Source: an uncultured bacterium
Lineage (GTDB): Bacteria; Hydrothermota; UBA3072
DNA length: 64,000 nucleotides
Assembly (NCBI GenBank): GCA_964525555.1
Contig: CAZGHN010000006.1
Coordinates: 74,805-138,804, forward strand
Reading direction: 5' to 3'
Shown here: one piece after another, positions 1 through 64,000 of the stretch
How positions within the stretch are numbered: the first letter of the stretch is position 1
Layout: every line of letters starts with the position of its first letter
The notes under the pieces: model-generated
Told to the model about the DNA's origin: nothing
The model's database searches: none
Seen by the model: only the letters and a program-made list of their open reading frames with translations
Translations under genes and position numbers: made by a program

Positions 1-389
1 AACAATGGATAAAAGTAGATGTTGGCTCAACTAAAATATCTCCAAAAGGTAAATATGTTATGGTTTTAGACCGTTACCTGATTGATTTCACTGACGTTAA
101 ATCGGGGAAATCTCTCTGGCGAAAGAAAACAGGGGGCGAAGGCGGAATGGTTGAAGTCTTTTACGGCCTTGACGATGAATACATTGTTATAGAGGGACAG
201 TCAAACGAATACCTGACCTTCTTTTTGAATGAATATCGTGATTACAATATTTTTGTACTTAAATCGTCTTCGGGAGAAGTTGTAGGGAAATTTAAAGGAT
301 ATCAGCTTTCCTTCTCTAGTGAGTATAATATTTTATTTTTTAAAAATGGAGATACTCTTTTCTTTTACCAGCTTACTTTAGAGAAGTGA
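1..389 (+). CDS. hypothetical protein, C-terminal part (5' end outside window)
   Basis: Frame of ORF 60..389 stays open back to nt 3; no recognisable motif. Confidence 0.35.
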   Translation, partial: QWIKVDVGSTKISPKGKYVMVLDRYLIDFTDVKSGKSLWRKKTGGEGGMVEVFYGLDDEYIVIEGQSNEYLTFFLNEYRDYNIFVLKSSSGEVVGKFKGYQLSFSSEYNILFFKNGDTLFFYQLTLEK

Positions 390-460
390 CTGATGTCTTG
401 GTTAACCACAGATAGCCCAAACAATTTTGTTTTTTTAATTCAACATTCAAAATTCATAAT

Positions 461-532
461 TCAAAATTCTTAATCAATGCTTCGCATTGCTCCCTTGACT
501 TATGAGAATGATTTTTTAAATTTTATACTATG
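461..532. repeat. 72-bp interspersed element, copy 1 (palindrome CAATGC-TTC-GCATTG plus TTGACT and TATACT boxes)
   Basis: Exact 72-nt identity with 2046..2117; both copies preceded by TTCAAAAT oligo-repeats. Confidence 0.8.
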
Positions 533-1232
533 AGTATAAGAACAGTAATAGGAAAGTATAAACAGGAATCGGGCAAATTGTAAAAAGCATCGATGTTATA
601 ATAATTATCCATAATGTTACTCTCTGTAAAGTAGTTAAATTCTTTGCTCTATCACGTTTTATCAGTAGACCTACATCAAATATAAATAAAAGAGGTAAAA
701 CAAAAGGTGTGAATATAATAACAACCGAAAGTGGTAATATTTGAAGAGCATGACCAAAACCCATGAAAGTAAAGCTAAAGAAAAAGTAAAGCCATACCCA
801 TAAAACAATTTTAATTACTTTATCTCTTAAAAAAAGCTCCTCTTTTACATCCGAAAAAGAAAGCGACATTCCTGCAGGTTTCATTATCAGTGTTAGTAAA
901 CCAACTATAAGCCCTATCAATCCCCAGCCAATAGCGTTAACCAGCATTACCAGAGGATGAAAAAATCCTGTTTCAACATTATATTCGACCACTCCATTAA
1001 TTACATTGGAAACAGGATATATTTTTAACAGTAAACTTGGCCAATTGGCTATATAAAAAAGATTAGCGCCCACATTAACATAATCTTCTCCAACAGACAG
1101 AAATACACTTGTTGAGAGATCCCAAAATTTCAGTATCCAGAGCAACCCTATGAAAAATAACACTACAGTAATTATAAGTTTTGCTTTTTTAGATATTTTT
1201 TTCTTCATATATTTATTTTTACTAGTTCTCAT
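528..1232 (-). CDS. multi-pass integral membrane protein, function unknown
   Basis: 234-aa ORF with several long hydrophobic segments; lies between the two 72-bp repeat copies. Confidence 0.5.
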   Translation of the reverse strand: MRTSKNKYMKKKISKKAKLIITVVLFFIGLLWILKFWDLSTSVFLSVGEDYVNVGANLFYIANWPSLLLKIYPVSNVINGVVEYNVETGFFHPLVMLVNAIGWGLIGLIVGLLTLIMKPAGMSLSFSDVKEELFLRDKVIKIVLWVWLYFFFSFTFMGFGHALQILPLSVVIIFTPFVLPLLFIFDVGLLIKRDRAKNLTTLQRVTLWIIIITSMLFTICPIPVYTFLLLFLYS

Positions 1233-1346
1233 TTAAAAGTACTAAATTTCTATAAATTATCAACTCAACAACTAACACGAATGGTTTTTTTTGTTTTTGA
1301 CTTACGACTCGCTAAACCCGTAAAACTACGATCCACGATTCCGAAC

Positions 1347-1916
1347 TCAAAATCTATACGAAAGCGATAGTCCATAGCTTTCATGTTCTATATCGATTTC
1401 TGGCGATAGATAAAAACCTCTGTAATCACGAGCTGAACGATTGTATTTTTCGACCGAGTTCGGGCAGGTCCATATGTCAAACACAATAGACCCAAAGGTG
1501 GCCGCACCTGAAATTATTGTACCCCAAAGATACAAATCCTCATTTTCGAAATTTGCATCGTGTACATCACTAACAACGCTCAGGAGTCCGAAACTGCTCC
1601 AGAGAAAGGTGCCGGTACTGATTGCCCTAAAACCAGCAGACATGAGCCCTCTTTTTGTGTTTCCGGCATAGAAATGACCCACACTTGGTCCGACAACAAT
1701 CCCGGAGACGGATACCAAAAAACTTCCTCTGAATAAAAAATCGTTGTAATCCCCATTATCTAAACAGATACAAAACGCTATGCCGGAAAGAAATGTCGCC
1801 CCGATTGAGTAGGCAGTTGCAGTGGTTGAACTCTTTAACTCCAGTGATTTCCTCTCGTTGCCGTAAGTTACGCAGAAAGTAAATAACAATAACACTATTG
1901 AAATTTTATATTTCAT
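1347..1916 (-). CDS. small secreted outer-membrane beta-barrel-like protein
   Basis: Start placed at internal ATG 1916 preceded by AGGAGGG (1922-1928); signal-peptide-like N-terminus MKYKISIVLLLFTFCV; Gly/aromatic-rich; C-terminal ...LSYRF (terminal Phe typical of OMPs). Confidence 0.5.
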   Translation of the reverse strand: MKYKISIVLLLFTFCVTYGNERKSLELKSSTTATAYSIGATFLSGIAFCICLDNGDYNDFLFRGSFLVSVSGIVVGPSVGHFYAGNTKRGLMSAGFRAISTGTFLWSSFGLLSVVSDVHDANFENEDLYLWGTIISGAATFGSIVFDIWTCPNSVEKYNRSARDYRGFYLSPEIDIEHESYGLSLSYRF

Positions 1917-1954
1917 AATAACCCTCCTAATATCAAAGTACTTTGTTATATAAA

Positions 1955-1984
1955 GTAATATAATAATTTTTTTGGATTTGTCAA
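1955..1984 (-). promoter_or_regulatory. sigma70-like promoter (TTGACA-N16-TATATT) preceded by C-tract, for 1347..1916
   Basis: Minus strand reads CCCCACCCCCC-TTGACA-aatccaaaaaaattat-TATATT. Confidence 0.45.
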
Positions 1985-2045
1985 GGGGGGTGGGGGTGAC
2001 TGTTGGCTGGGTTTTTGTTTTCATTCAAAATTCAAAACTCAAAAT

Positions 2046-2117
2046 TCAAAATTCTTAATCAATGCTTCGCATTGCTCCCTTGACTTATGAGAATGATTTT
2101 TTAAATTTTATACTATG
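2046..2117. repeat. 72-bp interspersed element, copy 2; probable promoter/operator region of the 2207-6301 operon
   Basis: Identical to 461..532; lies about 90 nt upstream of 2207 on the same strand. Confidence 0.8.
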
Positions 2118-2206
2118 GGTATATGTTCTTATTTAGCTGTTCGACGATTTGACTGCTCTTTTATGTTTAAGAGCTATAAGTCTATTCAAAGGAGGTTTAT
2201 TGAAAA

Positions 2207-2872
2207 ATGATTGCAAAATTTAATCTATATGATTTCGTAGCAGCGGTAATACCTGGAATTCTATTTATCTGGGTATTTTCTTTGTTCTCGAGTTCCATAG
2301 ATATTCCTATTACTGGTGGACTTGCTGAAACCTCAATTCTTGTGGCTTTGGGATATGTGATTGGGATGATGCTACAAGGAATTAGCCAATTATTCACAGA
2401 AAAGATTTTATTGATACTTTGGGGTGGTTTTCCGTCTGCACGTTGGCTTCTCGAAGAGGATAATAAATTCAGCAGAGAATATAAAAACAAATTAAAAAAA
2501 TTAGTTGAAGATAAATATTCTGTTAAAATTGACGACAAACTGTCCAAAGAAGAACGTCTGAAGAAAAACCAAGAAGTTTTCTATCTTTGTTACAATGCCG
2601 TTGAAAAAGAGCGAATTAGCGACAGGCCTTATATATTCAATGCGCATTATGGTCTATTCAGATGCCTTCTAACCACATTTATTCTACTTTTTTTTGTTGA
2701 GCTGTACGCTCTTTTAATAGATAAACAGCAAAATAAAGCCGTTATCTATAGTGTTCTAATTCTTAGTATCATTGGTATAATAGTAAGTTATTTTCGTGCG
2801 AAACAGAGAGGCGAGGATTTTGCTAAATCTATCTATGATCTTTTTTTGGTGCGATTTTCAGAACGAGAGTAG
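2207..2872 (+). CDS. membrane protein (two N-terminal and two C-terminal TM helices), first gene of the MBL/E2-E1-JAB operon; possible effector
   Basis: Hydrophobic helices FVAAVIPGILFIWVFSLF, ILVALGYVIGMMLQGI, LLTTFILLFFVELYALLI, VIYSVLILSIIGIIVSYF; RBS AAAGGAGG before ATG; stop 16 nt before next gene. Confidence 0.55.
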   Translation: MIAKFNLYDFVAAVIPGILFIWVFSLFSSSIDIPITGGLAETSILVALGYVIGMMLQGISQLFTEKILLILWGGFPSARWLLEEDNKFSREYKNKLKKLVEDKYSVKIDDKLSKEERLKKNQEVFYLCYNAVEKERISDRPYIFNAHYGLFRCLLTTFILLFFVELYALLIDKQQNKAVIYSVLILSIIGIIVSYFRAKQRGEDFAKSIYDLFLVRFSERE

Positions 2873-2888
2873 CTAGGGAGGGTAATAG

Positions 2889-3956
2889 ATGTCAAACGTA
2901 GCAAAAGACATAATCATTCCAACTGAGCCTAATATCTTCCGAACAATATTCCTCTATGTCGGACAAGGAGACTCTACATTGCTAGTAGTCCCTGCGGGAG
3001 ACGGGTATAAGTATGTATTAATAGATTCAAATTATGACGAAGCCGCTGGTGGTATAGATATTATCAAACTCCTTGAGAACCTTTTCGAAGAAGAAGACGA
3101 AGGTTTAGATGTTTATATAAACACCCATCCCCATAAAGATCATCTCGGAAAGGTTAGGGAAATATATGAAAAGATAGGTATTGGCCAATTATGGCATTCA
3201 GGGCACAAGCCAGGCGGCGAGCATAATGAATCTTATAAAGACCTCGAATTTGTAATCAAAAAACTTGGGGAAGAAAATGTATTTCGCCTTCGAGGTAGCA
3301 GGGAAGAAAACAAATTAGATGAAGAAAAAATTATACTAGGCGACATAAATTACAACATTTTGGGCCCTGCCGATTATGTATCCGATGAAATAGAAGACGA
3401 AAAACCCAAAGAAAGATATACTAGGATTCATGAGCAATGCGCGGTAATTCGATTTAAATACGGAGAAGAAGAGAAACAGATACTCATTACTGGAGATGCA
3501 GATTACAAAGCATGGAAAGAACATATTACTGATTACCACGCGGATAGACTTCCTTCGACAGTGTTAAATGCTGCTCACCATGGTTCAAGGTCTTTTTTCT
3601 GGAAAGATGATAATATGGAGGAAGACCCTTACAAAAAACACTTAGAGAAAATCAAACCGACTTATATTACAGTTAGTGCCCCAAAAGAAAAGGAAAGTAG
3701 GCACGGCCACCCTCATAAAGAAGCCTTGAAGTTATACAAGGAAGAAGTAGGAACTGATGATAAGGTTTTTCATTTAGGCAAGAAAAGAGAATGCATAATT
3801 GTTGATATATACGCCGATGGTGATATAGACCTCTATCCTAATGATGAGTTGGTTAAGAGATATGGAAAAAAGAACGGAGACAATGGGGGTGACGACAAAA
3901 GAACAGGGATTCCGCCAACAGTCACAAAAATCGACAAGAAACCAATGGGTACTTGA
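2889..3956 (+). CDS. metallo-beta-lactamase-fold hydrolase (ComEC/Rec2-like MBL subfamily)
   Basis: GQGDS near N-terminus and HxHxDH motif THPHKDH (nt 3122-3142); later His/Asp ligands (HSGH, TGDADY, AAHHGS); strong RBS GGGAGGG; stop overlaps next start (TGATG). Confidence 0.75.
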   Translation: MSNVAKDIIIPTEPNIFRTIFLYVGQGDSTLLVVPAGDGYKYVLIDSNYDEAAGGIDIIKLLENLFEEEDEGLDVYINTHPHKDHLGKVREIYEKIGIGQLWHSGHKPGGEHNESYKDLEFVIKKLGEENVFRLRGSREENKLDEEKIILGDINYNILGPADYVSDEIEDEKPKERYTRIHEQCAVIRFKYGEEEKQILITGDADYKAWKEHITDYHADRLPSTVLNAAHHGSRSFFWKDDNMEEDPYKKHLEKIKPTYITVSAPKEKESRHGHPHKEALKLYKEEVGTDDKVFHLGKKRECIIVDIYADGDIDLYPNDELVKRYGKKNGDNGGDDKRTGIPPTVTKIDKKPMGT

Positions 3957-6301
3957 TGGAATGGTTCGCTCGTCACACTGGCTGGTTATATAGAGAAACA
4001 AGGGAACTTTCAAAAAATTCAATCTACAGTGAACAGCACCAATTTATAGACAAAACACTCATATCTAGCGGTAATATCTTAGTCCATAAGATAAAAACAG
4101 AATACTTTCCGATTTTAATCGTATATCCTGAAGCTACACCTTATGTCCCTCCTACGATATACCTTTTAGAAAATGAGATAAGTGAGGAAACAGCGAAAGA
4201 ATATTCGGAGCTTTCTCCTGAAGAGATAAGAAAAAGCGTAAAGGATAACATTGCATTTTTCTATAGGCGACATCAGAATGAAGATGGAAGCGTATGCTTT
4301 GTTGAAAGGGGTGACTTACATGATGAAAACCCAGAGAAATATCCTATTGAAAACATAATTAAAAGGTTGAGGGTATGGCTGTCTGGAAAGAAGATACCAA
4401 AGGACAGTCGTGAAGTTGAACTGTTTTATCATTTTCCAAACAGAACTTACGAAATTCAGTATCTCCTGCCGGATTTGTTCTTTGATAGGGAAATAGTAAA
4501 AGGAAAATTCTTTGCAGGACTGTCCAGCCTTATTACAGCAAAATACTTTACAGATGGTACCGAGAAAAGGACATTCATGGGAGTAATGATAGTCGGGGAA
4601 ACACAAGGAGGTGTGTCTCTTCCTCCCAAGTATTATGTAAAAAAACAGCTAATTCTATTTACTCACATTCCGGATATAGAGCATTTGATAACAAATAATG
4701 AGGAAAAAGCAAAGAAAATAGAAAATGGGGAATTAATAGAAGGACACTGGTGGAATATTACTAAAGAGCCTCTACCCTTTTCAAAATTAAATGAGCTTGC
4801 AAAATATATCGGTAACAATGATGAGGTAAAAGGATTTGATATGATGGTAGAAAGCTTAGAATCTGAATTGAAAGCATTTGAAGACTTCATTCACGTAGGA
4901 ATCAGATTTCCCGGAAGGTATAGAGAAAGAGATTGGCAAATGTTTAGACTCAACAAAGGAAGCCGTCCACCAATTATTGTATCCCAAAGGGAAGAATTGA
5001 AACAGCGGGTGCTCGATTACTCTATCGAAGCAGTGTATCAGGAGTATCTTACTGATGATTATTTCCACATGCGAAATAAGGGAAGAGCCGATAGAAGTAT
5101 CTTGAAGAATAAAACTATATCAATTATCGGTTGTGGTGCGCTTGGCTCTGAAACTACTGATGCACTGAGTAAAGCCGGAATAGGAAGATTTATTCTAGTA
5201 GATAGAGAAGTGATGAGGGCTCACAATACTGTTAGGCATAGTCTGGGTATAAATAAAGTAAGCATACCTAAGGCATGTGGTATGGCGGAACATTTGATTC
5301 TTCACAATCCTTTTATAAATATTGAATGGGAACATGAAGACATTCTGCTTGCCAAGATCGAAGATTATTTGCCCGAGGGTGCTATTGGGGTTTCAACCAT
5401 AGCTGATGACAATATAGAAGCTTACCTTAATGAAATAGCCATGAGTCAGGGAAGAACAATCTTCTATTGTAGGGCTTTGCGTGGTGGGAAAGCCGCGCGC
5501 ATATTCAGGGTCGTTCCGCAGATAGATGCATGCAAGACTTGTTTGGGGCTTTATCTCAGAGATAAAAATCCCTTTTTTATTAATATCCCAGAAGATGAGA
5601 GTCTTCCGGTTATAACAAATGAGTGCAACAACCCAGTAAGGCCTGCGAGTGCGGCCGATATGAAAATGATCTCTGGAGTTTTTGCGAGAATCATCATTGA
5701 TTTCCTACAGGGTAAGAGAACAGATAACAACCATTGGATTTGGACATCCGAATCTCTGGAAGGATTGAATATGGAAAATTCAACATATGGGTTTATAAAT
5801 GCAGAAAGCATAGCACCACACCCTCATTGTCTTGTTTGCCAGAAATTGGAAGACGCGAAAGTATATATTTTAAAAGATGTATTGGACTTCATGAAACGGG
5901 AAGCAACAAAATCTGGTAAAATCGAAACAGGGGGAGTTTTAATTGGACACATGTTGGCTAAAGGTGAGTATAAAATTTTAAAAGCAAGTAAGCCTGGCCC
6001 AAATGCTATAAGAACCGAGAATCGCTTTGAGAAAGATGAAAAATATTGTCAAAAAGTGCTTTTGGATGCTTTTGAAGAGCTCGATGATCAAGGCCTTTAT
6101 TTAGGAGAATGGCATTATCATCCTTTGGGTAGCAACGAACCAAGCGGAATAGATATCAATAGCCTAACAGAGATAGCAATTCAAGACAACTACCGGATAG
6201 ACAAACCAATAATGATAATATTATCACCGAAGTTGGAATATGCAATTACAATTCATAATAGGTTTGGCCGATGTGTTAAAATACCCTTGAAGATTGTATG
6301 A
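3956..6301 (+). CDS. E2(UBC-like)-E1(ThiF/MoeB-like)-JAB/MPN(JAMM) triple-domain ubiquitin-like conjugation enzyme
   Basis: N-terminal UBC-like signature YPEATPYVPP...RRHQNEDGSVCF (HPN-like motif plus Cys, nt 4271-4297); central Rossmann ISIIGCGALGSETTDALSKAGIGRFILVDREV (nt ~5123-5200); C-terminal JAMM motif E...HYHPLGSNEPSGID matching HxHx7Sx2D (nt 6113-6160). ATG 3956 used; ORF track begins at TTG 3953. Confidence 0.8.
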   Translation: MEWFARHTGWLYRETRELSKNSIYSEQHQFIDKTLISSGNILVHKIKTEYFPILIVYPEATPYVPPTIYLLENEISEETAKEYSELSPEEIRKSVKDNIAFFYRRHQNEDGSVCFVERGDLHDENPEKYPIENIIKRLRVWLSGKKIPKDSREVELFYHFPNRTYEIQYLLPDLFFDREIVKGKFFAGLSSLITAKYFTDGTEKRTFMGVMIVGETQGGVSLPPKYYVKKQLILFTHIPDIEHLITNNEEKAKKIENGELIEGHWWNITKEPLPFSKLNELAKYIGNNDEVKGFDMMVESLESELKAFEDFIHVGIRFPGRYRERDWQMFRLNKGSRPPIIVSQREELKQRVLDYSIEAVYQEYLTDDYFHMRNKGRADRSILKNKTISIIGCGALGSETTDALSKAGIGRFILVDREVMRAHNTVRHSLGINKVSIPKACGMAEHLILHNPFINIEWEHEDILLAKIEDYLPEGAIGVSTIADDNIEAYLNEIAMSQGRTIFYCRALRGGKAARIFRVVPQIDACKTCLGLYLRDKNPFFINIPEDESLPVITNECNNPVRPASAADMKMISGVFARIIIDFLQGKRTDNNHWIWTSESLEGLNMENSTYGFINAESIAPHPHCLVCQKLEDAKVYILKDVLDFMKREATKSGKIETGGVLIGHMLAKGEYKILKASKPGPNAIRTENRFEKDEKYCQKVLLDAFEELDDQGLYLGEWHYHPLGSNEPSGIDINSLTEIAIQDNYRIDKPIMIILSPKLEYAITIHNRFGRCVKIPLKIV

Positions 6302-6492
6302 TAAATAGATTTGCAAGAACCATTTTTAGAAATTAACAGACTTAGACATTGAAATGATTTCATAGATTCTTCGAATCAGTTGAATTGTCAAATCGTTGAA
6401 TAGTTGGATAGTAAGAAAAAACTTCGTGTCTTAGTGTCTTCGTGGCTAATTAGGGGTTGTGGGTTGCTGTCAGCCGTGAGCGGTCAATCGTC

Positions 6493-6520
6493 TTGACAAA
6501 TCGATTTATCTTTTTAATAT
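6493..6520 (+). promoter_or_regulatory. sigma70-like promoter TTGACA-N16-TAATAT for thi4
   Basis: TTGACA 6493-6498, TAATAT 6515-6520, RBS AAGGAGGG 6566-6573, ATG 6577. Confidence 0.5.
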
Positions 6521-6576
6521 CAATAAATTAAATATTTGATGAGTATATTCTTAAGTTTTAAGTCAAAGGAGGGTTA

Positions 6577-7368
6577 ATGAAGCTTGATGATGTAGAGATA
6601 TCGAAAGCGATAATTGATAACTACTACAAAAAATTGCTGGATTCCTTAGAGCTGGATGTGGCTCTTGTCGGGGCGGGTCCTTCAAATCTTATAGCTGGAA
6701 TACTTTTAGGAGAAAAGAAAATTAAAACTGCTGTTTTTGAATCAAAGCTCGCTCCGGGTGGAGGTGTTTGGGGTGGGGGAATGATGTTTAATGAGGTGGT
6801 TGTTCAGGATTCGGCTTTGCATATTTTGGATAAAGTCGGTGTGGATTATAAAGAAAAAAAGAAAGGATACTATACCGCGGACAGCGTTGAATTGGCTTCG
6901 ACTTTAATTTCAAAATGCGTTAAATCGGGAGTAAAAATATTTAACCTTATTAAAGTTGTGGATGTCATGTTCAGAGAGGAAGATGGCGAGAAAAAGGTTA
7001 ATGGACTTGTGCTTCAATGGTCTCCGATTGAGCATATTGGATTACACGTAGACCCCTTAACGGTAAGAGCTAAATTTGTTGTAGACGGAACCGGACATCC
7101 CGCAGAAGTTTGTTCTGTTCTTTCAAAGAAAATAGATGCGAGGCTCAGTACTAGAACGGGTAAAGTGATTGGTGAAATGTCTATGTGGGCTGATAGGGGG
7201 GAGGAATTGACTGTTAGTAATACTTCGGAGGTTTTTCCCGGTCTTTTTGTAACCGGTATGGCTGCAAATGCTGTAAAGGGCGCTCCGCGCATGGGTCCCA
7301 TTTTTGGAGGCATGTTGCTTTCGGGTGAGAAAGTCGCAAAGATTATCTCACAGAGGACACAACAGTAA
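6577..7368 (+). CDS. thi4: thiazole synthase, Thi4 family
   Basis: Dinucleotide-binding motif VALVGAGPSNLIAG; Thi4-like length and layout; next to thiE. Confidence 0.75.
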   Translation: MKLDDVEISKAIIDNYYKKLLDSLELDVALVGAGPSNLIAGILLGEKKIKTAVFESKLAPGGGVWGGGMMFNEVVVQDSALHILDKVGVDYKEKKKGYYTADSVELASTLISKCVKSGVKIFNLIKVVDVMFREEDGEKKVNGLVLQWSPIEHIGLHVDPLTVRAKFVVDGTGHPAEVCSVLSKKIDARLSTRTGKVIGEMSMWADRGEELTVSNTSEVFPGLFVTGMAANAVKGAPRMGPIFGGMLLSGEKVAKIISQRTQQ

Positions 7369-7449
7369 TTATGAATGTTGAATGTTAAATGTTGAATTCA
7401 AAACTCAAAATTCAAAATCCTAAATCCCAATTTGAAGGTTTAAAGCAGA

Positions 7450-8046
7450 ATGGATTTTAATTTCGGGGCATATGTTATAACGAGTAAAGATCACGTAAAA
7501 ATAGCCCGGGAGGCGTGCGAAGGCGGGGCACGCGTTGTTCAATATAGAGATAAAACTTCCATAAAGCAAGAAGTGTTGAATATTGCCGATAAAATCAGAG
7601 AGATAACGAGTAATTTTAATTCATTATTTATTGTTAATGATTTTATCGATATAGCTTTAATGTCGGGAGCGGATGGGGTTCATCTGGGACAGGATGATAT
7701 GCCGCTGCCGAGGGCAAGAAAAATCGTTCCTGATAATTTTATTATCGGTGTTTCCACCAATTCGTTGGAACAGGCGCTTAAGGCAGAAGAAGCCGGAGCC
7801 GATTATATCGGAATTGGTCCTGTTTTTGCTACGCCTACTAAAAAAAATTATAAGCCCATCGGGCTTTCTGCAGTTAAGGGAGTACTTGCCAGTGTAAGAA
7901 TTCCTGTTGTTGCTATTGGAGGTTTAAATCTTGATAATATCGGTGAGTTAACTGGAATAGGTGTTAGAAACGTTGCAATGGTAAGAGCCTTTCAAGAAAA
8001 TACAAGGGAAAAAGTCGAAAAAGTTAATTTTTTGCTGAAAGTATAG
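7450..8046 (+). CDS. thiE: thiamine-phosphate synthase
   Basis: ThiE-like TIM-barrel motifs GADGVHLGQDD and IGPVFATPTK. Confidence 0.8.
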   Translation: MDFNFGAYVITSKDHVKIAREACEGGARVVQYRDKTSIKQEVLNIADKIREITSNFNSLFIVNDFIDIALMSGADGVHLGQDDMPLPRARKIVPDNFIIGVSTNSLEQALKAEEAGADYIGIGPVFATPTKKNYKPIGLSAVKGVLASVRIPVVAIGGLNLDNIGELTGIGVRNVAMVRAFQENTREKVEKVNFLLKV

Positions 8047-8056
8047 AAAACATCCC

Positions 8057-8084
8057 TTGACATTAGAGAAATACTGTATAGATT
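8057..8084 (+). promoter_or_regulatory. candidate promoter cccTTGACA-N16-TAGATT for the por operon
   Basis: TTGACA 8057-8062; RBS AAAGGGAG before ATG 8107. Confidence 0.4.
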
Positions 8085-8106
8085 TGACTAAAAAGGGAGT
8101 TAAGTA

Positions 8107-8697
8107 ATGGCTAAGGATTTAATCGAGATTAGATGGCACGGCAGAGGAGGCCAGGGAGCTAAGACTGCTGCTTTGCTTTTCGGGGAAGCCGCCATCGATA
8201 CAGGTATGTATATTCAGGCATTTCCCGAATACGGCCCGGAGAGAACCGGCGCACCGGTCAACGCTTTCAATCGTTTGAGCGGAAAACCTATAAGATTGCA
8301 CAGCGGTGTTGACAGTCCACAGATTGTTCTGGTTCTCGACCCGAGTTTACTTGATACTGTGGATGTACTTAAAGGTCTGGGAGAAGGCGGCATTCTTATA
8401 GTTAATACTTCTGATTCGCCTGGAGAAATAAGAAAAAAATTGTCTGTTGATTCCAAAATAAAGGTTTATACTGTTGATGCTTCAAAAATAGCAATGGATA
8501 AAATAGGACTAAATAAACCCAATACTCCGATGCTCGGAGCATTATCTAAAGTTACGGATATTTTGGATTACAAGAAAATGCTTAAGAGTATCGAACATAA
8601 ATTGAAGATCAAATTCAGAGGTAAACCGGAAGAAATAGTGACAAAAAATATGGAAGCTATAAAAGCTGCTCATGAAGAAACGAAGGGAGAAGGCTGA
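8107..8697 (+). CDS. porG: pyruvate/2-oxoacid:ferredoxin oxidoreductase, gamma subunit
   Basis: N-terminal RWHGRGGQGAKTAA typical of POR gamma; gamma-delta-alpha-beta gene order. Confidence 0.8.
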   Translation: MAKDLIEIRWHGRGGQGAKTAALLFGEAAIDTGMYIQAFPEYGPERTGAPVNAFNRLSGKPIRLHSGVDSPQIVLVLDPSLLDTVDVLKGLGEGGILIVNTSDSPGEIRKKLSVDSKIKVYTVDASKIAMDKIGLNKPNTPMLGALSKVTDILDYKKMLKSIEHKLKIKFRGKPEEIVTKNMEAIKAAHEETKGEG

Positions 8698-8990
8698 TGG
8701 CAAAGAAGAAGGAAGGATGGAAAGAACTTCCTATTGGTGCGATTATAGTCGAACCCGGTTCAAGTGAAAAATTCAAGACCGGAGACTGGAGAGAAGGAAA
8801 GAAACCGTCTGTAGATAAGAATAAATGTACGAATTGTATGATATGTTGGATTTCCTGCCCTGATTCCGCGATTATTGTTAAAGACGGAGAAATGAAAGGT
8901 TTTAATCTGGATTATTGTAAAGGTTGCGCGATTTGTGCTTCACAATGTCCTGTTAAAGCCATAGAGATGGTCGACGAGGAGGAAGAATGA
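8697..8990 (+). CDS. porD: pyruvate/2-oxoacid:ferredoxin oxidoreductase, delta subunit (2x[4Fe-4S] ferredoxin)
   Basis: Two Cys clusters CTNCMICWISCP and CKGCAICASQCP. Confidence 0.8.
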   Translation: MAKKKEGWKELPIGAIIVEPGSSEKFKTGDWREGKKPSVDKNKCTNCMICWISCPDSAIIVKDGEMKGFNLDYCKGCAICASQCPVKAIEMVDEEEE

Positions 8991-10156
8991 AGGTTGCGGC
9001 TAAGACTGCCAATGAAGCTATGGCTGAAGCAATGAGACAGATAAACCCCGATGTGGTGGCTGCTTATCCTATAACACCTTCAACGGAGATAGTCCAGATT
9101 TTTTCGCAGTTTGTCGCGGATGGACTGGTCGACACTGAGTTTGTACCTGTCGAATCTGAACACTCGGCTGCAAGCGCCTGTACCGGTGCAGCTGCAGCTG
9201 GTGCAAGGGTAATGACTGCTACGGCATCTCAGGGCCTTGCTCTTATGAACGAGGTCCTTTTTGTTACAGCGGGACTTCGTCTTCCAATGGTTATTTGTGA
9301 GATAGCAAGAACCCTATCAGCTCCGATTAATATTCACTGCGATCATTCCGATACTATGGACCAGAGAGATACGGGATGGATGCAATTTTATGCGGAGGAT
9401 TCTCAGGAAGCTTACGACCTCGTTATACAGGCAATGAAGATTTCAGAAGAGGCGTTCCTGCCGGCTATGGTATCGGCAGATGCTTTTATTCTATCTCATT
9501 CTCTACAGCGAATAGATATGCTGGATGATAAAGAGGTGCAGGGTTTTATAGGTAAGCATAAATCTCCATTTAACCTTCTCGATACAGATAATCCTATTAC
9601 TGTTGGACCTCTTGACCTTCAGGATTATTATTTCGAGCATAAAAGATCTGAAGCCCAGGCTATGAAGGATTCGCATAAGCATGTAAAAAAGGTGTTTGGT
9701 GAATTTGGTAAGAAATTCGGAAGAAAGTATGGTATGATCGAAGAATATAAGATAAAAGATGCGGAAAGGGCTATTGTTATAATGGGCTCCACTGCAGGTA
9801 CAGCTAAAGAAGTGGTCGACATCTTAAGGGCTGATGGCGAGAAAGTAGGTCTTGTAAAAATCTGTACTTTTAGACCCTGGCCCACAGAGGAAGTAAATAA
9901 AGCATTGTCAAATGTTAAATATCTTGCCGTTATGGATAGGGCTGAAGGGATGAGTGGTTTTGGGGCTCCTCTTTTTACAGAGATACGCTCTTCCCTTTAT
10001 GATGGAAGCAAAAAGCCCGATACATACGGTTACGTATATGGATTGGGAGGAAGGGATGTGAAAACCGAAGACTTAAGATTAGTCTTTGATGATTTAAAAA
10101 AGGTGAAAAATGGTAAGAAACTTAATAGAAATAATTATTTGGGAGTGAGGGAATAG
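8987..10156 (+). CDS. porA: pyruvate/2-oxoacid:ferredoxin oxidoreductase, alpha subunit
   Basis: Length and domain order of POR alpha; overlapping start/stop with neighbours. Confidence 0.8.
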   Translation: MKVAAKTANEAMAEAMRQINPDVVAAYPITPSTEIVQIFSQFVADGLVDTEFVPVESEHSAASACTGAAAAGARVMTATASQGLALMNEVLFVTAGLRLPMVICEIARTLSAPINIHCDHSDTMDQRDTGWMQFYAEDSQEAYDLVIQAMKISEEAFLPAMVSADAFILSHSLQRIDMLDDKEVQGFIGKHKSPFNLLDTDNPITVGPLDLQDYYFEHKRSEAQAMKDSHKHVKKVFGEFGKKFGRKYGMIEEYKIKDAERAIVIMGSTAGTAKEVVDILRADGEKVGLVKICTFRPWPTEEVNKALSNVKYLAVMDRAEGMSGFGAPLFTEIRSSLYDGSKKPDTYGYVYGLGGRDVKTEDLRLVFDDLKKVKNGKKLNRNNYLGVRE

Positions 10157-10164
10157 GAGGTTTT

Positions 10165-11094
10165 ATGGGTGTAAATTTAAAAGAGTTATCTAAAAAAGAA
10201 GATTTGTTTGCCTCCGGGCATAGGGCATGCGCGGGTTGTGGTCCTGCGATAGCATTAAGACAGGCGCTTTTAGTTTCGGGAAAAGATACAATCGTGAGTT
10301 TTGCAACAGGTTGTATGGAAGTCGTATCTACAATATTCCCATACTCGTCCTGGAAAGTACCTTATATGCATTCTCTTTTTGAAAATTCTGCAGCTACAAT
10401 GAGTGGAATTGAGTCCGCTTATAATGCTTTAAAAAGAAAAGGGAAAGTAAAAAAGAATATAAACTTTATTGCATTCGGCGGAGACGGCGGAACTTATGAT
10501 ATTGGTCTGCAATCTCTATCAGGAGCAATGGAACGCGGGCATAACATGCTCTATATCTGTTACGATAACCAGGCTTACATGAATACCGGTATTCAGAGAT
10601 CCGGTGCTACTCCTTATGGCGCGAGCACAACAACCTCGCCGGCCGGAAAAGTAATTCCCGGTAAAAATAGACGTAGGAAAAACCTAACAGAAATTATGGC
10701 TGCGCATAATATTCCTTACGTTGCTCAAGCTTCTATCTCCGAATGGAGAGATTATATGACCAAGATAGAGAAAGCTCTTTCTCTTCCCGGTCCAAAATTT
10801 ATGGTCGTTTTTGCCCCATGTCAGCTTGGATGGTATTACAAAAAAGAAAACACAATTAAAATTGCCGATATGGCTGTTAAATCCAGATTTTGGCCGTTAT
10901 ATGAAGTAGAGAATGGTGTACATAAGATTACAAAGGATCCCAAAAAGGTTATTCCTGTTGAAGAATGGTTGAAGTTACAGGGAAGATTCAGGCATTTATT
11001 CAAAGGAGAAAACAGAAAAATTATTGAAGAAATCCAACAAGAAGTAGACGCCAACTGGGATAGATTAAAGAAGTTAGAGGAGGCAGGCGTTTAG
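10165..11094 (+). CDS. porB: pyruvate/2-oxoacid:ferredoxin oxidoreductase, beta subunit (TPP-binding)
   Basis: Cys ligands CAGCG...C and TPP motif GGDGG...YDNQAYMNTG. Confidence 0.8.
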   Translation: MGVNLKELSKKEDLFASGHRACAGCGPAIALRQALLVSGKDTIVSFATGCMEVVSTIFPYSSWKVPYMHSLFENSAATMSGIESAYNALKRKGKVKKNINFIAFGGDGGTYDIGLQSLSGAMERGHNMLYICYDNQAYMNTGIQRSGATPYGASTTTSPAGKVIPGKNRRRKNLTEIMAAHNIPYVAQASISEWRDYMTKIEKALSLPGPKFMVVFAPCQLGWYYKKENTIKIADMAVKSRFWPLYEVENGVHKITKDPKKVIPVEEWLKLQGRFRHLFKGENRKIIEEIQQEVDANWDRLKKLEEAGV

Positions 11095-11580
11095 ATGCCA
11101 ACTAAAGAAGAATCATTTGAAGCAGAATTTCAATCGATAAAAGATAATTTGGAAGACCTTTGCAGGGAGACAAAAGCGCTCTCGGTCTTGCTTATAGATA
11201 AGGCCGGGCAACTTATAACCTCTGCCGGGAATGTTTCTTCTATTGATATACCATCTTTTGCCACTCTATCGGCGGCTGATTTCGCAGCCACTTCAAATCT
11301 TGCAGATTTGATCGGAGAACATGATTTTTCAACTCTGTTTCACCAGGGAGTTCAAAAGAGTATTTATGTTTCATTAATTGCGGATAAGGTAATTCTTGCA
11401 GTTATTTTTACAAAGGAGACAACGCTGGGTTTGGTGCGTATAAAGGTTAAAAAAACGGCAGAAAAACTGGCAGGTTTGTTCGGAAAGATATTCGATGTTC
11501 TTGAGAGTGAGTATTCTGGAGCGGTAGATGATGATTTTATTAGTGAAGCGGAAACGGAACTTGATAGTCTTTTTGAATAA
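11095..11580 (+). CDS. mglB: Roadblock/LC7-domain protein (MglB-like GTPase-activating partner)
   Basis: Roadblock-like alpha/beta pattern; immediately upstream of MglA-like GTPase; start abuts porB stop. Confidence 0.6.
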   Translation: MPTKEESFEAEFQSIKDNLEDLCRETKALSVLLIDKAGQLITSAGNVSSIDIPSFATLSAADFAATSNLADLIGEHDFSTLFHQGVQKSIYVSLIADKVILAVIFTKETTLGLVRIKVKKTAEKLAGLFGKIFDVLESEYSGAVDDDFISEAETELDSLFE

Positions 11581-11592
11581 AATGGAGAAAAA

Positions 11593-12171
11593 ATGGCGCT
11601 TATAAATTATTCTTCGAAAGAGATAAATTGTAAAATAGTATATTACGGTCCTGGACTTGGCGGTAAAACTACGAATATCAAACACATATATTCAAAGGTA
11701 AATCCCGATCACAGGGGAAAATTGATGAGTCTCGATACAGAATTGGATAGAACACTTTTCTTTGATTTCTTACCTGTAGATTTGGGTACTGTTAAAGGTT
11801 TCTCAGTCCATTTTCATCTTTACACCGTTCCCGGTCAAGTTTATTATAATGCTTCCAGAAAACTTATATTGAAAGGTGTTGATGGGTTAATCTTTGTTGC
11901 CGATTCCCAGATAGAAAGATTTGAAGATAATATAGATTCGATGGAAAATCTTCACGACAATTTAAACGAATATCATAAGAAAGTTGAAGAGATACCTTTA
12001 GCAATTCAGTATAATAAAAGAGATTTGCCTAATATTGTTTCTCTTAATGAATTGGAAGACGCTTTGAATCCGCGAGGCGTTTTCTTCTGTGAAGGTGTTG
12101 CTGTAGAAGGTATTGGGGTTTTTGAACCTCTTAAAGAAGTTTCTAAAAAAGTCTTAAGAAAACTTAGATAG
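11593..12171 (+). CDS. mglA: MglA-like Ras-family small GTPase
   Basis: P-loop GPGLGGKTT, switch region and NKRD G4 motif. Confidence 0.7.
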   Translation: MALINYSSKEINCKIVYYGPGLGGKTTNIKHIYSKVNPDHRGKLMSLDTELDRTLFFDFLPVDLGTVKGFSVHFHLYTVPGQVYYNASRKLILKGVDGLIFVADSQIERFEDNIDSMENLHDNLNEYHKKVEEIPLAIQYNKRDLPNIVSLNELEDALNPRGVFFCEGVAVEGIGVFEPLKEVSKKVLRKLR

Positions 12172-12173
12172 CT

Positions 12174-12205
12174 TTAACGCGGCACAGCCGCGTTAATTTT
12201 GAATG
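12174..12205 (+). terminator. intrinsic terminator ending the por-mglBA operon
   Basis: Perfect 10-bp stem TTAACGCGGC-aca-GCCGCGTTAA followed by a T-rich run. Confidence 0.65.
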
Positions 12206-12235
12206 TTGAATTTTAAATTTTGAATTAGGAATTCC

Positions 12236-12583
12236 TTACAGTTTCTCTTTACTGGTTTTTACTATTGAGGTTAAAATTTTAATAATGTCATCAATTTCTT
12301 TAATATATATTTCAACATCACATTTTACAATTTGAGATCTTTGAATTAATCTTAGCCAATATTTAGTTTCACGAGCTTCTTTTGAAGAAATAGCCATTTT
12401 GTTTGTAAAGTCCTTTTTGCTCTGAGCCGCAGAAGCTTCTTCGATATTTGCTCCAATACTTGTTCCACTTCTTAGAACTTGCTTGGACAGAACGTATTCA
12501 TTATTTGCAATCATTTGTCTATACAGATCGATTATCTTTAATGCAAAATCAAAACTTTTATCTTTAATTAAATTCTCTTTCAT
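12236..12583 (-). CDS. four-helix-bundle protein (23S rRNA intervening-sequence protein family)
   Basis: Family-like motif GANIEEASAAQSKKDF...SSKEARETKYWLRLI. Confidence 0.65.
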   Translation of the reverse strand: MKENLIKDKSFDFALKIIDLYRQMIANNEYVLSKQVLRSGTSIGANIEEASAAQSKKDFTNKMAISSKEARETKYWLRLIQRSQIVKCDVEIYIKEIDDIIKILTSIVKTSKEKL

Positions 12584-12721
12584 TTTGTACCTTTTGTTAG
12601 TTCAGAATTCTAAATTAATAATTCATTACTTTTTTTAAGTTTTTCATTCAAAATTCAAAACTCAAAATTCAAAATTGTCATAGTTCATAATTATTATCAT
12701 TTTTGGATTTCTCTATATACT

Positions 12722-13888
12722 TTAGGTGGACTTAATTAATGGGATTATTTTGTTTTCCAGGATGGCGTCCCAGCTGAAATTATTGATTATTGTTCTTCTA
12801 TCTTGTACTATTTTATTATTCTCCAGAAATATATTGATAATTTTTGCTACTTTCTCAGGTTTTTCTTTGATATTAAAAAATATATGAGATTTGAAATGTT
12901 TTTCAATTTCTTTTAAAGGCGGAATGTCAGAAAGTGCAGCTGGCATTCGGAATAATGAAGCCTCAATGGCCGGTAATCCGAATCCTTCCATTTTGCTTGT
13001 AATAAGAAGAAAATCGCCCAGAAAATAGAAAGCTTGAATGTCTTTAATAGTACAATATTCGGAAAAAAGTATCAATTTAACCCCTTTTTTCTTTGCTCTT
13101 TCTTTAAGTTCGTTTCTATAAGATACGAAAGCAGGATTATGAGGATCGGGTGGGGCGGAGAGAAGTAGCAGCGGGGTTCCTTTTAATTTTGAAGTTATAT
13201 CGATTGCCAGCTCAAAATTTTTTCTTCTGGTAATCCTGGAAGGAAAAACGGCAACGGGATAGTAGGATAGTATTTTTAATTTTTTTGCAGTCTTTTTCAT
13301 GTCAGGTGGTAATATTACGTAAGGATCGATCCCATTGTGGATAACCTCTATTTGATTTTTCTTAATATTAAAGAAACTGGATAGTAATTGTTTTCTGTAA
13401 TTTGTTATTGTCACCCATTTTATTCCGGGAGTAGCATTGGATATGTATTTGAGTGGAGAATCCCCCGGAGAGGGTAAGTTGTATGTTGGATCGACATAAG
13501 AGAGATCATGAACCCAGGCTATAGTTTTTATTTCCTTTGACACCTGGATTAAAGCTGCGGTTGCTATTAGATTAAAATGCATTGTAAATATATTGTGGAC
13601 TATTAAAATATCGGAACCTTTTAATGCTTTAAGGATTTTCTTTTTTACTTTTTGGACTTCTTCGTTGAAATTTTCCGGTGTTTTACCTTTAAGTATTTTT
13701 CTGTTCATTTCTTTATAATAAGAAGATTTTAGTTCGGGAATAAATTTATCGGGTTTTCCGTCTCCAGCTATTATATTTACCTTAAAGTTTTTTTCCTTTA
13801 ATAATTTTGAGTGAATATCGACGGTTAGTTCTACCCCCCCGATTACCGGCAAGGCAGAATAATGGAGAATGGATACTACTTTCCCCAT
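12722..13888 (-). CDS. glycosyltransferase family 4 (GT-B fold)
   Basis: EGFGLPAIEA motif characteristic of GT4. Confidence 0.75.
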   Translation of the reverse strand: MGKVVSILHYSALPVIGGVELTVDIHSKLLKEKNFKVNIIAGDGKPDKFIPELKSSYYKEMNRKILKGKTPENFNEEVQKVKKKILKALKGSDILIVHNIFTMHFNLIATAALIQVSKEIKTIAWVHDLSYVDPTYNLPSPGDSPLKYISNATPGIKWVTITNYRKQLLSSFFNIKKNQIEVIHNGIDPYVILPPDMKKTAKKLKILSYYPVAVFPSRITRRKNFELAIDITSKLKGTPLLLLSAPPDPHNPAFVSYRNELKERAKKKGVKLILFSEYCTIKDIQAFYFLGDFLLITSKMEGFGLPAIEASLFRMPAALSDIPPLKEIEKHFKSHIFFNIKEKPEKVAKIINIFLENNKIVQDRRTIINNFSWDAILENKIIPLIKST

Positions 13889-15105
13889 TTTTCAAGAAGA
13901 TAGGATTTGTTCTCTTCGAAAGTAAGTGCAGCCTCTTCAATAAGATTTTCGAATTCGTCATTTTTCATTTTTATTGACGATTCGTAAAGAGAAGCCACTC
14001 TTAAATTATACAAAGGAAGCAGTGTGCTTATCAGTTTTGCGTGATGCCTTTTACAATGATGGAAAGCCGAGGCGAAATCATAAACAATTTTTGCCCAATT
14101 TTCATGATTAAGTAGAGAGTAATCTTTTTCTTTAGAAATTGTTTTTAAGAGTCTAAAAGAACGTTGGTTGAGGATATCATTCCATAATGAATGGAAATTT
14201 TTCCATCCTGATTTAAATGATTCGGCAAGGGAATTGAGGTCTATATCAAATTCTTCGGGTTCTAGTCCTATTTCTTCTCCTAGTATATCTACCTCTTCGG
14301 AGCCTTTTATTTTTTTCCATAAATCTTCAAAATCTCCCATCAGTTCAAAGGTTGTGATGACGACCTGAAGAAACATCGGTCCCAGCTGTTTTGATGGATC
14401 TTTTGCTTCGTGAAGTTTGGCTCCAAGTCTGGTTTGCCCCAATTTAAATCCGTTTTTGACAGCTGTTGTGGTTATCCAAGTATCGATACCGAATTTTGCT
14501 ACCTCCGTATCCCATCGTTTATCTTGCAATAAAGAGTTTACAAGATTAGCTGAAAATCCAAAATCCCCTCCTATAGGCTGTCTGACTCTTTTTCCCCATA
14601 TTGCTCGTATCAACATATAAGCAATATTGTTTGTAATTGTAGCATCGTATTTATATCTTTTATAATATGGAGCTATATAATCATAATCATCATTTATTAT
14701 TGGGCTGATGAGATTTTTCATCCATTTTGGTCCAATGGAGCGTAGGTCTGAATCTACCATAAGTGTTGCTTTGGCGTCAAGAAATTCCGCAGCTTCAAGG
14801 ATACCCCTTACAGCCGAACCCTTTCCGGGGTAACCTCTATATATGCTTACCGCTTTTTCAATGTAAGGAGGTAGTTCCGTGTTTTTTGCTACCTCTCTGG
14901 TGTCATCGACAGAACCACCGTCCGTAACCAGTATCAAACTCTTGAAGTCCTTCCAGTATTGGACTAATCCTTCTCCTATTTGTTTCATTACGAAGTCTAT
15001 AGTATCATCAACATTGTAAGAAGGAATACCGACTAATATATCAACTGATTTTATATCTTCGAGTCTTTTTCTTAAGTCGTCTCGTATTGCCGTTATGAGT
15101 TTCAT
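13876..15105 (-). CDS. GT-A fold glycosyltransferase (GT2/GT81-like)
   Basis: Motifs GIPSYNVDDTI, VTDGGSVDDT and DSD (DxD). Confidence 0.55.
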   Translation of the reverse strand: MKLITAIRDDLRKRLEDIKSVDILVGIPSYNVDDTIDFVMKQIGEGLVQYWKDFKSLILVTDGGSVDDTREVAKNTELPPYIEKAVSIYRGYPGKGSAVRGILEAAEFLDAKATLMVDSDLRSIGPKWMKNLISPIINDDYDYIAPYYKRYKYDATITNNIAYMLIRAIWGKRVRQPIGGDFGFSANLVNSLLQDKRWDTEVAKFGIDTWITTTAVKNGFKLGQTRLGAKLHEAKDPSKQLGPMFLQVVITTFELMGDFEDLWKKIKGSEEVDILGEEIGLEPEEFDIDLNSLAESFKSGWKNFHSLWNDILNQRSFRLLKTISKEKDYSLLNHENWAKIVYDFASAFHHCKRHHAKLISTLLPLYNLRVASLYESSIKMKNDEFENLIEEAALTFEENKSYLLEKWGK

Positions 15106-15106
15106 T

Positions 15107-16321
15107 CTACCTCCCGTTGAATTTATCGACTATATCAGGTATTCTCGAATTTAATAAATCGGGCATTGCAGAATCTATTCTTCCCCATGTAGGTATTAAA
15201 TGAGAACCCAGAGGGTGTTTGTTAAACTCTGATGCTGCTATGTCAAATGCCGTAGTGAACTTTTCAATTGCGATTATCTCTCTGTTTCTATCATACTTGA
15301 GACCGTTTATTAAAGCTAAATTCTTGTATTTTTCTACAAATTCCATGGCGTAATCATAATATGTTATTTTAAGAGTTCGTATCGTCTCAGAGGAGAAAAT
15401 TATTCCATCTTGAGAGAGTACTCTGAAAAACGTTCGTGCAATATCTATTGCCATTCTCATTATTCCCGATGTGATATTATCGGCATCGAATTCTTGATGT
15501 TTGTGGTCATATCTGTCTATTAAATCGACCTGACAAATGCTGGATAGATCCAGATTAGTGTAAATTTCACGCAATAGACCTATCTCTAGGCCCCAGTCTG
15601 AGGAAAAACGAACTCTTCGTGTTAGTTCCGTTGTCATTGCTACTTCTCCGGAAAGAGGATAGCGGAATGATTCGAGATAATCGAAAAACTCCCTGTTGCC
15701 GAAGATTTTCTTGAGTGCTTTTAAGAGTGGGGAAAAGAAAAGACGAACTGCTCTTCCGTGTAATACATCTGCAAATCTTGCGTAATAACCTTTTGCAAAA
15801 TCGTAATTGAGACGTTTGGAAAGAACGGGATAGGTAAGGCGCGCTAGAATATCTCTTGAGTATGAACGTATGTCGCAATCATGCAGGGTTACCATATAAA
15901 CTTCGCCTTTAGCCAGAATATATCCCATTGCCATCCAAACCCCTCTTCCTTTCCCTCTTTTACCGGGGTCAAGATCATCTTTCTTAAGCCTTTTGTAAAT
16001 ATCTTGAATTTGCGGAGAATCATTCCAGATAATGGTTGTTTTTGTCGGTATTTTAGAGAAAAATTTTCTTGCATGGTTAAACTGGGCCTTGTTTGCCTTA
16101 TCGAGAGAAACTACTACTTCGTGTATATAATCAGCTTTTTTTAATTGTTCCACAATTCCGGGAAGGCCTTTACCTTCGAGTTCCATGTAAAGAGAAGGCA
16201 GTAGAAGGGCAAATTTTCTTTCTTTAGAAATTTCTCGTACGCTGTTTTCTATTTTTTCAAGAGAATAGCTGGGTAATTTATGTAATGTTGTAATAATGCC
16301 ATTTTGAAAAAAATCAGACAT
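15107..16321 (-). CDS. glycosyltransferase, putative mannosyl-/glucosyl-3-phosphoglycerate synthase-like
   Basis: Overlaps by 8 nt with the MPGP-like HAD phosphatase gene; assignment is by context, no decisive motif. Confidence 0.4.
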   Translation of the reverse strand: MSDFFQNGIITTLHKLPSYSLEKIENSVREISKERKFALLLPSLYMELEGKGLPGIVEQLKKADYIHEVVVSLDKANKAQFNHARKFFSKIPTKTTIIWNDSPQIQDIYKRLKKDDLDPGKRGKGRGVWMAMGYILAKGEVYMVTLHDCDIRSYSRDILARLTYPVLSKRLNYDFAKGYYARFADVLHGRAVRLFFSPLLKALKKIFGNREFFDYLESFRYPLSGEVAMTTELTRRVRFSSDWGLEIGLLREIYTNLDLSSICQVDLIDRYDHKHQEFDADNITSGIMRMAIDIARTFFRVLSQDGIIFSSETIRTLKITYYDYAMEFVEKYKNLALINGLKYDRNREIIAIEKFTTAFDIAASEFNKHPLGSHLIPTWGRIDSAMPDLLNSRIPDIVDKFNGR

Positions 16322-17036
16322 ATTTCTCCTCCAGTACTTTTTCTACTACTTGTTTCCATACAAGCGGGCCAAAATCTTCGAAGCTTTTATATTTAGAGTT
16401 TTTTATATTGTTTTTACTATTCAATAATATCGGATAATCGCATTCATCCAGCATGGAATAATCGTTTGGAGAGTCTCCGATGCCGACTGAATATCCTTTC
16501 TTTTTTTTCTTAATTACCTTAACCGCTTTGCCTTTTGATGTTCCTCTGTATAATTGATAAAATTTCCCTCCCCAGTGAAGTGTGTAACCAAGTGATTTCA
16601 GCTCTTCGATGAATTCTTGATTTTCAGCGTTGAGAAATCGGAAAGGTTCTGAAAAATTTCTGTTTTTGGCGAGCGGTATCAAATGTTCGGGCAAACCGGT
16701 AAGTTCATGAATTTTTTCTTCAATCATTTCAGAAAATATCTCTATTCTTATATTATGTTCTTTTGCAATATGAAGTAAATCATTTTTTATCCCTGTAGAC
16801 TTTGTCCCTAATTCGTTTTTCTTGCCATCGATAACTACAAGTCCTCCGTTTTCGGCAGCATAGGGTCCTGTGAAGTTCATTTCTTTTAGGAAATAATCTA
16901 TTTCTGAGGATGTTTTGCTTGAGATAATAGATATTATGATTCCTTTATCAATTAAAGTATGTATAAAATCACGAATAGGAATCGCTGAAAATGTAGAATC
17001 CAGAAGGCAGTTGTCAAGATCTGTGAAAATTATCAT
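16314..17036 (-). CDS. HAD-IIB phosphatase, mannosyl-3-phosphoglycerate phosphatase (YedP/MpgP) family
   Basis: FTDLDNCLLD, SSKTSSEI, GIGDSPNDYSMLDECDYPILL align with YedP/MpgP motifs. Confidence 0.75.
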   Translation of the reverse strand: MIIFTDLDNCLLDSTFSAIPIRDFIHTLIDKGIIISIISSKTSSEIDYFLKEMNFTGPYAAENGGLVVIDGKKNELGTKSTGIKNDLLHIAKEHNIRIEIFSEMIEEKIHELTGLPEHLIPLAKNRNFSEPFRFLNAENQEFIEELKSLGYTLHWGGKFYQLYRGTSKGKAVKVIKKKKKGYSVGIGDSPNDYSMLDECDYPILLNSKNNIKNSKYKSFEDFGPLVWKQVVEKVLEEKYV

Positions 17037-18322
17037 TCAAGTACTCGTTTGAATATTTTTTCTTCATTTTTCAGATAACTTTTTGGATCGAACAGATTTT
17101 CCAGTTCCTCTTTGCTAATATATTTTTTAGCTCGTTTATCATTTTCTATTTTTTTCTTGAAATTACCACCCTTTTGCCAGACTTCCATTGCATTTTCCTG
17201 CACGATGTTGTAGGCTTCGTCTCTTTTAACCCCTTTATCAAGTAGGGTTATAAGCACTCTTTGAGAAAAAACGAGGCCGTTTGTTAACCAGATGTTTTTT
17301 TCTATGTTGTCTTTGTATATATTTATATCCTTAACTACGAAAGAAAGCTTCTTAAGCATATAAACTGTAAGCATTATGGCATCGGGAAAGTATATCCTTT
17401 CCGTGGAAGAGTGTGAAATGTCTCGCTCATTCCACAAAATTATATTTTCTAAAGCGGTTATTAAGTATGAACGAAGCAGGCGACTCATTCCGGATAGGCG
17501 TTCGCAAAGTATAGGGTTTCTCTTATGCGGCATTGCAGATGAGCCTTTCTGTCCTTTTTTGAAAGGTTCTTCTAATTCTCTTATTTCTGTCCGCTGCATA
17601 TGACGTATTTCATGTGCTATGTGTTCTATTGTTGTTCCTATGGTAGACAATGCAAATATGTATTCTGCGTACCTGTCTCGCGGAACTATTTGTGTTGAAA
17701 TAGGTTCCGGTTTTAAGTTTAGTTTTTTAAGAGCAAGTGCTTCTACTTCTGGATCAAGATGAGCAAAATTACCCATTGCGCCGGAAATTTTTCCGTATTC
17801 AGTTTCTTTCGAAGCTGTTTCAAAACGCTTATTTGCTCTTTTCATTTCCGAATACCAGGATAGAAACTTGAGTCCAAGGGATGTAGGTTCTCCGTGGATA
17901 CCATGGGTTCTCCCTACTATTGGTATTCCCTTACATTCGAGGGCTTTCTCTTTTAATAACTGAAGTATGTTTTTTATCTCCTTCTTTATAATTTTAGAAC
18001 ACTCTTTAACCTGAAGAGCGAAAGAGGTATCTACTATATCGGACGATGTTAGACCCTGGTGAAAAAAGCGTGTTGAATCTCCGCCTTTTTCTCCGACTGC
18101 CGTGATGAAAGATACGACATCATGTCTGGTCTCCTTTTCGATTTCTTTTATCCTTTCAGTAGAAACTTCGATTCCTTCTAATGATTTAGCTGTTCCGGAA
18201 GGTATTTGTCCCAGTTCTTCACGGGCGGAAAGAACGGCAAGTTCGACTTCAAACCACTTTTTGAATTTATTGTCATCCGACCAGATTTTGTCGATTTCTT
18301 CAATCGTATATCTTGGAATCAT
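17033..18322 (-). CDS. purB: adenylosuccinate lyase
   Basis: Fumarate-lyase signature GSSAMPHKRNP; PurB-like length. Confidence 0.85.
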   Translation of the reverse strand: MIPRYTIEEIDKIWSDDNKFKKWFEVELAVLSAREELGQIPSGTAKSLEGIEVSTERIKEIEKETRHDVVSFITAVGEKGGDSTRFFHQGLTSSDIVDTSFALQVKECSKIIKKEIKNILQLLKEKALECKGIPIVGRTHGIHGEPTSLGLKFLSWYSEMKRANKRFETASKETEYGKISGAMGNFAHLDPEVEALALKKLNLKPEPISTQIVPRDRYAEYIFALSTIGTTIEHIAHEIRHMQRTEIRELEEPFKKGQKGSSAMPHKRNPILCERLSGMSRLLRSYLITALENIILWNERDISHSSTERIYFPDAIMLTVYMLKKLSFVVKDINIYKDNIEKNIWLTNGLVFSQRVLITLLDKGVKRDEAYNIVQENAMEVWQKGGNFKKKIENDKRAKKYISKEELENLFDPKSYLKNEEKIFKRVLE

Positions 18323-18449
18323 TAAGCCCTCCTTAATATTTATGCTGTTTTTTCAGCTTTTAGATTATAAAAGTATATTTTGTAATGTCAAGTCCGAAAG
18401 AAGTTTGGGCCTTTGGTGTTTGCTCTCGCATTGTGATTGTAATAACCCC

Positions 18450-18477
18450 TTGACAAGGTTTGAAAAATCAGTATTAT
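18450..18477 (+). promoter_or_regulatory. promoter cccTTGACA-N16-TATTAT
   Basis: TTGACA 18450-18455, TATTAT 18472-18477, ATG 18488 (short leader). Confidence 0.45.
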
Positions 18478-18487
18478 TTATAATACT

Positions 18488-20104
18488 ATGAAGAAAATTA
18501 TAGAATATTTAAGTATAATTATAATAATTTTTTCATTTTTAATAGTTCCTAATTTTTATGCCCAGAGTTGTAGTTGGAGAAATTATATAGATCTTCCAAG
18601 TGCAAATATTACAGACGGTTTTTTTGTTAATCTTAATAGTGGTTATGCCCTCGCAAGTGACGTAGAGAAGAATTTTGATGTAAACGGTTCCATTGAATAC
18701 GGTATTGCAGGTTTTATTGCAGGTATAAAAATCTATACAGAGAAAACATTTTGTCTTGATTTAGGATATCAATTTATGGATGAGAGCGGAGGTTTTCCGA
18801 GTTTAGCAATTGGAGTTGAAAATATTACAAATAACAAATTTGTATCTCCTCTTGGAGATTCAGGTATGGTTGACGAAGTATATGCTTCCAGGCCTCCGGA
18901 GGTTGCTTCTGCTTATCTGGTTGCTACAAAAAGTTTTGGTAGTAACTTTGAAATGACTTTTGGTTTAGGACGAGGAAGATTTGTAGGTTACGGTCCTCGA
19001 AGTAAGTATTTAAACTTTGATGCCTTTTCCGATGAAAAGCACCCGGATTTTATGTTTGGGCTTTTTACCGGTATGAAGTTTTCTTTACCTGTTGGAGTTT
19101 CATTCATTATTGAAACTGATGGTAGGGACGCTAATGTAGGTTTGGGATATGAATCGGGTATATGGAAGAGTACTTTGAGTCTCGATAAATTCGAACACCT
19201 ATTTGCCAGCGATGGAAATCCGTTGATAAATGCGCCATGGGTGAGTTTATCTTTGTCGATTAATCCCGTTGGAGGTGGAGGGAAGAAGTCTCGGTCTACC
19301 GGAACATTAAGAATAGCTTTAAAGGATAAAGGTACCGGAAATCCTATTCAGGGTAAAATCATTGTGTCTCAAGGTAATGTTGAAAGGACTTTTGAAGTTT
19401 CGACTACACAGAAAAGAGTGCTTCAATTGAAAGCCGGTGTTTATAAAATAACTGTTTTTTCTGCAGGATATAAAATGAAAACAGCAAATATCCCGGTCAA
19501 AGCCGGGAAAGACATGGAATTTGATATTAGTTTATCAAAAGTTATAAATCCTGCAGTGAAACAATCCATGGATTTAACAAAAGCAGCAGCATTTGATTAT
19601 AAATATGGTCGGTTTAAGGAAGCAAAACAAAAACTTGAAGAAGCATTGACTTTATATCCCAATAATAAAAAAGCACAGAAAGGTTTACAATTGATTGATA
19701 AAGCCTTTGCAGATAATGTTAGTTCCTTGAAGAGTAAGGCAAGAGCTCGTGAGTCTGCCGGAGATATAAAAGGTGCGATAGCATTGTGGCAGGAAGTTGT
19801 TGCATGGGAGAAAGACCCGTCCGCAACACAGAAACATATACAATCTTTGAGAAATAAATTAGCCGCTGCGAGTAGAAAAAAACCGGTTAGAAGAACTACT
19901 ACTTCTAAGGTTACAAGGAGGGCTCCGGCAAAAAAGAAGCCTTCTCTGTCAAAACAACAAATAACAGACCTTTATACTAAAGGTCTTAGTGCTTATTTTG
20001 ACGGTAATTATAAAGAAGCAATAAAATATTTTCAACAAGTGCTTAGCGCAGATCCTTCTCACGCACAAGCTAAGCGTTATCTGGGAGAAGCCAAGAAACA
20101 TTAA
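18488..20104 (+). CDS. secreted protein with carboxypeptidase-regulatory-like domain and C-terminal TPR repeats
   Basis: Signal peptide; beta-sandwich-like segment; TPR-like helical repeats. Confidence 0.55.
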   Translation: MKKIIEYLSIIIIIFSFLIVPNFYAQSCSWRNYIDLPSANITDGFFVNLNSGYALASDVEKNFDVNGSIEYGIAGFIAGIKIYTEKTFCLDLGYQFMDESGGFPSLAIGVENITNNKFVSPLGDSGMVDEVYASRPPEVASAYLVATKSFGSNFEMTFGLGRGRFVGYGPRSKYLNFDAFSDEKHPDFMFGLFTGMKFSLPVGVSFIIETDGRDANVGLGYESGIWKSTLSLDKFEHLFASDGNPLINAPWVSLSLSINPVGGGGKKSRSTGTLRIALKDKGTGNPIQGKIIVSQGNVERTFEVSTTQKRVLQLKAGVYKITVFSAGYKMKTANIPVKAGKDMEFDISLSKVINPAVKQSMDLTKAAAFDYKYGRFKEAKQKLEEALTLYPNNKKAQKGLQLIDKAFADNVSSLKSKARARESAGDIKGAIALWQEVVAWEKDPSATQKHIQSLRNKLAAASRKKPVRRTTTSKVTRRAPAKKKPSLSKQQITDLYTKGLSAYFDGNYKEAIKYFQQVLSADPSHAQAKRYLGEAKKH

Positions 20105-21084
20105 TGCTGTATAAAGATGCAGGTGTTGATATCCGAAAGGCAACCGATGCTCTTTCGGAGATTAAACATTTAATAAAGAATACTTTAACAAGTAATGTTC
20201 TAACTTCCCCCGGACATTTCGGAGCAACATATAAAATTCCGTCAGGATATAAAAACCCTGTACTTGTTTCATCGATCGATAGCGTTGGGACCAAGGTACT
20301 TGTAGCTATCGAGCATGGCTATTATGAGGGTTTAGGACGTGATATTGTAAATCATTGCGTTGACGATATTTTAGTAATGGGTGCTAAACCTATGTATATT
20401 CTGGATTATTTTGCCTCAGGTAAGTTAGATAATAAGGTATTGATTGACGTTGTGAAGGGTATGGCCGATGCCTGTCAGGAAAATGAATGCTCTCTCATTG
20501 GAGGAGAAACCGCTGAGATGCCTGATTTGTATGAAAGTAATATATTTGATCTTGCCGTTCAGATAACAGGTATAGTTGAACAGGATAAAATAATAGACGG
20601 GAGTAAAATTGAGGAAGGAGATAAAGTTTTTGGTCTTGCTTCTTCTGGTTTTCATACTAATGGTTATTCTTTGATAAGAGCAATTATAAAAAAAGTCGGG
20701 CTTCCTTTAGGCGATTATATAGAAGAATTGAATGGGGTTCTGGGAGATTTATTACTTGTGCCTCATAAATCTTACTATAAAGAAGTTTTTCCGCATTTGA
20801 GTGAAATAAAAGGTATTTGCCATATAACCGGAGGAGGTTTTTACGGAAATATTCCTCGAATTTTACCGCAAGGGCTTTCTTGTTATATAGATTCCAGTAG
20901 TTTTAAAGTTCCCGAGCTTTTTAGATTCGTTCAAAAGAAGGGAGAAATACCGGAAAGAGAAATGTTTTCTGTATTTAATATGGGTATAGGAATGATTTTG
21001 GTCTGTGAGAGAGATATTGGAGTAGGAACTCAAATTGGTGAAATTAGAAAGGGTGAGGTATCGGTAGAAATTAATGAGGTTTGA
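20104..21084 (+). CDS. purM: phosphoribosylformylglycinamidine cyclo-ligase (AIR synthetase)
   Basis: N-terminal YKDAGVDI and PurM fold motifs. Confidence 0.85.
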   Translation: MLYKDAGVDIRKATDALSEIKHLIKNTLTSNVLTSPGHFGATYKIPSGYKNPVLVSSIDSVGTKVLVAIEHGYYEGLGRDIVNHCVDDILVMGAKPMYILDYFASGKLDNKVLIDVVKGMADACQENECSLIGGETAEMPDLYESNIFDLAVQITGIVEQDKIIDGSKIEEGDKVFGLASSGFHTNGYSLIRAIIKKVGLPLGDYIEELNGVLGDLLLVPHKSYYKEVFPHLSEIKGICHITGGGFYGNIPRILPQGLSCYIDSSSFKVPELFRFVQKKGEIPEREMFSVFNMGIGMILVCERDIGVGTQIGEIRKGEVSVEINEV

Positions 21085-21655
21085 CTTATTTAAAACAAGA
21101 AGAAATATAATATCGATTTTAGTGTCGGTAGTCATTGCGATTATTCTTTGGTATTATGCAAAAACTAATGAAACTATTGTTATTGAAAGTACTCTTATGG
21201 TGCAAATAAAAACCCCTAAAAATATAATTGTAAAAGGGGTATCTGCAGATTCAATTGTTTTGAGGATAAGAGCAAAAAAGAGACAGCTTAATATGTTGAA
21301 AAAAGTCTCTCCCATAATTAAATTATCATATGATTTTCCAGGTATTTATAAATTCAAACTTGAGGAGAGTAAACTTTCTTTTCCTATTCTTTTAGGTATC
21401 GATGATTTTGAAGTAGAATCTCCGGATTCTATTCAGGTAGAGCTTGACTCTTTAGTTAGAACGGAAGTTAGTATTACTTCCGTTAAAGGTAAAGCTTTTG
21501 AGCCTGATAAGGTTACAATAGTGGGTCCAAAAAGTATGGTGTCAAATATTGAATATCTTTCTCCTGATTCTATTCCAAAAGGAATTTTTACAACTATTAC
21601 AATAGATAATCCTTTAATCGAGGTTTTTCCGAATAAAATAAGAGTGAGACAGTGA
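21074..21655 (+). CDS. membrane-anchored hypothetical protein (YbbR-like?)
   Basis: N-terminal TM helix; translationally coupled between purM and tsaD. Confidence 0.4.
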   Translation: MRFDLFKTRRNIISILVSVVIAIILWYYAKTNETIVIESTLMVQIKTPKNIIVKGVSADSIVLRIRAKKRQLNMLKKVSPIIKLSYDFPGIYKFKLEESKLSFPILLGIDDFEVESPDSIQVELDSLVRTEVSITSVKGKAFEPDKVTIVGPKSMVSNIEYLSPDSIPKGIFTTITIDNPLIEVFPNKIRVRQ

Positions 21656-22629
21656 TAATCCTTGGACTAGAAACTTCTTGTGATGAGACAGGCGTAGCTC
21701 TTTTGGAAAACGAAAGGGTTTTAGCTAATAAAGTTTACTCTCAGCAGATTCATAGCAGGTTTGGTGGAGTTGTACCCGAGATAGCCTCGCGTGAACACAC
21801 CGAAAGATTACTTGCAATGACTAAAGAAATATTTGAAGAAAACAATATTTCCGTTAATGAAATTGATGGTATTGCTGTAACTTATGGTCCTGGTTTACTT
21901 TGTTCTCTTCTGATTGGTTTGAATTTCGTAAAAGGATTATCTTATTCAAGTGGAATTCCTTTTGTGGGTGTTAATCACCTTGAATCGCATATTTATTCGC
22001 CTTTTATTAGCTTTGATGAGTATTCTTATCCTTTTCTTTCTCTTTTGGTTTCAGGAGGACATACATCAATAGTGAAAGTTAATGATTTCAGAAACTATGA
22101 AGTCCTTGGTTCGACTCTTGATGATGCTTGCGGTGAGAGTTTTGATAAAGTTTCTAAACTTATCGGACTTGGATATCCCGGAGGTCCTGCAATTCAGAGT
22201 TTTGCTGAAGATGGAGACGAAAATGCCTTTAATTTCCCGGTTCCGGATCCCCAAGCTCTGGATTTTTCCTATTCTGGATTAAAGACCAGTGTTCTTTATA
22301 CATATCGGGATATGTCACAGGAGGAAAGAGTTTTAAGAATTCATGATATAGCTGCTTCTTTTCAAAAATCGGCAATAAGCTCATTGATTCTTAAATTAAA
22401 AAGAGCTATGAAGATAACGGGGATTAAAAAAGTAGCGGTAGCGGGCGGAGTTTCGGCAAATAAATTTTTAAGGAAGAGTCTTGAGGGATTGGATATACAA
22501 TGGATTGCACCCGAAAACCAATATACAGCCGATAACGGAGCAATGATTGGTTTTTTGGGTTATAAACTTTTAAAAGAAGGAATAACTTCAGACTTTAGTC
22601 TAAAAGCAGAACCACGTTTGTTTCTTTAA
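21652..22629 (+). CDS. tsaD: tRNA N6-adenosine threonylcarbamoyltransferase
   Basis: N-terminal ILGLETSCDETGVAL and Kae1/TsaD motifs. Confidence 0.85.
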   Translation: MIILGLETSCDETGVALLENERVLANKVYSQQIHSRFGGVVPEIASREHTERLLAMTKEIFEENNISVNEIDGIAVTYGPGLLCSLLIGLNFVKGLSYSSGIPFVGVNHLESHIYSPFISFDEYSYPFLSLLVSGGHTSIVKVNDFRNYEVLGSTLDDACGESFDKVSKLIGLGYPGGPAIQSFAEDGDENAFNFPVPDPQALDFSYSGLKTSVLYTYRDMSQEERVLRIHDIAASFQKSAISSLILKLKRAMKITGIKKVAVAGGVSANKFLRKSLEGLDIQWIAPENQYTADNGAMIGFLGYKLLKEGITSDFSLKAEPRLFL

Positions 22630-22658
22630 TTTTACCGCAGAAGACACAAAGAATAAAA

Positions 22659-22802
22659 ATAGGATTAGAAGCAGTGCAAGTCAGCAATTCTGGGATTATG
22701 GATTAAGTGGTAGTTTCTTTCTTAATCCTCGCTTTTCTTCGAAGCTTCTCATCTAATCCTTAATCCTAGCTCGACTACCAGGTGTTCTACTAATCCTCGA
22801 AA
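22659..22802. repeat. ~145-bp interspersed element (family R1, subtype i)
   Basis: Near-identical to 25128..25271 over about 110 bp; first ~55 bp shared with 28204.. and 29061.. Confidence 0.75.
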
Positions 22803-22854
22803 CCTTGCCCCCTAAACTTTAATCAACTACGAGCAAGGAACAAAGAACTCTTTA

Positions 22855-25002
22855 TTACCTTATCCTTATTACTTTCTTTGAAATTTTAATGTTTCCTGAT
22901 TTTAGTATACCAAAGTACAATCCCGACCCGAGTTTATTGCCTGAATGGTCGCTTCCGTCCCACAAAATAATTGTTGGAGAAGAGCTATTATTTTCTAAGG
23001 AAAAGGATTTTACCAGCTGTCCGTTTACGTTATAAATGGAAAAAGCGGCATCTTTTATGCTATTGTTACCGGCTAGATAGAGAATAAATTCCGTTCTATT
23101 GCTGAAAGGATTAAGCGAGATATTGAAACTTAGAGGTATTGAGTTGTTTGTAGGGGTTTCTATACCTGCTTCTTCATCCTGAAGGACCCAGACTGTTCCA
23201 CCCTCGTGACACATTACGTAGATTTTGTTCGTTTGCGAATTTACTCCAACTTCCCAGGGGGCATCTCCGACTTCGATAGTCGTAATCACGGAATCTGTAT
23301 TTCCGTCAATTACACTGGTATTGTCATTATACTCATTTGCTGCAAAGATGTGGTTCGACTGTGGGTTTACACCTAGTCCTTTTGGCCAGTTTTCGACATC
23401 AATAGTGTCAATCACTAAGTTAGTAGCCCCATCGATTACATGGATACTATCGCATGCAACATATATTCTGTTTGTCTGTGGGTTTATGGCGATCCCTTCA
23501 GGCCAGCTGCCGACCGCAATAGTGTCAATCACGGAGTCAATAGCACCATCGATTGCAACAACACTGTGATTATCCGATTCTGTCACATATATCCGGTTTG
23601 TTTCCGGATTTATGCACATTCCTGATAGCCAGCTTCCAATTGCAGCTGTATCAATAACGGAGTTAGTTGTGCCGTCGAGTACGACAACCTTAGTATTATC
23701 TTCTATTACATATATCCGGTTTGTTTGCGGATTTACGGACATATCTGATATCCAGCTTCCAATTGCAATAGTATCGATCAAGGTGTTAGTAGTTCCGTTA
23801 ATAACGCTAACCTCGTTCTCAGTTCCTACATATATCCGGTTTGTTTCCGGATTCACGCAAACTTCTGACGTATAACCTCCGAGTTCAATGCTGGTAATCA
23901 TGGAGTTGGTAACTCCGTCAATTACGTTGACGCTGTAGCTTTCTCCAGTTGTTACATAAGTTCGGTTTGTTTGTGGATTTACGGCAATATCATTGGGTTG
24001 AACTCCAAGCACGATAGTAGTAATGAGGGTGTGGGTAGTTGCGTCAATCACACTGGCAGTGTGGTTCCAATAATTCGCCGTATATATACGGTTCGTTTTC
24101 AGATTTATAGCAAGCTCCCGCGGTTCGCCTCCAAGTGCGATGGTATCAATAAGTGAATCGAGTGTTACATCAAACACGGTAATAGCGTAGTTGTTTCTGT
24201 CTAAAGAGTAAAGATGGTTGGTTTGTGGGTCTAGACTTATACTGGATGGTCTATGTCCGACATCAATAGTGTCAATCACAGAGTCAGTCTCACCGTCAAT
24301 TACAAAAATGTTACTATAATCATAATTTGCAACATAGATTAGATTTTTTATAGTATCTACCTCAACTCCGAGAGGTCGGTTTCCAACATCAATAGTGTCA
24401 ATCACGGAATCTATAGTTCCGTCAATTACGTGAACATCTTCATCAGCCCAGTTCGTTACATATATGCGCCTGGTTTTTGGATTTGCATCGATTCCATTTG
24501 GCATATTTCCAACCGTAATAGTAGTGATCAAAGAGTTGGTATTGGCATCGATAACACTAACATTGTCGTCACCTTCATTTGCCGTATAGATGAGGTTATT
24601 CTTTGGGTCTATGCTAATTTTATCGGGAGAGTTTCCGATTGCAATAGAATCAATTATGGAGTCAGTTGTCCCATCAATCACATAAATATTGTCGGTGGCC
24701 GGATTTGTCGTGTAAATAAGGTTTGTTTCAGAATTCACTCCGATTTCCCTTGCTGCGTTTGCTAATTCAATAGAGGCAATGACAGAATTGGTTGTACCGT
24801 CGATCACGGAAACATTGTCTGTGAATAAATTTACCACATAGATACGGTTTGTCGCATCATTTACATCAATTGCTGTAGGGCGCAATCCGTTTCCCGATTC
24901 TGGGCGAAGGTATATTGTATCAATAACCGTAACCTGGCTGAACCCAATAATTGTGTAACAGAATATTATAACTGACAATGCGCCTTTTTTTGAAAAAAAC
25001 AT
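22855..25002 (-). CDS. YVTN-family beta-propeller repeat protein with T9SS-type C-terminal sorting domain
   Basis: Many ~43-aa repeats (N..IYV.N..sv.ViDg.T); signal peptide from ATG 25002 with RBS AAGGAG; C-terminal beta-sandwich tail. Confidence 0.7.
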   Translation of the reverse strand: MFFSKKGALSVIIFCYTIIGFSQVTVIDTIYLRPESGNGLRPTAIDVNDATNRIYVVNLFTDNVSVIDGTTNSVIASIELANAAREIGVNSETNLIYTTNPATDNIYVIDGTTDSIIDSIAIGNSPDKISIDPKNNLIYTANEGDDNVSVIDANTNSLITTITVGNMPNGIDANPKTRRIYVTNWADEDVHVIDGTIDSVIDTIDVGNRPLGVEVDTIKNLIYVANYDYSNIFVIDGETDSVIDTIDVGHRPSSISLDPQTNHLYSLDRNNYAITVFDVTLDSLIDTIALGGEPRELAINLKTNRIYTANYWNHTASVIDATTHTLITTIVLGVQPNDIAVNPQTNRTYVTTGESYSVNVIDGVTNSMITSIELGGYTSEVCVNPETNRIYVGTENEVSVINGTTNTLIDTIAIGSWISDMSVNPQTNRIYVIEDNTKVVVLDGTTNSVIDTAAIGSWLSGMCINPETNRIYVTESDNHSVVAIDGAIDSVIDTIAVGSWPEGIAINPQTNRIYVACDSIHVIDGATNLVIDTIDVENWPKGLGVNPQSNHIFAANEYNDNTSVIDGNTDSVITTIEVGDAPWEVGVNSQTNKIYVMCHEGGTVWVLQDEEAGIETPTNNSIPLSFNISLNPFSNRTEFILYLAGNNSIKDAAFSIYNVNGQLVKSFSLENNSSSPTIILWDGSDHSGNKLGSGLYFGILKSGNIKISKKVIRIR

Positions 25003-25127
25003 ATACTTCTCCTTATTTTTACAGACAAATATATTTTGTTTTCCTATTATGTCAACCATTTACTTATAAAAATATCAGTTTATTACTTATAAGGTATTTT
25101 TGTTGCAGAGAGAACACAGAGAATAGA

Positions 25128-25271
25128 ATAGGATTAAAAGTAGAGCAAGTAGGATGTTCAAGGATTATGGATTAAGTGGTAGTTTCTTTCTTAATCCTCG
25201 CTTTTCTTCGAAGCTTCTCATCTAATCCTTAATCCTAGCTCGACTACCAGGTGTTCTACTAATCCTCGAAA
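25128..25271. repeat. ~145-bp interspersed element (family R1, subtype i)
   Basis: See 22659..22802; together they flank the YVTN gene as direct repeats. Confidence 0.75.
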
Positions 25272-25275
25272 TCTT

Positions 25276-26163
25276 TCATTCAAAATGTCTATATCCCCTT
25301 GGGGGAGTGAGTTCGTCGTCGATGTAAACACCTTTTCCGTTTGTTACATACCCGATTTCACGGACAAATTTCTCCTTTATATCATCCGGGGAGGTAAAAA
25401 GGAGTTCAAATTCTTCTCCTGATGTCAAAATTGATTCTTTTAAATCAAGAGAATGTTTTTTAGCAAATTGCTTACATTCAGGATGTTGAGGTATATTTTT
25501 GAAATATATATTAAGTCTTTTTCCGCTTTCTTTCGATATATGGTTGGAGTCTATTAAAAATCCATCTGATATATCTATCATAGAATTGATTCGGTATTTT
25601 TTTGTAAGCTTAATAGCTTCTTCGCATCTTATTTCAGGTTTTAGGTGATATTTGGTTACAGGGGATTTTACATTGTTCTGTAATGCGAAGAATCCCATAT
25701 AGGCTCCGCCAAGATTTCCGGTCAGGTAAATTTTATCATCTTTTTTTGCACTGGAGCGTAGTATTGGTTTTTTTGTAGTACCTACAACTGTAATAGATAG
25801 AAATAAAAAAGGGGATCTTGCTGTGTCTCCTCCCAGTAATTTGACGGAATATTTTTTCTCGAGGTATTGCATTCCGCGAAAAATTTCTTTGATTTCTTTA
25901 ATAGTTTGATTTTGTCTGATTCCAAGGTTTAGAAAATACGAATTTGGTTTGCCGCCTGAGGCTGAAATGTCAGATAGGGCAGAAGCCAGGGCTTTGTATC
26001 CGATATTATAAGGGGAAAAAATAGAGGGAGTAAAATGTACTCCCTCTATAAATGAATCTGTACTTACGATCTGTTTGCGGCTTATTTTAACTGTATCATT
26101 TCCAATCCAGGCTCTGTTTCTTCTTAGGGTCTGGATTATTTGTTGTTCCAGATCGTTAAATAT
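25276..26163 (-). CDS. thiL: thiamine-monophosphate kinase; N-terminus lacks a canonical start codon
   Basis: Frame open from stop at 26185-87; upstream part encodes IGNDTVKI...STDSFIEGVHF...YKALASALSD...GGDT matching ThiL; ORF track starts at internal ATG 25872. Confidence 0.6.
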   Translation of the reverse strand: MFNDLEQQIIQTLRRNRAWIGNDTVKISRKQIVSTDSFIEGVHFTPSIFSPYNIGYKALASALSDISASGGKPNSYFLNLGIRQNQTIKEIKEIFRGMQYLEKKYSVKLLGGDTARSPFLFLSITVVGTTKKPILRSSAKKDDKIYLTGNLGGAYMGFFALQNNVKSPVTKYHLKPEIRCEEAIKLTKKYRINSMIDISDGFLIDSNHISKESGKRLNIYFKNIPQHPECKQFAKKHSLDLKESILTSGEEFELLFTSPDDIKEKFVREIGYVTNGKGVYIDDELTPPRGYRHFE

Positions 26164-26168
26164 TTTTA

Positions 26169-26444
26169 CTACTTTACAGCGTCTTTAAGGCTTTTGCCTG
26201 CACGGAAAATAGGAACTTTTCGCGCTGGAACTCTTACTGTCTGATTCGGTTTCTGGGGATTCCTTGCGATTCTTGCTTTCCTGTGTTTGACGTCAAAAAC
26301 TCCAAACCCTACCATTACTACTCTGTCGCCCTTTTTCAGTGCCTTGACGATATTGTTGATGAGACTTTCTGTCATTTCTTTGGCTTCTGATTTTTTGCAC
26401 CCACAATCTTTCGCTACTGCGTCAATCAATTCCTTTTTATTCAT
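26169..26444 (-). CDS. hup: HU-family DNA-binding protein
   Basis: MNKKELIDAVA...GFGVF...PARKVP typical of HU/IHF. Confidence 0.85.
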   Translation of the reverse strand: MNKKELIDAVAKDCGCKKSEAKEMTESLINNIVKALKKGDRVVMVGFGVFDVKHRKARIARNPQKPNQTVRVPARKVPIFRAGKSLKDAVK

Positions 26445-26818
26445 TTAATAGCCTCCTTTTATTGTTACATAAGAAGTTTAAGCATTTTTGCTTATATGTC
26501 AAGGGTTTTTTTTAATATATGGTTAAAAATTTGCTAAAAGTCTTTTTTTATTTTTTAAACAAATTAGCTGTTTTTATGCAAATAAAACACAGAGCCAGCC
26601 TTTCTACGTGCCTTATTTTTTAGCCACAAAAGACACAGAGATTTTCTTTTATGTTTTTAAAGCTCAACGCACTACCTTGAATTAGCCGCAGATTTTCGCT
26701 TATAAATACGGGTTTCCCACCTACCCATTCTTTAATACTTTTTTGTTTTTAAATATTGAAATAAATTTTTTTAATCTGTGGGAATCCGTGGCTAATTTCG
26801 CCGGGGGTGGGGATGGGC

Positions 26819-26846
26819 TTGACAAGCGGGTTTTGATGGGTATATT
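26819..26846 (+). promoter_or_regulatory. strong sigma70-like promoter TTGACA-N16-TATATT with no ORF close downstream
   Basis: GTGGCTAA and GGGGGTGGGGATGGG tract immediately 5'; nearest + strand ORF starts at 27127. Confidence 0.45.
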
Positions 26847-27126
26847 CTATAAATCGACAAGGCCGATAAAATGTAAAAATAAAAATTCAAAATGGAAAAA
26901 TACAAATCAGAGTTCAAAAATATAAAAAAAAGAGAAATAACAAATTACACGAATAGCACAAAGGTTTTGGGGGGGTGGAGAAGAGATAATTTTACATTTT
27001 CATTTGTAATTTTGCTTTTTAAAATTTGATATTTTAATTATGAAAGAAATGAGATAATTTAAGTGAAATATTTTTTTGCAAGAAAAATAAAAAGTTAATT
27101 ATTTATAATGTAAAAACGGAGGATGC

Positions 27127-27381
27127 ATGCCGACATATGAATATGAGTGCTTAAAATGCAAGTATATATTCGAAAAATTTCAGGGAATAAAAGAGGAACC
27201 TTTGAAAAAATGTCCCAAGTGTGGTGGAAAAGTGAAAAGACTGATTGGTACAGGGGCAGGAATAATATTTAAAGGGAAAGGTTTTTATCATACTGATTAC
27301 AAAATATCGTCTAAAGATAGTATCGGTAAGAGAAAGTCGGAAATTAGTGAAAGTAAAAATTCGAGCAAGGATAAGGATTAA
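27127..27381 (+). CDS. FmdB-family zinc-ribbon protein
   Basis: MPTYEYECLKCKYIFE...CPKCGG. Confidence 0.7.
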   Translation: MPTYEYECLKCKYIFEKFQGIKEEPLKKCPKCGGKVKRLIGTGAGIIFKGKGFYHTDYKISSKDSIGKRKSEISESKNSSKDKD

Positions 27382-27401
27382 TAGTCATTAAAATATTAGT
27401 A

Positions 27402-28196
27402 ATGGGTTTTATCCTTTTTTTATCATTTATTTTTCTTGTATATTTGTATCTTAAGTATTATCAACACATTAAAATTTACGATCCCAGAGATAAATTATCT
27501 GCTTTTCCCGACGAGTTTGGAGTTGAATTTGAGGATGTAAATTTTTCCTCTCGAGATCAAGTATTGTTGAATGGTTGGTTTGTTAAGGGTGATTTAGATG
27601 ATGTTATTCTTTTCTGCCATGGTAATTATGGGAATATTTCAGTAAGAATAGATATTATTAAAGAATTGAATTTGCTTGGCTATAATGTTTTCATTTTTGA
27701 CTACAGAGGTTTTGGAATTAGTAATGGTGTGCCGAGTGAAAACGGTTTGTACTCCGATGGTCTGGGAGCTTACGATTACCTTAAAGAGAGGGGTTTTAGC
27801 GATAAAAATATTATAGTGTTCGGAAGATCCCTAGGAGCTGCGGTTGCTATCTTTCTTTGCGATTTAATTCATGGATTTAAGGGAATCATAATTGACAGCA
27901 CTTTCCAGTCATTACCGATCCTGGGTTATGATATACTTGGTTATAATCTTCCGAAGTTCTTAATATCGAATCGTTTCGAGTCTATTAAAAGGATAAAGAA
28001 CATAGAAATTCCGAAATTGATTATACATAGTGGGGAAGACGATTTAATACCTTTTCGCCATGGTGAAAAACTGTACGAGAAAGCAGTCGGACCTAAAGAG
28101 TTTCTTAAAATCCGGGGTTTGCATAATAATTGTATTTCGGAATCCAAAGATATTTATATGGCCGGGATCAAGGACTTTCTGAATAGTTTGGAATAA
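27402..28196 (+). CDS. membrane-anchored alpha/beta hydrolase
   Basis: N-terminal TM helix; nucleophile elbow GRSLG; downstream Asp/His. Confidence 0.65.
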   Translation: MGFILFLSFIFLVYLYLKYYQHIKIYDPRDKLSAFPDEFGVEFEDVNFSSRDQVLLNGWFVKGDLDDVILFCHGNYGNISVRIDIIKELNLLGYNVFIFDYRGFGISNGVPSENGLYSDGLGAYDYLKERGFSDKNIIVFGRSLGAAVAIFLCDLIHGFKGIIIDSTFQSLPILGYDILGYNLPKFLISNRFESIKRIKNIEIPKLIIHSGEDDLIPFRHGEKLYEKAVGPKEFLKIRGLHNNCISESKDIYMAGIKDFLNSLE

Positions 28197-28203
28197 ATTG
28201 GAG

Positions 28204-28348
28204 ATAGGATTAGAAGCAGTGCAAGTCAGCAGTTCTGGGATTATGGATTAAGTGGTAAGTTAAAATTTAGTCCAAAGTCCAAGGTCCTAAGTCCAAAGTC
28301 TTGAGTCAAAACTAAATCCTAAATCCCAAATCAAAACCCCTAGTATTA
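28204..28348. repeat. ~145-bp interspersed element (family R1, subtype ii)
   Basis: Near-identical to 29061..29204; together they flank gene 28440..28970 as direct repeats. Confidence 0.75.
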
Positions 28349-28439
28349 CTGATTTACTGATTCACTAATTTACTGATATACTGAAATTCCATTTCAAATA
28401 TTCAACAATTCGACCATTCAACTGATCCGAAGGATCTTT

Positions 28440-28970
28440 CTATCTAGAAGTTTTAAGGATTTGATCTAATAACTCATTATTTGTTTTTAATTCTTCCCAA
28501 ATAAGATCCGGGGAAGAGAAGCAGTCGAAAGGGTTTTTCTCATTCCATGAGATATGGTTTAAAGATAAATCTCCTTTTGGTCTAATGTAGAATCGGAATT
28601 CCCAGGTAAGTGGAGTTCCCAAATGGTAACTTATATAATATAAACGTATATATTTATTGCTGCCCGGAAGATAACTTGTGTTAATAAGGTTATATTCATA
28701 AAAATCTCCATATCGCCCATTCGGAGGTTCAATGAAAATACTGTCTAATTTAGTTCTATAATCATTTTTAGTTTTTTCTTTTGTGTCTTCATCCAAGTAA
28801 TAACCAGTTTCTTCAACTATCATTCGAGCGATTTTTTCTGTTCGTTTATTTTTGAGGTCATCGAAAAATTTTACAACAAATTCATTTACTTGTTTATCTG
28901 CTATTTGTTTATCTATTTTAGCTGTTATATATAAAGGAACGAACATAAGTATAAGAATATAAATTTTCAC
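28440..28970 (-). CDS. secreted hypothetical protein (GTG start) preceded by an rhs-core-like promoter module
   Basis: Signal peptide; upstream 28994-29025 is homologous to the rhs HLDRLGSP coding segment. Confidence 0.5.
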   Translation of the reverse strand: MKIYILILMFVPLYITAKIDKQIADKQVNEFVVKFFDDLKNKRTEKIARMIVEETGYYLDEDTKEKTKNDYRTKLDSIFIEPPNGRYGDFYEYNLINTSYLPGSNKYIRLYYISYHLGTPLTWEFRFYIRPKGDLSLNHISWNEKNPFDCFSSPDLIWEELKTNNELLDQILKTSR

Positions 28971-29060
28971 ATAGTCCTCCTTTTTTATTAATGAGTGTAA
29001 TAAGGGGTACCGAGTCTGTCAAGATGGGTTTAATTCTCACACTGAGACACAGAGACCAAA

Positions 29061-29204
29061 ATAGGATTAGAAGCAGTGCAAGTCAGCAGTTCTGGGATTA
29101 TGGATTAAGTGGTAAGTTAAAATTTAGTCCAAAGTCCAAGGTCCTAAGTCCAAAGTCTTGAGTCAAAACTAAATCCTAAATCCCAAATCCAAACCCCTAG
29201 TATT
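29061..29204. repeat. ~145-bp interspersed element (family R1, subtype ii)
   Basis: See 28204..28348. Confidence 0.75.
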
Positions 29205-29365
29205 GCCACAAAGTACACAAATAAAACAAAGATTTTTTTGTTTTAATTCAGAATTCATAGTTCAAAATTATCATCGTCCTTAATCCTGGCTTAACTTCTT
29301 GCTTTTCTTCTAATTACAAAACATTCCCCCCTTGCTCAAAGATTCAAAAAGAATATACTATTTAT

Positions 29366-30592
29366 ATGGAAAAGCTGTCTAATTTCGAGTTTTTTCTTGC
29401 TAAACGTTATATACGAATTAAAAAAGGCGAAGGTTTTAGGTCTTTGATTACTCTTTTTGCTGCAGGAGGAATCTGTCTTGGAGTTGCAACTCTTTTGGTC
29501 GTTTTATCCGTAATGAATGGTATGCAATCCGATCTTAAGCATAAGGTTCTTGGAGCGAGCGCTCCTTTAACGGTTTTAACTATTAATCAGGAAAATATAA
29601 AAGATTGGGAAAAGATTGCGGGCGACTTAAAAGAAAAAATACCTGAGATTCAGAATGCTACGCCATATATTTTTGAGAAAGCTCTTCTCAGATATGATAA
29701 AAGAACCGATGGAGCTATAATAAGAGGAGTAGATCCTGTTTCTTTTGGACTTGTTTCTGATATACCTAAGAATATAGAAGTCGGTGAATTTGATCTTTCG
29801 GGTAAGAGAGTTGTTCTTGGAAATTATCTTGCCAATCGCTTGTGGGCTCATGTAGGGGATACCATAACAATTTCATCTCCTTTTACTTCTGCGCCGACTC
29901 CCTTTGGGTTCCTTTTGCCTGCGGATGATTATATTCTGTCCGGAATATTCGATATGGGCATGTATGAATATAATGCTACACTCGCTATTATATCAGTTGA
30001 TAATGCGAGAAGGCTTTTTGGTATGAATGGGGTTTCGGGTATAGATTTTACTGTTGATGACCCCTATAAGGCTCCGGAACTTTCGATTGATATCGTTGCG
30101 GAGCTTGGATATCCTTATCGGGTGATTAATTGGATGGAAAGGAATAGAACTCTTCTTAGGGCTTTAGAAATCGAGAAAAAAGTAATGTTTATAATATTAA
30201 CTTTAATAATAATTGTTGCTGCTTTTAATATTATTTCTTCTTTGGTTCTTATCGTTCTAGGTAGAATGCGCGAAATAGGTATACTTAAAGCGCTCGGTTC
30301 TTCTTCTTCTTCAATTACAAGAATATTTCTTGTAGATGGGCTTATCGTTGGAGGTGGTGGTGCCCTTTTTGGTGTTTTAGTCGCCTTGATACTATGTTTT
30401 CTTCTTGGCAGGTATAAGTTTATCGATTTGCCTTCCGATATATATTTTCTTACAAAATTGCCTGTGGAAATGCAGTTATTCGATTTTCTTTTGGTATTTT
30501 TTTCTGCCATAATTTTATCTTTATTGGCAGCTTTATACCCGGCAAAGAAAGCCGCCAAACTTGACCCTGTGGAGGCGATCAGAAATGAGTGA
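29366..30592 (+). CDS. lipoprotein-releasing ABC transporter permease, LolC/LolE family
   Basis: FtsX-like permease with N-terminal TM, periplasmic domain and C-terminal three-TM bundle; paired with LolD-like ATPase. Confidence 0.75.
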   Translation: MEKLSNFEFFLAKRYIRIKKGEGFRSLITLFAAGGICLGVATLLVVLSVMNGMQSDLKHKVLGASAPLTVLTINQENIKDWEKIAGDLKEKIPEIQNATPYIFEKALLRYDKRTDGAIIRGVDPVSFGLVSDIPKNIEVGEFDLSGKRVVLGNYLANRLWAHVGDTITISSPFTSAPTPFGFLLPADDYILSGIFDMGMYEYNATLAIISVDNARRLFGMNGVSGIDFTVDDPYKAPELSIDIVAELGYPYRVINWMERNRTLLRALEIEKKVMFIILTLIIIVAAFNIISSLVLIVLGRMREIGILKALGSSSSSITRIFLVDGLIVGGGGALFGVLVALILCFLLGRYKFIDLPSDIYFLTKLPVEMQLFDFLLVFFSAIILSLLAALYPAKKAAKLDPVEAIRNE

Positions 30593-31271
30593 GATTATAA
30601 TATCTCTAAAAGACGTAAGTAAAGGTTTTCTTTCCGGAGCCGAAGAAATATCTGTTCTAAAAAGTGTAAATTTGGAAGTATGTAGAGGAGATTTTATAAC
30701 AATAAGCGGGCCATCGGGTTCAGGTAAGAGTACGCTTCTTCATATTTTGGGAGGACTTTTGCATCCTGATGAAGGAAATGTTTTACTTGAAGGTAAATCT
30801 TTGTATGATTATAAGGATAGAACACTTGCAAATATAAGAAATGAGAAGATAGGATTTATTTTTCAGTTTCATCACCTTCTCCTCGATTTTACAGTTGTTG
30901 AAAATTTGGCTATACCTCTTTTAATAAAAGGGGTAACTTTTAAGGAAGCTTACAAACAAGCAGAAAATTTACTTCTTCGCGTTGATCTTTCTTCCAGGAT
31001 GTATGCGAAACCTAGGACGCTATCAGGTGGAGAGAGGCAGCGAGTAGCGGTTCTTCGAGCTATTATAAACAATCCTTTGCTTTTACTTGCGGATGAGCCT
31101 ACTGGTGATTTGGATATGGCACATGCGGATGTGGTTTTAGATATGTTGACTCAAATCCATAAGGATAAAGGCATGACAGTTATACTTGTTAGTCATAATC
31201 AAAGGGTTGCAAAAATGGGACAAAAAACTTATAATTTACTTAAAGGGAAATTGAAAAAGAATGAAGTGTGA
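30585..31271 (+). CDS. lolD: lipoprotein-releasing ABC transporter ATP-binding protein
   Basis: Walker A GPSGSGKST, ABC signature LSGGERQRV, Walker B LLLADEPTGDLD; ATG 30585 overlaps permease stop. Confidence 0.8.
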   Translation: MSEIIISLKDVSKGFLSGAEEISVLKSVNLEVCRGDFITISGPSGSGKSTLLHILGGLLHPDEGNVLLEGKSLYDYKDRTLANIRNEKIGFIFQFHHLLLDFTVVENLAIPLLIKGVTFKEAYKQAENLLLRVDLSSRMYAKPRTLSGGERQRVAVLRAIINNPLLLLADEPTGDLDMAHADVVLDMLTQIHKDKGMTVILVSHNQRVAKMGQKTYNLLKGKLKKNEV

Positions 31272-31728
31272 TTTATGCGGAGCTAATGTAGCAAAATATA
31301 AATATTACGAAGTGGACTCTGATAAAGTTCGGGAAATAAACATTTGTGAACAGTGTGCCAGGGAAAAGGGAGTTGACGTTAAAAATAAAGATGATGTTAC
31401 GGAGATTAAAGACAAGGTGTGTCCAACTTGCGGATTGACTTTCTTTGAATATAAAAATTCTGGAAAGTTGGGATGTGTCGATTGCTATAAAGTTTTTTAT
31501 GATCAGGTTAAAACTTATCTGAAAGAGTTTCAATTGGGTGTTAATCACAAAGGTAAAGAACCAGTCAGAAATACAAAAGTCCTTTCTGTTAAAAAAGAAA
31601 TTTTGGAAATGAAGAAACAATTAGAAGATTATGTTGAAAGCGAGAAATTCGAAGAAGCGGTAAAGTTAAGAGATCAGATTGAAGAAAGAAAAGAAGAGCT
31701 TAAAACTATAAGGGGCAAAAATGATTGA
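31261..31728 (+). CDS. mcsA: McsA-like zinc-finger/UVR-domain protein
   Basis: Paired CxxC motifs (CDLCG...CEQC; CPTCG...CVDC) and C-terminal UVR-like helix; upstream of mcsB. Confidence 0.65.
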   Translation: MKCDLCGANVAKYKYYEVDSDKVREINICEQCAREKGVDVKNKDDVTEIKDKVCPTCGLTFFEYKNSGKLGCVDCYKVFYDQVKTYLKEFQLGVNHKGKEPVRNTKVLSVKKEILEMKKQLEDYVESEKFEEAVKLRDQIEERKEELKTIRGKND

Positions 31729-32761
31729 TTCTCTTGTTACTCGTTTCCCTGCCTGGCTTAAAAGAATTGGGCCTTATTCCGAGATGATACTGTTTTCCAA
31801 AATTTCTTTATATCGTAATCTTGGAGGATATAAGTTTAACAGTAAGACAACCGAAAAGGAAAAGGAAGAAATACTAAATTTCCTCTTTGAAGGTATATCT
31901 ACCCTTTCTTATTTTGAGAATTTTATTACTTTGAAAGATTTGAAAGAAAATGAAAAGGATTTTTTTATAGAAAGGAATTTTATAAAAAGAGAGGAGTCTA
32001 ATAAATTCGGGCAACTTGGTTTGGTTATAAATGATTCTCAAAACAGTGTACTTGTATTGAATTCAGACGAGCATCTTGAAATTTCTTCGGTGTTTTCTGA
32101 ATTGTCAATCAAAGAAGCTTATAATCAATGTGATGGTTTAGACGATGAACTTAACGAAGAATTTAGTTTTGCTTATGATAATGAATTAGGTTTTTTGACT
32201 TCATCAACCGATAAAGTCGGGACAGGCATGAAAATTTCCACCGTAGTTCATCTGCCGGCGCTTGTCATTACTGGTAAATTTGTGGATGTTATTGACGATC
32301 TTGAAGATTCTCTTTTTTCAATAGAGGGAGTTTTTAACATAGGTGAAAACGTGGAAGGGAGTTATTTTAAGATAAGCAACAAATTTACTCTGGGTGTCTC
32401 AGAAGAGGAAATACTAAAATTGTTTGAGAACAAGATTAAAGCTATAATTAAAGATGAAGTTGATAGCAGAGAGTATTTAACTCAGAAAGTCGGATATGAG
32501 ACTGAAGACAAAATTTGGAGATCTTATGGTATTCTTAAGAATGCAAGAATTTTATCGGTTACCGATTTTCTTAATTTGACATCGGCTGTAAGGCTCGGGA
32601 CTAGTTTAGGCATTATAAGAGATATTAGTATTGTGAATTTGAACGAATGGCTTTTTCAGGGCCTTCCCGGACACTTAAGGGTTCTAAATGAAGATGTTAG
32701 CAATGAAAAAGAAGAGAATATTCTTAGAGCCAAACTTATAAGAAATTATTTGGGAGGATAA
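31721..32761 (+). CDS. mcsB: protein-arginine kinase (ATP:guanido phosphotransferase)
   Basis: Phosphagen-kinase motifs DEHLEI and VGTGMKISTVVHLP. Confidence 0.75.
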   Translation: MIDSLVTRFPAWLKRIGPYSEMILFSKISLYRNLGGYKFNSKTTEKEKEEILNFLFEGISTLSYFENFITLKDLKENEKDFFIERNFIKREESNKFGQLGLVINDSQNSVLVLNSDEHLEISSVFSELSIKEAYNQCDGLDDELNEEFSFAYDNELGFLTSSTDKVGTGMKISTVVHLPALVITGKFVDVIDDLEDSLFSIEGVFNIGENVEGSYFKISNKFTLGVSEEEILKLFENKIKAIIKDEVDSREYLTQKVGYETEDKIWRSYGILKNARILSVTDFLNLTSAVRLGTSLGIIRDISIVNLNEWLFQGLPGHLRVLNEDVSNEKEENILRAKLIRNYLGG

Positions 32762-32765
32762 GAAT

Positions 32766-35216
32766 ATGTTTGGAGATGAAAAGTTTACGAAGAAATTGAT
32801 AGATGTGGTAAAATTAGCGAAAGACTTAGCTCAGGAATTCGGAGTAAAAGAAGTAACACCGGTTATTCTTTTACTTGCGATATTGAAACACGGAAACAAT
32901 ATTGCGATTACCGTTATCGAAGAAGTTGGAGTAGATATTGAATTGCTTGAAAATCGTGTTTTAAGAATTGTTAGCGGAAGCGGTGAGGTTTTAATTGCAG
33001 AGCAGCCAATGGGTTTGTCAGAGGATTCCCTTAATATTCTCGAACAAGCGAAAGAAGAGGCTATGATGCTTGGCAGGCAGATAATAGGTACAGAACACCT
33101 TCTTCTTGCGTTGCTTAAGGCTAGGGAAGAGGCATTTATAGAAGTGTTAAAGCCAGAAGAATTGGATTACTATTTGGCTAAACAAATGCTCCTTGATCTT
33201 TTTGATAAGGAAAGAATAAGCGATAAAAATAAAGAAAAGCCAAAATCCTCTGTTGATAGGGCGCTGGAATTTTATACGAGAGATCTTACCGAGCTTGCCA
33301 GAAAGGGAAAAATTGACCCTATCATTGGCAGGAAGGGCGAGATGGAACGGGTTATACAGACCTTATGCAGGAGAAAAAAGAATAATCCGGTCCTCGTCGG
33401 CGAGCCGGGTGTAGGAAAAACCGCTATTGTCGAAGGACTTGCTCAGAGAATTGTCTCCGGTTCCATACCTAAGATGTTACAGGGTAAGAAGATACTCTCT
33501 ATGGATCTCGCTTCAGTCATTGCCGGTACAAAATATCGTGGTCAATTTGAAAAGAGATTGAAACAAATTTTAGAATCTTTGAAAGATTCTGAAAACATTC
33601 TTTTTATCGATGAGATGCATACAATTGTTGGGGCGGGTGCAGCTGAGGGAGCCATAGATGCTTCTAATATGTTGAAGCCAATTCTTGCAAGAGGTGAGAT
33701 ACAGACTATTGGAGCTACTACAACTGAGGAATACAGGAAGTATATTGAGAAGGATGGCGCTCTGGAAAGAAGATTGCAGATGATTCTTATTGACCCTCCG
33801 ACTATAGATGAGACAATAGATATACTGGATGGTATTAAGCGCAAATATGAAGATTTTCATAAGGTTACTTATCCAGGTGAGGTTATTAAATCCGCAGTAA
33901 AGCTTTCCTGTCAGTATATAACAGACAGAAATCTTCCTGATAAAGCTATTGATGTTTTGGATGAGACGGGAGCTAAAGTGAGGTTAAGGGAGACAAAGGT
34001 TCCGGAAGAGATAGTAAAACTGGAGGCAGAACTCAGAGACGTAAAGGAAGAACTTATTAGGGTTAGGGAAGAGGGGAAATATGAAGTTGCGATTGAGTTA
34101 CGTGACAGAAGGGATGATATTGAAAAGAAATTAGAGGAAAGTCTGGAAGATTGGGGTAGATACGAGGGACTCAAACAGGTTAATGTCACCGAAGATGATA
34201 TAAGAGAAGTAATTTCTCTTTGGACTGGAATTCCTCTTAAGCGTCTCAGAGAAGAAGAAACAGAACGGCTTCTTTCTATGGAAGATGAAATTAAAAAAAG
34301 ACTTGTCGGACAGGATGAAGCGATCAGAGTTGTTTCTAAAGCAATCAGGAGAAGTAGGGCTGGTTTACGCGATTTAAGAAGGCCCTTAGGTGCTTTTCTA
34401 TTTCTTGGTCCTACGGGAGTGGGAAAAACCGAATTGGCTAAGCAGCTTGCCAAATTCCTTTTTAGTACAGAAGAAGCGCTTGTTAGAATAGATATGAGTG
34501 AATATATGGAGAGGTTTAATGTCTCTAAATTGATAGGAGCTCCTCCTGGATATGTAGGGTATGATGAAGGGGGTGTTTTAACTGAAGCTGTTAGAAGAAG
34601 ACCTTATTCTGTAATTCTTTTGGATGAGATAGAAAAATCTCATCCGGATGTCTATAACATTCTACTTCAGGTTTTTGATGAGGGTATGCTTACTGACGCT
34701 TATGGTAGAAAAGTTTCTTTTAAGAATACTGTTATAATTATGACATCGAATATAGGTACAAAAGAAATAATGCGCGGGGCGCATGTTGGCTTTAAAAAAC
34801 CTGATAAAAATGTTAAATACAAGGAGATGAAAGAATATCTTCTTGAAGAAATTAAAGAAAAATTCAATCCTGAATTTCTAAATAGGATTGATGAGAGTAT
34901 TGTTTTTCGTTCTCTTGATAAAGATATAATGTCTTCAATAGTTGATATATTTTTCAACGAAATAAGGGAAAGAGTTGAGGAAAAAGGTTTTGAAATTTCC
35001 CTTACGGATGAAGCAAAAGAATTTCTTATTGAAAAAGGTTTTGATCCCGAGTATGGGGCCAGGCCTTTAAAAAGAATCCTGCAAAGAAGTTTAGAAGACA
35101 AATTAGCAGAAGGGTTCTTAAAGGGAAAATGGGAAAAAGGAAATAAAATTGTTGTTTCAAGAGAGGAAAATGATTTAATTTTCTTCTCATCCCGTTCTGT
35201 AGCAGAAGTCATGTAA
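32766..35216 (+). CDS. clpC: ATP-dependent Clp protease ATP-binding subunit ClpC
   Basis: Clp_N repeats, two AAA+ modules ([15 protein letters not shown]; [12 protein letters not shown]), UVR linker. Confidence 0.85.
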
Positions 35217-35222
35217 TTTTAT

Positions 35223-36005
35223 ATGGGGAAAAGCATCTCAATCGTTAACCAGAAAGGTGGTGTAGGTAAAACAACTACTGCAGTTAATCTAGCCGCAGCA
35301 CTTGCTCTATATAATCAACGCTCTCTCATAATTGATATGGACCCACAGGCAAATGCTACTAGTGGGTTGGGTTTTACAGGTGTAACCCCAACTATTTATG
35401 ATGTCCTCGTGAAGGGAAGAAATCCGCAAAGTGTTATAAAAAAGACAGATGTCAAAAATCTTGATATTATTTCCTCGGATATTTCTCTTGTCGGAGCAGA
35501 GGTTGAACTTGTAGATGTCAGAGGAAGGGAAATGCAGCTAAAACGAAAGATTATGCCTCTAAAGAGGTATTATGATTTTATTTTAATTGATTCTCCGCCT
35601 TCACTTGGTTTGCTAACAGTAAATGCTCTTGTAAGCGCAGATTCTGTTTTGATCCCAATCCAGGCAGAATTTTATGCAATGGAAGGCTTAAGTAAACTTT
35701 TAAATACCGTAAGGAGTATTCAGCGCGAGTTGAATTCAAGGCTGACTATTGAGGGTGTACTTCTTACACTATTCGATACAAGATTGAATCTTGCTCATGA
35801 TGTTACTGATGAAGTTTGTAAATATTTTGGTGATAAAGTGTATGAGGTTATAATTCCCAGGAATGTTAAATTGGCGGAAGCTCCAAGTTATGGAAAACAC
35901 ATCTTTGATTATGATCTAAAATCCAGAGGGGCTGATGTTTATAGAAGATTAGCAGAAGAAGTTATGAGGAGAAATGGCAAGACGGGCGCTTGGCAAAGGA
36001 TTTGA
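35223..36005 (+). CDS. parA: chromosome partitioning ATPase ParA/Soj
   Basis: Deviant Walker A KGGVGKTTTAVNLA. Confidence 0.85.
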   Translation: MGKSISIVNQKGGVGKTTTAVNLAAALALYNQRSLIIDMDPQANATSGLGFTGVTPTIYDVLVKGRNPQSVIKKTDVKNLDIISSDISLVGAEVELVDVRGREMQLKRKIMPLKRYYDFILIDSPPSLGLLTVNALVSADSVLIPIQAEFYAMEGLSKLLNTVRSIQRELNSRLTIEGVLLTLFDTRLNLAHDVTDEVCKYFGDKVYEVIIPRNVKLAEAPSYGKHIFDYDLKSRGADVYRRLAEEVMRRNGKTGAWQRI

Positions 36006-36783
36006 TGCTCTTATTCCTACTGTAGAGGAAGATAAAATCCCGGTAGGGGAAATATTTCACTCTCCCTTACAGCCCAGAAGAAAAATAAATGAAGAGGATT
36101 TAAAGGATCTCATAGCTTCCATAAAACAGAACGGAATTTTGCAGCCTGTTTTACTGAGGAGAGTTGAAGACGGCAGGTGTGAGTTGGTTTACGGACACCG
36201 GCGTTTTGAGGCAGCAAAAAAGGCTGGGCTAAAAGAAATCCCTGCTGTTTTTAGAAGACTCTCTGATAGAGAAGTATTGGAGATTGCAATAATTGAGAAT
36301 GTACAAAGAGAAGATTTAAATCCTATTGAAGAAGCTGATGCTTATTATAACTTGAATGTAGAATTTAATCTTACGCAGGAGGAAATTGCCGAAAGAGTTG
36401 GAAAAGCAAGAACTACAATAACCAATAAGATGAGATTGCTAACGCTACCCGAAGAGGTTAAGAAAGCTTTATACGATAATAAGATAACTGAAGGACATGC
36501 AAGAGCACTTCTTGCTTTAAAAGATAAGAATAGAATTTTAAAGGAACTGAATAATATAATAAAAGGTGAGAAGACAGTAAGAGAAGCAGAGAGGGCATCC
36601 GGAGTAAAAAAGAAAAGAATAGAGTTGCCTTCTAAATATAAAGAATTAAGAGAAGAGCTTATGCATTTATTTAATACTGATGTTAAAATAAAAACAGGTA
36701 AAAAAAAGAATCAATTAATAATAGAGTTTTATTCTGATGAAGATTTGGAGAGAATATACAATTTAATAAAGGGCAAAAAATAA
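35974..36783 (+). CDS. parB: chromosome partitioning protein ParB/Spo0J
   Basis: ParB box GHRRFEAAK and HTH region. Confidence 0.85.
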   Translation: MARRALGKGFDALIPTVEEDKIPVGEIFHSPLQPRRKINEEDLKDLIASIKQNGILQPVLLRRVEDGRCELVYGHRRFEAAKKAGLKEIPAVFRRLSDREVLEIAIIENVQREDLNPIEEADAYYNLNVEFNLTQEEIAERVGKARTTITNKMRLLTLPEEVKKALYDNKITEGHARALLALKDKNRILKELNNIIKGEKTVREAERASGVKKKRIELPSKYKELREELMHLFNTDVKIKTGKKKNQLIIEFYSDEDLERIYNLIKGKK

Positions 36784-36913
36784 AAATCAAAAAAGATCTT
36801 AAAATACATTAACCACAGAGAACACAGAGGAATTAATTGTGATAAAAAAGAGAGAAACACCGGGAACACAGAGAAAAAACAAAAAGTTAATTAGTAATAT
36901 TATGATAGGTTAG

Positions 36914-37693
36914 GTGATGGGTATGAGGAAGTATACGATACAATTTATTCCTGAAAATGGTGATGTTAAAGAAATTCATCTATCTGGGAAAGTTATTGTT
37001 GTGCTTGGTATTGTTTCTTTTTTGATAATAGCTACCATTCTATATTTTTCTATAAATATTGGAAGATTGGCAGTAAATAAAATGGAATATAGTTTATTGA
37101 AGAATAGAGTTGCTAATCTTGAAAATAGAGGTCTGGAAATAGAGAAATTGAACAATAGAATAAAAAAATTCTATGATATTGCCGATAAATTGAATAAAGC
37201 ACTCGGTCTTGAAATTTCTCTTGAGGAGTTTTATAAGGCGGAGGAGGAGAAATTTACCTCAATAGAATCTTATAAGACAGATGAAATCGGCTCGTTAAAG
37301 GATGAAGCAGAGCGTTTACAGGATTTTGTGCCTAACATACTACCCACAGAAGAAGGATGGATAAGTAAAAGATTTTCTACGGACCATAAAGCAATAGATA
37401 TATCTTTAAAAGAAGGTACATCTATTTATTCTACTATGGAGGGTTCTGTTACTTTTGTGGGTGATAGAGAATATCTTGGATTAACGTTAGAAATAAATAA
37501 TGATGAGGGTTTTGCAATAAGGTTAAGTCATCTAAGTGAAGTTTTAGTTAAAAATGGACAAGAGGTCAAGAAAAACCAGCTGGTTGCTCTTTCTGGAAAT
37601 ACCGGAAGAAGTGATGCTCCTCATCTACACTATGGTTTACAAATGCAAGGGAAATGGGTTGACCCAATTAATTATTTACTTATTAGGAGGTAA
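36914..37693 (+). CDS. M23/LytM-family peptidase with N-terminal TM and coiled coil
   Basis: Catalytic region ...DAPHLHYGLQMQGKWVDP. Confidence 0.75.
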   Translation: MMGMRKYTIQFIPENGDVKEIHLSGKVIVVLGIVSFLIIATILYFSINIGRLAVNKMEYSLLKNRVANLENRGLEIEKLNNRIKKFYDIADKLNKALGLEISLEEFYKAEEEKFTSIESYKTDEIGSLKDEAERLQDFVPNILPTEEGWISKRFSTDHKAIDISLKEGTSIYSTMEGSVTFVGDREYLGLTLEINNDEGFAIRLSHLSEVLVKNGQEVKKNQLVALSGNTGRSDAPHLHYGLQMQGKWVDPINYLLIRR

Positions 37694-37695
37694 AT

Positions 37696-38058
37696 ATGCG
37701 ACAAGATGCAATAATGAATGTTTTCCATAAGGGTTCCACTGTTGATGGTAAAATAAGAATAAACGGATCTATACGAATAGATGGAAAACTAAAGGGAGAA
37801 GTTGAAGCGACAGATGCTGTCATTATAGGTGAAACAGGGATTATTGAAGGAGATATAAAAGCAAAGGAAGCAAATATTTCCGGTAAGTGCACAGGTCGTA
37901 TTGTGATTGAAAACTGTGTTCTTCTTCATGCTTCAGCTGAAATAAATGGGGATATCAAGTGTAAGAAATTAGTGGTCGATGAAGGTGTTACTATTGACGG
38001 TAATATAACTATGAGAGATAAGAGTAGGAATGTCCCGGAAGAAAAAGGAAAAATATAA
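37696..38058 (+). CDS. bactofilin (polymer-forming cytoskeletal protein)
   Basis: Beta-helical repeat pattern G.I.G.I...G typical of bactofilins. Confidence 0.7.
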   Translation: MRQDAIMNVFHKGSTVDGKIRINGSIRIDGKLKGEVEATDAVIIGETGIIEGDIKAKEANISGKCTGRIVIENCVLLHASAEINGDIKCKKLVVDEGVTIDGNITMRDKSRNVPEEKGKI

Positions 38059-38743
38059 TATTCGTCCGGTAGAAATTAAAGTTAACTATCTAAAGCTGGT
38101 TCCTGCTTCGGTATTGATAGAACAGGGGAATACTATTGTTCTAGTTTCTTCCACTCTTACTGATTCCGTGCCTACTTTTTTGAAAGGTTTGGGGCAAGGG
38201 TGGTTAACAGCTCAATATGGTATGCTGCCGAAAAGCTCTAACTCGAGATTAAATAGAGAAAGAAGCGGATTATCCGGAAGAAGTTATGAAATTCAACGAT
38301 TAATTGGAAGAGCGTTAAGACAGGCATTTAATTTGGAAGTCCTGGGAGAAAAGACTATTATTCTTGATTGTGATGTAATTCAGGCGGATGGAGGAACAAG
38401 AACAGCATCGATAACGGCTGGAATGGTGTCGGTTTATGAGCTTTTCCGTCAAATGGTTGAAATGAAGGAAATCAAAAAGATACCTATTAAACGTTGGATT
38501 GCAGCTATTTCGGGCGGTATAGTTAACGGTAAAATATTGCTGGACCTTAATTTCGAAGAAGATTCGAATGCGGATGCCGATATTAATCTTGCTATGGATG
38601 AAGACGGTAGAGTGATTGAGATTCAGGGAACTGCAGAAAGAAGTTCTTTTAGTTCAGAGCAACTTAATGAATTAATTGAGGTTGGTAAACAAGGAATAAA
38701 GGAACTCATTGCCAAGCAAAAAGAATCGCTCGGCTTAAAATAA
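38030..38743 (+). CDS. rph: ribonuclease PH
   Basis: N-terminal region aligns with RNase PH; DGGTRTASIT motif. Confidence 0.85.
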   Translation: MSRKKKEKYNIRPVEIKVNYLKLVPASVLIEQGNTIVLVSSTLTDSVPTFLKGLGQGWLTAQYGMLPKSSNSRLNRERSGLSGRSYEIQRLIGRALRQAFNLEVLGEKTIILDCDVIQADGGTRTASITAGMVSVYELFRQMVEMKEIKKIPIKRWIAAISGGIVNGKILLDLNFEEDSNADADINLAMDEDGRVIEIQGTAERSSFSSEQLNELIEVGKQGIKELIAKQKESLGLK

Positions 38744-38794
38744 GTTTCGAGTTACAAGTTTTGTGTTTCGTGTTTAATTTTCTATTCTTTATAT

Positions 38795-39838
38795 TTGGTA
38801 TCTCTAATGGAAAATAAAAGAGAAAATAATGGCATTGAAAATGTTTGGCGGGAAGATGTTAGGAGTGAGAATATTAGACTCGATACATATTTATCTAAAA
38901 GCAGTCTTCCATTTAGTAGAAGTAAGATAAAACAAAAAATTAAGAATAGGGAAATTCTTGTAAACGGGGAGCCCTCCAAACCCTCATATAGTGTTAAAAG
39001 GGGAGATATTATAGAAGCTGTATATGAACCCCAGGCTTCTTTTGAGATAAAGCCTCAGGAAATACCAATTTCCATAATATATGAAGATCAGGATATAATT
39101 GTTTTAAATAAGCAAAAAGACATGGTAGTGCACCCTGCTAAAGGAAACTCTGACGGTACACTTGTAAATGCTCTTCTTTACCATTGCTCTGACCTTTCGG
39201 AAGGTTCCGGTCTTGAAAGACCTGGCGTTATACATAGACTTGATGAAGATACGACCGGTGTTATAGTTTTCGCTAAAAGCCAGAGAGTGCACGCGAAAAT
39301 AGCGACCCAGTTTCAAAGGCGAGAAGTCGAAAAAATTTATCTTGCCGTAGTCTGGGGGACTCCTCCGATGAAAGAAGGAGAAATAAATTCACCTATAGGT
39401 AGAAGTTCTTTTGATAGAAAATTGATGTCGGTCACGCCTCTTAACTCCAGGGATTCCATTACTCGTTTTAAGGTTCTTCATTCGTATGGGTTTGCATCGA
39501 TTCTTAAAGTACAGCTTGAGACTGGAAGGACACATCAAATTAGGGTTCACCTTTCTCATTACGGATATCCCGTGATCGGAGATGCGGATTATGGAGGTAG
39601 AGATAAAAAAATTTTAAGAAGAATAGGACTTGACTATCGGTCCGCTTTTGATAAGATAATGGGAGTTATAGATAGACAGGCACTTCACGCTGCATCGATT
39701 GAATTTATGCATCCGGTGGAGAAAAAGAAAGTACGCTTTACCGCGCCGGTTCATGAAGATATGAAGAAGCTGATTGAATTTCTGAATGAAAATAATGCCA
39801 CTAAGACACGAAGACACAAAGGAGTATTGAATGATTAA
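38795..39838 (+). CDS. rluD: RluA/RluD-family 23S rRNA pseudouridine synthase
   Basis: S4 domain followed by HRLDEDTTGVIVFAK catalytic motif. Confidence 0.8.
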   Translation: MVSLMENKRENNGIENVWREDVRSENIRLDTYLSKSSLPFSRSKIKQKIKNREILVNGEPSKPSYSVKRGDIIEAVYEPQASFEIKPQEIPISIIYEDQDIIVLNKQKDMVVHPAKGNSDGTLVNALLYHCSDLSEGSGLERPGVIHRLDEDTTGVIVFAKSQRVHAKIATQFQRREVEKIYLAVVWGTPPMKEGEINSPIGRSSFDRKLMSVTPLNSRDSITRFKVLHSYGFASILKVQLETGRTHQIRVHLSHYGYPVIGDADYGGRDKKILRRIGLDYRSAFDKIMGVIDRQALHAASIEFMHPVEKKKVRFTAPVHEDMKKLIEFLNENNATKTRRHKGVLND

Positions 39839-39966
39839 ATTGTTAAATTATAAGGAAAGAAGAGTGTTTATCTTTATTGGATTATATGGGTACTTATTGA
39901 GCAGATCGCTTCAAAAAAATAACCCTGAAAACTTTGTGTTCTTTATGCCTTTGTGGCTAAAAAAAG

Positions 39967-42123
39967 ATGGATTTAATAATAGTTGAATCTCCGGCAAAAG
40001 CCAGAACAATTACCAATTATCTAAAGAAAACTAAGGTAATGGCAACAATGGGTCATATTAAGGATCTTCCGAAGAGTAAGATAGGTATAGATTTTGATAA
40101 TGGGTTCAATCCGGATTATAAAATAATAAAAGGGAAAGGAAAAATTGTAAAAGAGATAGTAAAAGCTAGTAAAAAGAGCGATAGGGTTTTTATAGCAACC
40201 GATCCGGATAGAGAAGGGGAGGCTATTGCCTATCATCTCCAGGAAGAACTGCCGGTTGCGCCCAAAAGAGTTATGTTCTATGAGATGACAAAAAACGGTA
40301 TAAATAAAGGCATCAGCGAACCTTGTGATGTCGATATGAATAAGGTTTTTTCTCAGCGTACAAGGAGAATTCTGGACAGATTAGTTGGGTATAAAATCAG
40401 TCCTTTGCTGTGGAAAGCTATTCGAAGGGGATTGTCTGCCGGGAGAGTTCAAAGTGTGGTTCTCCGGCTTATTTGCGAGAGGGAAGAGGAAATTGATAAT
40501 TTCGTGCCTGAGGATTACTGGGTATTCAAAGGTCTTTTTGTTCATCCCCACGGTGAATTCGAGGCAAATCTTGAAAAAATCGATGGGAAAAAGGCAAATA
40601 TCGCAACTAAAAAGGATGCTGAAAAAATTAAAAAAGCTTTGAAAAATGCTAGTTTTTCAGTTAAAGAATTCAATAAAAGTGACGTTAAGCAGTCTCCTTT
40701 TCCGCCTTTGATAACGAGTACTCTGCAAAGAGGTGCTTCCAACAATTTCGGGTTTCCTATAAAAAAGACAATGTATGTTGCGCAGCGCCTGTATGAGGGT
40801 ATTGCGCTTCCTGAGGGAACAACAGGTCTTATTACTTATATGAGAACAGATTCTTTTAGAATTTCCAAAGATGCCGAAGGAAGTATGCGAAAATTTATTA
40901 AGGATAATTATGGAGATAATTATCTGCCGGCAAAGCCCAATGTTTATAAATCAAAGAAAGGTGCGCAGGAAGCTCATGAGGCAATTAGACCGACAGATAT
41001 AACCAGGACACCGGAATCTATTAAAGAACATCTAAAGCCCGAGGAATATAAGCTCTATAAACTTATATGGGAAAGAGCGCTGGCCAGTCAGTTCGAAGAT
41101 GCTGTTTTTGATTCCAGAAAAGTTACGGTTGAAACTTCCTCTTATGAGTTCAAAGGTTCTTCAAAGAATTTGAAATTCGATGGATTTTATAAAATTCTTG
41201 CTCCTCCTAAGGAGCAAAATATTATACCCCTGATGGAAGTGGGTGATTCCGTAAGCCTTAAAAAACTTGATGACGAGAAAAAAACTACCGAACCTCCTGC
41301 AAGGTATTCCGAAGCTACAATGGTTAGAGAAATGGAAAAACGGGGGATAGGACGTCCAAGTACGTATTCTCCGACCATATCGACTCTTTTGGTAAGAACT
41401 TACATTAAAAAGATAAAAGGTTTTCTTGTGCCTCAGGAAATAGGTAAGATTGTAAATAAAGTTTTGGTTTCTAATTTTGGTTCAACGATTATAAATTGTG
41501 ATTTTACTTCTTCTATGGAAGAAGATTTGGATAAAATCGAGGAAGGTAAGGAAGACTGGCGTAAATCCGTCGAAGTTTTTTATGATTCTTTCAAGAATGA
41601 TCTTGAGGCAGTCGAGGAAAAAATTCCCGAGATTAGAGACAGTATAAGCGAAAAGACAGATAGAAAGTGTCCTAAATGCGGGAAAAATTTGATAGTAAAA
41701 TGGGGCCGTTACGGTAAATTTCTTGCTTGTCCGGGTTATCCGGAGGATTGCGAGGGCTATACTGAACCGCATGAAGATGACATTCTTAATGAGAAATGTC
41801 CTAAATGCGGGGGAAAGGTAATCCTACGTCAGGGGAGGTTCGGGAGGTTTAAAGCCTGCGGGAATTATCCCGAATGTGATTGGAGTGCTTCGGTTTCGAC
41901 CGGCGTAAAATGTCCCAAGTGCGGTAAAGGCGAATTTATTGAAAGAAAATCTAAAAAGGGGAGAGTTTTCTATCCTTGTTCTACCGAAGATTGCGATAAT
42001 GTTTTGTGGGATAAACCAGTTGGGGAAGAGTGCCCAAAATGTAATGCGCCTTTTATGGTTGAAAAGATGAACGCACGCCAGGATTATATTTACTGCCTTG
42101 AGTGTAAACATAAGGAAATGTAA
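39967..42123 (+). CDS. topA: DNA topoisomerase I
   Basis: Toprim start MDLIIVESPAKARTI; C-terminal repeated zinc ribbons CPKCG. Confidence 0.9.
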   Translation: MDLIIVESPAKARTITNYLKKTKVMATMGHIKDLPKSKIGIDFDNGFNPDYKIIKGKGKIVKEIVKASKKSDRVFIATDPDREGEAIAYHLQEELPVAPKRVMFYEMTKNGINKGISEPCDVDMNKVFSQRTRRILDRLVGYKISPLLWKAIRRGLSAGRVQSVVLRLICEREEEIDNFVPEDYWVFKGLFVHPHGEFEANLEKIDGKKANIATKKDAEKIKKALKNASFSVKEFNKSDVKQSPFPPLITSTLQRGASNNFGFPIKKTMYVAQRLYEGIALPEGTTGLITYMRTDSFRISKDAEGSMRKFIKDNYGDNYLPAKPNVYKSKKGAQEAHEAIRPTDITRTPESIKEHLKPEEYKLYKLIWERALASQFEDAVFDSRKVTVETSSYEFKGSSKNLKFDGFYKILAPPKEQNIIPLMEVGDSVSLKKLDDEKKTTEPPARYSEATMVREMEKRGIGRPSTYSPTISTLLVRTYIKKIKGFLVPQEIGKIVNKVLVSNFGSTIINCDFTSSMEEDLDKIEEGKEDWRKSVEVFYDSFKNDLEAVEEKIPEIRDSISEKTDRKCPKCGKNLIVKWGRYGKFLACPGYPEDCEGYTEPHEDDILNEKCPKCGGKVILRQGRFGRFKACGNYPECDWSASVSTGVKCPKCGKGEFIERKSKKGRVFYPCSTEDCDNVLWDKPVGEECPKCNAPFMVEKMNARQDYIYCLECKHKEM

Positions 42124-42140
42124 ACTGCTGAAAGCAGTTT
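42122..42140. terminator. hairpin between convergent topA and S8 peptidase genes (weak terminator candidate)
   Basis: AAACTGC-tgaaa-GCAGTTT stem-loop overlapping the topA stop; no clear T-tract. Confidence 0.3.
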
Positions 42141-42405
42141 ACAGTATATCAGTGAATTCGTGAATCAGTAAATTAGTATACTTATTTTACTAATAACTAA
42201 GTAATGTTGCCTTTGTGTGAGAAATTAGGTTTTAGGTCTTTGGTTTTGGGTTTTAGTAAAGAAGAAAATAAAATCTCTACATGTTCTACATGTTAAAAAT
42301 TAAATGGGGTGTGTTGTGTTTTAAATAAACACACATCATTCTTTTTTTCAGTGTGCTCTGAGTTTTTTTCTTTGTGCTCTCCGTGTCTTTGTGTGAGAAT
42401 CTATT

Positions 42406-44967
42406 TTATTTCGCTATTTTTATAATTTTCGTTTCTTCTACCTTTTCTCCGTCTATTTTTAAAACCGCGAAATAAACACCGGAAACGAGGTTCTCTCCCC
42501 ATTTCGTTGAGTAAGTACCAGGGTCCATTTTTTCATCCAGTAGAGTTGCCATTTTTCTTCCGGTTTTATCGAAAATAGATAAATTTATATCTGCTTTTGT
42601 TGTTATACTTAACTGTATATCCGTTTTATCTATAAAGGGGCTCTTGATGGATAAGTATTTATATTTACTTGCAGTTATATCATCTCCGTCAATGATGCCT
42701 CCTTGCGGAGCGAATCCTCCTACTGCGGCTACTGCAAAAGGTATTGAACCGTTAGGACAATTATAACCCTTAACAGTGATAGTGTAAGTACCGAATAGAC
42801 CGGAAGATAGCCATACTACTTCAACGTTATTTACCCTGTCTGCCGAGCCTCCTGTTTGGGAATATCCTCCGGAAAATACATTGCCTCTGTATCTATTGCT
42901 ATTGGGCGCTGTAACAATTAAATCCAGGTCGTTAATAAGTGTGGGATTCGCCAGTGTGCTTGCAGTCGTATCAGCCCATGCGAGAACAAATTTTAAAGGT
43001 TCTGTTGTGGTTGTAACATCGATTGTCATTACAGTTGAATCGTTTGTCGATACTCCTGAAGAGTTATCGTTTACGTACAGAAGTCTTGATTCTACCGAGA
43101 AATGAAGTGCATTATCGAGCACGACTCGTCCCCAGCCTTCTGCTCTACTTGGGACAGGATTCCCGTCATTCATATCAACTGAAGAGGCTATTAGTACTGC
43201 TTTAACGAGTGCCGCTGAAGGTGAAAGAGGTGTTCCCGATAGCGTGTCACCGGTCGGATAAAATCCGTCGAGAAAATACTGTCTAATCATAGCGCAGGCT
43301 CCTGATATTTGAGGAGCTGCCTGTGATGTTCCGACCATTCCTCCTAATTGTCCGTGAGCAGAATCTATAGCCCAGGTATATTCAGGATTTGCCCCCCAGA
43401 TAAAATGTCTGTAAGCTGAAAAAGGATCGGTACCTCCTGGAGCCACTACTTCGGGTTTTATTCTTCCGTCGGTTGTCCATCCTCTACCTGAAAAAGAAGC
43501 CATGGAATCTGGTGAAATGTCGTATGTCGGATTCCAGCACGCTCCTACTGCTATGCAGTTTTTAGCTGTCGCCGGACAACCTACGGTTGTATCTCTCGGA
43601 CCAAAATTGCCTGCCGAGAAGACAACGACAAAGTCTTTGTTATTCCAGACAGCATTATCAATATCTAATGCTGCTCCGAAATATTCTCCGAAGAGACTGG
43701 TGTAATCCCAGGAGTTTTGATGTATTCTTGAGTTATAGGTAGTATAAGCCTTGTTGAGAGAAGTAGCCAAGTTGAATGAACCCAGTTTACAGGAGTCATT
43801 TTGAGTATAACCCATATCCTGTATATATAGTCTTACAGGGAAATAATCCGGAGTATTTCCTCTTGTTTGTCCGCCCCAATCATATATTGACATTAAATTA
43901 GTACCTCTGGGATGATTATTAGCTATTGAAGGATTGGCGGCTACGATAGAAGAAACATTTGTTCCGTGGGAACATCCGCCTGGGGCAACAGGAGTTCTTG
44001 TTTCTACTAAATCTCCTCCTTCGTCTGTATATGCCTGTACAGATATGTGATTACTTCCAGGAGGGTCATCCTGTGGGTCCTGGAAAAATCCGCTCCAGTA
44101 ATCCAGTCCTGTATCAAAAATAGTTACGATTTCTCCTTTACCTGTTACTCCTTTATCCGCGAGTGTAATTCCGCTTGTTACCGTATCCCAGAGTTGTCCC
44201 AGGTCTATATCCGATGCCATTGTAAAGCTATCCAGAGGAACCTGAACTGAATATCTCCAGGTGGAGGAAGAAAGCACTTTTTTCGCGTATCGGACTATGG
44301 ATTCTACTCCCTTTATCTTTGCTAGCGCGTTTAGCGAATCGGGTCGTATTCTAACGATCATTCTGTTGTTATTTTTCTCTATTTGCTGTATATCCGAACC
44401 CCAGTTTTTCAGTTGTTCTGAGATATCATATATTGAAACACCTTCAAAAACTTGAACGGAAAGTTGAAGTAAAGGGTCATTTTCTCTCCATAATTCGTCT
44501 TTTCCGCAATTGCATTCCCCTTTGCTTATAATTTCTAATTGTCCATCTTTAAACCTTCCGGTAGCCATAGGAAGTTTATTTTCTATTTCTTCTTCTCTTG
44601 TTTTGTAAGCACTCGGATGAATTTTGTATTCTGGATGAAATAATCCTATCCATCTTACGAATGGTAATTGTTCTGCATTTGCCTTTTCTTCGGGTGTCAT
44701 CTCCACTATATACGCGAAATGGGGGATATAGTCGTGGAATACGCCTCCTGCCTCGGCTATTTTTTCTTTCCACTCGGTATAAATCGGTCCTGTGAATTGT
44801 AAGATATAATAGTTTTCTCCGTCTACTTCAGTTGCCTGCAGTGCACTTCGCAGTTTCGGAGTGCTTTTAAGCGGATCGAATTTGTTGTTTACAAGTGAAA
44901 TTGACATATCATTTGAAGCGAAAATAGAGTAAGTTATAAAAAGAAACATTACGAATAGTTTTTTCAT
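42406..44967 (-). CDS. subtilisin-like S8 serine peptidase with T9SS-type C-terminal sorting domain
   Basis: Catalytic triad contexts DTGLDYW, HGTNVSS, GTSQAAPQISG; signal peptide; C-terminal beta-sandwich tail. Confidence 0.8.
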   Translation of the reverse strand: MKKLFVMFLFITYSIFASNDMSISLVNNKFDPLKSTPKLRSALQATEVDGENYYILQFTGPIYTEWKEKIAEAGGVFHDYIPHFAYIVEMTPEEKANAEQLPFVRWIGLFHPEYKIHPSAYKTREEEIENKLPMATGRFKDGQLEIISKGECNCGKDELWRENDPLLQLSVQVFEGVSIYDISEQLKNWGSDIQQIEKNNNRMIVRIRPDSLNALAKIKGVESIVRYAKKVLSSSTWRYSVQVPLDSFTMASDIDLGQLWDTVTSGITLADKGVTGKGEIVTIFDTGLDYWSGFFQDPQDDPPGSNHISVQAYTDEGGDLVETRTPVAPGGCSHGTNVSSIVAANPSIANNHPRGTNLMSIYDWGGQTRGNTPDYFPVRLYIQDMGYTQNDSCKLGSFNLATSLNKAYTTYNSRIHQNSWDYTSLFGEYFGAALDIDNAVWNNKDFVVVFSAGNFGPRDTTVGCPATAKNCIAVGACWNPTYDISPDSMASFSGRGWTTDGRIKPEVVAPGGTDPFSAYRHFIWGANPEYTWAIDSAHGQLGGMVGTSQAAPQISGACAMIRQYFLDGFYPTGDTLSGTPLSPSAALVKAVLIASSVDMNDGNPVPSRAEGWGRVVLDNALHFSVESRLLYVNDNSSGVSTNDSTVMTIDVTTTTEPLKFVLAWADTTASTLANPTLINDLDLIVTAPNSNRYRGNVFSGGYSQTGGSADRVNNVEVVWLSSGLFGTYTITVKGYNCPNGSIPFAVAAVGGFAPQGGIIDGDDITASKYKYLSIKSPFIDKTDIQLSITTKADINLSIFDKTGRKMATLLDEKMDPGTYSTKWGENLVSGVYFAVLKIDGEKVEETKIIKIAK

Positions 44968-44990
44968 AAAACCTCCATGGTTATGCTTAT

Positions 44991-45019
44991 ATTATGCGAA
45001 ATTTTACTCGATATGTCAA
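44991..45019 (-). promoter_or_regulatory. promoter TTGACA-N17-CATAAT for the S8 peptidase gene
   Basis: Minus strand GTGGCAAAA...TTGACA(45019-45014)...CATAAT(44996-44991); RBS GGAGG before ATG 44967. Confidence 0.45.
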
Positions 45020-45043
45020 TGGTTTATTTTGCCACGAAGACAA

Positions 45044-45180
45044 ACAAAAAACATTTAACACAGAGTACACAGAGAAAAACAAAAAACACAGAGATCACAG
45101 AGAAAAAACTATGTTTCGTGTTTTTAAAACCCAACCCGCCTCAGTTAATTTTTCACATGTAGAACATGTAGGTATTGTAG
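45044..45180. repeat. ~137-bp interspersed element (family R2): four CACAGAG boxes plus conserved block with CATGT-AGA-ACATG palindrome
   Basis: Over 90 percent identical to 60998..61134; both sit just upstream of promoters of secreted-protein genes. Confidence 0.8.
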
Positions 45181-45411
45181 TTTTGTTTTTTACAATTTAA
45201 CTATTTTTCTATTTAACAATTCAACTGATTCGAAGAATCTATAACACTGATTCACCGATTCACTATTTTACTGAATCACTGCTGTCTATTGATGCAATTT
45301 TTTCATAAGTGATACCGTTGATATTTTCATTGGTGACCCCAATTATACGCCAATTACGCAATTACAGAAGATTCAAAACCAATTTCATTGATATTGAATA
45401 TCAAAGTAATC

Positions 45412-46716
45412 TTAGTCAGATACCTTGGGTTCCCATAATTTTAGTTCGCTTATACATGCGTCATTATATTTGGAACCCTTGTATATATCTTTAATAATGA
45501 ATTTGACGGATTTAGTAACATGTGGTTCGATTTTAATCTTTTGTAAATCCATAGTATCTTTTAAATCTAGATTCATTGTTGAGCCATCCGAGAATGATAT
45601 CTCAAGGGTTTTTATTCTATTATTGGCATTAAATATGGCTTTTGATTTAGAGTAACCTGAAATGATATCAATTCTTTCGATATTATATTCCTCATCGAAA
45701 TCCAATTGTATCCATTCGCCTATACCGTCTCCTTCCGAACCTTCAACCCAGGCTGTATTATCATCATTATCAAATATATTGTCTATATCATATAAAAACT
45801 TGTTATTTTTATCGGTAAGAGTAGAAGAGCAGGTCACTTTCATATGATGTCTTTGAATTAACCCTTCGTTTTTCTTTAATTCCGCGATAATATTGTCTAA
45901 GTCTAACTCATAACAATCGACAAGTAGCCCGTTATCTCTGTTTTTCTCAAGGAAATCTATGACTTCCGGATTACAGATTTCTTCTATGTGAGAAAGGAAA
46001 TCATCAATTGGATAATAAACATCAGGTTTATTTATACTTTCTTCGAACGAATTAAGAATAAAATTAAGATTTTTCTCGTACTCATGATTGACCAGACAAT
46101 AAGCTTCCGCAATCGCTAATTCCTCTCTTATTCCCTTTGGCTTGAAATTCTTTAAAACTTCTACAATCCTTTTATCTCGTAATTCTGCCAATCTCCATAA
46201 AATTGGTAATGTAGATATATTTTTACTTTTAAACGGACCATCGAATGGACTCTTATTATCTTTATTGTGTAATTCATTATAGAGTTCTTGCATAAGATAG
46301 TCAAAAACTTTTGGTTTATTTATCTTCTCTAAAATAGATAAAGCAATATATAATGAATATTCACCTTTTTCGATATATCTCTTAACTTTACTATATAAAT
46401 TTGATTTTCTATCTGATGATATTTCTTTTAGAATCGACTCAAATAAATGTAATAATTTCTTTTCTTCAATATCGTCAGATAGCGAAAAGCTTTCAATTAT
46501 ACTTTTACTGGCTTCATCTGTACCAATCTCAATTAAATTTTCATAAGCTTGTTTTATTTTTTGATGATCTTCTTTGGTATTGATGCCTTCTGCAAGAATA
46601 TTTCTAATAATATTAGCGTGACGTTCAACATCTAAATCTTGTGATTTGTCTCCATTTGCTGATAATTGATAGCAAGAGCTAACAAAACATAGAATTATAA
46701 GGATACACGTTTTCAT
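45412..46716 (-). CDS. lipoprotein with helical N-terminal region and C-terminal galactose-binding/discoidin-like domain
   Basis: Lipobox LCFVSSC; C-terminal NTAWVEGSEGDGIGEWIQLDF...ISELKLW. Confidence 0.45.
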   Translation of the reverse strand: MKTCILIILCFVSSCYQLSANGDKSQDLDVERHANIIRNILAEGINTKEDHQKIKQAYENLIEIGTDEASKSIIESFSLSDDIEEKKLLHLFESILKEISSDRKSNLYSKVKRYIEKGEYSLYIALSILEKINKPKVFDYLMQELYNELHNKDNKSPFDGPFKSKNISTLPILWRLAELRDKRIVEVLKNFKPKGIREELAIAEAYCLVNHEYEKNLNFILNSFEESINKPDVYYPIDDFLSHIEEICNPEVIDFLEKNRDNGLLVDCYELDLDNIIAELKKNEGLIQRHHMKVTCSSTLTDKNNKFLYDIDNIFDNDDNTAWVEGSEGDGIGEWIQLDFDEEYNIERIDIISGYSKSKAIFNANNRIKTLEISFSDGSTMNLDLKDTMDLQKIKIEPHVTKSVKFIIKDIYKGSKYNDACISELKLWEPKVSD

Positions 46717-46784
46717 ATTCTATACTCCTTTTTTAGATTTAACGCTCAGTGTTAAGTAATTCATGGTTCTAAGATTTATCAGCG

Positions 46785-47738
46785 TTATTCCCAATAATAG
46801 TTGGGTCCGGCAAGGTCGGTTTTCGGATTAAACACCCGGGTGTTATCTGTTGGTGAAAGCAAAGATTGTAATGTATTATCTTCGGTAAACATTATATAAA
46901 TGTTATCTTCTTTAGGGTCGAAATCTTTGAAGTTCGCGTAAAAAGCTTTTTCATCTTCTCTGCTCATGAAAAGTACGCATCCTGCACTTTTTTCACCAAA
47001 GTGAAATAAACATAAAGTTTTATAATTTTTACCCGAGGCTGATTGAGTCACTGTTAATGAAATTTTAGTCCCTATTTCATTTGGCCACAAGTCTTTTCCA
47101 CCACGATCAGAAGCGTCAAGATTAGCTATATAAAGTGGAACTCCCTTGTTGGTTTTTGTAAATGTATTACTTTCCTTAAACACACCAGCATATTTAACAT
47201 TTGATGGCACAGATAAATATGGCTTGCCATTTTCTGCTGATGTATTTGCTTGACTATTTACCCTAAATTGAGAATTTAAGATAAATTTGTCATCCGCTGT
47301 CAGCCTTAGATTATCACAGTAACCTCCCGAATACCCAACATAATTCCTTACTACATTAATATTATAATCGGTTAAGCCACCAAGGTCAATTCGATTAATC
47401 GGATCATTTGTCGCGTACACATAAGGATTTAGACTTTGTGGGCCGGTTAAAAATAAATCTTGAGGCATAAGCGTATGCGGATCAGGGGTTATAAATCTCC
47501 CGGTATTACTGCTATAATACCTTGCTCCAAAGTAATTGAATCCAGACTTATCTTTTTCCTTTCCGGTGAAATCCCTATTGTCTTCAAGTGTTCCTGAAGT
47601 GCTTAAATTTATACCAAAACTCTCATATGACTTCTCCTTCACAATATCATCCTCATCTGTAATCATAATGGGGGAACCCAGTCTGTCAAGATGATAGAAA
47701 TACAATTTCCCATCCTTTTCTTTGGCAAGGAGGCGGTT
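46785..47738 (-). CDS. orphan rhs C-terminal cassette (start-less): core end (YFYHLDRLGSP...DPINRIDLGGL) plus unique toxin tip
   Basis: Frame opens directly after a stop; homology to rhs begins at NRLLAKEKDGKLYFYHLDRLGSP; no ATG or RBS. Confidence 0.6.
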   Translation of the reverse strand, partial: NRLLAKEKDGKLYFYHLDRLGSPIMITDEDDIVKEKSYESFGINLSTSGTLEDNRDFTGKEKDKSGFNYFGARYYSSNTGRFITPDPHTLMPQDLFLTGPQSLNPYVYATNDPINRIDLGGLTDYNINVVRNYVGYSGGYCDNLRLTADDKFILNSQFRVNSQANTSAENGKPYLSVPSNVKYAGVFKESNTFTKTNKGVPLYIANLDASDRGGKDLWPNEIGTKISLTVTQSASGKNYKTLCLFHFGEKSAGCVLFMSREDEKAFYANFKDFDPKEDNIYIMFTEDNTLQSLLSPTDNTRVFNPKTDLAGPNYYWE

Positions 47739-47755
47739 TTAAAAGAATTTAATAT

Positions 47756-48781
47756 TTATTTTTTAAGGTTAACCAGAAAAACTTTGTCCTTTGAATCTTT
47801 ATCACGCATTAAAAAAACTATCTTCAAACCATCAGGAGACCATTTAGCTGCATGGTTTTTCCTGTATTCTTCTTTGAACCCAAATATTTTCACTGATTTT
47901 CCGGTCTCTAAAGAATATATAAAGACTCCTTCGATAGTTGAATATACCAATTTTTTATCATCCGGAGAAAATGCGCCTGGTGCGAAACCTGGTAGGTATC
48001 GAAAATTATCATCGTTAAAACTAAATAACTTAATATATTTTAAAGTATTAACATTGTAAATCCAATATTCATAAACCGAATTCTCATTTTCAGAAGGCCG
48101 ATAACTAGCATAAAATAAGAACATATTTCCGTCCGAGGACCATACTGGATCCGGATAAGCGGATTTTAAGTCTGTAAGACCGGGAATAACTACTTTTTTG
48201 AATTTCTGCTCTTCCAGATTAAAAAACCACATTCTTTCATCGTAATTTGGTTCTCCCGTCAATGAATCCCTTGGATTACATAAGTCTATAACAATAAAAA
48301 GATCGGTCCGAGTTCCAAAATTTATAGCGCTATTATCGCTGGCATACCTTTGGAATCCCTCAGGGAGACTAACGCTTTTCTTCTCTCCTGACGGATATTT
48401 TATTCTAAGTGTATCTTTATATATCCTGACCACGTATTCCCTGCAGGGACTTACAGCCCAATCATATCCAAACTTCTTAATCGTGTCTACATCAAAGACT
48501 TCTTTTATATTCTCCTTGTTCTTACAATTATCATAGTATAATCTTATAAACTCCATTTCATTAATGCGTAAAGAATCTTTAGTTTCCAGGTCAAGAAGAT
48601 AATATTCGTTATAAGGTTTATATATGGTTTTACCAGAACCTCTATATAGGATTTTATTGGATTCAGTCCACTCATATAGGTATTCTATCTTGTCCGCTTC
48701 AAATATTGCCTGAGCTTTGTAATAGTCAGAGCTACACATACTTATGGTTAGACAGATTAAATTAAGATTAAATAGAAACAT
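47756..48781 (-). CDS. PD40/TolB-like beta-propeller lipoprotein (candidate immunity protein)
   Basis: Start at ATG 48781 with RBS GGAGGA; lipobox LTISMC; repeated SPDG/SSDG motifs. Confidence 0.55.
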   Translation of the reverse strand: MFLFNLNLICLTISMCSSDYYKAQAIFEADKIEYLYEWTESNKILYRGSGKTIYKPYNEYYLLDLETKDSLRINEMEFIRLYYDNCKNKENIKEVFDVDTIKKFGYDWAVSPCREYVVRIYKDTLRIKYPSGEKKSVSLPEGFQRYASDNSAINFGTRTDLFIVIDLCNPRDSLTGEPNYDERMWFFNLEEQKFKKVVIPGLTDLKSAYPDPVWSSDGNMFLFYASYRPSENENSVYEYWIYNVNTLKYIKLFSFNDDNFRYLPGFAPGAFSPDDKKLVYSTIEGVFIYSLETGKSVKIFGFKEEYRKNHAAKWSPDGLKIVFLMRDKDSKDKVFLVNLKK

Positions 48782-48862
48782 CTTGTTTCTCCTCCAATTT
48801 TTCATTTTTTTATATTAAAGATAATACATTTCTATACTTATTCATACTTACCTTAACTCATT

Positions 48863-50383
48863 TCACAATGGAGAAATATAAGGTTCAGGCTCGAAAGACT
48901 CAAAAATCGCTTGCGGTGGATCTTTCATTACTTCGCAATCCTCAGGCGTCTCTTCTGAATCATTCTTTTCGAGTTCATCAATTTGACCTGTTAAATCTTT
49001 CATATCATCATTTGATAACCTTATACACCCATTGGTAGCCCTCAGTTCTTCTGTAGCCTCGGAGAGTTTTCCTCCATGGATTCTAAATAAATCACGATTA
49101 GACTTCTTTGCTTCGCCTGATTTTGGGTCAAGAAGTATTTTTCCGTTAGGACCAAAAGAGCTTAATTTTTTCCCTGTCAATTTCGATGTACTTTGTCTTC
49201 CTGTTATGTCGTAAGTTCCGTAAGGGGTATCTCCATTTTCAGCCATCCTGTCTCTATGATTTCCTCTCCCTAAGGCATCCCAGCTTTTAACAACAATTCC
49301 CTGTCTATTGCGTAAGTATAACCTACCAGTCGTACTACGGTCGTCAGAAAAAGCAACATCTATAGACCATAAACCATTCGGGTCTACACGCGTAAGTGGC
49401 GCATTTAAACAATACACATAAGGATTCAGTTCCTGTGGGTTAGCTAACTTCAATCCTCCAGGCATCAATGTATGCGGATCGGGGGTCAGGAATCTTCCGA
49501 TACTACTACTATAATACCTCGCACCAAAGTAATTGAATCCAGACTTATCTTTTTCTTTACCGGTGAAATCCCGATTGTCTTCGTTAACACCCGTACTACT
49601 AAGGGCAGTACCGAAACTCTCATAAGATTTTTCCTTCACAATATCATCCTCATCTGTAATCATAATGGGGGAACCCAGTCTGTCAAGATGATAATAATAG
49701 ATGTGTCCGTCTTCATCTTTGGCAAGGAGACGGTTTCCCGCATAGAAATACTTCTTCGGAGGAGTTCGCTCTGAACCCGATTCGCATCGGGCGTTATCCA
49801 CCCATAATTTTCCGCCGCCTAACATTCTTGCTATATGAAACTTAAAATTAGCCGCGCCTGAAGGGATATCTCCAGGATTTATCGTTACTGAAATCTTCAT
49901 CCAGTTATTTGTGCCTGTTATTATAGCCGATGATTTCCCTCCGAAACTCTGGGACCAATCCGCACTCCAGAAATCGACCATTACTTTCACTCCTCCCGAT
50001 AGATTTTGAGTCTTTACCCAGACGGAAGCGGTAAAGGGTTTTTTTACCTCTGATAATGAATTATGCTGTATCATGAGTTCCGTTGTGCCCATAGATTGAA
50101 AGAATGGGGAGTATAGGCAATATTTACCTTCCTGGGATTGCTGGGAGGTCACAGACCAATTAAAATCACCTTCCCATTGTCCCCAGCCCGTCTTATCTCC
50201 TGTTTCAAATCCGGGATTTTCAAGAATATTAGGTGAATCATCATCTTCTAAGATGAGGTTGCCCGCGTTATCATGGAAATAATTAATTATTTCAGTATTC
50301 GAAGTAGGACAGTCGGTGATCTCCTGACGAATTCTCGGATATCCTTTATAGGAATATTTATAATTACACAAATATGTCCCGGA
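48863..50383 (-). CDS. orphan rhs C-terminal cassette (start-less): CBM4/9-like domain, rhs core end, L,D-transpeptidase-fold toxin tip
   Basis: Homology to full-length rhs from YKGYPRIRQEIT onward; YYYHLDRLGSP...DPNGL; tip contains HGG-x17-TNGCIRL (YkuD catalytic signature); only a TTG at 50371, no RBS. Confidence 0.6.
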   Translation of the reverse strand, partial: SGTYLCNYKYSYKGYPRIRQEITDCPTSNTEIINYFHDNAGNLILEDDDSPNILENPGFETGDKTGWGQWEGDFNWSVTSQQSQEGKYCLYSPFFQSMGTTELMIQHNSLSEVKKPFTASVWVKTQNLSGGVKVMVDFWSADWSQSFGGKSSAIITGTNNWMKISVTINPGDIPSGAANFKFHIARMLGGGKLWVDNARCESGSERTPPKKYFYAGNRLLAKDEDGHIYYYHLDRLGSPIMITDEDDIVKEKSYESFGTALSSTGVNEDNRDFTGKEKDKSGFNYFGARYYSSSIGRFLTPDPHTLMPGGLKLANPQELNPYVYCLNAPLTRVDPNGLWSIDVAFSDDRSTTGRLYLRNRQGIVVKSWDALGRGNHRDRMAENGDTPYGTYDITGRQSTSKLTGKKLSSFGPNGKILLDPKSGEAKKSNRDLFRIHGGKLSEATEELRATNGCIRLSNDDMKDLTGQIDELEKNDSEETPEDCEVMKDPPQAIFESFEPEPYISPL

Positions 50384-50405
50384 CTAAAATGTGTAGTTAA
50401 GTGAT

Positions 50406-50726
50406 CTACTCGATTTCTATCTCAATCCCGCCTATTTTTCGGGAAAGGAAATTGTAGAAAAGTCCTCCTAATAATCCAAATAAAAATCCACCAGTACCAT
50501 ACATAATTGGAAATAAAATGAAGCTTACTCTTCTATATATCCAGGATAGTATTGTCCCAGACAGCATAGGAGAATATCTTCCATATTCTGTTCCTATATA
50601 TATGCCTATTATTACGCCTGGAATAAGATAAAGAAAAGCGCAAATCTTCGCTACTGAAAGTACTCCTACTTTTTTTATCTCTACTACCTTTTTACCCTGT
50701 AATTCTTCTTCTTGTAAAGCTATCAT
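50406..50726 (-). CDS. small two-TM membrane protein (candidate immunity protein)
   Basis: 106 aa with two hydrophobic helices; lies between toxin cassettes. Confidence 0.4.
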   Translation of the reverse strand: MIALQEEELQGKKVVEIKKVGVLSVAKICAFLYLIPGVIIGIYIGTEYGRYSPMLSGTILSWIYRRVSFILFPIMYGTGGFLFGLLGGLFYNFLSRKIGGIEIEIE

Positions 50727-50742
50727 TATTTATTATCCCCTG

Positions 50743-51834
50743 TTATTTTTGAGGATACCAGGAGATTTCTCCGCAAGAATAAGCGTGAATCCCTATAATT
50801 TTTCTCTTATTTGTCCCGTTGTTATTCATAACCCAGATTTCAGTATATTTATCATCCTCTATCTCTTCTACAATATATGCGATAAATTTATCATCAGGTG
50901 ATACCATGGGAGAATACTCATATATATCTGGCGAATTTGTCAGGTTCTTTTGGTTTTTACCATCACTATCCATCACAAAAATTTCACTTGGGAAATCTTT
51001 GGTTTCCCTTTTTATACTCCAGTCTATACATCTGCTAAAATAGATTTTCTTGCCGTCATTAGACCAACAAGGATCAAAATCAGGAAGATTATTATTTGTC
51101 AGTCTTTTATATTTTCCGTTCTCTATATTTATTACAAAGATCTCTGAGATAGAAGATTCAAAGGCAGTTCTACTTAGAGAGTCCGGAAGGGTGTAAGGGA
51201 GCCTTGTTTGTTCCGCTTCTAATTGTGTACTAAAAGCAATTTCTTTTTCATCCGGAGAAAGAGCAAAATCACCATAAAAGTTAGCTAATTCAGGACTTAT
51301 TTTCATGGCATTAAAAGAGATTTTGGACTGGACAGTGTCATGAACTATAAACTCATATCCGTCAAGATTAAATATAATCTTTCCTGAAGAAGTAGGTGCT
51401 ATAGAACAAATAATTCCATCTAGGTCTTTATATTTCTCTCTCTCGCTTTTTGGAAGGTTTTCCCAGCATCTAATTATTCTTCTTGTTCCCGTTGTATTCA
51501 TAATATAAATATCTGGATCATCTTGCCAACCCACAATACCATCGTCATATAAACCGGTCTCAAACCTTGTCCCAAGAAATAAAATTCCCGAGCCATCTGG
51601 TAACCAGACAGGATCTTCCAGAGGGTATCTTGTATTAGTTAACTGATATAGAGTATGAGGCGAATCTACTTTAACTGCAAATATCTGGGGATCTTTAATC
51701 GGATTACTGTTTGTATCCGCGGTAAAGAGTATAGTATTTGTGAAATCCACATTAGCCGGCAATTTCTCTACTTCAGCGTTACATCCGGTTAAGATTACAA
51801 TGAAAAGAAAGAAGACATTTATTTTTTTAATCAT
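50743..51834 (-). CDS. PD40/TolB-like beta-propeller lipoprotein (candidate immunity protein)
   Basis: Start at ATG 51834 with RBS GAGGAG, 11 nt after the stop of cassette 51845..53086; lipobox ILTGC; repeated LPDG/SNDG/SPDD motifs. Confidence 0.55.
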   Translation of the reverse strand: MIKKINVFFLFIVILTGCNAEVEKLPANVDFTNTILFTADTNSNPIKDPQIFAVKVDSPHTLYQLTNTRYPLEDPVWLPDGSGILFLGTRFETGLYDDGIVGWQDDPDIYIMNTTGTRRIIRCWENLPKSEREKYKDLDGIICSIAPTSSGKIIFNLDGYEFIVHDTVQSKISFNAMKISPELANFYGDFALSPDEKEIAFSTQLEAEQTRLPYTLPDSLSRTAFESSISEIFVINIENGKYKRLTNNNLPDFDPCWSNDGKKIYFSRCIDWSIKRETKDFPSEIFVMDSDGKNQKNLTNSPDIYEYSPMVSPDDKFIAYIVEEIEDDKYTEIWVMNNNGTNKRKIIGIHAYSCGEISWYPQK

Positions 51835-51844
51835 TATGCTCCTC

Positions 51845-53086
51845 TTACCAGTTTTGAATATCCTGAGGTATGACTTGAATATTTCCGTTATCATAAGACC
51901 CAATTGGACTATAACCACTAACTGCGTTATAATGTTGAAGGAAATCATTATCATATTTGCCTCCACCTCTTTTAATAAGACTCTTCGGATCTTTTCCTCG
52001 ATGTACTTCCTTTACAAATTTTTTCATTCTTGCAAGTTCTATCTCTGCTACCTCTGCTCCGTTCTTCTGGTCTTTATAAACTTTACTAAGATCTAGCCGG
52101 TCGTAACCCTCATAACCTGGCACTATTGCTTCCTCATGTTTGTGAGCAAACATTCCCATGCAGATTTTATCTATATCCCCTTCGCGGATTGTATTCATAG
52201 TACTAAAAAGGGTAACAATTCCCCAGAAAGCAGTAGTTGGAACGCCGGTAAATGCCGCCCCAGCCCAAAACCAATCTTCACCTGTTACAATTTCTGCGGA
52301 GGGGTAAGGTATCTCTTCAGGAGCTGTGGTTAAAGCTCCTGGGAAACGTCTCCTAAGGGTTAAAAATACACTACCCATTGGTACTATCGAACCAGCTGTT
52401 TCAGCCGTCCCTCGACCCAAAGTTACCCTATATACCATATTATCTGTAGTAGTGCGGAATAGGCCTTTCTTATCCACATAATACAACGGATCATTTGTGC
52501 AATAAACATACGGATTAAATGTTTGCGGGTCCGAAAGTTCCAAATTCCCCGGCATAAGCGTATGCGGATCAGGGGATATAAATCTTCCGGTATTACTACT
52601 ATAATACCTCGCACCAAAGTAATTGAATCCCGACTTATCTTTCTCTTTACCAGTAAACTCCCTATTATCCTCATGAGTCCCACTTGATGAGACCACCGCT
52701 CCAAACCCTTCATACGTTTTATCTTTCACAATATCATCCTCATCTGTAATCATAATGGGGGAACCGAGTCTGTCAAGATGATAATAATAGAGATGACCGT
52801 CTTCTTCTTTGGCAAGGAGACGGTTTCCCGCATAGAAATACTTCTTCGGAGGAGTTCGCTCTGAACCCGATTCGCATCGGGCGTTATCCACCCATAATTT
52901 TCCTGAACCGGATAGTTTTATAAGCATTACCTTAAGGGCTTCTACTTCCCATTCGGGCATATTTCCTTCATCTACCGTTAACAATATCTTTTGCCAGTTG
53001 TTTGTTCCTGTTATTGGATTAGATGTTATAAATTTGTTATGACCGATAGAGAGTAAGAATTGTCCAATGTCGAGATGCGACCCCAA
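51845..53086 (-). CDS. orphan rhs C-terminal cassette (start-less): partial CBM-like domain, rhs core end, unique toxin tip
   Basis: YYYHLDRLGSP...NDPLYYVDKKGL; frame opens after stop at 53087-89 (TTG only); 5' end abuts tandem repeat 53079..53151. Confidence 0.6.
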   Translation of the reverse strand: MGSHLDIGQFLLSIGHNKFITSNPITGTNNWQKILLTVDEGNMPEWEVEALKVMLIKLSGSGKLWVDNARCESGSERTPPKKYFYAGNRLLAKEEDGHLYYYHLDRLGSPIMITDEDDIVKDKTYEGFGAVVSSSGTHEDNREFTGKEKDKSGFNYFGARYYSSNTGRFISPDPHTLMPGNLELSDPQTFNPYVYCTNDPLYYVDKKGLFRTTTDNMVYRVTLGRGTAETAGSIVPMGSVFLTLRRRFPGALTTAPEEIPYPSAEIVTGEDWFWAGAAFTGVPTTAFWGIVTLFSTMNTIREGDIDKICMGMFAHKHEEAIVPGYEGYDRLDLSKVYKDQKNGAEVAEIELARMKKFVKEVHRGKDPKSLIKRGGGKYDNDFLQHYNAVSGYSPIGSYDNGNIQVIPQDIQNW

Positions 53087-53151
53087 TTACACACGACCCC
53101 AATTACACGACCCCAATTACAACCCCAATTACACACGACCCCAATTACACA
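53079..53151. repeat. tandem repeat, about five copies of a 13-16-bp unit GACCCCAATTACAC(AC)
   Basis: Direct reading of 53079-53151, ending in inverted GGGGTC. Confidence 0.8.
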
Positions 53152-53576
53152 AGGGGTCAACTTTATTGTATCCAAATTTAAAAATCACTTTGCTGTGATC
53201 AATATAAAATAATTTGCTGCGATTAATAATCCCCTCCTTAATTTAAGATTCTTTATAATTAAAAAATATGTATTTGAAAATAAATGTCAATAGTGGTATG
53301 CAGGGAATATATCGAACGAAGAATTATAAAAAATAGAAGAGGAATCACCCAGAAATGTTTTTAATATTAATTTAAACAGGAGGTAAAAAAAGATTAATTT
53401 AACCCCACCCCTTGACACTTTTCAAAGAAGGTCTGACCCTGTTGCCCCCACTGTTGCCCCCAGAGAAAAGAACGCACGTTAATCTTGACCCTAGATACAT
53501 AGATACACTCATTATACTCCAGCATCATAATCTTAAACCCTTGATTTTTATTTGTAAACCAATATTATTAAAAGAC

Positions 53577-54755
53577 ATGAAAGAAGTAAATTTAGGAAAG
53601 AGAATAAAAAAACTGTTCCTTTTTCATATAGTATTTCTTGGTGTAATAGTATTTATTTCGTGTTCACGAGAACAAGGAAACAATGCAACAGTGAAAGTTG
53701 AAATTCCAATCGATTCTAAATCTAATATATATGAACTAATTTTAAAAGAAAAAATTGATTTTAGTCATTTAATCAAAAAAGCTGACTCATTATTTGATGT
53801 TGGAGAATATGTTAAAGCCGAATCTCTATATAATAAAGCGCACAATCTTTCGCTGGAATCCGGTAATAAAAAATTAATCGGAGTTACTTTAATTGGTATC
53901 GGAGCGTCTAAAGATAGACAATTTGAATATGAAGAAGCCATTGAGATATTTAACAACACAATGGAATATAAAAGTTTAATGGATAATCCTAGTTTATATC
54001 TATTGTTTTTTAACAAAGGTGTTTCTTTACAAAAAACAGATAAGCTGGAAGGCGCATTAAATTCATATAAGAATGCAATTCTAATAGATTCTAACTTAAC
54101 GGAAGCTTACATTAATCTGGCAAAAATTTACTATAGTGAAAATCAAAAAGATAAAGCATTTAAGGAACTTTCTAAAGCGATTGATTTAGGTTCTAAATAT
54201 TATGATGCTTACTTAGGAAGAGGTATTATCTATCTTAAGAAAGAAGAATATCAGAAAGCTTTAAAAGACCTCAATTTCGCTATAAAGCTGAATCCAAAAT
54301 CTGTTAAAGCCTATAAAGCACGTGGAATGATTTATGGCGATGAAGGAAAGATTGAAAAAGCTTTATCTGACTTTAATAAAGCTATAGAATTGGAACCCAA
54401 AAATTCCGACCTTTATTCTTTAAAAGCGTTTATTTTTTACGAAAAGGAAAGTTACAATAAAGCTCTCCGAAACTTAAATAAAGCAATTGAATTAAATTCT
54501 AATTCTCACAAAGATTACCACCTTAGAGGTATTATTTATGGGAAGAAAGGTAAATATGATCAAGCAATAGATGAATTTACCAAAGCAATCAATTTAGAAC
54601 CCCAAAGTTATGAATCATATTATTTCAGAGGTTTGTCTTACGCTAATAAAGGTAATTATAAAGAAGCAATAACTGATTACAAAAAAACATTAGATTTGAA
54701 TCCAAGATTTGATGAAGCACAGGAAAGGCTAAGAGAATTAAAACAATTTAAGTAA
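53577..54755 (+). CDS. TPR-repeat lipoprotein
   Basis: Start at ATG 53577 (signal/lipobox VFISCS) instead of track TTG 53412; at least eight TPR-like 34-aa repeats. Confidence 0.65.
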   Translation: MKEVNLGKRIKKLFLFHIVFLGVIVFISCSREQGNNATVKVEIPIDSKSNIYELILKEKIDFSHLIKKADSLFDVGEYVKAESLYNKAHNLSLESGNKKLIGVTLIGIGASKDRQFEYEEAIEIFNNTMEYKSLMDNPSLYLLFFNKGVSLQKTDKLEGALNSYKNAILIDSNLTEAYINLAKIYYSENQKDKAFKELSKAIDLGSKYYDAYLGRGIIYLKKEEYQKALKDLNFAIKLNPKSVKAYKARGMIYGDEGKIEKALSDFNKAIELEPKNSDLYSLKAFIFYEKESYNKALRNLNKAIELNSNSHKDYHLRGIIYGKKGKYDQAIDEFTKAINLEPQSYESYYFRGLSYANKGNYKEAITDYKKTLDLNPRFDEAQERLRELKQFK

Positions 54756-54957
54756 GCTTAAAACAAAGAAAATATAAGAAATTATTATAACTTCGATTAT
54801 TTATTAAATATATCAGTAGTTGTAGTTTATATTTGAAGTTTTTCTGTCGTTCTCTCTTTTTATCTCCTCTAAATCATGTTGCAGAAATATAAGACATCTA
54901 ATATAGTTTTTTTAAGTATTTTTTAGTAAAACGAACTACGGCTATCTCCTTTCTAGC

Positions 54958-55233
54958 TTACATTGTTTTAATAAAAACATAAAAAAGAAAAAATCCTATA
55001 CAAACGCAAAGAAAACCCATTACCCTAATGTATATAATATACGATTTGCTTTTCACCCAATCTACATAGGAAGAAATATCAACGTAACGATTCCGATTGA
55101 ATATAGACATATTATATATGGCTAAATTTTGAGTCTTATAGGGGAACAGCAATACTAATACCCCCACACTGATGAGAAAGAAACCGAATAACAGAACCTT
55201 CACATTAACAAGATTTTCTGAACCCATTGGCAC
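54958..55233 (-). CDS. small two-TM membrane protein immediately after rhs (candidate immunity protein)
   Basis: 91 aa, two hydrophobic helices; starts 16 nt after the rhs stop. Confidence 0.45.
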   Translation of the reverse strand: MPMGSENLVNVKVLLFGFFLISVGVLVLLFPYKTQNLAIYNMSIFNRNRYVDISSYVDWVKSKSYIIYIRVMGFLCVCIGFFLFYVFIKTM

Positions 55234-55248
55234 TCTCTCCTTTAAATC

Positions 55249-58200
55249 TTACCACTCAATTTCTTCAAACCTATAAATCTTCCCAGAATCCCAGTAATAA
55301 GTCGCACCTAACATAGGAACATAAACACCACCTTCCGTAGTCCAACCACTTCCAAAGAAATAATCTCCTTGAACGCCAATTATAGAGCCTCCGGCTGTCT
55401 CAATAGACTTTCTGGTCAGGCATTTTGAAAGTTCGTCTTCAGTTGGCGCTCGACGCCATCGGTTCATCTTACACATAGTACCCGCTGACAAACTACCAGA
55501 TAAAGGTATTAAAGATTTTCCCAGCTGTGGGCCATGTCCAAAGTACACATTCCCATACCTATCCAACTTTAAATTTATACTATATCCAATAATAGATCCT
55601 AAATTAATAGTAAGATTAAGATAATCAGGCCATTGTCCTCTCCAAAACTCATTAACAGCTTCTTGCATCGTAGGTCCTTGATAAATACCAAGATAAAAAC
55701 CCAAATAATTGAAAAAATGATACGGATCCATACTTGATGCGGTAACGATAATAGGATCCATTAAAAATATATCATCACCTATTTGGGTCGGTTCCAATCC
55801 CCATGGGTCAAAGAAATTTACTGGATCGTTATGGCAATACACATAAGGATTAAGTGTCTGCGGACGCTCTAAATTCACAAGTAGTGGATACAAGTTAATC
55901 GGATCAGGTGTAAAAAACCTACCGATATCCGCACTGTAATACCTCGCTCCAAAATAATGGAAACCGGTCTTATCTTTTTCTTTCCCAGTGAATTCACGGT
56001 TGTCATTATATGTACCATTGGACCAGCGTAAATTCCCAAACGCCTCATATAATCTTTCTTTTACAACATTACCATCTTCATCTGTTATCATAAGCGGTGA
56101 ACCGAGACGGTCAAGATGATAAAAATGAAGGTCTCCGTCATTTTCAGTCGCAAGAAGACGGTTCCCCGCATAGATATATCTTTTGGGAGCTGTAGTCTCA
56201 CTATCGTCATCCTCGAGAATGAGATTACCCGCGATATCATAGAAGTAATTAAAAATTTCCTTAGTTCCTGCCGGATACTGTGTAATTTTCTGTCTTATTC
56301 GCTGACTCCCTTTGTAATAATAATTGTACACTCTATCGGTTTCCATTGAATTAAGCGAAACAAGATTTCCATCCACATCATAGGTAAGACTGGCATCTTC
56401 CGAGACGCTGGTAAATCCATTTATCCTGCCATTTTCATCGTATGAATAGTTAAATTCACCGTCATTCTTTAACCTGTTGGTTCCGGAATAATAAGTATAA
56501 TTAGTACTATTGACGCTTTTCCTATTTCCGACCGTATCATAGGTGAAAATGAGTGTGTAACCCGGAATATAGGGATAACGACCGTAATAAATATTTTTCT
56601 TATCCTGCGTAAGTCTTCCGAGTTTATCGTATTGGTAAGATTTTACAATATCTCCAGGCCCGTCATCATGCCTGACTTCTTGATACACCTCTCCTCGTTT
56701 ATTGTAGCAAAATTGTGCTATATAGGGGTTGGCGGAAGGAATATTCTTTATTTCCATCCAGTACATCCAATTCCTTGGTCTATATGCAAATGTATCGGTA
56801 ATTCCACCGGGGAAATTTATGCCTCTTAAGAGGCCTGCTGCTGTGGATGAAAGATTGATCGTTTTGTAATCGTTAATTTCTACCGACGAGATATTGCCAA
56901 GTTTATCATATTCATATTCGACTTTGTACTCGTCCGGGTATTCCAGTTTAGTTAATCTTCCCCACAGATCGTAGGAATATTTGAATGTCTGTTCATCTAT
57001 ATCACCAATTAATGGTATTACAAGCTTTTCCCCAAGGTTTCCGAATTTATCGTAAAAATATACTTCCCTTACATTTGGATTTTGGAAACCCGTAAGTCTT
57101 CCTTTTGGAAAATTTAATCCTGAAGGTGCAGTATAAGGTGTACCTTTTATAGTATAGTTATCGTAGAAATATTCCTCCAGTGTATCAGGGAAAAACATGT
57201 AGCTTAATGAATCGTTTGTTATCACAAGGACTGATTTAATTGAATCTAGCCAGTTTTGTGATCCATGTGCAGGATAACCAGGAATAGCGGAATCAGTATG
57301 TTGGATCGCCATCCCACAAATAGTATTCCCAATATAATCCTCGCCTGGGTAAAGAAGAAAAGAATGATCTTGTTGCCAGGTTTTATTAATTGAAGAAAAG
57401 CCTTCTTGAATGGTGAACTCGCTACCAAAAGTATCGGCCGGATTTTCGAAATACACGAATAATGAACATATTCCGAAATAATTAGGAGGGTCAAATACCC
57501 AGGTTTTTGAATTAAATCTTATCCTTATCTCTTCACCTTCATCTTGCATTACATTTGCATCCTCAATGTCCCAGTATAGCCGACCAAGTTCGCGGTGGGG
57601 ATACATCCAGCTTTTACCAGGCACATACAATAAAGTGTCTTCAACCATATAGAATAGTGTATCCGGAGCAGGATCATGTATAGCCGGATTGATTTTGGTT
57701 TTTAATCTACCAAGATTATCATAAGTATAATAGATTGAATCACCGATATTTGTTCTACGAAGCTTTAAATTCCCATCAGGATAATATTCGAATGAATCTA
57801 CGCCTCTGTCAGGACCTTCTCTACGGATTAGTTCACCTAACCAGTTATAGTTAAAATCAGTGAATTTTCCTTCTGCGCCTTCAATTTCTATTAAGTTTCC
57901 GTTTGCGTCGTAATCGTAATAAGTATGATAATCGAGAGCATCTATGACCTCTACCAAGCTGCCTGTTGCATCGTTAATTAATGTGGTATAATATCCTTTC
58001 TCATCTCTTACATCTGTTATATTCCCATTATATTCATAGGTAACAAATTCGGCTCCAGGATCTTCAGAGCTTTTGGGATATTCTATCTCGGTTACTCTTC
58101 CAAGTGCATCGAAAGTCTTTTTTACTGTGTCCGCGTTTGCTGCACTGTTAAACCGTAGTGCTGTTTCCTTATTCATACGCCCATTATTATCATAAAAATA

Positions 58201-60846
58201 TTCCTTTATTACATGCTCGCCAGGATCTCCTAATACCGAATCTTGTTTAAGCCTTCCTAACTGGTCGTAACAGTAGATTATAGTGCTTGAGTCCGAAGAA
58301 GAAGAAAAAGATTTTGCTTTTGCAATCCTGTCGAAATCGTCATATTTATATTTGTTTAAAACATCGCTGCCGATTTTATCCAGAGTAAGTCTTCCGTAAC
58401 AATCATATTCGAATTCTCTTGAAACTTCATTCTTATCAGTGTGCCCTATAAGTTGCCCATCCGAATTAAAGTCGAAGTCCTCTTTTGAGCCATCAGGATA
58501 TATTACTGTGTCAGGGAATACCTCATTAGAACAGTAATCGAATTGAGATTCCTCTCCCATGTAATCTCGCATTTTTACTAGATTCCCGCAAATGTCATAC
58601 CAGTATTCCTGTGTACGGGATTCGGAATTGTTTGTCCATTCTATTTTCTTGGTGAGGTTCCCGCGGATTTTAAAATCAGCACCAAAGTCTTCAGAATCAT
58701 GAAAACCCGGGTTAGAAATGTTGCTTAAATTAGTTTCATCATACCGAAAATAAGTTTTTCCTATTCTTTGTCCTGTAATTTTAAATTTGTGTATTGCTAT
58801 CGGAAGATTGCACAACACACGATGATGGAAATTCCAACCTCCTTCTCCACCATAGCAATCCTCACACCATTCTGCAAGCTCGATATATAGAGCATCTACT
58901 TCATGTTTAAAATGCTTTATCTCTTTCCAGCTGTCATCTAAATCCAGGTCCTCGTAAGAAATTTTTTCGTTATCAACCTTATCTAAGTCTAAGCCTGGCA
59001 TAATAGCTGTAGTAAATACAGTTAGCAAGTATGGAAAATCAAATTCTTCAATACTTTCCCATCCTATACCTGTACATTCCACATCCCCTCGATAAATGTA
59101 TTCTCTTATATTACCAAACCTATCATAACTGTTATATTCGTATAGTTCTACAATATCTCCAATACCTACCTCAAGATCAGATGGATCTTTCTGTACGGCT
59201 TTGCATTTCAATGTTGGGCGTAAATGAATTGGCGGCATAAACAAATAGAGACTATCTATTGCCCAATATAAACGCGTCAATTCTAAAGTGTCTCCTTCTT
59301 TATCAAATTTTACTACCTTGTAAGGTTTACCGTAAATAAATTTCCTTGCCTTAGGGATGACCCTTTCGGAGATTACCACCTCATCTCTACCTTCATGTTC
59401 GAAAAATCTGTAATGATCCCCATTCTCCAGATATTCATTATTAATATGCCAGTAAACTATACTATCTCCTTCGGGCATAACAACCGCGCATTTTTTATAC
59501 ATGGGATAATATCCAAATATTTGCGAATTTACCCCATGAGACCAATTATCTTTAAAATCTCCATGAGTACATTCCATTTCACCTACAGAACTCACCGCGA
59601 GTGAATCATGACCTGGATAATGATATTCATACACTAAAGTTTTGGAATCCTCAGAAAGAAAAACTTCTTTCTTTTTGATTCTGCGGTATTTGGTAGGCGC
59701 GGCGATGCCTGAGCCAGACACCGTCTCATACTCATAACTGTATTCCGCGCCGTCAGGAGTGATAAATCTGACGAGTTCCCCTGTATTATTATCATAAAAA
59801 AACTGATAAGAAGGTTTCATTTTTTGCCCTTCAAAATGAAAAGATATCGAATCCAGAAGTGCGTGTTCACGAACATACCAGTATTCAATTGCATCGTCTA
59901 AATGTTTAGCCGTATAGTAGAATTTAACCTTGTAACAACCATCGTTTATCCAATGAACTAAGCTATCAATAAGATAAAACTTATCCCAACAAGGCCTATC
60001 TGGGTAAATAGGGTCTAACATTTTAGGATAAAATTTACAGTGAGAGGTAGGAGTAATAATACTATCGGGGATTCTGCCAGCCGGAGGGCAAGGGGCCGCA
60101 TCCTGCCAGGTAAATCGCACATAATTGCCATTCCTGTCCTCCATCTCTGTTAGCATATAATCAAGTCTGCGTCTCTTCTCCGGTTCTGATGGGTACTCAG
60201 GATCGGGACCGTAATCCAGTATATTCTCGAAGGTATATTTATATTCTGGCGTTGCAACAAAAGCTCTAAGATTACTTGCGAAACCAATCCAATTTTTTTC
60301 ACCTAAAACATGCCACAACCAAGCATCAAAAACATTGAAAGTTTTTTGCACAGTGTAAAACTGCCCATTAATACACGTGAAACCCACATCGCCCGTAGCA
60401 ATATTGCCAGTTCCCGGGGATCCGGGAACAGAAAATTCTCCCGGCATTACATTCCAACCTAAACCACAGGTACCTATATCCCCAGTAACCAAAAAAGCAT
60501 CATTTAGCGCCACATTAGAATGCGAATAGCAATCACCTGGAGTGAGCTGCGTCACCGATAAGGGAGAACCTCGATAGGTTAAATATACATTATAATCTTT
60601 ATTTCCTCTCATTGGCAAACTTGTAAGTTTTATTTTGAGAGACACAGTCCCGTTTGAAACATCTATATTTTCCGCAACAGTATTAGTCGATATGGTCGTT
60701 TTGTTAAAACCTACCGAGTATGCATCAAAACCGTGTGAATACATATCCTCAGTAATTTCATCAGAGGTTTTTATTTCAAGCGAATCATAAGCGGCAAGGG
60801 GGTTAGCTACGGAACTCCCAATGTTGCCAAATAAAAATACTATCAT
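55249..60846 (-). CDS. rhs: full-length RHS/YD-repeat polymorphic toxin
   Basis: 1865 aa; many YD repeats (e.g. YEYDANGNLIEI); core end FYHLDRLGSPLMITDEDG...DPWGL followed by a ~230-aa unique C-terminal tip. Confidence 0.85.
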   Translation of the reverse strand: MIVFLFGNIGSSVANPLAAYDSLEIKTSDEITEDMYSHGFDAYSVGFNKTTISTNTVAENIDVSNGTVSLKIKLTSLPMRGNKDYNVYLTYRGSPLSVTQLTPGDCYSHSNVALNDAFLVTGDIGTCGLGWNVMPGEFSVPGSPGTGNIATGDVGFTCINGQFYTVQKTFNVFDAWLWHVLGEKNWIGFASNLRAFVATPEYKYTFENILDYGPDPEYPSEPEKRRRLDYMLTEMEDRNGNYVRFTWQDAAPCPPAGRIPDSIITPTSHCKFYPKMLDPIYPDRPCWDKFYLIDSLVHWINDGCYKVKFYYTAKHLDDAIEYWYVREHALLDSISFHFEGQKMKPSYQFFYDNNTGELVRFITPDGAEYSYEYETVSGSGIAAPTKYRRIKKKEVFLSEDSKTLVYEYHYPGHDSLAVSSVGEMECTHGDFKDNWSHGVNSQIFGYYPMYKKCAVVMPEGDSIVYWHINNEYLENGDHYRFFEHEGRDEVVISERVIPKARKFIYGKPYKVVKFDKEGDTLELTRLYWAIDSLYLFMPPIHLRPTLKCKAVQKDPSDLEVGIGDIVELYEYNSYDRFGNIREYIYRGDVECTGIGWESIEEFDFPYLLTVFTTAIMPGLDLDKVDNEKISYEDLDLDDSWKEIKHFKHEVDALYIELAEWCEDCYGGEGGWNFHHRVLCNLPIAIHKFKITGQRIGKTYFRYDETNLSNISNPGFHDSEDFGADFKIRGNLTKKIEWTNNSESRTQEYWYDICGNLVKMRDYMGEESQFDYCSNEVFPDTVIYPDGSKEDFDFNSDGQLIGHTDKNEVSREFEYDCYGRLTLDKIGSDVLNKYKYDDFDRIAKAKSFSSSSDSSTIIYCYDQLGRLKQDSVLGDPGEHVIKEYFYDNNGRMNKETALRFNSAANADTVKKTFDALGRVTEIEYPKSSEDPGAEFVTYEYNGNITDVRDEKGYYTTLINDATGSLVEVIDALDYHTYYDYDANGNLIEIEGAEGKFTDFNYNWLGELIRREGPDRGVDSFEYYPDGNLKLRRTNIGDSIYYTYDNLGRLKTKINPAIHDPAPDTLFYMVEDTLLYVPGKSWMYPHRELGRLYWDIEDANVMQDEGEEIRIRFNSKTWVFDPPNYFGICSLFVYFENPADTFGSEFTIQEGFSSINKTWQQDHSFLLYPGEDYIGNTICGMAIQHTDSAIPGYPAHGSQNWLDSIKSVLVITNDSLSYMFFPDTLEEYFYDNYTIKGTPYTAPSGLNFPKGRLTGFQNPNVREVYFYDKFGNLGEKLVIPLIGDIDEQTFKYSYDLWGRLTKLEYPDEYKVEYEYDKLGNISSVEINDYKTINLSSTAAGLLRGINFPGGITDTFAYRPRNWMYWMEIKNIPSANPYIAQFCYNKRGEVYQEVRHDDGPGDIVKSYQYDKLGRLTQDKKNIYYGRYPYIPGYTLIFTYDTVGNRKSVNSTNYTYYSGTNRLKNDGEFNYSYDENGRINGFTSVSEDASLTYDVDGNLVSLNSMETDRVYNYYYKGSQRIRQKITQYPAGTKEIFNYFYDIAGNLILEDDDSETTAPKRYIYAGNRLLATENDGDLHFYHLDRLGSPLMITDEDGNVVKERLYEAFGNLRWSNGTYNDNREFTGKEKDKTGFHYFGARYYSADIGRFFTPDPINLYPLLVNLERPQTLNPYVYCHNDPVNFFDPWGLEPTQIGDDIFLMDPIIVTASSMDPYHFFNYLGFYLGIYQGPTMQEAVNEFWRGQWPDYLNLTINLGSIIGYSINLKLDRYGNVYFGHGPQLGKSLIPLSGSLSAGTMCKMNRWRRAPTEDELSKCLTRKSIETAGGSIIGVQGDYFFGSGWTTEGGVYVPMLGATYYWDSGKIYRFEEIEW

Positions 60847-60943
60847 TAATAAATTCGTTTAATACCTCCTTACTAAATATTGTTTCCATAAAAATTAATT
60901 AACATGTTATAATTTTGATAATTTTAGTAACATTACAAAAATT

Positions 60944-60980
60944 ATTGTAGGGAAAATGAAACTTTTGTCAAGAGGTTTTT
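60944..60980 (-). promoter_or_regulatory. promoter GTGGCTAA-N9-TTGACA-N16-TACAAT for rhs
   Basis: Minus strand reading of 60980-60944. Confidence 0.45.
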
Positions 60981-60997
60981 TTAGCCACACCCACCAC

Positions 60998-61134
60998 CAA
61001 AAAACATTCACCACAGAGAACACAGAGAAAAAGAAAAAACACAGAGCACACTGAGAAAAAAACTATGTTTCGTGTTTTTAAAACCCAACCCACCTCAGTT
61101 AATTTTTCACATGTAGAACATGTAGAAATTGTAG
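60998..61134. repeat. ~137-bp interspersed element (family R2), copy upstream of rhs
   Basis: See 45044..45180. Confidence 0.8.
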
Positions 61135-61253
61135 ATACTGTGTTCTCTTTGATTATTTTACTAATTAACAAATATACTAATCAACCAATTAACAGATTCG
61201 AAGAATTTTTGAATCTAAATCAAAAGATGCAATTTTTTCTTAGGCGGTACCAA

Positions 61254-61826
61254 TTATCCTCCATGCATTTTTCTTGATTCTACAATTATTGTATCCGCGT
61301 TAATTATTATGTTTAGTCCTGTTTTTATTTTTTTAAGTTCGGCTCCCATATATTTTACATTTGGAGGATATTTGATCTGGTCGCCAAAATCAAAAATCCT
61401 CATTTTATATCCTTCTTTAGCATCACCAAATAAAACAAAATGAATTACAACTTCATCACCCGAATTAAAACAGGCAATATAATATAATTGGATTGCCCGC
61501 TGTCCTAAAACAGGCAGATATGAATCAAAAACAATCTCTTTTATACCTCCAGATTCCTCGAAGTAAACTTTTTCCATCGCATCTCTGAATTCTTCAAAAG
61601 TAAATTCTTTTAAAAGATCCGGATGAAATTGTAGAAAAACTTCTTTATAATTCTTATTGAAAAGTCCAAAAAGAACCTTGTTGGTAATCGTTACTGCCTT
61701 AAAAGTGTCGTGTTCCAGCTGGCGAACACAATGAGATAGGACAATGATGGACGAAATTAAGATTAAAATTATAAAAGAACACTTTTTCTTCATATATTTA
61801 GTATATTTAGGGTCAAATCGCGGCAT
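61254..61826 (-). CDS. secreted/lipoprotein-like hypothetical protein preceded by an rhs-core-like promoter module
   Basis: RBS AGGAGG 61835-61840; upstream 61853-61881 encodes HLDRLGHPY-stop, homologous to the rhs core segment. Confidence 0.5.
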   Translation of the reverse strand: MPRFDPKYTKYMKKKCSFIILILISSIIVLSHCVRQLEHDTFKAVTITNKVLFGLFNKNYKEVFLQFHPDLLKEFTFEEFRDAMEKVYFEESGGIKEIVFDSYLPVLGQRAIQLYYIACFNSGDEVVIHFVLFGDAKEGYKMRIFDFGDQIKYPPNVKYMGAELKKIKTGLNIIINADTIIVESRKMHGG

Positions 61827-62200
61827 TGCATTATCCTCCTTTTTTATTAATGATTTTAATAAGGGTGTCCAAGCCTGTCAAGATGGGTTGAATAAGGTTA
61901 GGTTGTTAGAAGGTTAGGTGGTTTCAAAAAAAATCCGATCCAACAGTGTTTTATAACTAGTTCCTGGTACCCGGTACCTGATATCTAAAATTGACCATAG
62001 AGATCGCAGAGATTTTTAAATGTTGGTCTGTTGATCTGTTAGTCTGTTTTTTCCCCACCTACACACTAACTTTATTTATCTTTTGACCCATGACTCAAGA
62101 CGCGGGACTCACCGACTCGGTTGAAATTGTCAAGCGTTGAGATTTACCCCCAATTATTTACGTATGTACCCTCGTCTATATGAGAAGATCGTCTCTCGTG

Positions 62201-62683
62201 TTATTTATACACTAAAATAAAAATCAAAATCTCCCAGAAAGGTACAGTTAAAATCAAAACAACGCTGGAGATCCTTAACCTTTTATTTTTTCTTTCTATT
62301 TCCTCCGTTATTTTTTCCCTTTTGCTTAACACTTCCGAAGAAAAATGATAACAAGAAATTCCACTTAAAAAAAGTGCTATGGTTAAAGGAAATATATACA
62401 TCATGAAACTTCCCGGAATATTACCGAACTCGGGGACAATATCTAATATCTCCTCAACACATATCAAAAGTATGATGTAAATAACCCCTATCGCCATAGG
62501 TATACTAACCAATTTATTGGTTATCCTTAAAAACTTTTTTACTTTTTCATTCCCTATAAAAGGAAAGAAAGGACGATATAGTTTCACAACAGCACCTACG
62601 TATTTATCTGCAAAGAAAAAGAAAGTTAAAAATAAAAGATAGAAACAGTAAATCCCTAAAGCGGCTAAGACTTTAATTGCCAT
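62201..62683 (-). CDS. four-TM membrane protein immediately after an rhs toxin tip (candidate immunity protein)
   Basis: 160 aa with several hydrophobic helices; begins 4 nt after the stop of 62687.. Confidence 0.5.
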   Translation of the reverse strand: MAIKVLAALGIYCFYLLFLTFFFFADKYVGAVVKLYRPFFPFIGNEKVKKFLRITNKLVSIPMAIGVIYIILLICVEEILDIVPEFGNIPGSFMMYIFPLTIALFLSGISCYHFSSEVLSKREKITEEIERKNKRLRISSVVLILTVPFWEILIFILVYK

Positions 62684-62686
62684 TTA

Positions 62687-64000
62687 TTATTTTCCCTCCC
62701 ATACAATAAAGGCAGAGGCGCCTAAACCACCGACAACAAAGACTCCTGACTCCACATAAAATCCACTCCACCATGGGTTAGCGGGACCCCAACCCACCTG
62801 AGTACCTAAAACAAATCCTGCTTGAACACTTATGTTCAAACCAGGAGAAGGCTCCTTATAGCCATCATTTACCATTACCATGGCACCCGGAGGTATACTT
62901 ACACTTGGAGAGATCCCAAGATAATAATATGGTTTTCCATCGTCAGTGATTATTTTTCCTCCAGTAATTATTACTACACTTACACCTAAATCTACGTAAT
63001 CAACCGAAGGATCCTCCTCAAAGTGCTTGGCAAACGTTGCCCAGTCTGGATCCTTTTTTGTATCGTCTTGACCCTTTTCATTAAAAACACCCGTCTGAGC
63101 ATTAGTACTGGTATTATCAGCAGCAACAAAAGCCCAGGAAGGGTTATCGAAATACATAATTGAACCAGACCCATACTGATTAATTATATCCTGCTGCCTT
63201 TTATAATCCCAATACGCAATGGGATCTTCTTCATAGCTTATTGGTGACTCTTGTAATCCTAATAAATCCACATATTTAAGTGGGCTATTTCTACAGTAAA
63301 TATACGGATTTAAACTCTGTGGAATTGCCAATGTAAGCCCAGCGGGCGTAAGCGTATGCGGATCAGGGATCAGGAATCTTCCGATGTCGCCGCTGTAATA
63401 TCTCGCGCCGAAGTAATGAAATCCTGTCGGGTCTTTTTCCTTTCCCGTGAATTCTCGGTTATCTTCGAGTGTACCTGAAGAAGATACTAAGTTACCAAAT
63501 GCTTCGTATTCTCTCCGTTTTACCACAATACCATTCTCATCTGTAATCATAATCGGAGAACCAAGACGGTTAAGATGATAGAAATGAAGCTCTCCGTCGA
63601 TTTCGGATGCAAGGAGACGGTTTCCAGCATAATAGTATTTCGTTTCAGGTGTTCGCTCGGTTCCCGATTCACATCTGGCGTTATCAACCCATAGTTGTCC
63701 ACTTCCTAACATTCTTGCTATATGAAATTTGAAATTAACCGCGCCGGAAGGTATATCTCCAGGATTTATCGTTACTGAAATCTTTTGCCAGTTATGTGTG
63801 CCTGTTATTATTGCCGATGATTTGCCTCCATAACTCTGAGACCAATCCTCACTCCAGAAATCGACCATTACCTTCACTCCTCCCGATAAATTCTTAGTCT
63901 TTACCCAGACGGAAGCGGTAAAGGATTTTTTTACCTTTGATAATGAAAATTGCTGTATCATGAGTTCCATTGTGCCCATCGTTTGAAAATATGGGGAGTA
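62687..64000 (-). CDS. rhs: RHS toxin C-terminal region (CBM4/9-like domain, core end, unique tip); N-terminus beyond window end
   Basis: Frame open to nt 64000 (YSPYFQTMGTMELMIQQ parallels the orphan cassettes); HFYHLNRLGSP...VDLLGL then a unique ~200-aa tip. Confidence 0.7.
   Translation of the reverse strand, partial: YSPYFQTMGTMELMIQQFSLSKVKKSFTASVWVKTKNLSGGVKVMVDFWSEDWSQSYGGKSSAIITGTHNWQKISVTINPGDIPSGAVNFKFHIARMLGSGQLWVDNARCESGTERTPETKYYYAGNRLLASEIDGELHFYHLNRLGSPIMITDENGIVVKRREYEAFGNLVSSSGTLEDNREFTGKEKDPTGFHYFGARYYSGDIGRFLIPDPHTLTPAGLTLAIPQSLNPYIYCRNSPLKYVDLLGLQESPISYEEDPIAYWDYKRQQDIINQYGSGSIMYFDNPSWAFVAADNTSTNAQTGVFNEKGQDDTKKDPDWATFAKHFEEDPSVDYVDLGVSVVIITGGKIITDDGKPYYYLGISPSVSIPPGAMVMVNDGYKEPSPGLNISVQAGFVLGTQVGWGPANPWWSGFYVESGVFVVGGLGASAFIVWEGK

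Follow-up and report, generated by a model that had tools for sequence, protein, structure and literature searches.

Two large proteins built of PD40-type propeller repeats are encoded directly behind orphan rhs toxin cassettes in an uncultured bacterium of the Hydrothermota (GTDB lineage UBA3072; GenBank assembly GCA_964525555.1, contig CAZGHN010000006.1), which raises the question of whether beta-propellers of this size serve there as immunity proteins. Here, we report an analysis of the locus within a 64,000-nt stretch of that contig (positions 74,805 to 138,804, forward strand; the window hereafter, with coordinates counted from its first nucleotide). The most likely role of either propeller is that of cognate immunity protein to the Rhs tip encoded immediately upstream (probability, about 0.65). 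The fold of the antidote is unusual; the Rhs toxin/immunity system itself is familiar.

Locus organization

The locus lies on the minus strand and consists of a main rhs gene with three orphan rhs C-terminal cassettes behind it; its features are as follows:

55249..60846, minus strand: full-length main rhs gene (1865 aa), which ends in a toxin tip of its own (RHS_repeat, 1e-22, and RHS)
54958..55233, minus strand: 91-aa protein with two transmembrane (TM) segments, likely immunity protein of the main Rhs tip (TM segments, position)
51845..53086, minus strand: orphan rhs cassette 1, with a CBM-like remnant, Rhs core end, and toxin tip of unknown family (Rhs_assc_core, 3.8e-18)
50743..51834, minus strand: propeller 1, 363-aa lipoprotein, candidate immunity protein for cassette 1 (PD40, lipobox, model, position)
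50406..50726, minus strand: 106-aa membrane protein, accessory or second immunity candidate (TM segments)
48863..50371, minus strand: orphan rhs cassette 2, with a CBM_4_9-like insert, Rhs core end, and L,D-transpeptidase (YkuD/Tlde1-like) tip (Rhs_assc_core, 1e-18)
47756..48805, minus strand: propeller 2, PD40-repeat protein of 349 (or 341) aa with an export signal, candidate immunity partner of cassette 2 (PD40, position)
46785..47705, minus strand: orphan rhs cassette 3, toxin tip of unknown family (Rhs_assc_core, 1.3e-17)
45412..46716, minus strand: lipoprotein of 434 aa that takes the immunity position behind cassette 3 and has an F5/8 glycan-binding domain of NADase type at its C terminus (NADase_transloc, 2e-39; NADase_discoid, 5e-46; lipobox VSSC)

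Rhs core-coding DNA occurred in five copies across the region, and the main Rhs core shared 64% identity with those of the orphan cassettes. These cassettes are promoter-less, each combining a conserved core-end sequence with a different tip and a downstream gene, and the two upstream of the propellers are genuine rhs sequences (TIGR03696 [Rhs_assc_core], 1e-18 and 4e-18). Tip 1 covers about 51848-52459 and tip 2 about 48866-49366; CBM_4_9 scored 21.9 bits in cassette 2. PAAR, VgrG, or other secretion markers were searched for these Rhs proteins and none were found, and the tip of cassette 3 had no significant Pfam or PDB match. The gene for the 91-aa protein starts 15 nt past the main rhs stop; a small TM protein of 160 aa likewise follows the tip of the upstream RhsA. 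Behind cassette 3, the gene for the 434-aa lipoprotein, which is not a propeller, starts 68 nt beyond the stop.

Both propeller genes, which the sequence-only reading had placed close behind rhs cassette stops, proved to be real open reading frames on the same strand as their tips and directly downstream of them. The ATG of propeller 1 lies 10 nt past the TAA stop of cassette 1, with a GAGGAG ribosome binding site filling the spacer (...tggTAAGAGGAGcataATG). Propeller 2 starts 57 nt past the cassette 2 stop, or 81 nt when counted to its second ATG, which is preceded by GGAGG at a distance of 9 nt. Both products carry export signals. Their description as two propeller lipoproteins stood for the repeats, since both pass PD40, and for the canonical lipobox of propeller 1; the signal of propeller 2 is weaker.

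Propeller 1 and TolB

Propeller 1 (51834..50743, minus strand) has the N terminus MIKKINVFFLFIVILTGC, with its lipobox, LTGC, at residues 15-18 (pattern used: a signal peptide ending in [LVI][ASTVI][GAS]C); L15 and C18 are kept in at least 90% of 19 homologues. PD40 (PF07676) scored 60.9 bits against a gathering threshold of 20.9 (Pfam). The AF2 model (pLDDT, 83; pTM, 0.85) contained 23 strands, or about 6 blades, the first beta-strand starting at residue 34, right past the lipobox. Its top fold matches were TolB propellers (E, 3e-14; TM, about 0.6). As modeled, with confidence, propeller 1 is a closed, roughly six-bladed TolB-like beta-propeller. Weak DPPIV_N Pfam matches were present in both window propellers.

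Propeller 1 shares with TolB, its best structural match, the PD40 repeat family, a predicted periplasmic location, and six blades, but it is only 15-16% identical, has no TolB N-terminal domain, is lipidated where TolB is soluble, lies outside a tol-pal operon, and is rare and patchy in comparison. TolB identity was rejected at the equivalog level (TIGR02800/NF002183), with 66.4 bits for propeller 1 and 34.1 for propeller 2 against a cutoff of 343, and a Pfam search found no TolB_N domain (PF04052) in either. A tolQRA-tolB-pal operon context was likewise rejected for propeller 1, whose neighbors are rhs cassettes. The propeller 1 family occurred in only 2 of 185,579 species representatives, a rare and patchy distribution; among generic PD40 relatives, none of about 110 loci had an Rhs core nearby. 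The TolB scores, the missing TolB_N, and this rarity show that propeller 1 is not a conserved housekeeping or Tol-Pal gene; such a gene, independent of rhs, was the outcome that had been named beforehand as arguing against an immunity role.

Co-occurrence of tip 1 and propeller 1

Propeller 1 homologues (51-80% identity) were grouped in 11 lineages. A tip 1 homologue is encoded 10-113 nt upstream of the propeller in 7 of these 11 independent lineages (the window, L141, L131/L132-134, L094, L008, L143, and L005). Whether homologous propellers always follow these tips had been raised as a check: all tip 1 homologues found have the propeller downstream, including P0214, the sole database match to tip 1 alone; propeller 2 is without relatives for such a comparison. 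Tip 1 itself had no Pfam or PDB relative. In L005, its homologue forms the C terminus of a complete 2121-aa Rhs protein, and the propeller follows directly. In L008, the propeller lies within a cassette array, between cassettes, as it does in the window, and the neighboring cassette carries a tip 52% identical to the window main tip, with a 94-aa protein behind it that shares 72% identity with the 91-aa protein. Because L008 repeats this pairing, a tip and its downstream gene move as units. The pair of tip 1 and propeller 1 is a module that moves as a whole, both among genomes and between the two settings, orphan array and full-length rhs gene. Identities of the tips were weakly correlated with those of the propellers (Pearson, 0.68; 15 non-independent pairs).

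The other four lineages (L001, L136, L002, L135, and L138-140) have the propeller without any Rhs tip and resemble orphan immunity genes. In L001 and L136, it lies between methionine aminopeptidase and transglutaminase genes, in conserved synteny without rhs and beside a conserved 211-aa membrane protein; this placement could reflect a toxin-independent function. In L138-140, its neighbor is a HicAB pair. Propellers were only 65% identical in two genomes whose syntenic flanks shared 81-82% identity, a divergence beyond that of the flanks that fits fast evolution or exchange.

Propeller 2 and tip 2

Propeller 2 (48805..47756, minus strand) is 349 aa long, or 341 aa from the ATG at 48781. PD40 scored 30.2 bits (Pfam cutoff, 20.9), with significant matches only over residues ~210-349 and no match in the N-terminal 200 residues. 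Its lipobox-like motif, ISMC, is non-canonical (position -1). No full-length relative was found in 5.8 billion or 1.84 billion sequences, and the repeat region drew 1592 library matches. The single-sequence model was poor (pLDDT, 49), all-beta, and matched only propellers (TM, about 0.37). No mutual relationship between propellers 1 and 2 was detectable beyond the repeat motif.

Tip 2 passed YkuD (36.2 bits; cutoff, 23.4) and fell under the cutoff for Tlde1_dom (27.6 bits; cutoff, 30.1). It has the catalytic His (RIHGG) and Cys (TNGCIRL), fitting the His...[S/T]xGC motif, and is, judged by these residues and profile scores, an L,D-transpeptidase/Tlde1-like enzyme. An antidote to it would therefore be needed in the periplasm. 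Tlde1a must reach the periplasm to be toxic, and its partner Tldi1a has a Sec signal (PMC9638812); secreted or TM immunity proteins were noted for L,D-peptidase toxins by Zhang et al. (PMC3482391). Position and this compartment logic make propeller 2 a probable immunity protein; as a singleton, it is less well supported than propeller 1.

Probable immunity function and alternative explanations

From their sequences, the propellers are probable periplasmic immunity proteins for which toxin binding and neutralization are predicted. This role, proposed in the sequence-only reading, is well supported for propeller 1 by co-inheritance with its tip in seven independent lineages, and for propeller 2 draws on position and compartment. 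After export and lipid anchoring, the propeller would sit in the periplasm, where it would bind the incoming or self-made toxin domain and block its active site. By analogy with Tsi1 and X-Tfi and their peptidoglycan hydrolases, contact would likely be made by variable propeller loops. From the expected periplasmic location of the propeller, an action of tip 1 in the periplasm or at the envelope is predicted; as this tip is without recognizable activity, the compartment argument is circular for module 1. Homologous recombination in the repeated core could transfer a tip and its propeller, as a module, to the main rhs gene, which would swap the toxin and keep the cell immune.

A competing candidate for tip 1 is the 106-aa open reading frame (50726..50406), which the sequence-only reading did not mention. 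Its product has two to three TM segments and no family match in profile searches, and the gene lies between propeller 1 and cassette 2, 16 nt past propeller 1. Were it the real immunity protein, propeller 1 would be an accessory (a co-immunity factor, a stabilizer, or unrelated cargo), which we consider distinctly unlikely. Most Rhs immunity proteins are small, the main and RhsA tips here are likewise followed by small TM proteins, and 106-aa homologues follow the propeller in L094 (73% identity), L132-134 (62%), and L142; however, L008, L005, L141, and L143 have no such homologue and still have tip and propeller. In L008, the propeller is followed at once by the next cassette, and in L005 an IS110 transposase comes after it. 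Because a toxin cannot be kept without an immunity protein and the propeller is the invariant partner, it is the better candidate, and the 106-aa membrane protein would be an optional add-on of one module 1 sub-lineage.

It is also unlikely, though less so, that the propellers are toxin helpers (adaptors in the periplasm, factors for activation or maturation, or receptor-like components that the Rhs tip needs for its export or activity), perhaps besides conferring immunity. The known Rhs chaperones and adaptors (Eag/DUF1795-type) are cytoplasmic and encoded upstream of rhs, not after the tip, which speaks against such a part. TolB-type propellers are nevertheless binding platforms exploited by colicins, the fold matches of propeller 1 include TolB-colicin complexes, and these Rhs proteins are without type VI secretion system (T6SS) markers, so that their export may go through the periplasm. 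Precedents exist in PefE, a predicted propeller reported to be required for PefD activity, and in a Tli immunity protein, which activates its lipase (10.1101/2023.03.28.534661). A pure helper, however, has no reason to persist toxin-free, yet the propeller stands alone in four lineages, and helper status would leave tips 1 and 2 without an immunity gene in L008 and L005. The receptor/adaptor alternative of the sequence-only reading found no support.

It is very unlikely that both are ordinary proteins of the periplasm (binding proteins, TolB paralogues, or propellers associated with peptidases), functionally unconnected to the toxins and adjacent to tips because rhs cassettes pile up. PD40 lipoproteins are indeed very common, as the number of library matches to the propeller 2 repeats illustrates, and the rhs-free synteny of L001/L136 and the HicAB neighborhood of L138-140 would suit such proteins. 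Against this stand the position of propeller 1 within cassette arrays (window, L008) and directly after a full-length Rhs protein (L005), the link to one specific tip family in seven lineages, the lack of an Rhs core near any of the roughly 110 generic PD40 loci, the great rarity of the family, and its failure to score as TolB.

Within the immunity explanation preferred here, the propeller might act differently from an active-site plug. Group A colicins enter by grabbing the target's TolB-type propeller; if Sec-type Rhs tips entered in the same way, as this idea presupposes, a lipid-anchored propeller that resembles TolB could act as a periplasmic decoy, trapping the import motif of the toxin and stopping it. 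Such capture is highly improbable. It would, if true, be a new immunity mechanism and would explain both the recruitment of unrelated PD40 propellers twice in one array and the persistence of propeller-only orphans.

Comparison with known systems

The sequence-only reading had called a propeller-type partner of this size unusual. This was so in 2012, when no beta-propeller immunity proteins were known (Zhang et al.; PMC3482391), but Tsi1, X-Tfi(XAC2610), and PefE have been described since.

For tip 2, the closest comparison is Tlde1-Tldi1 (T6SS), which it resembles in being YkuD-positive, in its sub-threshold Tlde1_dom score, and in keeping the His and Cys. Tlde1 is a stand-alone T6SS effector, whereas the domain here is fused to an Rhs core in an orphan cassette, and in place of Tldi1, by description, the partner is a PD40 protein without known relatives. 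PefD-PefE, from a PAAR effector operon of Proteus mirabilis, has by description a predicted beta-propeller, PefE, in the immunity position (bioRxiv 10.1101/2023.03.28.534661), as here, but PefE is reported to be also needed for effector activity, and toxin and carrier are others.

X-Tfi(XAC2610), the partner of X-Tfe(XAC2609) in the Xanthomonas type IV secretion system (T4SS), combines a signal peptide with lipobox and a propeller-like topology; in the periplasm, it inhibits a peptidoglycan hydrolase (PMC10933484). Lipobox and topology are, by description, what it shares with propeller 1; the T4SS and a lysozyme-like toxin set it apart, and no PD40 repeats are reported for it. Tsi1, which protects against the Pseudomonas aeruginosa T6SS amidase Tse1, is a periplasmic partial propeller of antiparallel beta-sheets, with DPP-IV propellers as its closest structural relatives (PMC3391265). 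It has three sheets, is soluble and much smaller, and shows no sequence relationship to the window proteins, which have 340-360 aa and PD40 repeats and of which propeller 1, at least, is apparently complete, six-bladed, and lipid-anchored; Tse1, in turn, is a free T6SS effector where the toxins here ride on an Rhs carrier. The likeness lies in the pairing of a periplasmic propeller-type immunity protein with a toxin that acts on peptidoglycan, as predicted for tip 2.

Organization of the rhs locus

The two propeller genes lie in an array of rhs genes and orphan rhs C-terminal cassettes, in which each cassette's C-terminal toxin domain is its tip.

Features of the rhs locus (window coordinates)
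63979..62687, reverse strand, upstream rhs gene, C-terminal part only, then genes for a 160-aa multi-TM protein and a 190-aa protein
60846..55249, reverse strand, main rhs gene, complete, 1865 aa; the gene for a 91-aa two-TM protein starts 15 nt after it
Between the main rhs and 91-aa genes and the orphan cassettes, opposite strand, TPR gene
53086..51845, reverse strand, orphan rhs cassette 1 (Rhs-associated core model match, ~1e-18)
51834..50743, reverse strand, propeller 1, 363-aa lipoprotein
50371..48863, reverse strand, orphan rhs cassette 2 (Rhs-associated core model match, ~1e-18)
48805..47756, reverse strand, propeller 2, 349 aa
47705..46785, reverse strand, orphan rhs cassette 3 (Rhs-associated core model match, ~1e-18), with a tip of unknown family containing HFGEKSAGC, preceding the 434-aa lipoprotein
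46716..45412, reverse strand, 434-aa lipoprotein, N-terminal part without family match, NADase-type F5/8 glycan-binding domain (2e-39)
52776-52749, 49686-49659 and 47689-47662, reverse strand, sigma-70-like matches, one per orphan cassette
45021-45254 and 60974-61222, ~240-nt repeat, with a partial copy at 42277-42309 on the opposite strand (83-96% identity between blocks)

The orphan cassettes are 64-77% identical to the main rhs gene up to the DPxGL-type core end only, with complete divergence beyond it, and the region has five copies of the core-coding DNA. This arrangement is the classic one of a main rhs gene with orphan toxin/immunity modules, in which the repeated core sequence would let a module recombine onto the main gene. 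Domain searches of the locus found no PAAR, VgrG or other secretion marker for these Rhs proteins. A reading as anti-phage defence was dropped (no PADLOC hits).

Several further features were recorded. The tip of the upstream partial Rhs is glycine-rich and hydrophobic, and 3 nt further the gene for the 160-aa protein (four TM segments) begins, followed by that for the 190-aa protein, which has an N-terminal hydrophobic anchor (neighbors at 61254-62683); tip and downstream protein are probably another toxin/immunity pair. A CBM_4_9-like carbohydrate-binding insert lies just before the core end in cassette 2 (49800-50230), cassette 1 (52900-53086) and the upstream rhs gene (63500-63979), is missing at the equivalent point of the main rhs gene (ILEDDDS...APKRYIYAGNRLLA), and has a related segment in a full-length Rhs of another genome (locus L005). 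The sigma-70-like match (11/12; TTGACA, 16 nt, TATGAT) falls within the conserved core CDS (YHLDRLGSPIMITDED) of each orphan cassette, with a weaker version in the main rhs gene at 56114, and could serve the orphan tip and its partner gene as an internal promoter or be a mere consequence of conserved codons. Copies of the ~240-nt repeat, which includes a CTCTGTG x4 motif and CTACATGTTCTACATGT, precede both the main rhs gene and an S8 protease gene, each just upstream, so that the 16-kb array is bracketed by it; the third copy, inverted and partial, lies downstream of the protease gene. No Rfam match to the repeat was found in a scan of the region; it could serve as a shared promoter/leader, be mobile, or mark the boundary of an island.

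The propellers and their toxin tips

The 10-nt spacer between the cassette 1 TAA and the start of propeller 1 contains GAGGAG. From cassette 2 to propeller 2 the distance is 57 nt, or 81 nt counted to the second ATG, which has the better GGAGG site. The spacing of ~10-80 nt from the sequence-only reading is thus borne out. Its description of both as PD40 propeller lipoproteins applies in full to propeller 1 (Pfam PD40, 60.9 bits against a cutoff of 20.9; canonical lipobox LTGC) and in part to propeller 2, which passes the same cutoff (30.2 bits) but has a noncanonical lipobox-like ISMC and significant repeat matches limited to its C-terminal ~140 residues. Likeness between the two proteins is confined to the repeat motif, and self-BLAST and hhalign showed little internal repetition past two or three blades.

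The propeller 1 model, built from a 19-sequence alignment (pLDDT, 83; pTM, 0.85), has 23 strands in about six blades, the first strand directly after the lipobox. In the PDB it is matched best by TolB propellers (E, 3e-14; TM, about 0.6; 15-16% identity), and a profile search gave weak matches to TolB and to an Agrobacterium "putative TolB." Membership in TolB was rejected: the equivalog models (cutoff, 343 bits) gave 66 and 34 bits, the N-terminal TolB domain is absent, and the gene context is rhs, not tol-pal. With those scores and a family found in just 2 of 185,579 species-representative genomes (one labeled candidate division WOR-3), propeller 1 is not a housekeeping Tol-Pal component, the finding by which the sequence-only reading would have been refuted. 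The most variable, indel-rich segments of the family (residues ~92-105 and ~205-230) take in two of the model's low-confidence stretches (92-98, and blocks of lower confidence within 205-230); they are candidate contact loops for the toxin.

Propeller 2 was its own sole match in a word-indexed search of 5.8 billion proteins, and the only matches from a full HMMER scan of 1.84 billion representatives were generic PD40 repeats aligned to residues ~210-349. A single-sequence model is poor (pLDDT, 49), all-beta and matches propellers only, which is weak evidence for the fold. Tip 2 (about 48866-49366), upstream of it, matches YkuD (L,D-transpeptidase; 36.2 bits, threshold 23.4), falls below threshold for Tlde1_dom (27.6 bits, threshold 30.1) and keeps RIHGG...TNGCIRL. 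Tlde1a acts on peptidoglycan, is toxic once sent to the periplasm and has an immunity protein with a Sec signal (PMC9638812), and secreted or TM immunity proteins of L,D-peptidase toxins were noted by Zhang et al. 2012 (PMC3482391); an exported partner such as propeller 2 is therefore what tip 2 would need.

Tip 1 (about 51848-52459) gave one close homologue only in searches of Pfam (E up to 10), PDB profiles and a protein database. A pore-forming tip, our initial guess, was dropped after a Kyte-Doolittle scan detected no TM segment. Six tip 1 homologues share an invariant D...GMF...H...L.K...KN pattern, which includes a conserved D97/GMF/H108 patch, and we infer, from its partner alone, that tip 1 acts in the periplasm.

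Linkage of propeller 1 to tip 1 across genomes

Among 5.8 billion proteins, the propeller 1 family comprises 19 clusters (45-100% identity). Where context was readable, a tip 1 homologue lies immediately upstream of the propeller in 7 of 11 lineages.

Tip 1-propeller 1 pairs (L numbers are loci from other genomes)
Window: gap 10 nt, reference
L141: gap 45 nt; tip 72%, propeller 80%
L131 / L132-134: gap 28 nt; tip 75%, propeller 77%
L094: gap 46 nt; a Y1-type transposase gene (assigned by eye) truncates the tip
L008: gap 40 nt; within another orphan array
L143: gap 40 nt; orphan cassette
L005 / L014: gap 113 nt; a complete 2121-aa Rhs ends in the tip

The sole database match to the tip domain alone (P0214) also has the propeller downstream, so all tip 1 homologues seen have a propeller partner, as the sequence-only reading had proposed to check. 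An Rhs core within 6-8 kb was found at none of the roughly 110 fetched loci with generic PD40 relatives. The neighboring cassette at L008 holds a homologue of the window's main tip (52%) together with one of its 91-aa protein (72%), which indicates that a tip and the gene behind it travel as units.

At L094 (208-1507), a 279-aa ORF, by eye Y1/IS200-type or REP-associated tyrosine transposase-like at its N-terminus, replaces the Rhs core of the tip 1 cassette; the tip is truncated and the propeller and a 106-aa gene are intact. This looks like a toxin on its way out with its immunity genes retained.

In four lineages the propeller has no tip. At L001 and L136 it lies behind a conserved 211-aa membrane protein, between methionine aminopeptidase and transglutaminase genes; at L002 it follows a 157-aa multi-TM protein; at L135 no gene is upstream; and at L138-140 HicAB adjoins it. 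The 211-aa protein (L001, 3166-4946; L136, 851-2577) has two N-terminal TM helices and a soluble domain and is 82% identical between genomes. Flanking genes of L001 and L136 are 81-82% identical and the propellers just 65%, that of L136 being closest (77%) to the Rhs-linked propeller of L005, which suggests, from sequence comparison, that a fixed site has seen rapid change or exchange. Polymorphic toxin systems commonly include orphan immunity genes, so tip-less propellers are compatible with immunity; these lineages also leave room for an independent propeller function.

Assignment of immunity

Modular genetic linkage and the predicted propeller fold of propeller 1, export signals (canonical in propeller 1) and an L,D-transpeptidase-type toxin domain are supported here. 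We put the probability that the propellers are immunity proteins at about 0.65. Propeller 1 is a likely candidate; for propeller 2 the same role is only somewhat favored. That they are instead helpers or adaptors, an option kept by the sequence-only reading, is unlikely, and that they are unrelated periplasmic proteins, for which the tip-less lineages leave room, is very unlikely.

Features beyond that reading are the C-terminal-only repeat signal of propeller 2, the cassette 3 lipoprotein and a 106-aa membrane protein (50726..50406), which starts 16 nt after propeller 1 and could itself be the true immunity protein. It is encoded after the propeller in the window, L142, L094 and L132-134, but is absent from L008, L005, L141 and L143, all four of which keep tip and propeller. 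Since a toxin cannot do without its antidote, the propeller, as the invariant partner, is the stronger candidate; a 106-aa antidote is quite improbable, and the protein looks like an add-on of one sub-lineage.

The 434-aa lipoprotein is a further large exported protein in the immunity position, behind cassette 3. Tip 3 was rejected as a second L,D-transpeptidase, HFGEKSAGC being only a resemblance with no Pfam or PDB support. In the related orphan array at L008 (4535-6485), a 364-aa lipoprotein that Pfam does not match lies 19 nt downstream of a tip bearing an HEMTH metallopeptidase-like motif. Having large lipoproteins behind Rhs tips seems habitual in the lineage.

The loci are therefore filed as ordinary Rhs toxin/immunity modules with a complete PD40 propeller lipoprotein as candidate antidote, and one propeller family is, judged by sequence, conserved together with a new toxin domain. 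Polymorphic toxin loci, including Rhs, are mined for new toxins and antidotes, and immunity screens usually seek small cytoplasmic proteins in the immunity position. Here, in an uncultivated lineage related to candidate division WOR-3, that slot is filled by apparently complete PD40 propeller lipoproteins (340-430 aa), at least one of them stably inherited with an unclassified toxin domain. If immunity is confirmed, a common protein-interaction fold would enter the immunity repertoire in complete form, tip 1 would be flagged as a new envelope-acting toxin family, and immunity-gene screens that filter by size or fold would be shown to miss real cases. The general understanding of Rhs function is unchanged; the immunity repertoire is extended in an uncultivated phylum.

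Comparison with known systems

The beta-propeller was once noted as absent from immunity proteins (Zhang et al. 2012, PMC3482391), and a literature search of one collection, which is no proof of novelty, found no paper tying PD40/TolB-like propellers to immunity. The view that propeller partners are unusual may hold for the complete PD40 form but not for propellers in general, with precedents in X-Tfi(XAC2610), which has a lipobox and a propeller-like topology (PMC10933484), PefE, predicted to be a propeller (10.1101/2023.03.28.534661), and Tsi1 (PMC3391265). Tsi1 is a partial, DPP-IV-like propeller, whereas propeller 1 is, by its predicted model, a complete PD40 propeller.

Follow-up and report, generated by a model that had tools for sequence, protein, structure and literature searches.

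This locus raises two related questions: (i) whether the C-terminal tip of an orphan RHS cassette is a toxin of the L,D-transpeptidase (LDT, YkuD) type, directed against peptidoglycan; and (ii) whether the beta-propeller gene that directly follows it encodes the cognate immunity protein. Both were addressed within the window, the whole stretch of 64,000 nucleotides that was analysed, and by comparison with related proteins and genomes. We consider it fairly probable that 48863..50371, on the minus strand, belongs to a polymorphic RHS system as one of its orphan toxin cassettes, with an LDT-fold tip that would be silent until recombined and with a PD40 protein for immunity. The parts of this joint reading differ in strength, and are taken up separately below.

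Results

Extent and architecture of the orphan cassette

The cassette ORF (48863..50371, minus strand) encodes 502 aa, from the first TTG start to a stop codon at 48863-48865, as given in the ORF list. The earlier note had placed it at 48863..50383; the cassette itself stands, and the segment up to 50383 is only an open stretch upstream of the start. Homology to the full-length RHS protein encoded at 55249..60846 starts at about residue 1535 of the latter. The ORF list and the paralogue alignment show that the cassette is without the YD-repeat shell and the N-terminal trafficking domain, with approximately 45 aa of shell preceding an insert. That insert, of about 160 aa (49757..50236, minus strand), lies between ..ILEDDDS and KKYFYAGNRLL, and resembles Pfam CBM_4_9 (E 2.4e-4; 21.9 bits, under the gathering score of 25.9). 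In the paralogue alignment it is also found in 62687..64000 and partly in 51845..53086, and is absent from the full-length RHS protein.

The ORF matches both Pfam RHS and NCBIfam Rhs_assc_core. The latter model (TIGR03696) covers aa 250-334 (49370..49624, minus strand) with 67.5 bits against a cut-off of 32.5, and its match ends exactly where the tip starts. The core closes with the boundary motif DPNGL (aa 330-334; 49370..49384, minus strand). Across five RHS ends of the window, conservation extends to D-x-x-G-L, and the sequences beyond it are unrelated; by analogy with RHS and Tc toxins, autoproteolysis may occur at DPNGL. The cassette protein is a database singleton.

The tip is a YkuD-superfamily domain

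The tip comprises 168 aa (aa 335-502; 48866..49369, minus strand), including an acidic tail of low confidence at approximately aa 475-502. The interval originally assigned to it, 48863..49350, falls within the tip. The sequence around the motif reads ...RIHGGKLSEATEELRATNGCIRLSNDDMKDL..., and the coordinates of the two predicted catalytic residues were checked: His432 (tip His98), in RIHGG, is encoded at 49076..49078, and Cys449 (tip Cys115), in TNGCIRL, at 49025..49027, both on the minus strand. The motif is RIH432GG-x11-T446NGC449IRL. The spacing first reported, HGG-x17-TNGCIRL, was a miscount, since 11 residues separate HGG from TNGC and 17 is the offset from His to Cys.

Against Pfam YkuD (PF03734; gathering score 23.4) the ORF reaches 36.2 bits and the isolated tip 38.7 bits, the two matches having E values of 1e-8 to 2e-9. 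In family alignments of 45 and 73 relatives, tip residues His98, Thr112 and Arg117 are invariant in both; Gly114 and Cys115 show no variation in one alignment and a conservation of at least 90% in the second. His432 aligns with the histidine of IHG, and Cys449 with the cysteine of SHGCVRL, in a Klebsiella L,D-transpeptidase (PDB 4lzh). The tip has Asn where the canonical (S/T)HGC has His, a position that is variable across the clade. The structure prediction that had been proposed as a check gave an LDT fold for the tip, and fold comparison found the LDT beta-sandwich. Profile matches, family conservation and fold comparison thus agree on an RHS toxin tip with a YkuD-type His/Cys site, as the earlier note had proposed. 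Judged from sequence and the predicted structure, the tip is a member of the YkuD-type L,D-transpeptidase superfamily with a His432/Cys449 pair.

A clade of RHS-linked relatives

A word-indexed protein search with the tip alone returned a single relative, and the family became visible only when 1.84 billion cluster representatives were scanned in full with HMMER, which gave 518 clusters (counted at 50% identity) at E<=1e-3 and 83 at E<=1e-10. GTDB representative genomes were scanned for tip relatives with a 5-sequence alignment as the query; they did not include the genome of the window. The conserved motifs of the clade are GDTPxGxY, HGG and TxGC[IVLM]R, and YkuD is matched by all 45 aligned relatives. 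An RHS core end directly precedes the tip in at least 53 of the best 150 clade representatives, and the RHS-linked members include proteins of 1,000-2,300 aa. Sec/Tat-exported and leaderless stand-alone forms also belong to the clade, and some members may therefore not be toxins. The best match of the clade profile to any PDB chain has an E of 1e-3; there is no solved structure for the clade, and no experimentally characterised member of it was found in the literature searched.

Fusions to a glucosaminidase domain (PF01832) occur in some members of the clade. Because of these fusions, and of the exported-type genes that lie downstream in relatives, peptidoglycan may be taken as the target. The tip probably acts in the periplasm, and is likely to be a toxin of peptidoglycan stem peptides.

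An LDT fold joined to an RHS core had been put forward as a feature of this locus. The junction itself is borne out, because the core ends at the start of the tip; as a novelty it does not hold, because such fusions were already known (Zhang et al. 2012; Sibinelli-Sousa et al. 2020). Zhang, de Souza, Anantharaman, Iyer and Aravind (2012; PMC3482391) defined the predicted RHS-linked Tox-LD-peptidase toxins, which occur in Bacteroidetes among other phyla, are exported by T2SS/Sec, T6SS or TcdB/TcaC routes and are accompanied by the immunity families Imm16 (DUF2750) and Imm57. In this class, which is known by prediction, an L,D-peptidase-fold C-terminal domain with H/S/C residues is likewise carried on RHS repeats and linked to an immunity gene; the difference is that the gene downstream here encodes a PD40 beta-propeller protein rather than Imm16 or Imm57. 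By its sequence features the tip falls in the Tox-LD-peptidase class, and it is a kind of toxin already predicted in 2012.

Relationship to Tlde1

A further comparison is with Tlde1 (Tlde1a, also Tae5) of Salmonella Typhimurium, a DUF2778 (PF10908) protein that is paired with Tldi1. Like the tip, it has an LDT fold with a His/Cys pair; it is an antibacterial effector that works in the periplasm, where its immunity protein is also located. Rhs fusions occur among members of its family, and its reported activities are L,D-carboxypeptidase and D-amino-acid exchange on tetrapeptide stems. It could be argued that the tip is a true Tlde1-family effector whose delivery depends on a type VI system at another site of the genome. 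PF10908 does score 30.3 bits on the isolated tip, barely above its gathering score of 30.1, and Rhs-DUF2778 fusions are on record (Sibinelli-Sousa et al. 2020). We nevertheless regard such an identity as extremely improbable. On the ORF the PF10908 score falls to 27.6 bits, below the gathering score, and YkuD outscores it on both the ORF and the isolated tip; among relatives, PF10908 touches only 5 of 45, whereas YkuD matches every one. The offset from His to Cys is 17 in the tip and 14-49 in 143 clade members, and never the 10 of Tlde1a (H121/C131), a protein that the family profile did not retrieve among PDB sequences. In addition, there is no DUF2195 (Tldi1-type) immunity gene downstream of the tip, where the slot holds the PD40-type gene, and no T6SS, PAAR or VgrG domains were found in the 44 of 50 window ORFs of at least 150 aa that were scanned. 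On these comparisons the tip is not of the Tlde1 type, and represents a separate clade of the YkuD superfamily.

The downstream PD40 gene

The candidate immunity gene lies at 47756..48805 on the minus strand, with a likelier start at the ATG at 48781 (341 aa), which is preceded by GGAGGAG. It begins 57 nt (or 81 nt) past the toxin stop on the same strand. Its product, a PD40/TolB-like beta-propeller protein, scores 30.2 bits against the PD40 model (gathering score 20.9) and has partial matches to DPPIV_N, just below threshold, and to TolB-propeller models. A single-sequence AF2 model reached a pLDDT of only 49; its fold matches were all to propellers, TolB first, but had rmsd values mostly above 10 Å, and so give weak support. 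The N-terminus is hydrophobic and ends in a Cys (..LTISMC|SS) that is not in a canonical lipobox; the signal peptide, too, is atypical. The earlier note had described this gene as one for a periplasmic PD40-propeller lipoprotein: the PD40 assignment was upheld by the profile match, and the lipoprotein assignment is probable only, given the non-canonical lipobox. From its N-terminal sequence, the protein is probably exported or lipidated.

The PD40 protein is also a singleton, its only match among 5.8 billion proteins being itself; it and the RHS-B protein of the array (below) were located solely on short Logan contigs of SRR14802572, and none of the tip relatives examined has a PD40 neighbour. 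The closest relatives of the tip (45-46% identical) are instead followed by a conserved exported protein of 195 aa that is unrelated to the PD40 protein by BLASTP, phmmer and hhalign (probability 1.3%). Other relatives have different, unrelated exported proteins in this slot. In 9 of 9 distinct RHS-linked relatives examined, the downstream gene product has an N-terminus that, judged by eye, is hydrophobic and resembles that of a signal peptide or lipoprotein. Where tips are 71% identical (relatives L001 and L018) the downstream proteins are 54% identical, and where tips are 77% identical (L003 and L019) the downstream proteins are 51% identical; the downstream proteins of L007 and L016 share a weak pairwise match (E 2e-4). 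As far as sequence can tell, the immunity slot downstream of the tips is real, and its proteins co-vary with tip sub-clades.

Neither Imm16 (DUF2750) nor Imm57, if Pfam models it, was matched at E<=0.1 by the PD40 protein or by the downstream proteins of seven relatives. A helical 'DGxxSE' motif in the downstream proteins of six relatives, possibly Imm57-like, was considered and rejected, the left-out member having ranked first in only 1 of 6 leave-one-out HMM searches.

The RHS array and potential recombination partners

The cassette is part of an array. Full-length RHS-B (55249..60846, minus strand; 1865 aa) has its own unrelated tip and matches RHS_repeat, RHS, YD_repeat and Rhs_assc_core; a gene for a 91-aa membrane protein (54958..55233) comes after it. 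A neighbouring orphan, cassette 1, has a different tip (51845..53086, minus strand; array span 50406..53086). Behind it are a second PD40 lipoprotein (50743..51834, minus strand; likely start 51834), whose lipobox is of the canonical form (LTGC), and a membrane protein of 106 aa (50406..50726, minus strand). Orphan cassette 3, also with a different tip (46785..47705, minus strand; array span 45412..47705), has behind it a gene (45412..46716, minus strand) whose 434-aa product is exported and contains an F5/8-type C (NADase_transloc) domain. Finally, the 3′ end of another rhs gene, RHS-A, occupies 62687..64000 on the minus strand, with its frame open to the window edge at base 64000, and carries the same CBM-like insert.

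RHS-A is 78.8% identical in nucleotide sequence to the orphan over 717 nt, the two sharing exact stretches of 32 and 29 nt, and the repeat families D1-D3 involve it. Identity to RHS-B is only 71.5% and no exact tract exceeds 17 nt; recombination of the orphan with RHS-B is therefore unlikely. Exact tracts shared by the orphan are 98 nt with orphan 1, 62 nt with orphan 3 and 32 nt with RHS-A. RHS-A would be the most plausible recombination partner of the orphan. The 250-nt flanking repeat had no match in Rfam, and matches to a sigma-70-like promoter were not enriched overall (50 observed vs 41±5 expected). T9SS-type sorting domains, PFOR genes and a GC content of about 36% were also observed. 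The source organism is thus apparently an anaerobe of low GC content, and on these features it may be affiliated with the FCB group.

The arrangement recalls the orphan rhs and cdi modules of Enterobacteria, which are likewise 3′-end fragments downstream of a full gene, with a conserved core end, a different tip and a downstream gene for each, and identity tracts that allow recombination. It differs in that the orphans of the window resemble another rhs copy (RHS-A) more than the one that they follow, and in that the host is apparently an anaerobe of low GC content that carries sorting domains of the T9SS type, no T6SS gene being seen in the window ORFs scanned.

Discussion

A possible mechanism

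The following scenario is compatible with these properties. Alone, the cassette would be silent. It would come into use once homologous recombination had joined it to a full-length rhs gene at the 3′ end, the likeliest such gene being the one with the CBM-like insert that ends at 62687. The resulting RHS protein might be exported by a route other than T6SS, e.g., Sec plus a further step, given that the large window ORFs scanned included no T6SS, PAAR or VgrG gene, and the core domain would then cut at DPNG|L to release the tip. In the periplasm of the target cell, Cys449 would attack tetrapeptide stems of peptidoglycan at their L,D bond (mDAP3-D-Ala4). The stems would be trimmed or rewired by L,D-carboxypeptidase and/or exchange activity, as with Tlde1, Csd6, Pgp2 and Bd1075, and the wall would be weakened. 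Protection of the producer would fall to the PD40 beta-propeller protein of the next gene, which would be exported and would bind the tip. Pgp2 of C. jejuni, Csd6 of H. pylori and Bd1075 of Bdellovibrio are LDT-fold L,D-carboxypeptidases with 18-19% sequence identity; unlike the tip, they serve housekeeping or cell shape and have an NTF2-like domain in addition, and they are neither RHS-borne nor accompanied by an immunity gene.

Alternative explanations

By its position the PD40 protein is a candidate antidote, and we hold it quite possible, if somewhat short of probable, that it is the cognate immunity protein of the LDT tip, with the second PD40 protein (50743..51834) then serving the neighbouring, unrelated tip. 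That the tip is a toxin and the PD40 protein something else is a tentative but serious possibility: the cognate gene may have been lost, or the PD40 lipoproteins may have another function in the envelope. The lack of PD40 neighbours beside related tips and the unrelated 195-aa protein of the closest relatives are in keeping with this. So is the second PD40 lipoprotein, whose position after a different tip in the array suggests that these proteins may have another role, the small membrane protein after it being a possible immunity protein for that tip. Cognate immunity is favoured by the close, same-strand placement of the gene and its strong ribosome-binding site, by the exported-type N-terminus, by the singleton sequence, which is usual for immunity genes, and by the switching of immunity families between tip sub-clades. 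There is, moreover, a precedent for the scaffold. Tsi1 of Pseudomonas aeruginosa, a proven periplasmic immunity protein against the peptidoglycan effector Tse1, is a partial beta-propeller whose closest structure is the DPP IV propeller. The PD40 candidate recalls it in its profile matches to PD40 and, slightly below threshold, DPPIV_N; Tse1 differs from the tip in being an NlpC/P60-type amidase rather than an LDT-fold protein, and Tsi1 is much smaller than the PD40 protein.

Other readings concern the cassette and the tip themselves. The cassette might be a decaying relic of past rhs rearrangements, intact in appearance but never used, so that neither the tip nor the PD40 gene has a present function. 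It lacks a shell and an export domain at its N-terminus as well as a canonical start, a TTG opening the ORF directly after the upstream gene; it is only 71-79% identical to the full-length copies, and like its PD40 neighbour it is a singleton in the databases. We think decay unlikely, since the frame of 502 codons is free of stops and frameshifts, all invariant residues of the clade are kept, both PD40 genes have strong GGAGG-type ribosome-binding sites, and recombination with other copies would be permitted by identical stretches of 29-98 nt. A different function for the tip is also conceivable. In E. coli, LdtA-C tether Lpp to peptidoglycan and DpaA releases such links; by the same token the tip might anchor an RHS or other protein to the cell's own peptidoglycan, or undo such links, as a module for wall remodelling rather than a weapon. 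The Sec/Tat-exported stand-alone enzymes of the clade would fit such a role, which we nonetheless judge very unlikely for a domain that lies past the DPxGL cleavage boundary, in a slot where four sister cassettes bear unrelated tips. The exported proteins with which it is paired evolve fast and vary in step with the tip sub-clade, as toxins and their immunity proteins do, and RHS-linked versions were classed as toxins on the same grounds (Zhang et al. 2012, PMC3482391).

Implications

Under the preferred reading, an orphan cassette with a predicted peptidoglycan-acting tip, the locus is a compact pair of a toxin and a candidate immunity gene. It does not define a new category; it confirms a prediction of comparative genomics from 2012 and extends it to an uncultured low-GC anaerobe. 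It also draws attention to a large YkuD-type clade, of 518 clusters and often found as an RHS toxin tip, that is without a solved structure or, in the literature searched, a characterised member. The only unusual part of the locus is the candidate antidote, a beta-propeller lipoprotein whose lipidation is probable; in the 2012 census, beta-propellers were stated not to be found among immunity proteins (PMC3482391). If the PD40 protein is indeed the antidote, full-size PD40 propellers would be a reusable immunity scaffold in the RHS arrays of T9SS-bearing bacteria without a T6SS, of a type absent from that census and otherwise known only as the partial propeller Tsi1. The locus would then also provide a handle on how peptidoglycan-acting RHS toxins reach the periplasm of their targets without a type VI system.

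A YkuD-type domain at the tip of an orphan RHS cassette

The ORF of orphan 2, an RHS C-terminal cassette (48863..50371, minus strand; 502 aa counted from the first TTG), reads in its C-terminal part ...DPNGLWSIDVAFSDDRSTTGRLYL...GDTPYGTYDI...SSFGPNGKILLDPKSGEAKKSNRDLFRIHGGKLSEATEELRATNGCIRLSNDDMKDL... An earlier note had proposed a YkuD-type His/Cys site within 48863..49350, an interval that falls inside the tip as delimited here (last 168 aa, 48866..49369). The site is borne out: the match to Pfam YkuD (PF03734; gathering score 23.4) is 36.2 bits for the ORF and 38.7 for the isolated tip, and both His432 (codon 49076-49078, minus strand) and Cys449 (codon 49025-49027, minus strand) are conserved among relatives. 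The spacing "HGG-x17-TNGCIRL" was a miscount: 11 residues lie between HGG and TNGC, the figure of 17 being the offset from His to Cys.

Scanned in full with HMMER, 1.84 billion cluster representatives yielded a family of 518 clusters at E<=1e-3 (83 at E<=1e-10). Two alignments, of 45 and 73 relatives, show conservation at GDTPxGxY, the Gly of SYGPN, HGG and TxGC[IVLM]R, with the catalytic-motif His invariant and the Cys invariant or at least 90% conserved. Given the profile scores, the family and the conserved His/Cys columns, the YkuD match is, at the sequence level, well beyond chance.

The tip was modelled with AlphaFold2 from the 73-sequence alignment; mean pLDDT is 89.9, with residues 1-139 confident and the acidic tail not. 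Foldseek against the PDB placed Bd1075 first (E 7.6e-5), followed by LdtMt5, Pgp2 and an Acinetobacter L,D-transpeptidase. Structure prediction, the check suggested in the earlier note, thus finds an LDT fold in the tip, and the refutation by absence of that fold fails. The clade is remote in sequence from every solved structure: in a search of PDB sequences its profile reached Klebsiella LDT 4lzh at only E 1e-3, with IHG and SHGCVRLRNDD of 4lzh lining up with IHGG and TNGCIRLSNDD of the tip, and did not retrieve Tlde1a.

Cassette anatomy and the RHS array

Judged by its sequence, orphan 2 is built like a typical polymorphic RHS toxin. Rhs_assc_core (NCBIfam TIGR03696; 67.5 bits, cut-off 32.5) spans aa 250-334 and stops at DPNGL, one residue ahead of the tip. 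Orphan 2 is near-identical to the four other RHS ends in the window along ...YHLDRLGSP.MITDE...FTGKEKD..GF.YFGARYYS...GRF..PDP...NPY.Y..N.P....D..GL, and beyond the D..GL motif the tips of all five are unrelated by alignment. The YD-repeat shell is absent, homology to the full-length RHS-B (1865 aa) beginning at about residue 1535 of that protein; the ORF is an orphan cassette.

In minus-strand reading order, the array begins with the 3′ end of a further rhs gene, RHS-A (62687..64000, minus strand, frame open to the window edge), and two small genes, followed by RHS-B (55249..60846, minus strand) and a gene for a 91-aa membrane protein. A plus-strand TPR gene lies between the RHS-B block and orphan 1 (51845..53086, minus strand), which is followed by genes for a PD40 lipoprotein and a 106-aa membrane protein; orphan 2 is followed by the gene of a PD40 protein, and orphan 3 (46785..47705, minus strand) by that of an exported 434-aa F5/8-type C protein. 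The latter is encoded at 45412-46716, and its C-terminal part matches PF25302, "NAD glycohydrolase translocation F5/8 type C domain" (E 2e-39), which is unusual for a gene in an immunity slot. Elsewhere in the window (3953-6301 and 11095-12171) are a 782-aa ThiF-JAB fusion protein and an adjacent pair of Roadblock/LC7 and small Ras-like GTPase proteins resembling MglB/MglA.

A CBM_4_9-like insert of ~160 aa (49757-50236, minus strand; Pfam sub-threshold, E 2.4e-4) sits in the RHS shell just ahead of the core end in RHS-A and the orphans, recurring at about 63500-64000 and in part of 52700-53086; RHS-B lacks it, and five residues, ETTAP, occupy its position. It may act on the shell exterior as a module that binds carbohydrate or a target.

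Orphan 2 shares 78.8% DNA identity with RHS-A over 717 nt (longest exact tracts 32 and 29 nt) and 71.5% with RHS-B (longest 17 nt); its longest exact tracts with orphans 1 and 3 are 98 and 62 nt. These comparisons assign the orphans to the RHS-A lineage, and RHS-A is the plausible recombination partner. A direct repeat of ~250 nt (45021-45254 and 60974-61222; three blocks, 72-96% identical, one of 78 nt at 96%) flanks a 16-kb segment containing RHS-B together with the three orphan cassettes. On the minus strand, a secreted-protein gene begins shortly downstream of each copy (the S8 protease gene 42406..44967 and RHS-B, 55249..60846); only these two copies occur within the window, and neither matches Rfam. 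A regulatory or 5′ region that was duplicated could explain the repeat, as could the scar of an insertion or duplication. All three orphans also carry, at the equivalent place, a sigma-70-like TTGACA-16-TATGAT (11 of 12; 52776-52749, 49686-49659 and 47689-47662, minus strand) within the codons of the conserved HLDRLGSPIMIT motif. It may serve the tip and immunity gene as an internal promoter, or may simply follow from conservation of the coding sequence; the region as a whole shows no enrichment of promoter-like sites.

Contexts of the clade

By a local HMM test, an RHS core end immediately precedes the domain in 53 of the 150 best cluster representatives, including proteins of 1,042 to 2,316 aa, and an NP....DPxG end is visible by eye in ~20 more. 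A further 51 of the best 150 open with the domain itself, usually as leaderless MPKIVVELPxDR. Other representatives (among them P0154, P0168 and P0184) are stand-alone with Sec or Tat signal peptides, and in two proteins (P0207, P0213) a glucosaminidase domain (PF01832) is fused to the YkuD domain; the clade thus extends beyond RHS toxins. The His-to-Cys offset varies from 14 to 49 (mode 16; 143 members), and the residue ahead of G-C is His in 40, Asn in 37 and another in the remainder.

Three tandem mini-toxins, one of which is the closest relative of the tip (45% identical), are encoded within a T2SS/type IV pilus-like cluster on a metagenome contig (locus L001, 6271-10430; ENA ERZ27256505, contig k141_5744863). 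All three lack YD repeats: in each, a signal peptide runs directly into the final ~40 residues of an RHS core (AGRYYDARVGRFLQVDP...NPLKYVDPDG), after which comes a tip that differs from one mini-toxin to the next. A small gene for a protein with a hydrophobic N-terminus follows each of them.

Downstream genes and the candidate immunity protein

Nine distinct RHS-linked relatives (L001/L017, L018, L003, L019, L005, L007, L009, L012 and L016) have, next after the toxin gene, a gene whose product is ~190-270 aa long, bears a signal peptide or lipobox and matches no Pfam family; the downstream genes of L025/26 and L028 are of like kind. L001 and L018 are 71% identical in the tip and 54% in the downstream protein, and L003 and L019 77% and 51%; between sub-clades with tips <=46% identical, the downstream proteins are unrelated. 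Such co-variation is toxin-immunity behaviour, and the universal export signal fits a periplasm-acting toxin.

The PD40 protein encoded after orphan 2 (47756..48805, minus strand) differs from all of these: it is unrelated to the L001-type downstream protein, and a search of 5.8 billion proteins returned no homologue save itself. A GGAGGAG lies 7 nt ahead of the second ATG (48781), where the database copy (341 aa) also begins. The gene had been taken to encode a periplasmic PD40-propeller lipoprotein. The propeller is supported by PD40 at 30.2 bits (gathering score 20.9), a partial match to the TolB-propeller model and DPPIV_N at 21.5 bits, just under its gathering score of 22; the single-sequence structure model is poor (pLDDT 49), and all its fold matches are beta-propellers, TolB at the top. 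The N-terminus, MFLFNLNLICLTISMC followed by SS, is hydrophobic and ends in Cys, as the lipoprotein reading would have it, but its lipobox is atypical. A second PD40 lipoprotein (50743-51966) follows orphan 1, whose unrelated tip has hydrophobic stretches. This lipoprotein has a canonical LTGC lipobox and a GAGGAG ribosome-binding site, probably starts at 51834 and is followed by the 106-aa membrane protein (50406-50726); the two PD40 proteins are similar at the repeat level only.

We regard the PD40 protein after orphan 2 as a positional immunity candidate, nothing more, and only marginally favour the view that it protects against the tip. Zhang et al. 2012 (PMC3482391) wrote that no immunity protein had been found to be a beta-propeller. 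The peptidoglycan amidase Tse1 has as its immunity protein Tsi1, a partial propeller that most resembles that of DPP IV. This candidate is the sole unusual element of the finding and its weakest-supported part.

Relation to known toxins and proposed action

Zhang et al. 2012 (PMC3482391) defined by computation a Tox-LD-peptidase class of RHS-borne L,D-peptidase toxins, which carry RHS repeats, have Imm16/Imm57 immunity and are exported by T2SS, T6SS or TcdB/TcaC. Orphan 2 is very probably an LDT-fold RHS toxin cassette of this kind; our literature search found no experimental characterisation of a YkuD-type RHS tip. Membership of the Tlde1 family, in one sub-family of which Rhs-DUF2778 fusions make up 11%, is disfavoured: PF10908 is below threshold on the ORF (27.6 bits, gathering score 30.1) and just above it on the isolated tip (30.3 bits), and the His-Cys spacing, immunity type and genomic context do not fit. 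Among 45 aligned relatives, all match YkuD and only five are touched by Tlde1_dom. Orphan 2 thus very probably belongs to the Tox-LD-peptidase class and lies outside Tlde1.

An intact YkuD-fold domain with its catalytic pair occupies the toxin slot of the cassette, and a probably exported protein is encoded alongside. The cassette would recombine onto a full rhs gene, and the RHS protein would be exported without a T6SS; no T6SS, PAAR or VgrG domain was found in 44 of the 50 window ORFs of at least 150 aa, and neighbouring secreted proteins carry T9SS type A sorting domains. The RHS core would then cleave itself between DPNG and L, the tip would enter the target periplasm, and Cys449 would attack the mDAP3-D-Ala4 bond of tetrapeptide stems. 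The likeliest chemistry, by model and analogy, is trimming of the stems or exchange, given that L,D-carboxypeptidases are the best structural matches of the tip and that Tlde1 both acts as a carboxypeptidase and carries out exchange. On balance we lean towards the combined statement, an LDT-fold RHS toxin cassette aimed at peptidoglycan stems with the PD40 protein as its immunity partner; that the tip acts as a toxin on peptidoglycan stems is, taken by itself, probable.

Follow-up and report, generated by a model that had tools for sequence, protein, structure and literature searches.

A tandem array of repeat heads beside a truncated orphan rhs cassette: a probable TIRYT-type dispersed repeat cluster

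Introduction

What is a tandem array of short repeats doing at the broken 5' edge of an orphan rhs cassette? The question arises in a 64-kb stretch of DNA from an uncultured bacterium (hereafter the window). An earlier note on this DNA had placed the array exactly at the truncated edge and had suggested that it marks a recombination or deletion breakpoint or is a recombinase site. The array might also belong to a family of dispersed repeats, have arisen by slippage, or regulate a neighboring gene.

RAYT-like genes with flanking terminal inverted repeats (TIRs) have been described as TIRtrons, and their enzymes as TIRYT, by Di Nocera et al. (2013). The TIRs of TIRYT genes share the sequence GGGGWSAS, and moderately abundant TIR families occur as single copies, dimers or clusters (PMC3733652). 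Quentin et al. (2018) equate Y1 subclass 2.1 with TIRYT; its members often carry Bac_DnaA_C, and no REP-like sequences were found near subclass 2.1 genes (PMC6006769).

Results

Five repeat heads in tandem

We delimited the array by reading the sequence, by Tandem Repeats Finder and by counting mismatches against shuffles. It consists of five repeat heads at 53078-53151 on the minus strand. The unit is (C)GACCCCAATTACA(CA), n = 5, with start-to-start spacings of 16, 14, 12 and 16 nt. On the plus strand the order is c GACCCCAATTACAcac GACCCCAATTACAc GACCCCAATTACA ACCCCAATTACAcac GACCCCAATTACAca, and the first base of unit 4 is A where the others have G. The minus-strand unit is TGTAATTGGGGTC, and the whole array reads there as (TG)TGTAATTGGGGTCG five times, with GGGGTTG in one unit. 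Next comes aGGGGTC, inverted, at 53153-53158. It belongs to a single inverted head, GGGGTCAAC (53153-53161, plus strand), that stands back to back with the array and pairs with its last unit in a 6-bp stem. The roughly five copies and the inverted GGGGTC reported earlier were thus confirmed at these positions.

Tandem Repeats Finder gave a score of 106 at period 16 and 96 at period 14 (5.0-5.1 copies); every other short-period array of the window scored lower. Allowing up to 2 mismatches, the 13-mer occurs six times in the window, five times in the array and once at 45335; shuffles gave 1.39 ± 1.09 occurrences and 0 of 100 reached six. The core CCCAATTAC is confined, within the window, to the array. 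The array is real and lies well above chance level.

A single-strand fold of the minus strand at 53020-53200 gave -12.8 kcal/mol (z = -0.09), which is not significant, and its only stem was the 6-bp GACCCC/GGGGTC. Rfam covariance models returned chance-level matches only against 52800-53700 (E > 1). With no significant fold and an empty terminator scan of the region, a REPIN-like hairpin or a terminator was ruled out. A literature search with the unit as a text string returned only primers and unrelated matches.

The truncation edge in its rhs island

The array is set in an rhs island on the minus strand. A full rhs gene with RHS_repeat and RHS core occupies 55249-60846 (minus). It is followed, in descending coordinates, by a TPR gene on the plus strand (53577-54755), whose product, read from the translation, starts with a lipoprotein-type signal sequence, and by intergenic DNA (53152-53576). 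Then come, all on the minus strand, the orphan cassette ORF as called (51845-53086), a PD40 protein (50743-51966), an orphan cassette with CBM_4_9, RHS core end and YkuD/Tlde1 (48863-50371), a PD40-like protein (47756-48805), a further orphan cassette (46785-47705) and a NADase_transloc / F5_F8 protein (45412-46716). The array itself is located in the 490-nt divergent intergenic region between the first cassette and the TPR lipoprotein gene.

Is the cassette really truncated, and is the array its edge? BLASTP aligned the ORF with the intact paralogue at 48863-50371 from ORF residue 21, which corresponds to paralogue residue 147. About 146 residues are absent, including most of the CBM_4_9-like domain. 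The truncation is real, and the frame is broken mid-domain as had been claimed. The 5'-truncated cassette proper covers 51845-53026 (minus) and comprises the tail of the CBM-like domain, the RHS core end and a C-terminal toxin region. Its coding homology stops near 53026, which leaves about 50 nt up to the array. The array therefore does stand at the boundary of rhs homology, but not exactly at the edge where the earlier note had put it.

The TTG start of the ORF, at 53086, lies within the last array unit (TAA TTG GGG TCG), and an in-frame TAA in each unit terminates the frame upstream. Because the start falls inside the last unit, the first 20 codons are repeat-element sequence and not rhs. 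A database protein, P0001, is 100% identical to the ORF product, so its first 20 codons are repeat sequence as well.

We wondered what fills the gap between array and cassette. The interval 53027-53077 (minus), which begins GCATCTCGACATTGGACAATTCTTACTC..., is not rhs coding, though it lies inside the called ORF, and it has no paralogue homology in BLASTP. Its counterpart was found on a 13-kb, WOR-3-like contig of 37% G+C (L061), which encodes the closest relative of the cassette outside the source (P0002, 73% identity). The last unit plus body, TGTAATTGGGGTCGCATCTCGACATTGGACAAT, is identical to TGTACCTGGGGTCAAATCTCGACACTTGACAAT of that contig at 27 of 33 positions; their local alignment scored 36, versus 20.2 ± 2.7 (maximum 30) in 300 shuffles. 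From this alignment, the ~50-nt gap appears to be occupied by the body of the repeat element whose heads form the array.

A second, degenerate head array, GTAATTGC GTAATTGGC GTATAATT GGGGTCAC, occupies 45335-45366 (minus). It has the same orientation as the first and stands where the orphan-cassette block ends, on the side away from the first. These two are the only head sites in the window. The array did not recur at the other rhs junctions of the window: neither the unit nor a GGGGTC head is present at the 5' edges of cassettes 48863-50371 (near 50371) and 46785-47705 (near 47705), which leaves one of the three orphan-cassette edges with an array.

A promoter-like site, TTGACA-16-TATTTT (53263-53290, minus, 10 of 12 matches), lies beyond the array, and transcripts from it (53290-53263) would cross the array into the cassette. 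It is weak evidence: the region holds 5 promoter-like sites versus 3.3 ± 1.8 in shuffles, which is no enrichment.

The unit in other genomes

We scanned other genomes for adjacent pairs of CCCCAATTACA units separated by 1-5 nt, a pattern to which the tandem arrangement of the matches is partly due. The scan matched 15 species-representative genome loci, 41 metagenome loci and 4 viral loci, 46 of them non-redundant; the source genome is not among these tandem-unit matches. Unrelated tandem duplications, many of them coding, account for 26 of the 46. In the other class, 20 of the 46, the units carry an extra G[AT] that the pattern does not demand. This G[AT] is present in 40 of 109 units, versus 12.5% expected. 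An inverted GGGGWC lies within 200 nt in 11 of the 46 loci.

The full 13-mer, in tandem or in hairpin-forming inverted sets, was found at about 20 unrelated non-coding sites in many phyla. Its neighbors, read from the sequences, are unrelated and include glutaryl-CoA-dehydrogenase-like and SDR-like genes, among others. All-against-all BLASTP of the ORFs of 15 loci (L001-L015) against positions 40-64 kb of the window found no protein in common. Long hairpins with variable interiors occur in Limnohabitans, in a Halieaceae MAG and in loci L020, L040 and L050. The number of heads per arm varies among orthologous Limnohabitans loci (L001, L030, L036, L039, L054), and arrays of four heads are present in L008 and L028. 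The earlier note had taken presence at many unrelated intergenic sites as the mark of a generic repeat. Unit arrays stand at about 20 such sites in many phyla, and the array is therefore a generic dispersed repeat rather than an rhs-specific signal.

Do such arrays have a fixed place within a larger element? In three loci (L019, L043, L047) a common non-coding element extends precisely as far as the outer side of a two-head array, and the flanks beyond are unrelated. Head arrays can therefore mark where an element ends.

Association with Y1 transposase genes

The contig with the closest cassette relative also encodes a protein with Y1_Tnp and Bac_DnaA_C, which matches NCBIfam 'REP-associated tyrosine transposase' at 80.4 bits (cut-off 80). 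Inverted copies of GGGGTCAGACCTTGAAATGTGAAA stand on either side of its gene. On the same contig, an Rhs core fragment upstream of the P0002 cassette ends right after ...ARYYAPGIGRF; three copies of GGGGTCAAATCTC(A/G)A... follow, the last of which continues as CACTTGACAAT and is the copy that matches the last unit plus body of the window at 27 of 33 positions.

We used this Y1 protein as a tblastn query against all pattern-match loci. Homologues were detected in four, all of the G[AT] class: 43 nt from the array in L056 (E 3e-37), ~2 kb in L019 (E 3e-27), ~4.5 kb in L008 (E 7e-14) and 63 nt in L053 (E 5e-9). The lack of shared proteins among L001-L015 had suggested coincidence, and this link to Y1 genes overturned it. 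In the metagenomic loci L053 and L056 the 13-mer directly abuts a RAYT/TIRYT gene, and the units are identical to the window unit. Two copies of TGTAATTGGGGTCA and then a hairpin body, GTCAAACCTT...AAGGCTTGAC, precede the gene start in L053. The Y1 gene of L056 has inverted TAATTGGGGTCAGATTCCAA on both sides, and that of L008 is preceded by two copies of AATAAAGGGGTCAA and then GTCAAG...CTTGAC. Beside Y1 genes, heads duplicated at a period of ~12-16 nt directly before the body were seen four times (L053, L056, L008, L070).

To avoid selecting for the motif, homologues of the L056 protein were taken blind to it, from Hydrogenophaga (L072) and Rhodoferax (L073). In both, TAATTGGGGTCAGATTCCAATTA plus a second TAATTGGGGACA lie just downstream of the Y1 gene. 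Both of these motif-blind genes carry TAATTGGGGWCA, which is therefore a true terminal repeat head in one Y1 clade. The unit is inverted around a Y1 gene in other genomes only: on both sides in L056, upstream in L053 and downstream in L072 and L073. tblastn found no Y1 transposase gene in the 64-kb window. The suggestion of a breakpoint or recombinase site survives in a broad sense, since the unit matches heads that flank Y1 (HUH) single-strand transposase genes, but its link to rhs in particular does not.

The heads were also compared with the published TIR consensus. The array units (GGGGTCGT, GGGGTCGC or GGGGTTGT) match GGGGWSAS at 5-7 of 8 positions, position 7 being G where the consensus has A. 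The element at 45340, GGGGTCAC, matches at 8 of 8, and the plus-strand head, GGGGTCAA, at 7 of 8.

Homologues of the L061 enzyme fall into more than 7000 clusters, with an 84%-identity match from a candidate division WOR-3 MAG; the bacterium of the window is therefore probably WOR-3-like. WOR-3-like contigs with these Y1 genes hold many solo GGGGTCA... copies between genes, and their TIRtrons have the prefix ATCAACG, not TGTAATT. TTGACA is found in the bodies of L061 and of the TIRtrons. In one WOR-3 MAG (L062) an 1800-aa Rhs gene and its 221-aa neighbor are followed immediately by a complete TIRtron and then by a 171-aa ORF with an HExxH motif; this ORF had no Pfam match and none among the fetched proteins that would make it an rhs toxin fragment. 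Another TIRtron (L067) lies 2 kb from an rhs cassette. Those of L069-L071 lie among toxin-antitoxin and defence genes without rhs, and the TIRtron association is therefore, to judge from these gene neighborhoods, with variable islands in general and not with rhs alone.

Discussion

Taken together, these results suggest that the array is probably a non-autonomous cluster of TIRYT/RAYT-type dispersed repeats, in which five 5' heads (TGTAATT-GGGGTC) precede one body and abut the truncated rhs cassette. Alignment with other genomes shows unit and body to be akin to TIRYT/RAYT-type elements and physically associated there with Y1 genes. Several findings count for this reading: the G[AT] excess, the adjacency to Y1 genes, the motif-blind L072 and L073, the family identity of the L061 enzyme, the published TIR families, the kinship with L061, the recurrent head duplication and the element boundaries. 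Against it count the lack of a Y1 gene in the window, G at consensus position 7 and the ATCAACG prefix of WOR-3-like TIRtrons, as well as the lack of a significant fold, the presence of only two sites in 64 kb, a repeat-prone genome and a scan that selects for tandem units. On the TIRYT-type reading the array would have no rhs-specific role.

How might such an array form? A Y1 transposase encoded elsewhere in the genome, or formerly present, may recognize and cut the heads. Rounds of cleavage and rejoining could have multiplied the heads, as could slippage during replication. Insertion of the element, or a deletion that stopped at it, might have given the cassette its present 5' edge.

Slipped-strand duplication could also have acted on its own. 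The array would then be a chance 14-16-nt sequence, duplicated in repeat-prone intergenic DNA, with no relation to a transposase and no function. The genome forms many intergenic tandem arrays anyway (short ones occupy at least 10 intergenic regions of the window), so slippage alone could expand a chance motif; the 26 unrelated duplications among the 46 scan matches and the lack of a significant fold agree with this. Against it, the full 13-mer recurs beside Y1 transposase genes in other genomes, the sequence that follows the last unit is 27/33 identical to the element at the equivalent place in the related L061 locus, and another array of such heads stands at 45335. We judge this explanation unlikely.

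A signal specific to rhs, at which toxin cassettes would be exchanged or cut short by recombination or deletion, is a very unlikely reading of the array. The array does lie within ~50 nt of the end of cassette homology, the orphan block is bounded at 45335 by the second head array, the related element of L061 cuts the Rhs core fragment directly after ...ARYYAPGIGRF, and the L062 TIRtron directly follows an Rhs gene and its neighbor gene. Yet the other two orphan-cassette 5' edges of the window lack the unit, the unit stands beside unrelated genes in many phyla, the related TIRtrons of L069-L071 are found in toxin-antitoxin and defence islands without rhs, and the neighborhoods of L001-L015 have no protein in common with the rhs region of the window. 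A wider proposal would join rhs and transposase: in WOR-3-like bacteria, TIRYT-type elements may preferentially land or recombine at rhs cassette arrays, cut and cap cassettes with a promoter-bearing repeat, and so help to make or re-arm orphan toxin modules, the expanded array being the scar or landing pad of a series of such events. We regard this proposal as quite unlikely.

The least likely reading makes the array a regulatory element for the cassette transcript or the divergent TPR lipoprotein gene, as repeated regulator sites or a phase-variable spacer: its divergent intergenic setting, the promoter-like site pointing through it, TTGACA in the related L061 and TIRtron bodies and the differing head numbers of orthologous Limnohabitans loci would fit, but promoter-like sites do not exceed shuffles, no regulator gene is associated and the unit is common to phyla with very different regulators.

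The TIRYT-type reading can be set against known systems. Like the TIRs of TIRtrons, the repeats have a GGGG[AT][CG]-led head, are inverted around Y1 genes in other genomes, occur as solo, dimeric and clustered intergenic copies, and are found in species without classical REPs. Unlike them, the array has five direct tandem heads alone before one body and no cognate gene in the window, and its conserved 7-nt prefix TGTAATT is common to several phyla. REP, BIME and REPIN sequences (Nunvar 2010; Bertels and Rainey 2011; Ton-Hoang 2012) are likewise short, non-autonomous extragenic repeats, often clustered, often at gene ends and linked to a domesticated Y1 transposase that is usually single-copy. 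The array differs from them in that it has no 20-40-nt palindrome, no GTAG or CGTC tag and no significant hairpin, and its units run head to tail and do not alternate in orientation. The subterminal ends of IS200/IS605 elements resemble the heads in their Y1 HUH family, in single-strand action and in boundaries that are short conserved sequences beside a hairpin. Here, in contrast, no transposase gene lies between the repeats, there is no asymmetry between a left and a right end, and no known target tetranucleotide was identified.

The cassette itself resembles orphan rhs cassettes made by recombination: downstream of a full rhs gene come a 5'-truncated core end with its toxin and then a probable immunity gene. 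The classical model of their origin needs core homology only, without a specific repeat, and two of the three edges here have none. Other candidates were dropped on sequence grounds: the inverted repeats of the Tn3 family, which have only GGGGTC in common with the heads, CRISPR, Tn7-like TnsB sites, attC, dif and, for the TGTAATT prefix, DnaA boxes.

TIRYT-type repeats are a known kind that has barely been studied, and the array would add a member. The data supply a head conserved across phyla (TGTAATT-GGGGWC), a recurrent layout of several heads and then one body, and cases in which a dispersed element ends precisely at the array. These sequences could serve directly as substrates in assays of binding and cleavage. 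What rhs biology gains is mainly a warning: ORF callers begin the 'orphan' protein inside a repeat, and this repeat does not act as a signal for cassette exchange.

Cyanobacteria have heptamer arrays known as STRRs, for example STRR1 (CCCCAAT/CCCCAGT). The likeness lies in short tandem intergenic repeats, in a heptamer-rich window and in a unit that contains CCCCAAT. The period here is 14-16 and not 7, however, the organism is not a cyanobacterium and the unit is linked to Y1 genes. Short tandem arrays are frequent in the window generally: those in its intergenic regions are mostly heptamers, such as AATTCAA, AGTCCAA and TTACTGAT.

TIRtrons and head arrays in other genomes

Several contigs carry TIRtrons, in which a Y1 transposase gene is flanked by terminal inverted repeats (TIR). 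In WOR-3-like contigs, a duplicated octamer (GTATCAAC GTATCAAC G) precedes the GGGGTCAG head both in TIRtrons and in solo repeats (28-66 of L061, the contig with a homologue of the truncated orphan cassette; 8670-8700 and 6100-6125 of L067). In the DnaA box TTATCCACA, the core is TATCCAC, one base apart from TATCAAC, and the enzymes of these TIRtrons carry a Bac_DnaA_C domain. A DnaA-box comparison has been made by Quentin et al. for the GGGG motif only (PMC6006769). One TIRtron-bearing contig, L070, holds a second Y1_Tnp gene that lacks the DnaA_C domain. The inverted repeat on either side of this gene is of another kind (TAGGGTCGGTGCTTGACATTTTGACA), and solo copies of it are present elsewhere on the contig (L070 96-1069, 3888, and 5015). 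Thus, two TIR families coexist in one genome.

A complete TIRtron was also observed beside an Rhs gene. In a WOR-3 metagenome-assembled genome (GCA_039804165.1; L062 3814-11493), it directly follows an 1800-aa Rhs gene and a 221-aa gene. The 171-aa ORF located directly after this TIRtron contains an HExxH motif, is hydrophobic at its N-terminus, and may be a beheaded orphan toxin.

The pattern scan for paired head units recovered two further arrangements. Three loci (L019, L043, and L047) have in common a non-coding element of ∼330 nt with 98% identity (L019 1025-1469, reverse strand; L043 1-180; L047 150-519). The end of this element coincides precisely with the outer boundary of a ACGTCCCCAATTACA array of two units, and the flanks beyond it are unrelated. 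A Y1 transposase fragment lies ∼2 kb from the element in L019. In five orthologous, Limnohabitans-like loci (L001, L030, L036, L039, and L054), TGTAATTGGGG(T/C)CA heads surround GATACCAATTAAT in a long palindrome located upstream of a glutaryl-CoA-dehydrogenase-like gene. Its arms contain different numbers of heads in different loci, and part of the interior is deleted in one of them, so the palindrome is variable between strains.

Repeats around the rhs island

The entire 16-kb rhs island is bracketed by direct repeats of ∼300 nt (window 45021-45316 and 60974-61251; 72-96% identity in blocks) that fill the upstream regions of a subtilase gene (42406-44967) and of the full rhs gene (55249-60846). 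The first copy has a degenerate TAATTGGGGTCAC array at its head, and the second starts with ATAATTGG, which overlaps the stop codon of gene 61254-61826. The intergenic region that holds the array of five tandem heads contains two further direct repeats (53181-53228 and 53439-53462): a 24-nt unit (AAAATCAATTTGCTGCGATCAATAT), present twice between the array and a promoter-like site, and CTGTTGCCCCCA, also present twice. Both could be operator-like sites.

Short tandem arrays occur in at least 10 intergenic regions of the window (among them 437-474, 2023-2054, 7372-7425, 12195-12226, 12646-12676, 28269-28384, 29126-29168, and 42225-42256), often with promoter-like sequences directly downstream. 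Heptamers predominate (AATTCAA, ATTCAAA, TGAATGT, AGTCCAA, TTAGGTT), together with the octamer TTACTGAT; similar arrays (TTTCGAG TTACGAG ...) were found in L061. These short arrays are an STRR-like genome habit outside cyanobacteria. Dispersed intergenic modules are common to unrelated gene starts (28200-28340 and 29060-29200; 437-530 and 2023-2115). One of these modules is 150 nt long and contains AGTCCAA arrays, and another is a promoter-like block, ...CCCTTGACTTATGAGAATGATTTTTTAAATTTTATACTA.

Gene content and strand switch

GC skew and gene orientation change sign near 42-45 kb (window 40000-46000): genes are on the forward strand before this point and on the reverse strand after it, and the cumulative skew is maximal there. 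This switch may be a replication terminus or may merely reflect strand-biased coding. The rhs island starts directly past it. Of the three orphan cassettes, 51845-53086 and 48863-50371 each have a PD40 beta-propeller protein after them, as does the L061 cassette; because of this placement, the PD40 proteins may be immunity proteins. The cassette block (45412-51966) closes with a protein bearing an NADase-translocation F5/8-type C domain. Elsewhere in the window, a ThiF (E1-like) domain and a prokaryotic JAB domain occur together in a 782-aa protein (3953-6301), an architecture that recalls ubiquitin-like conjugation or defence-associated modules.
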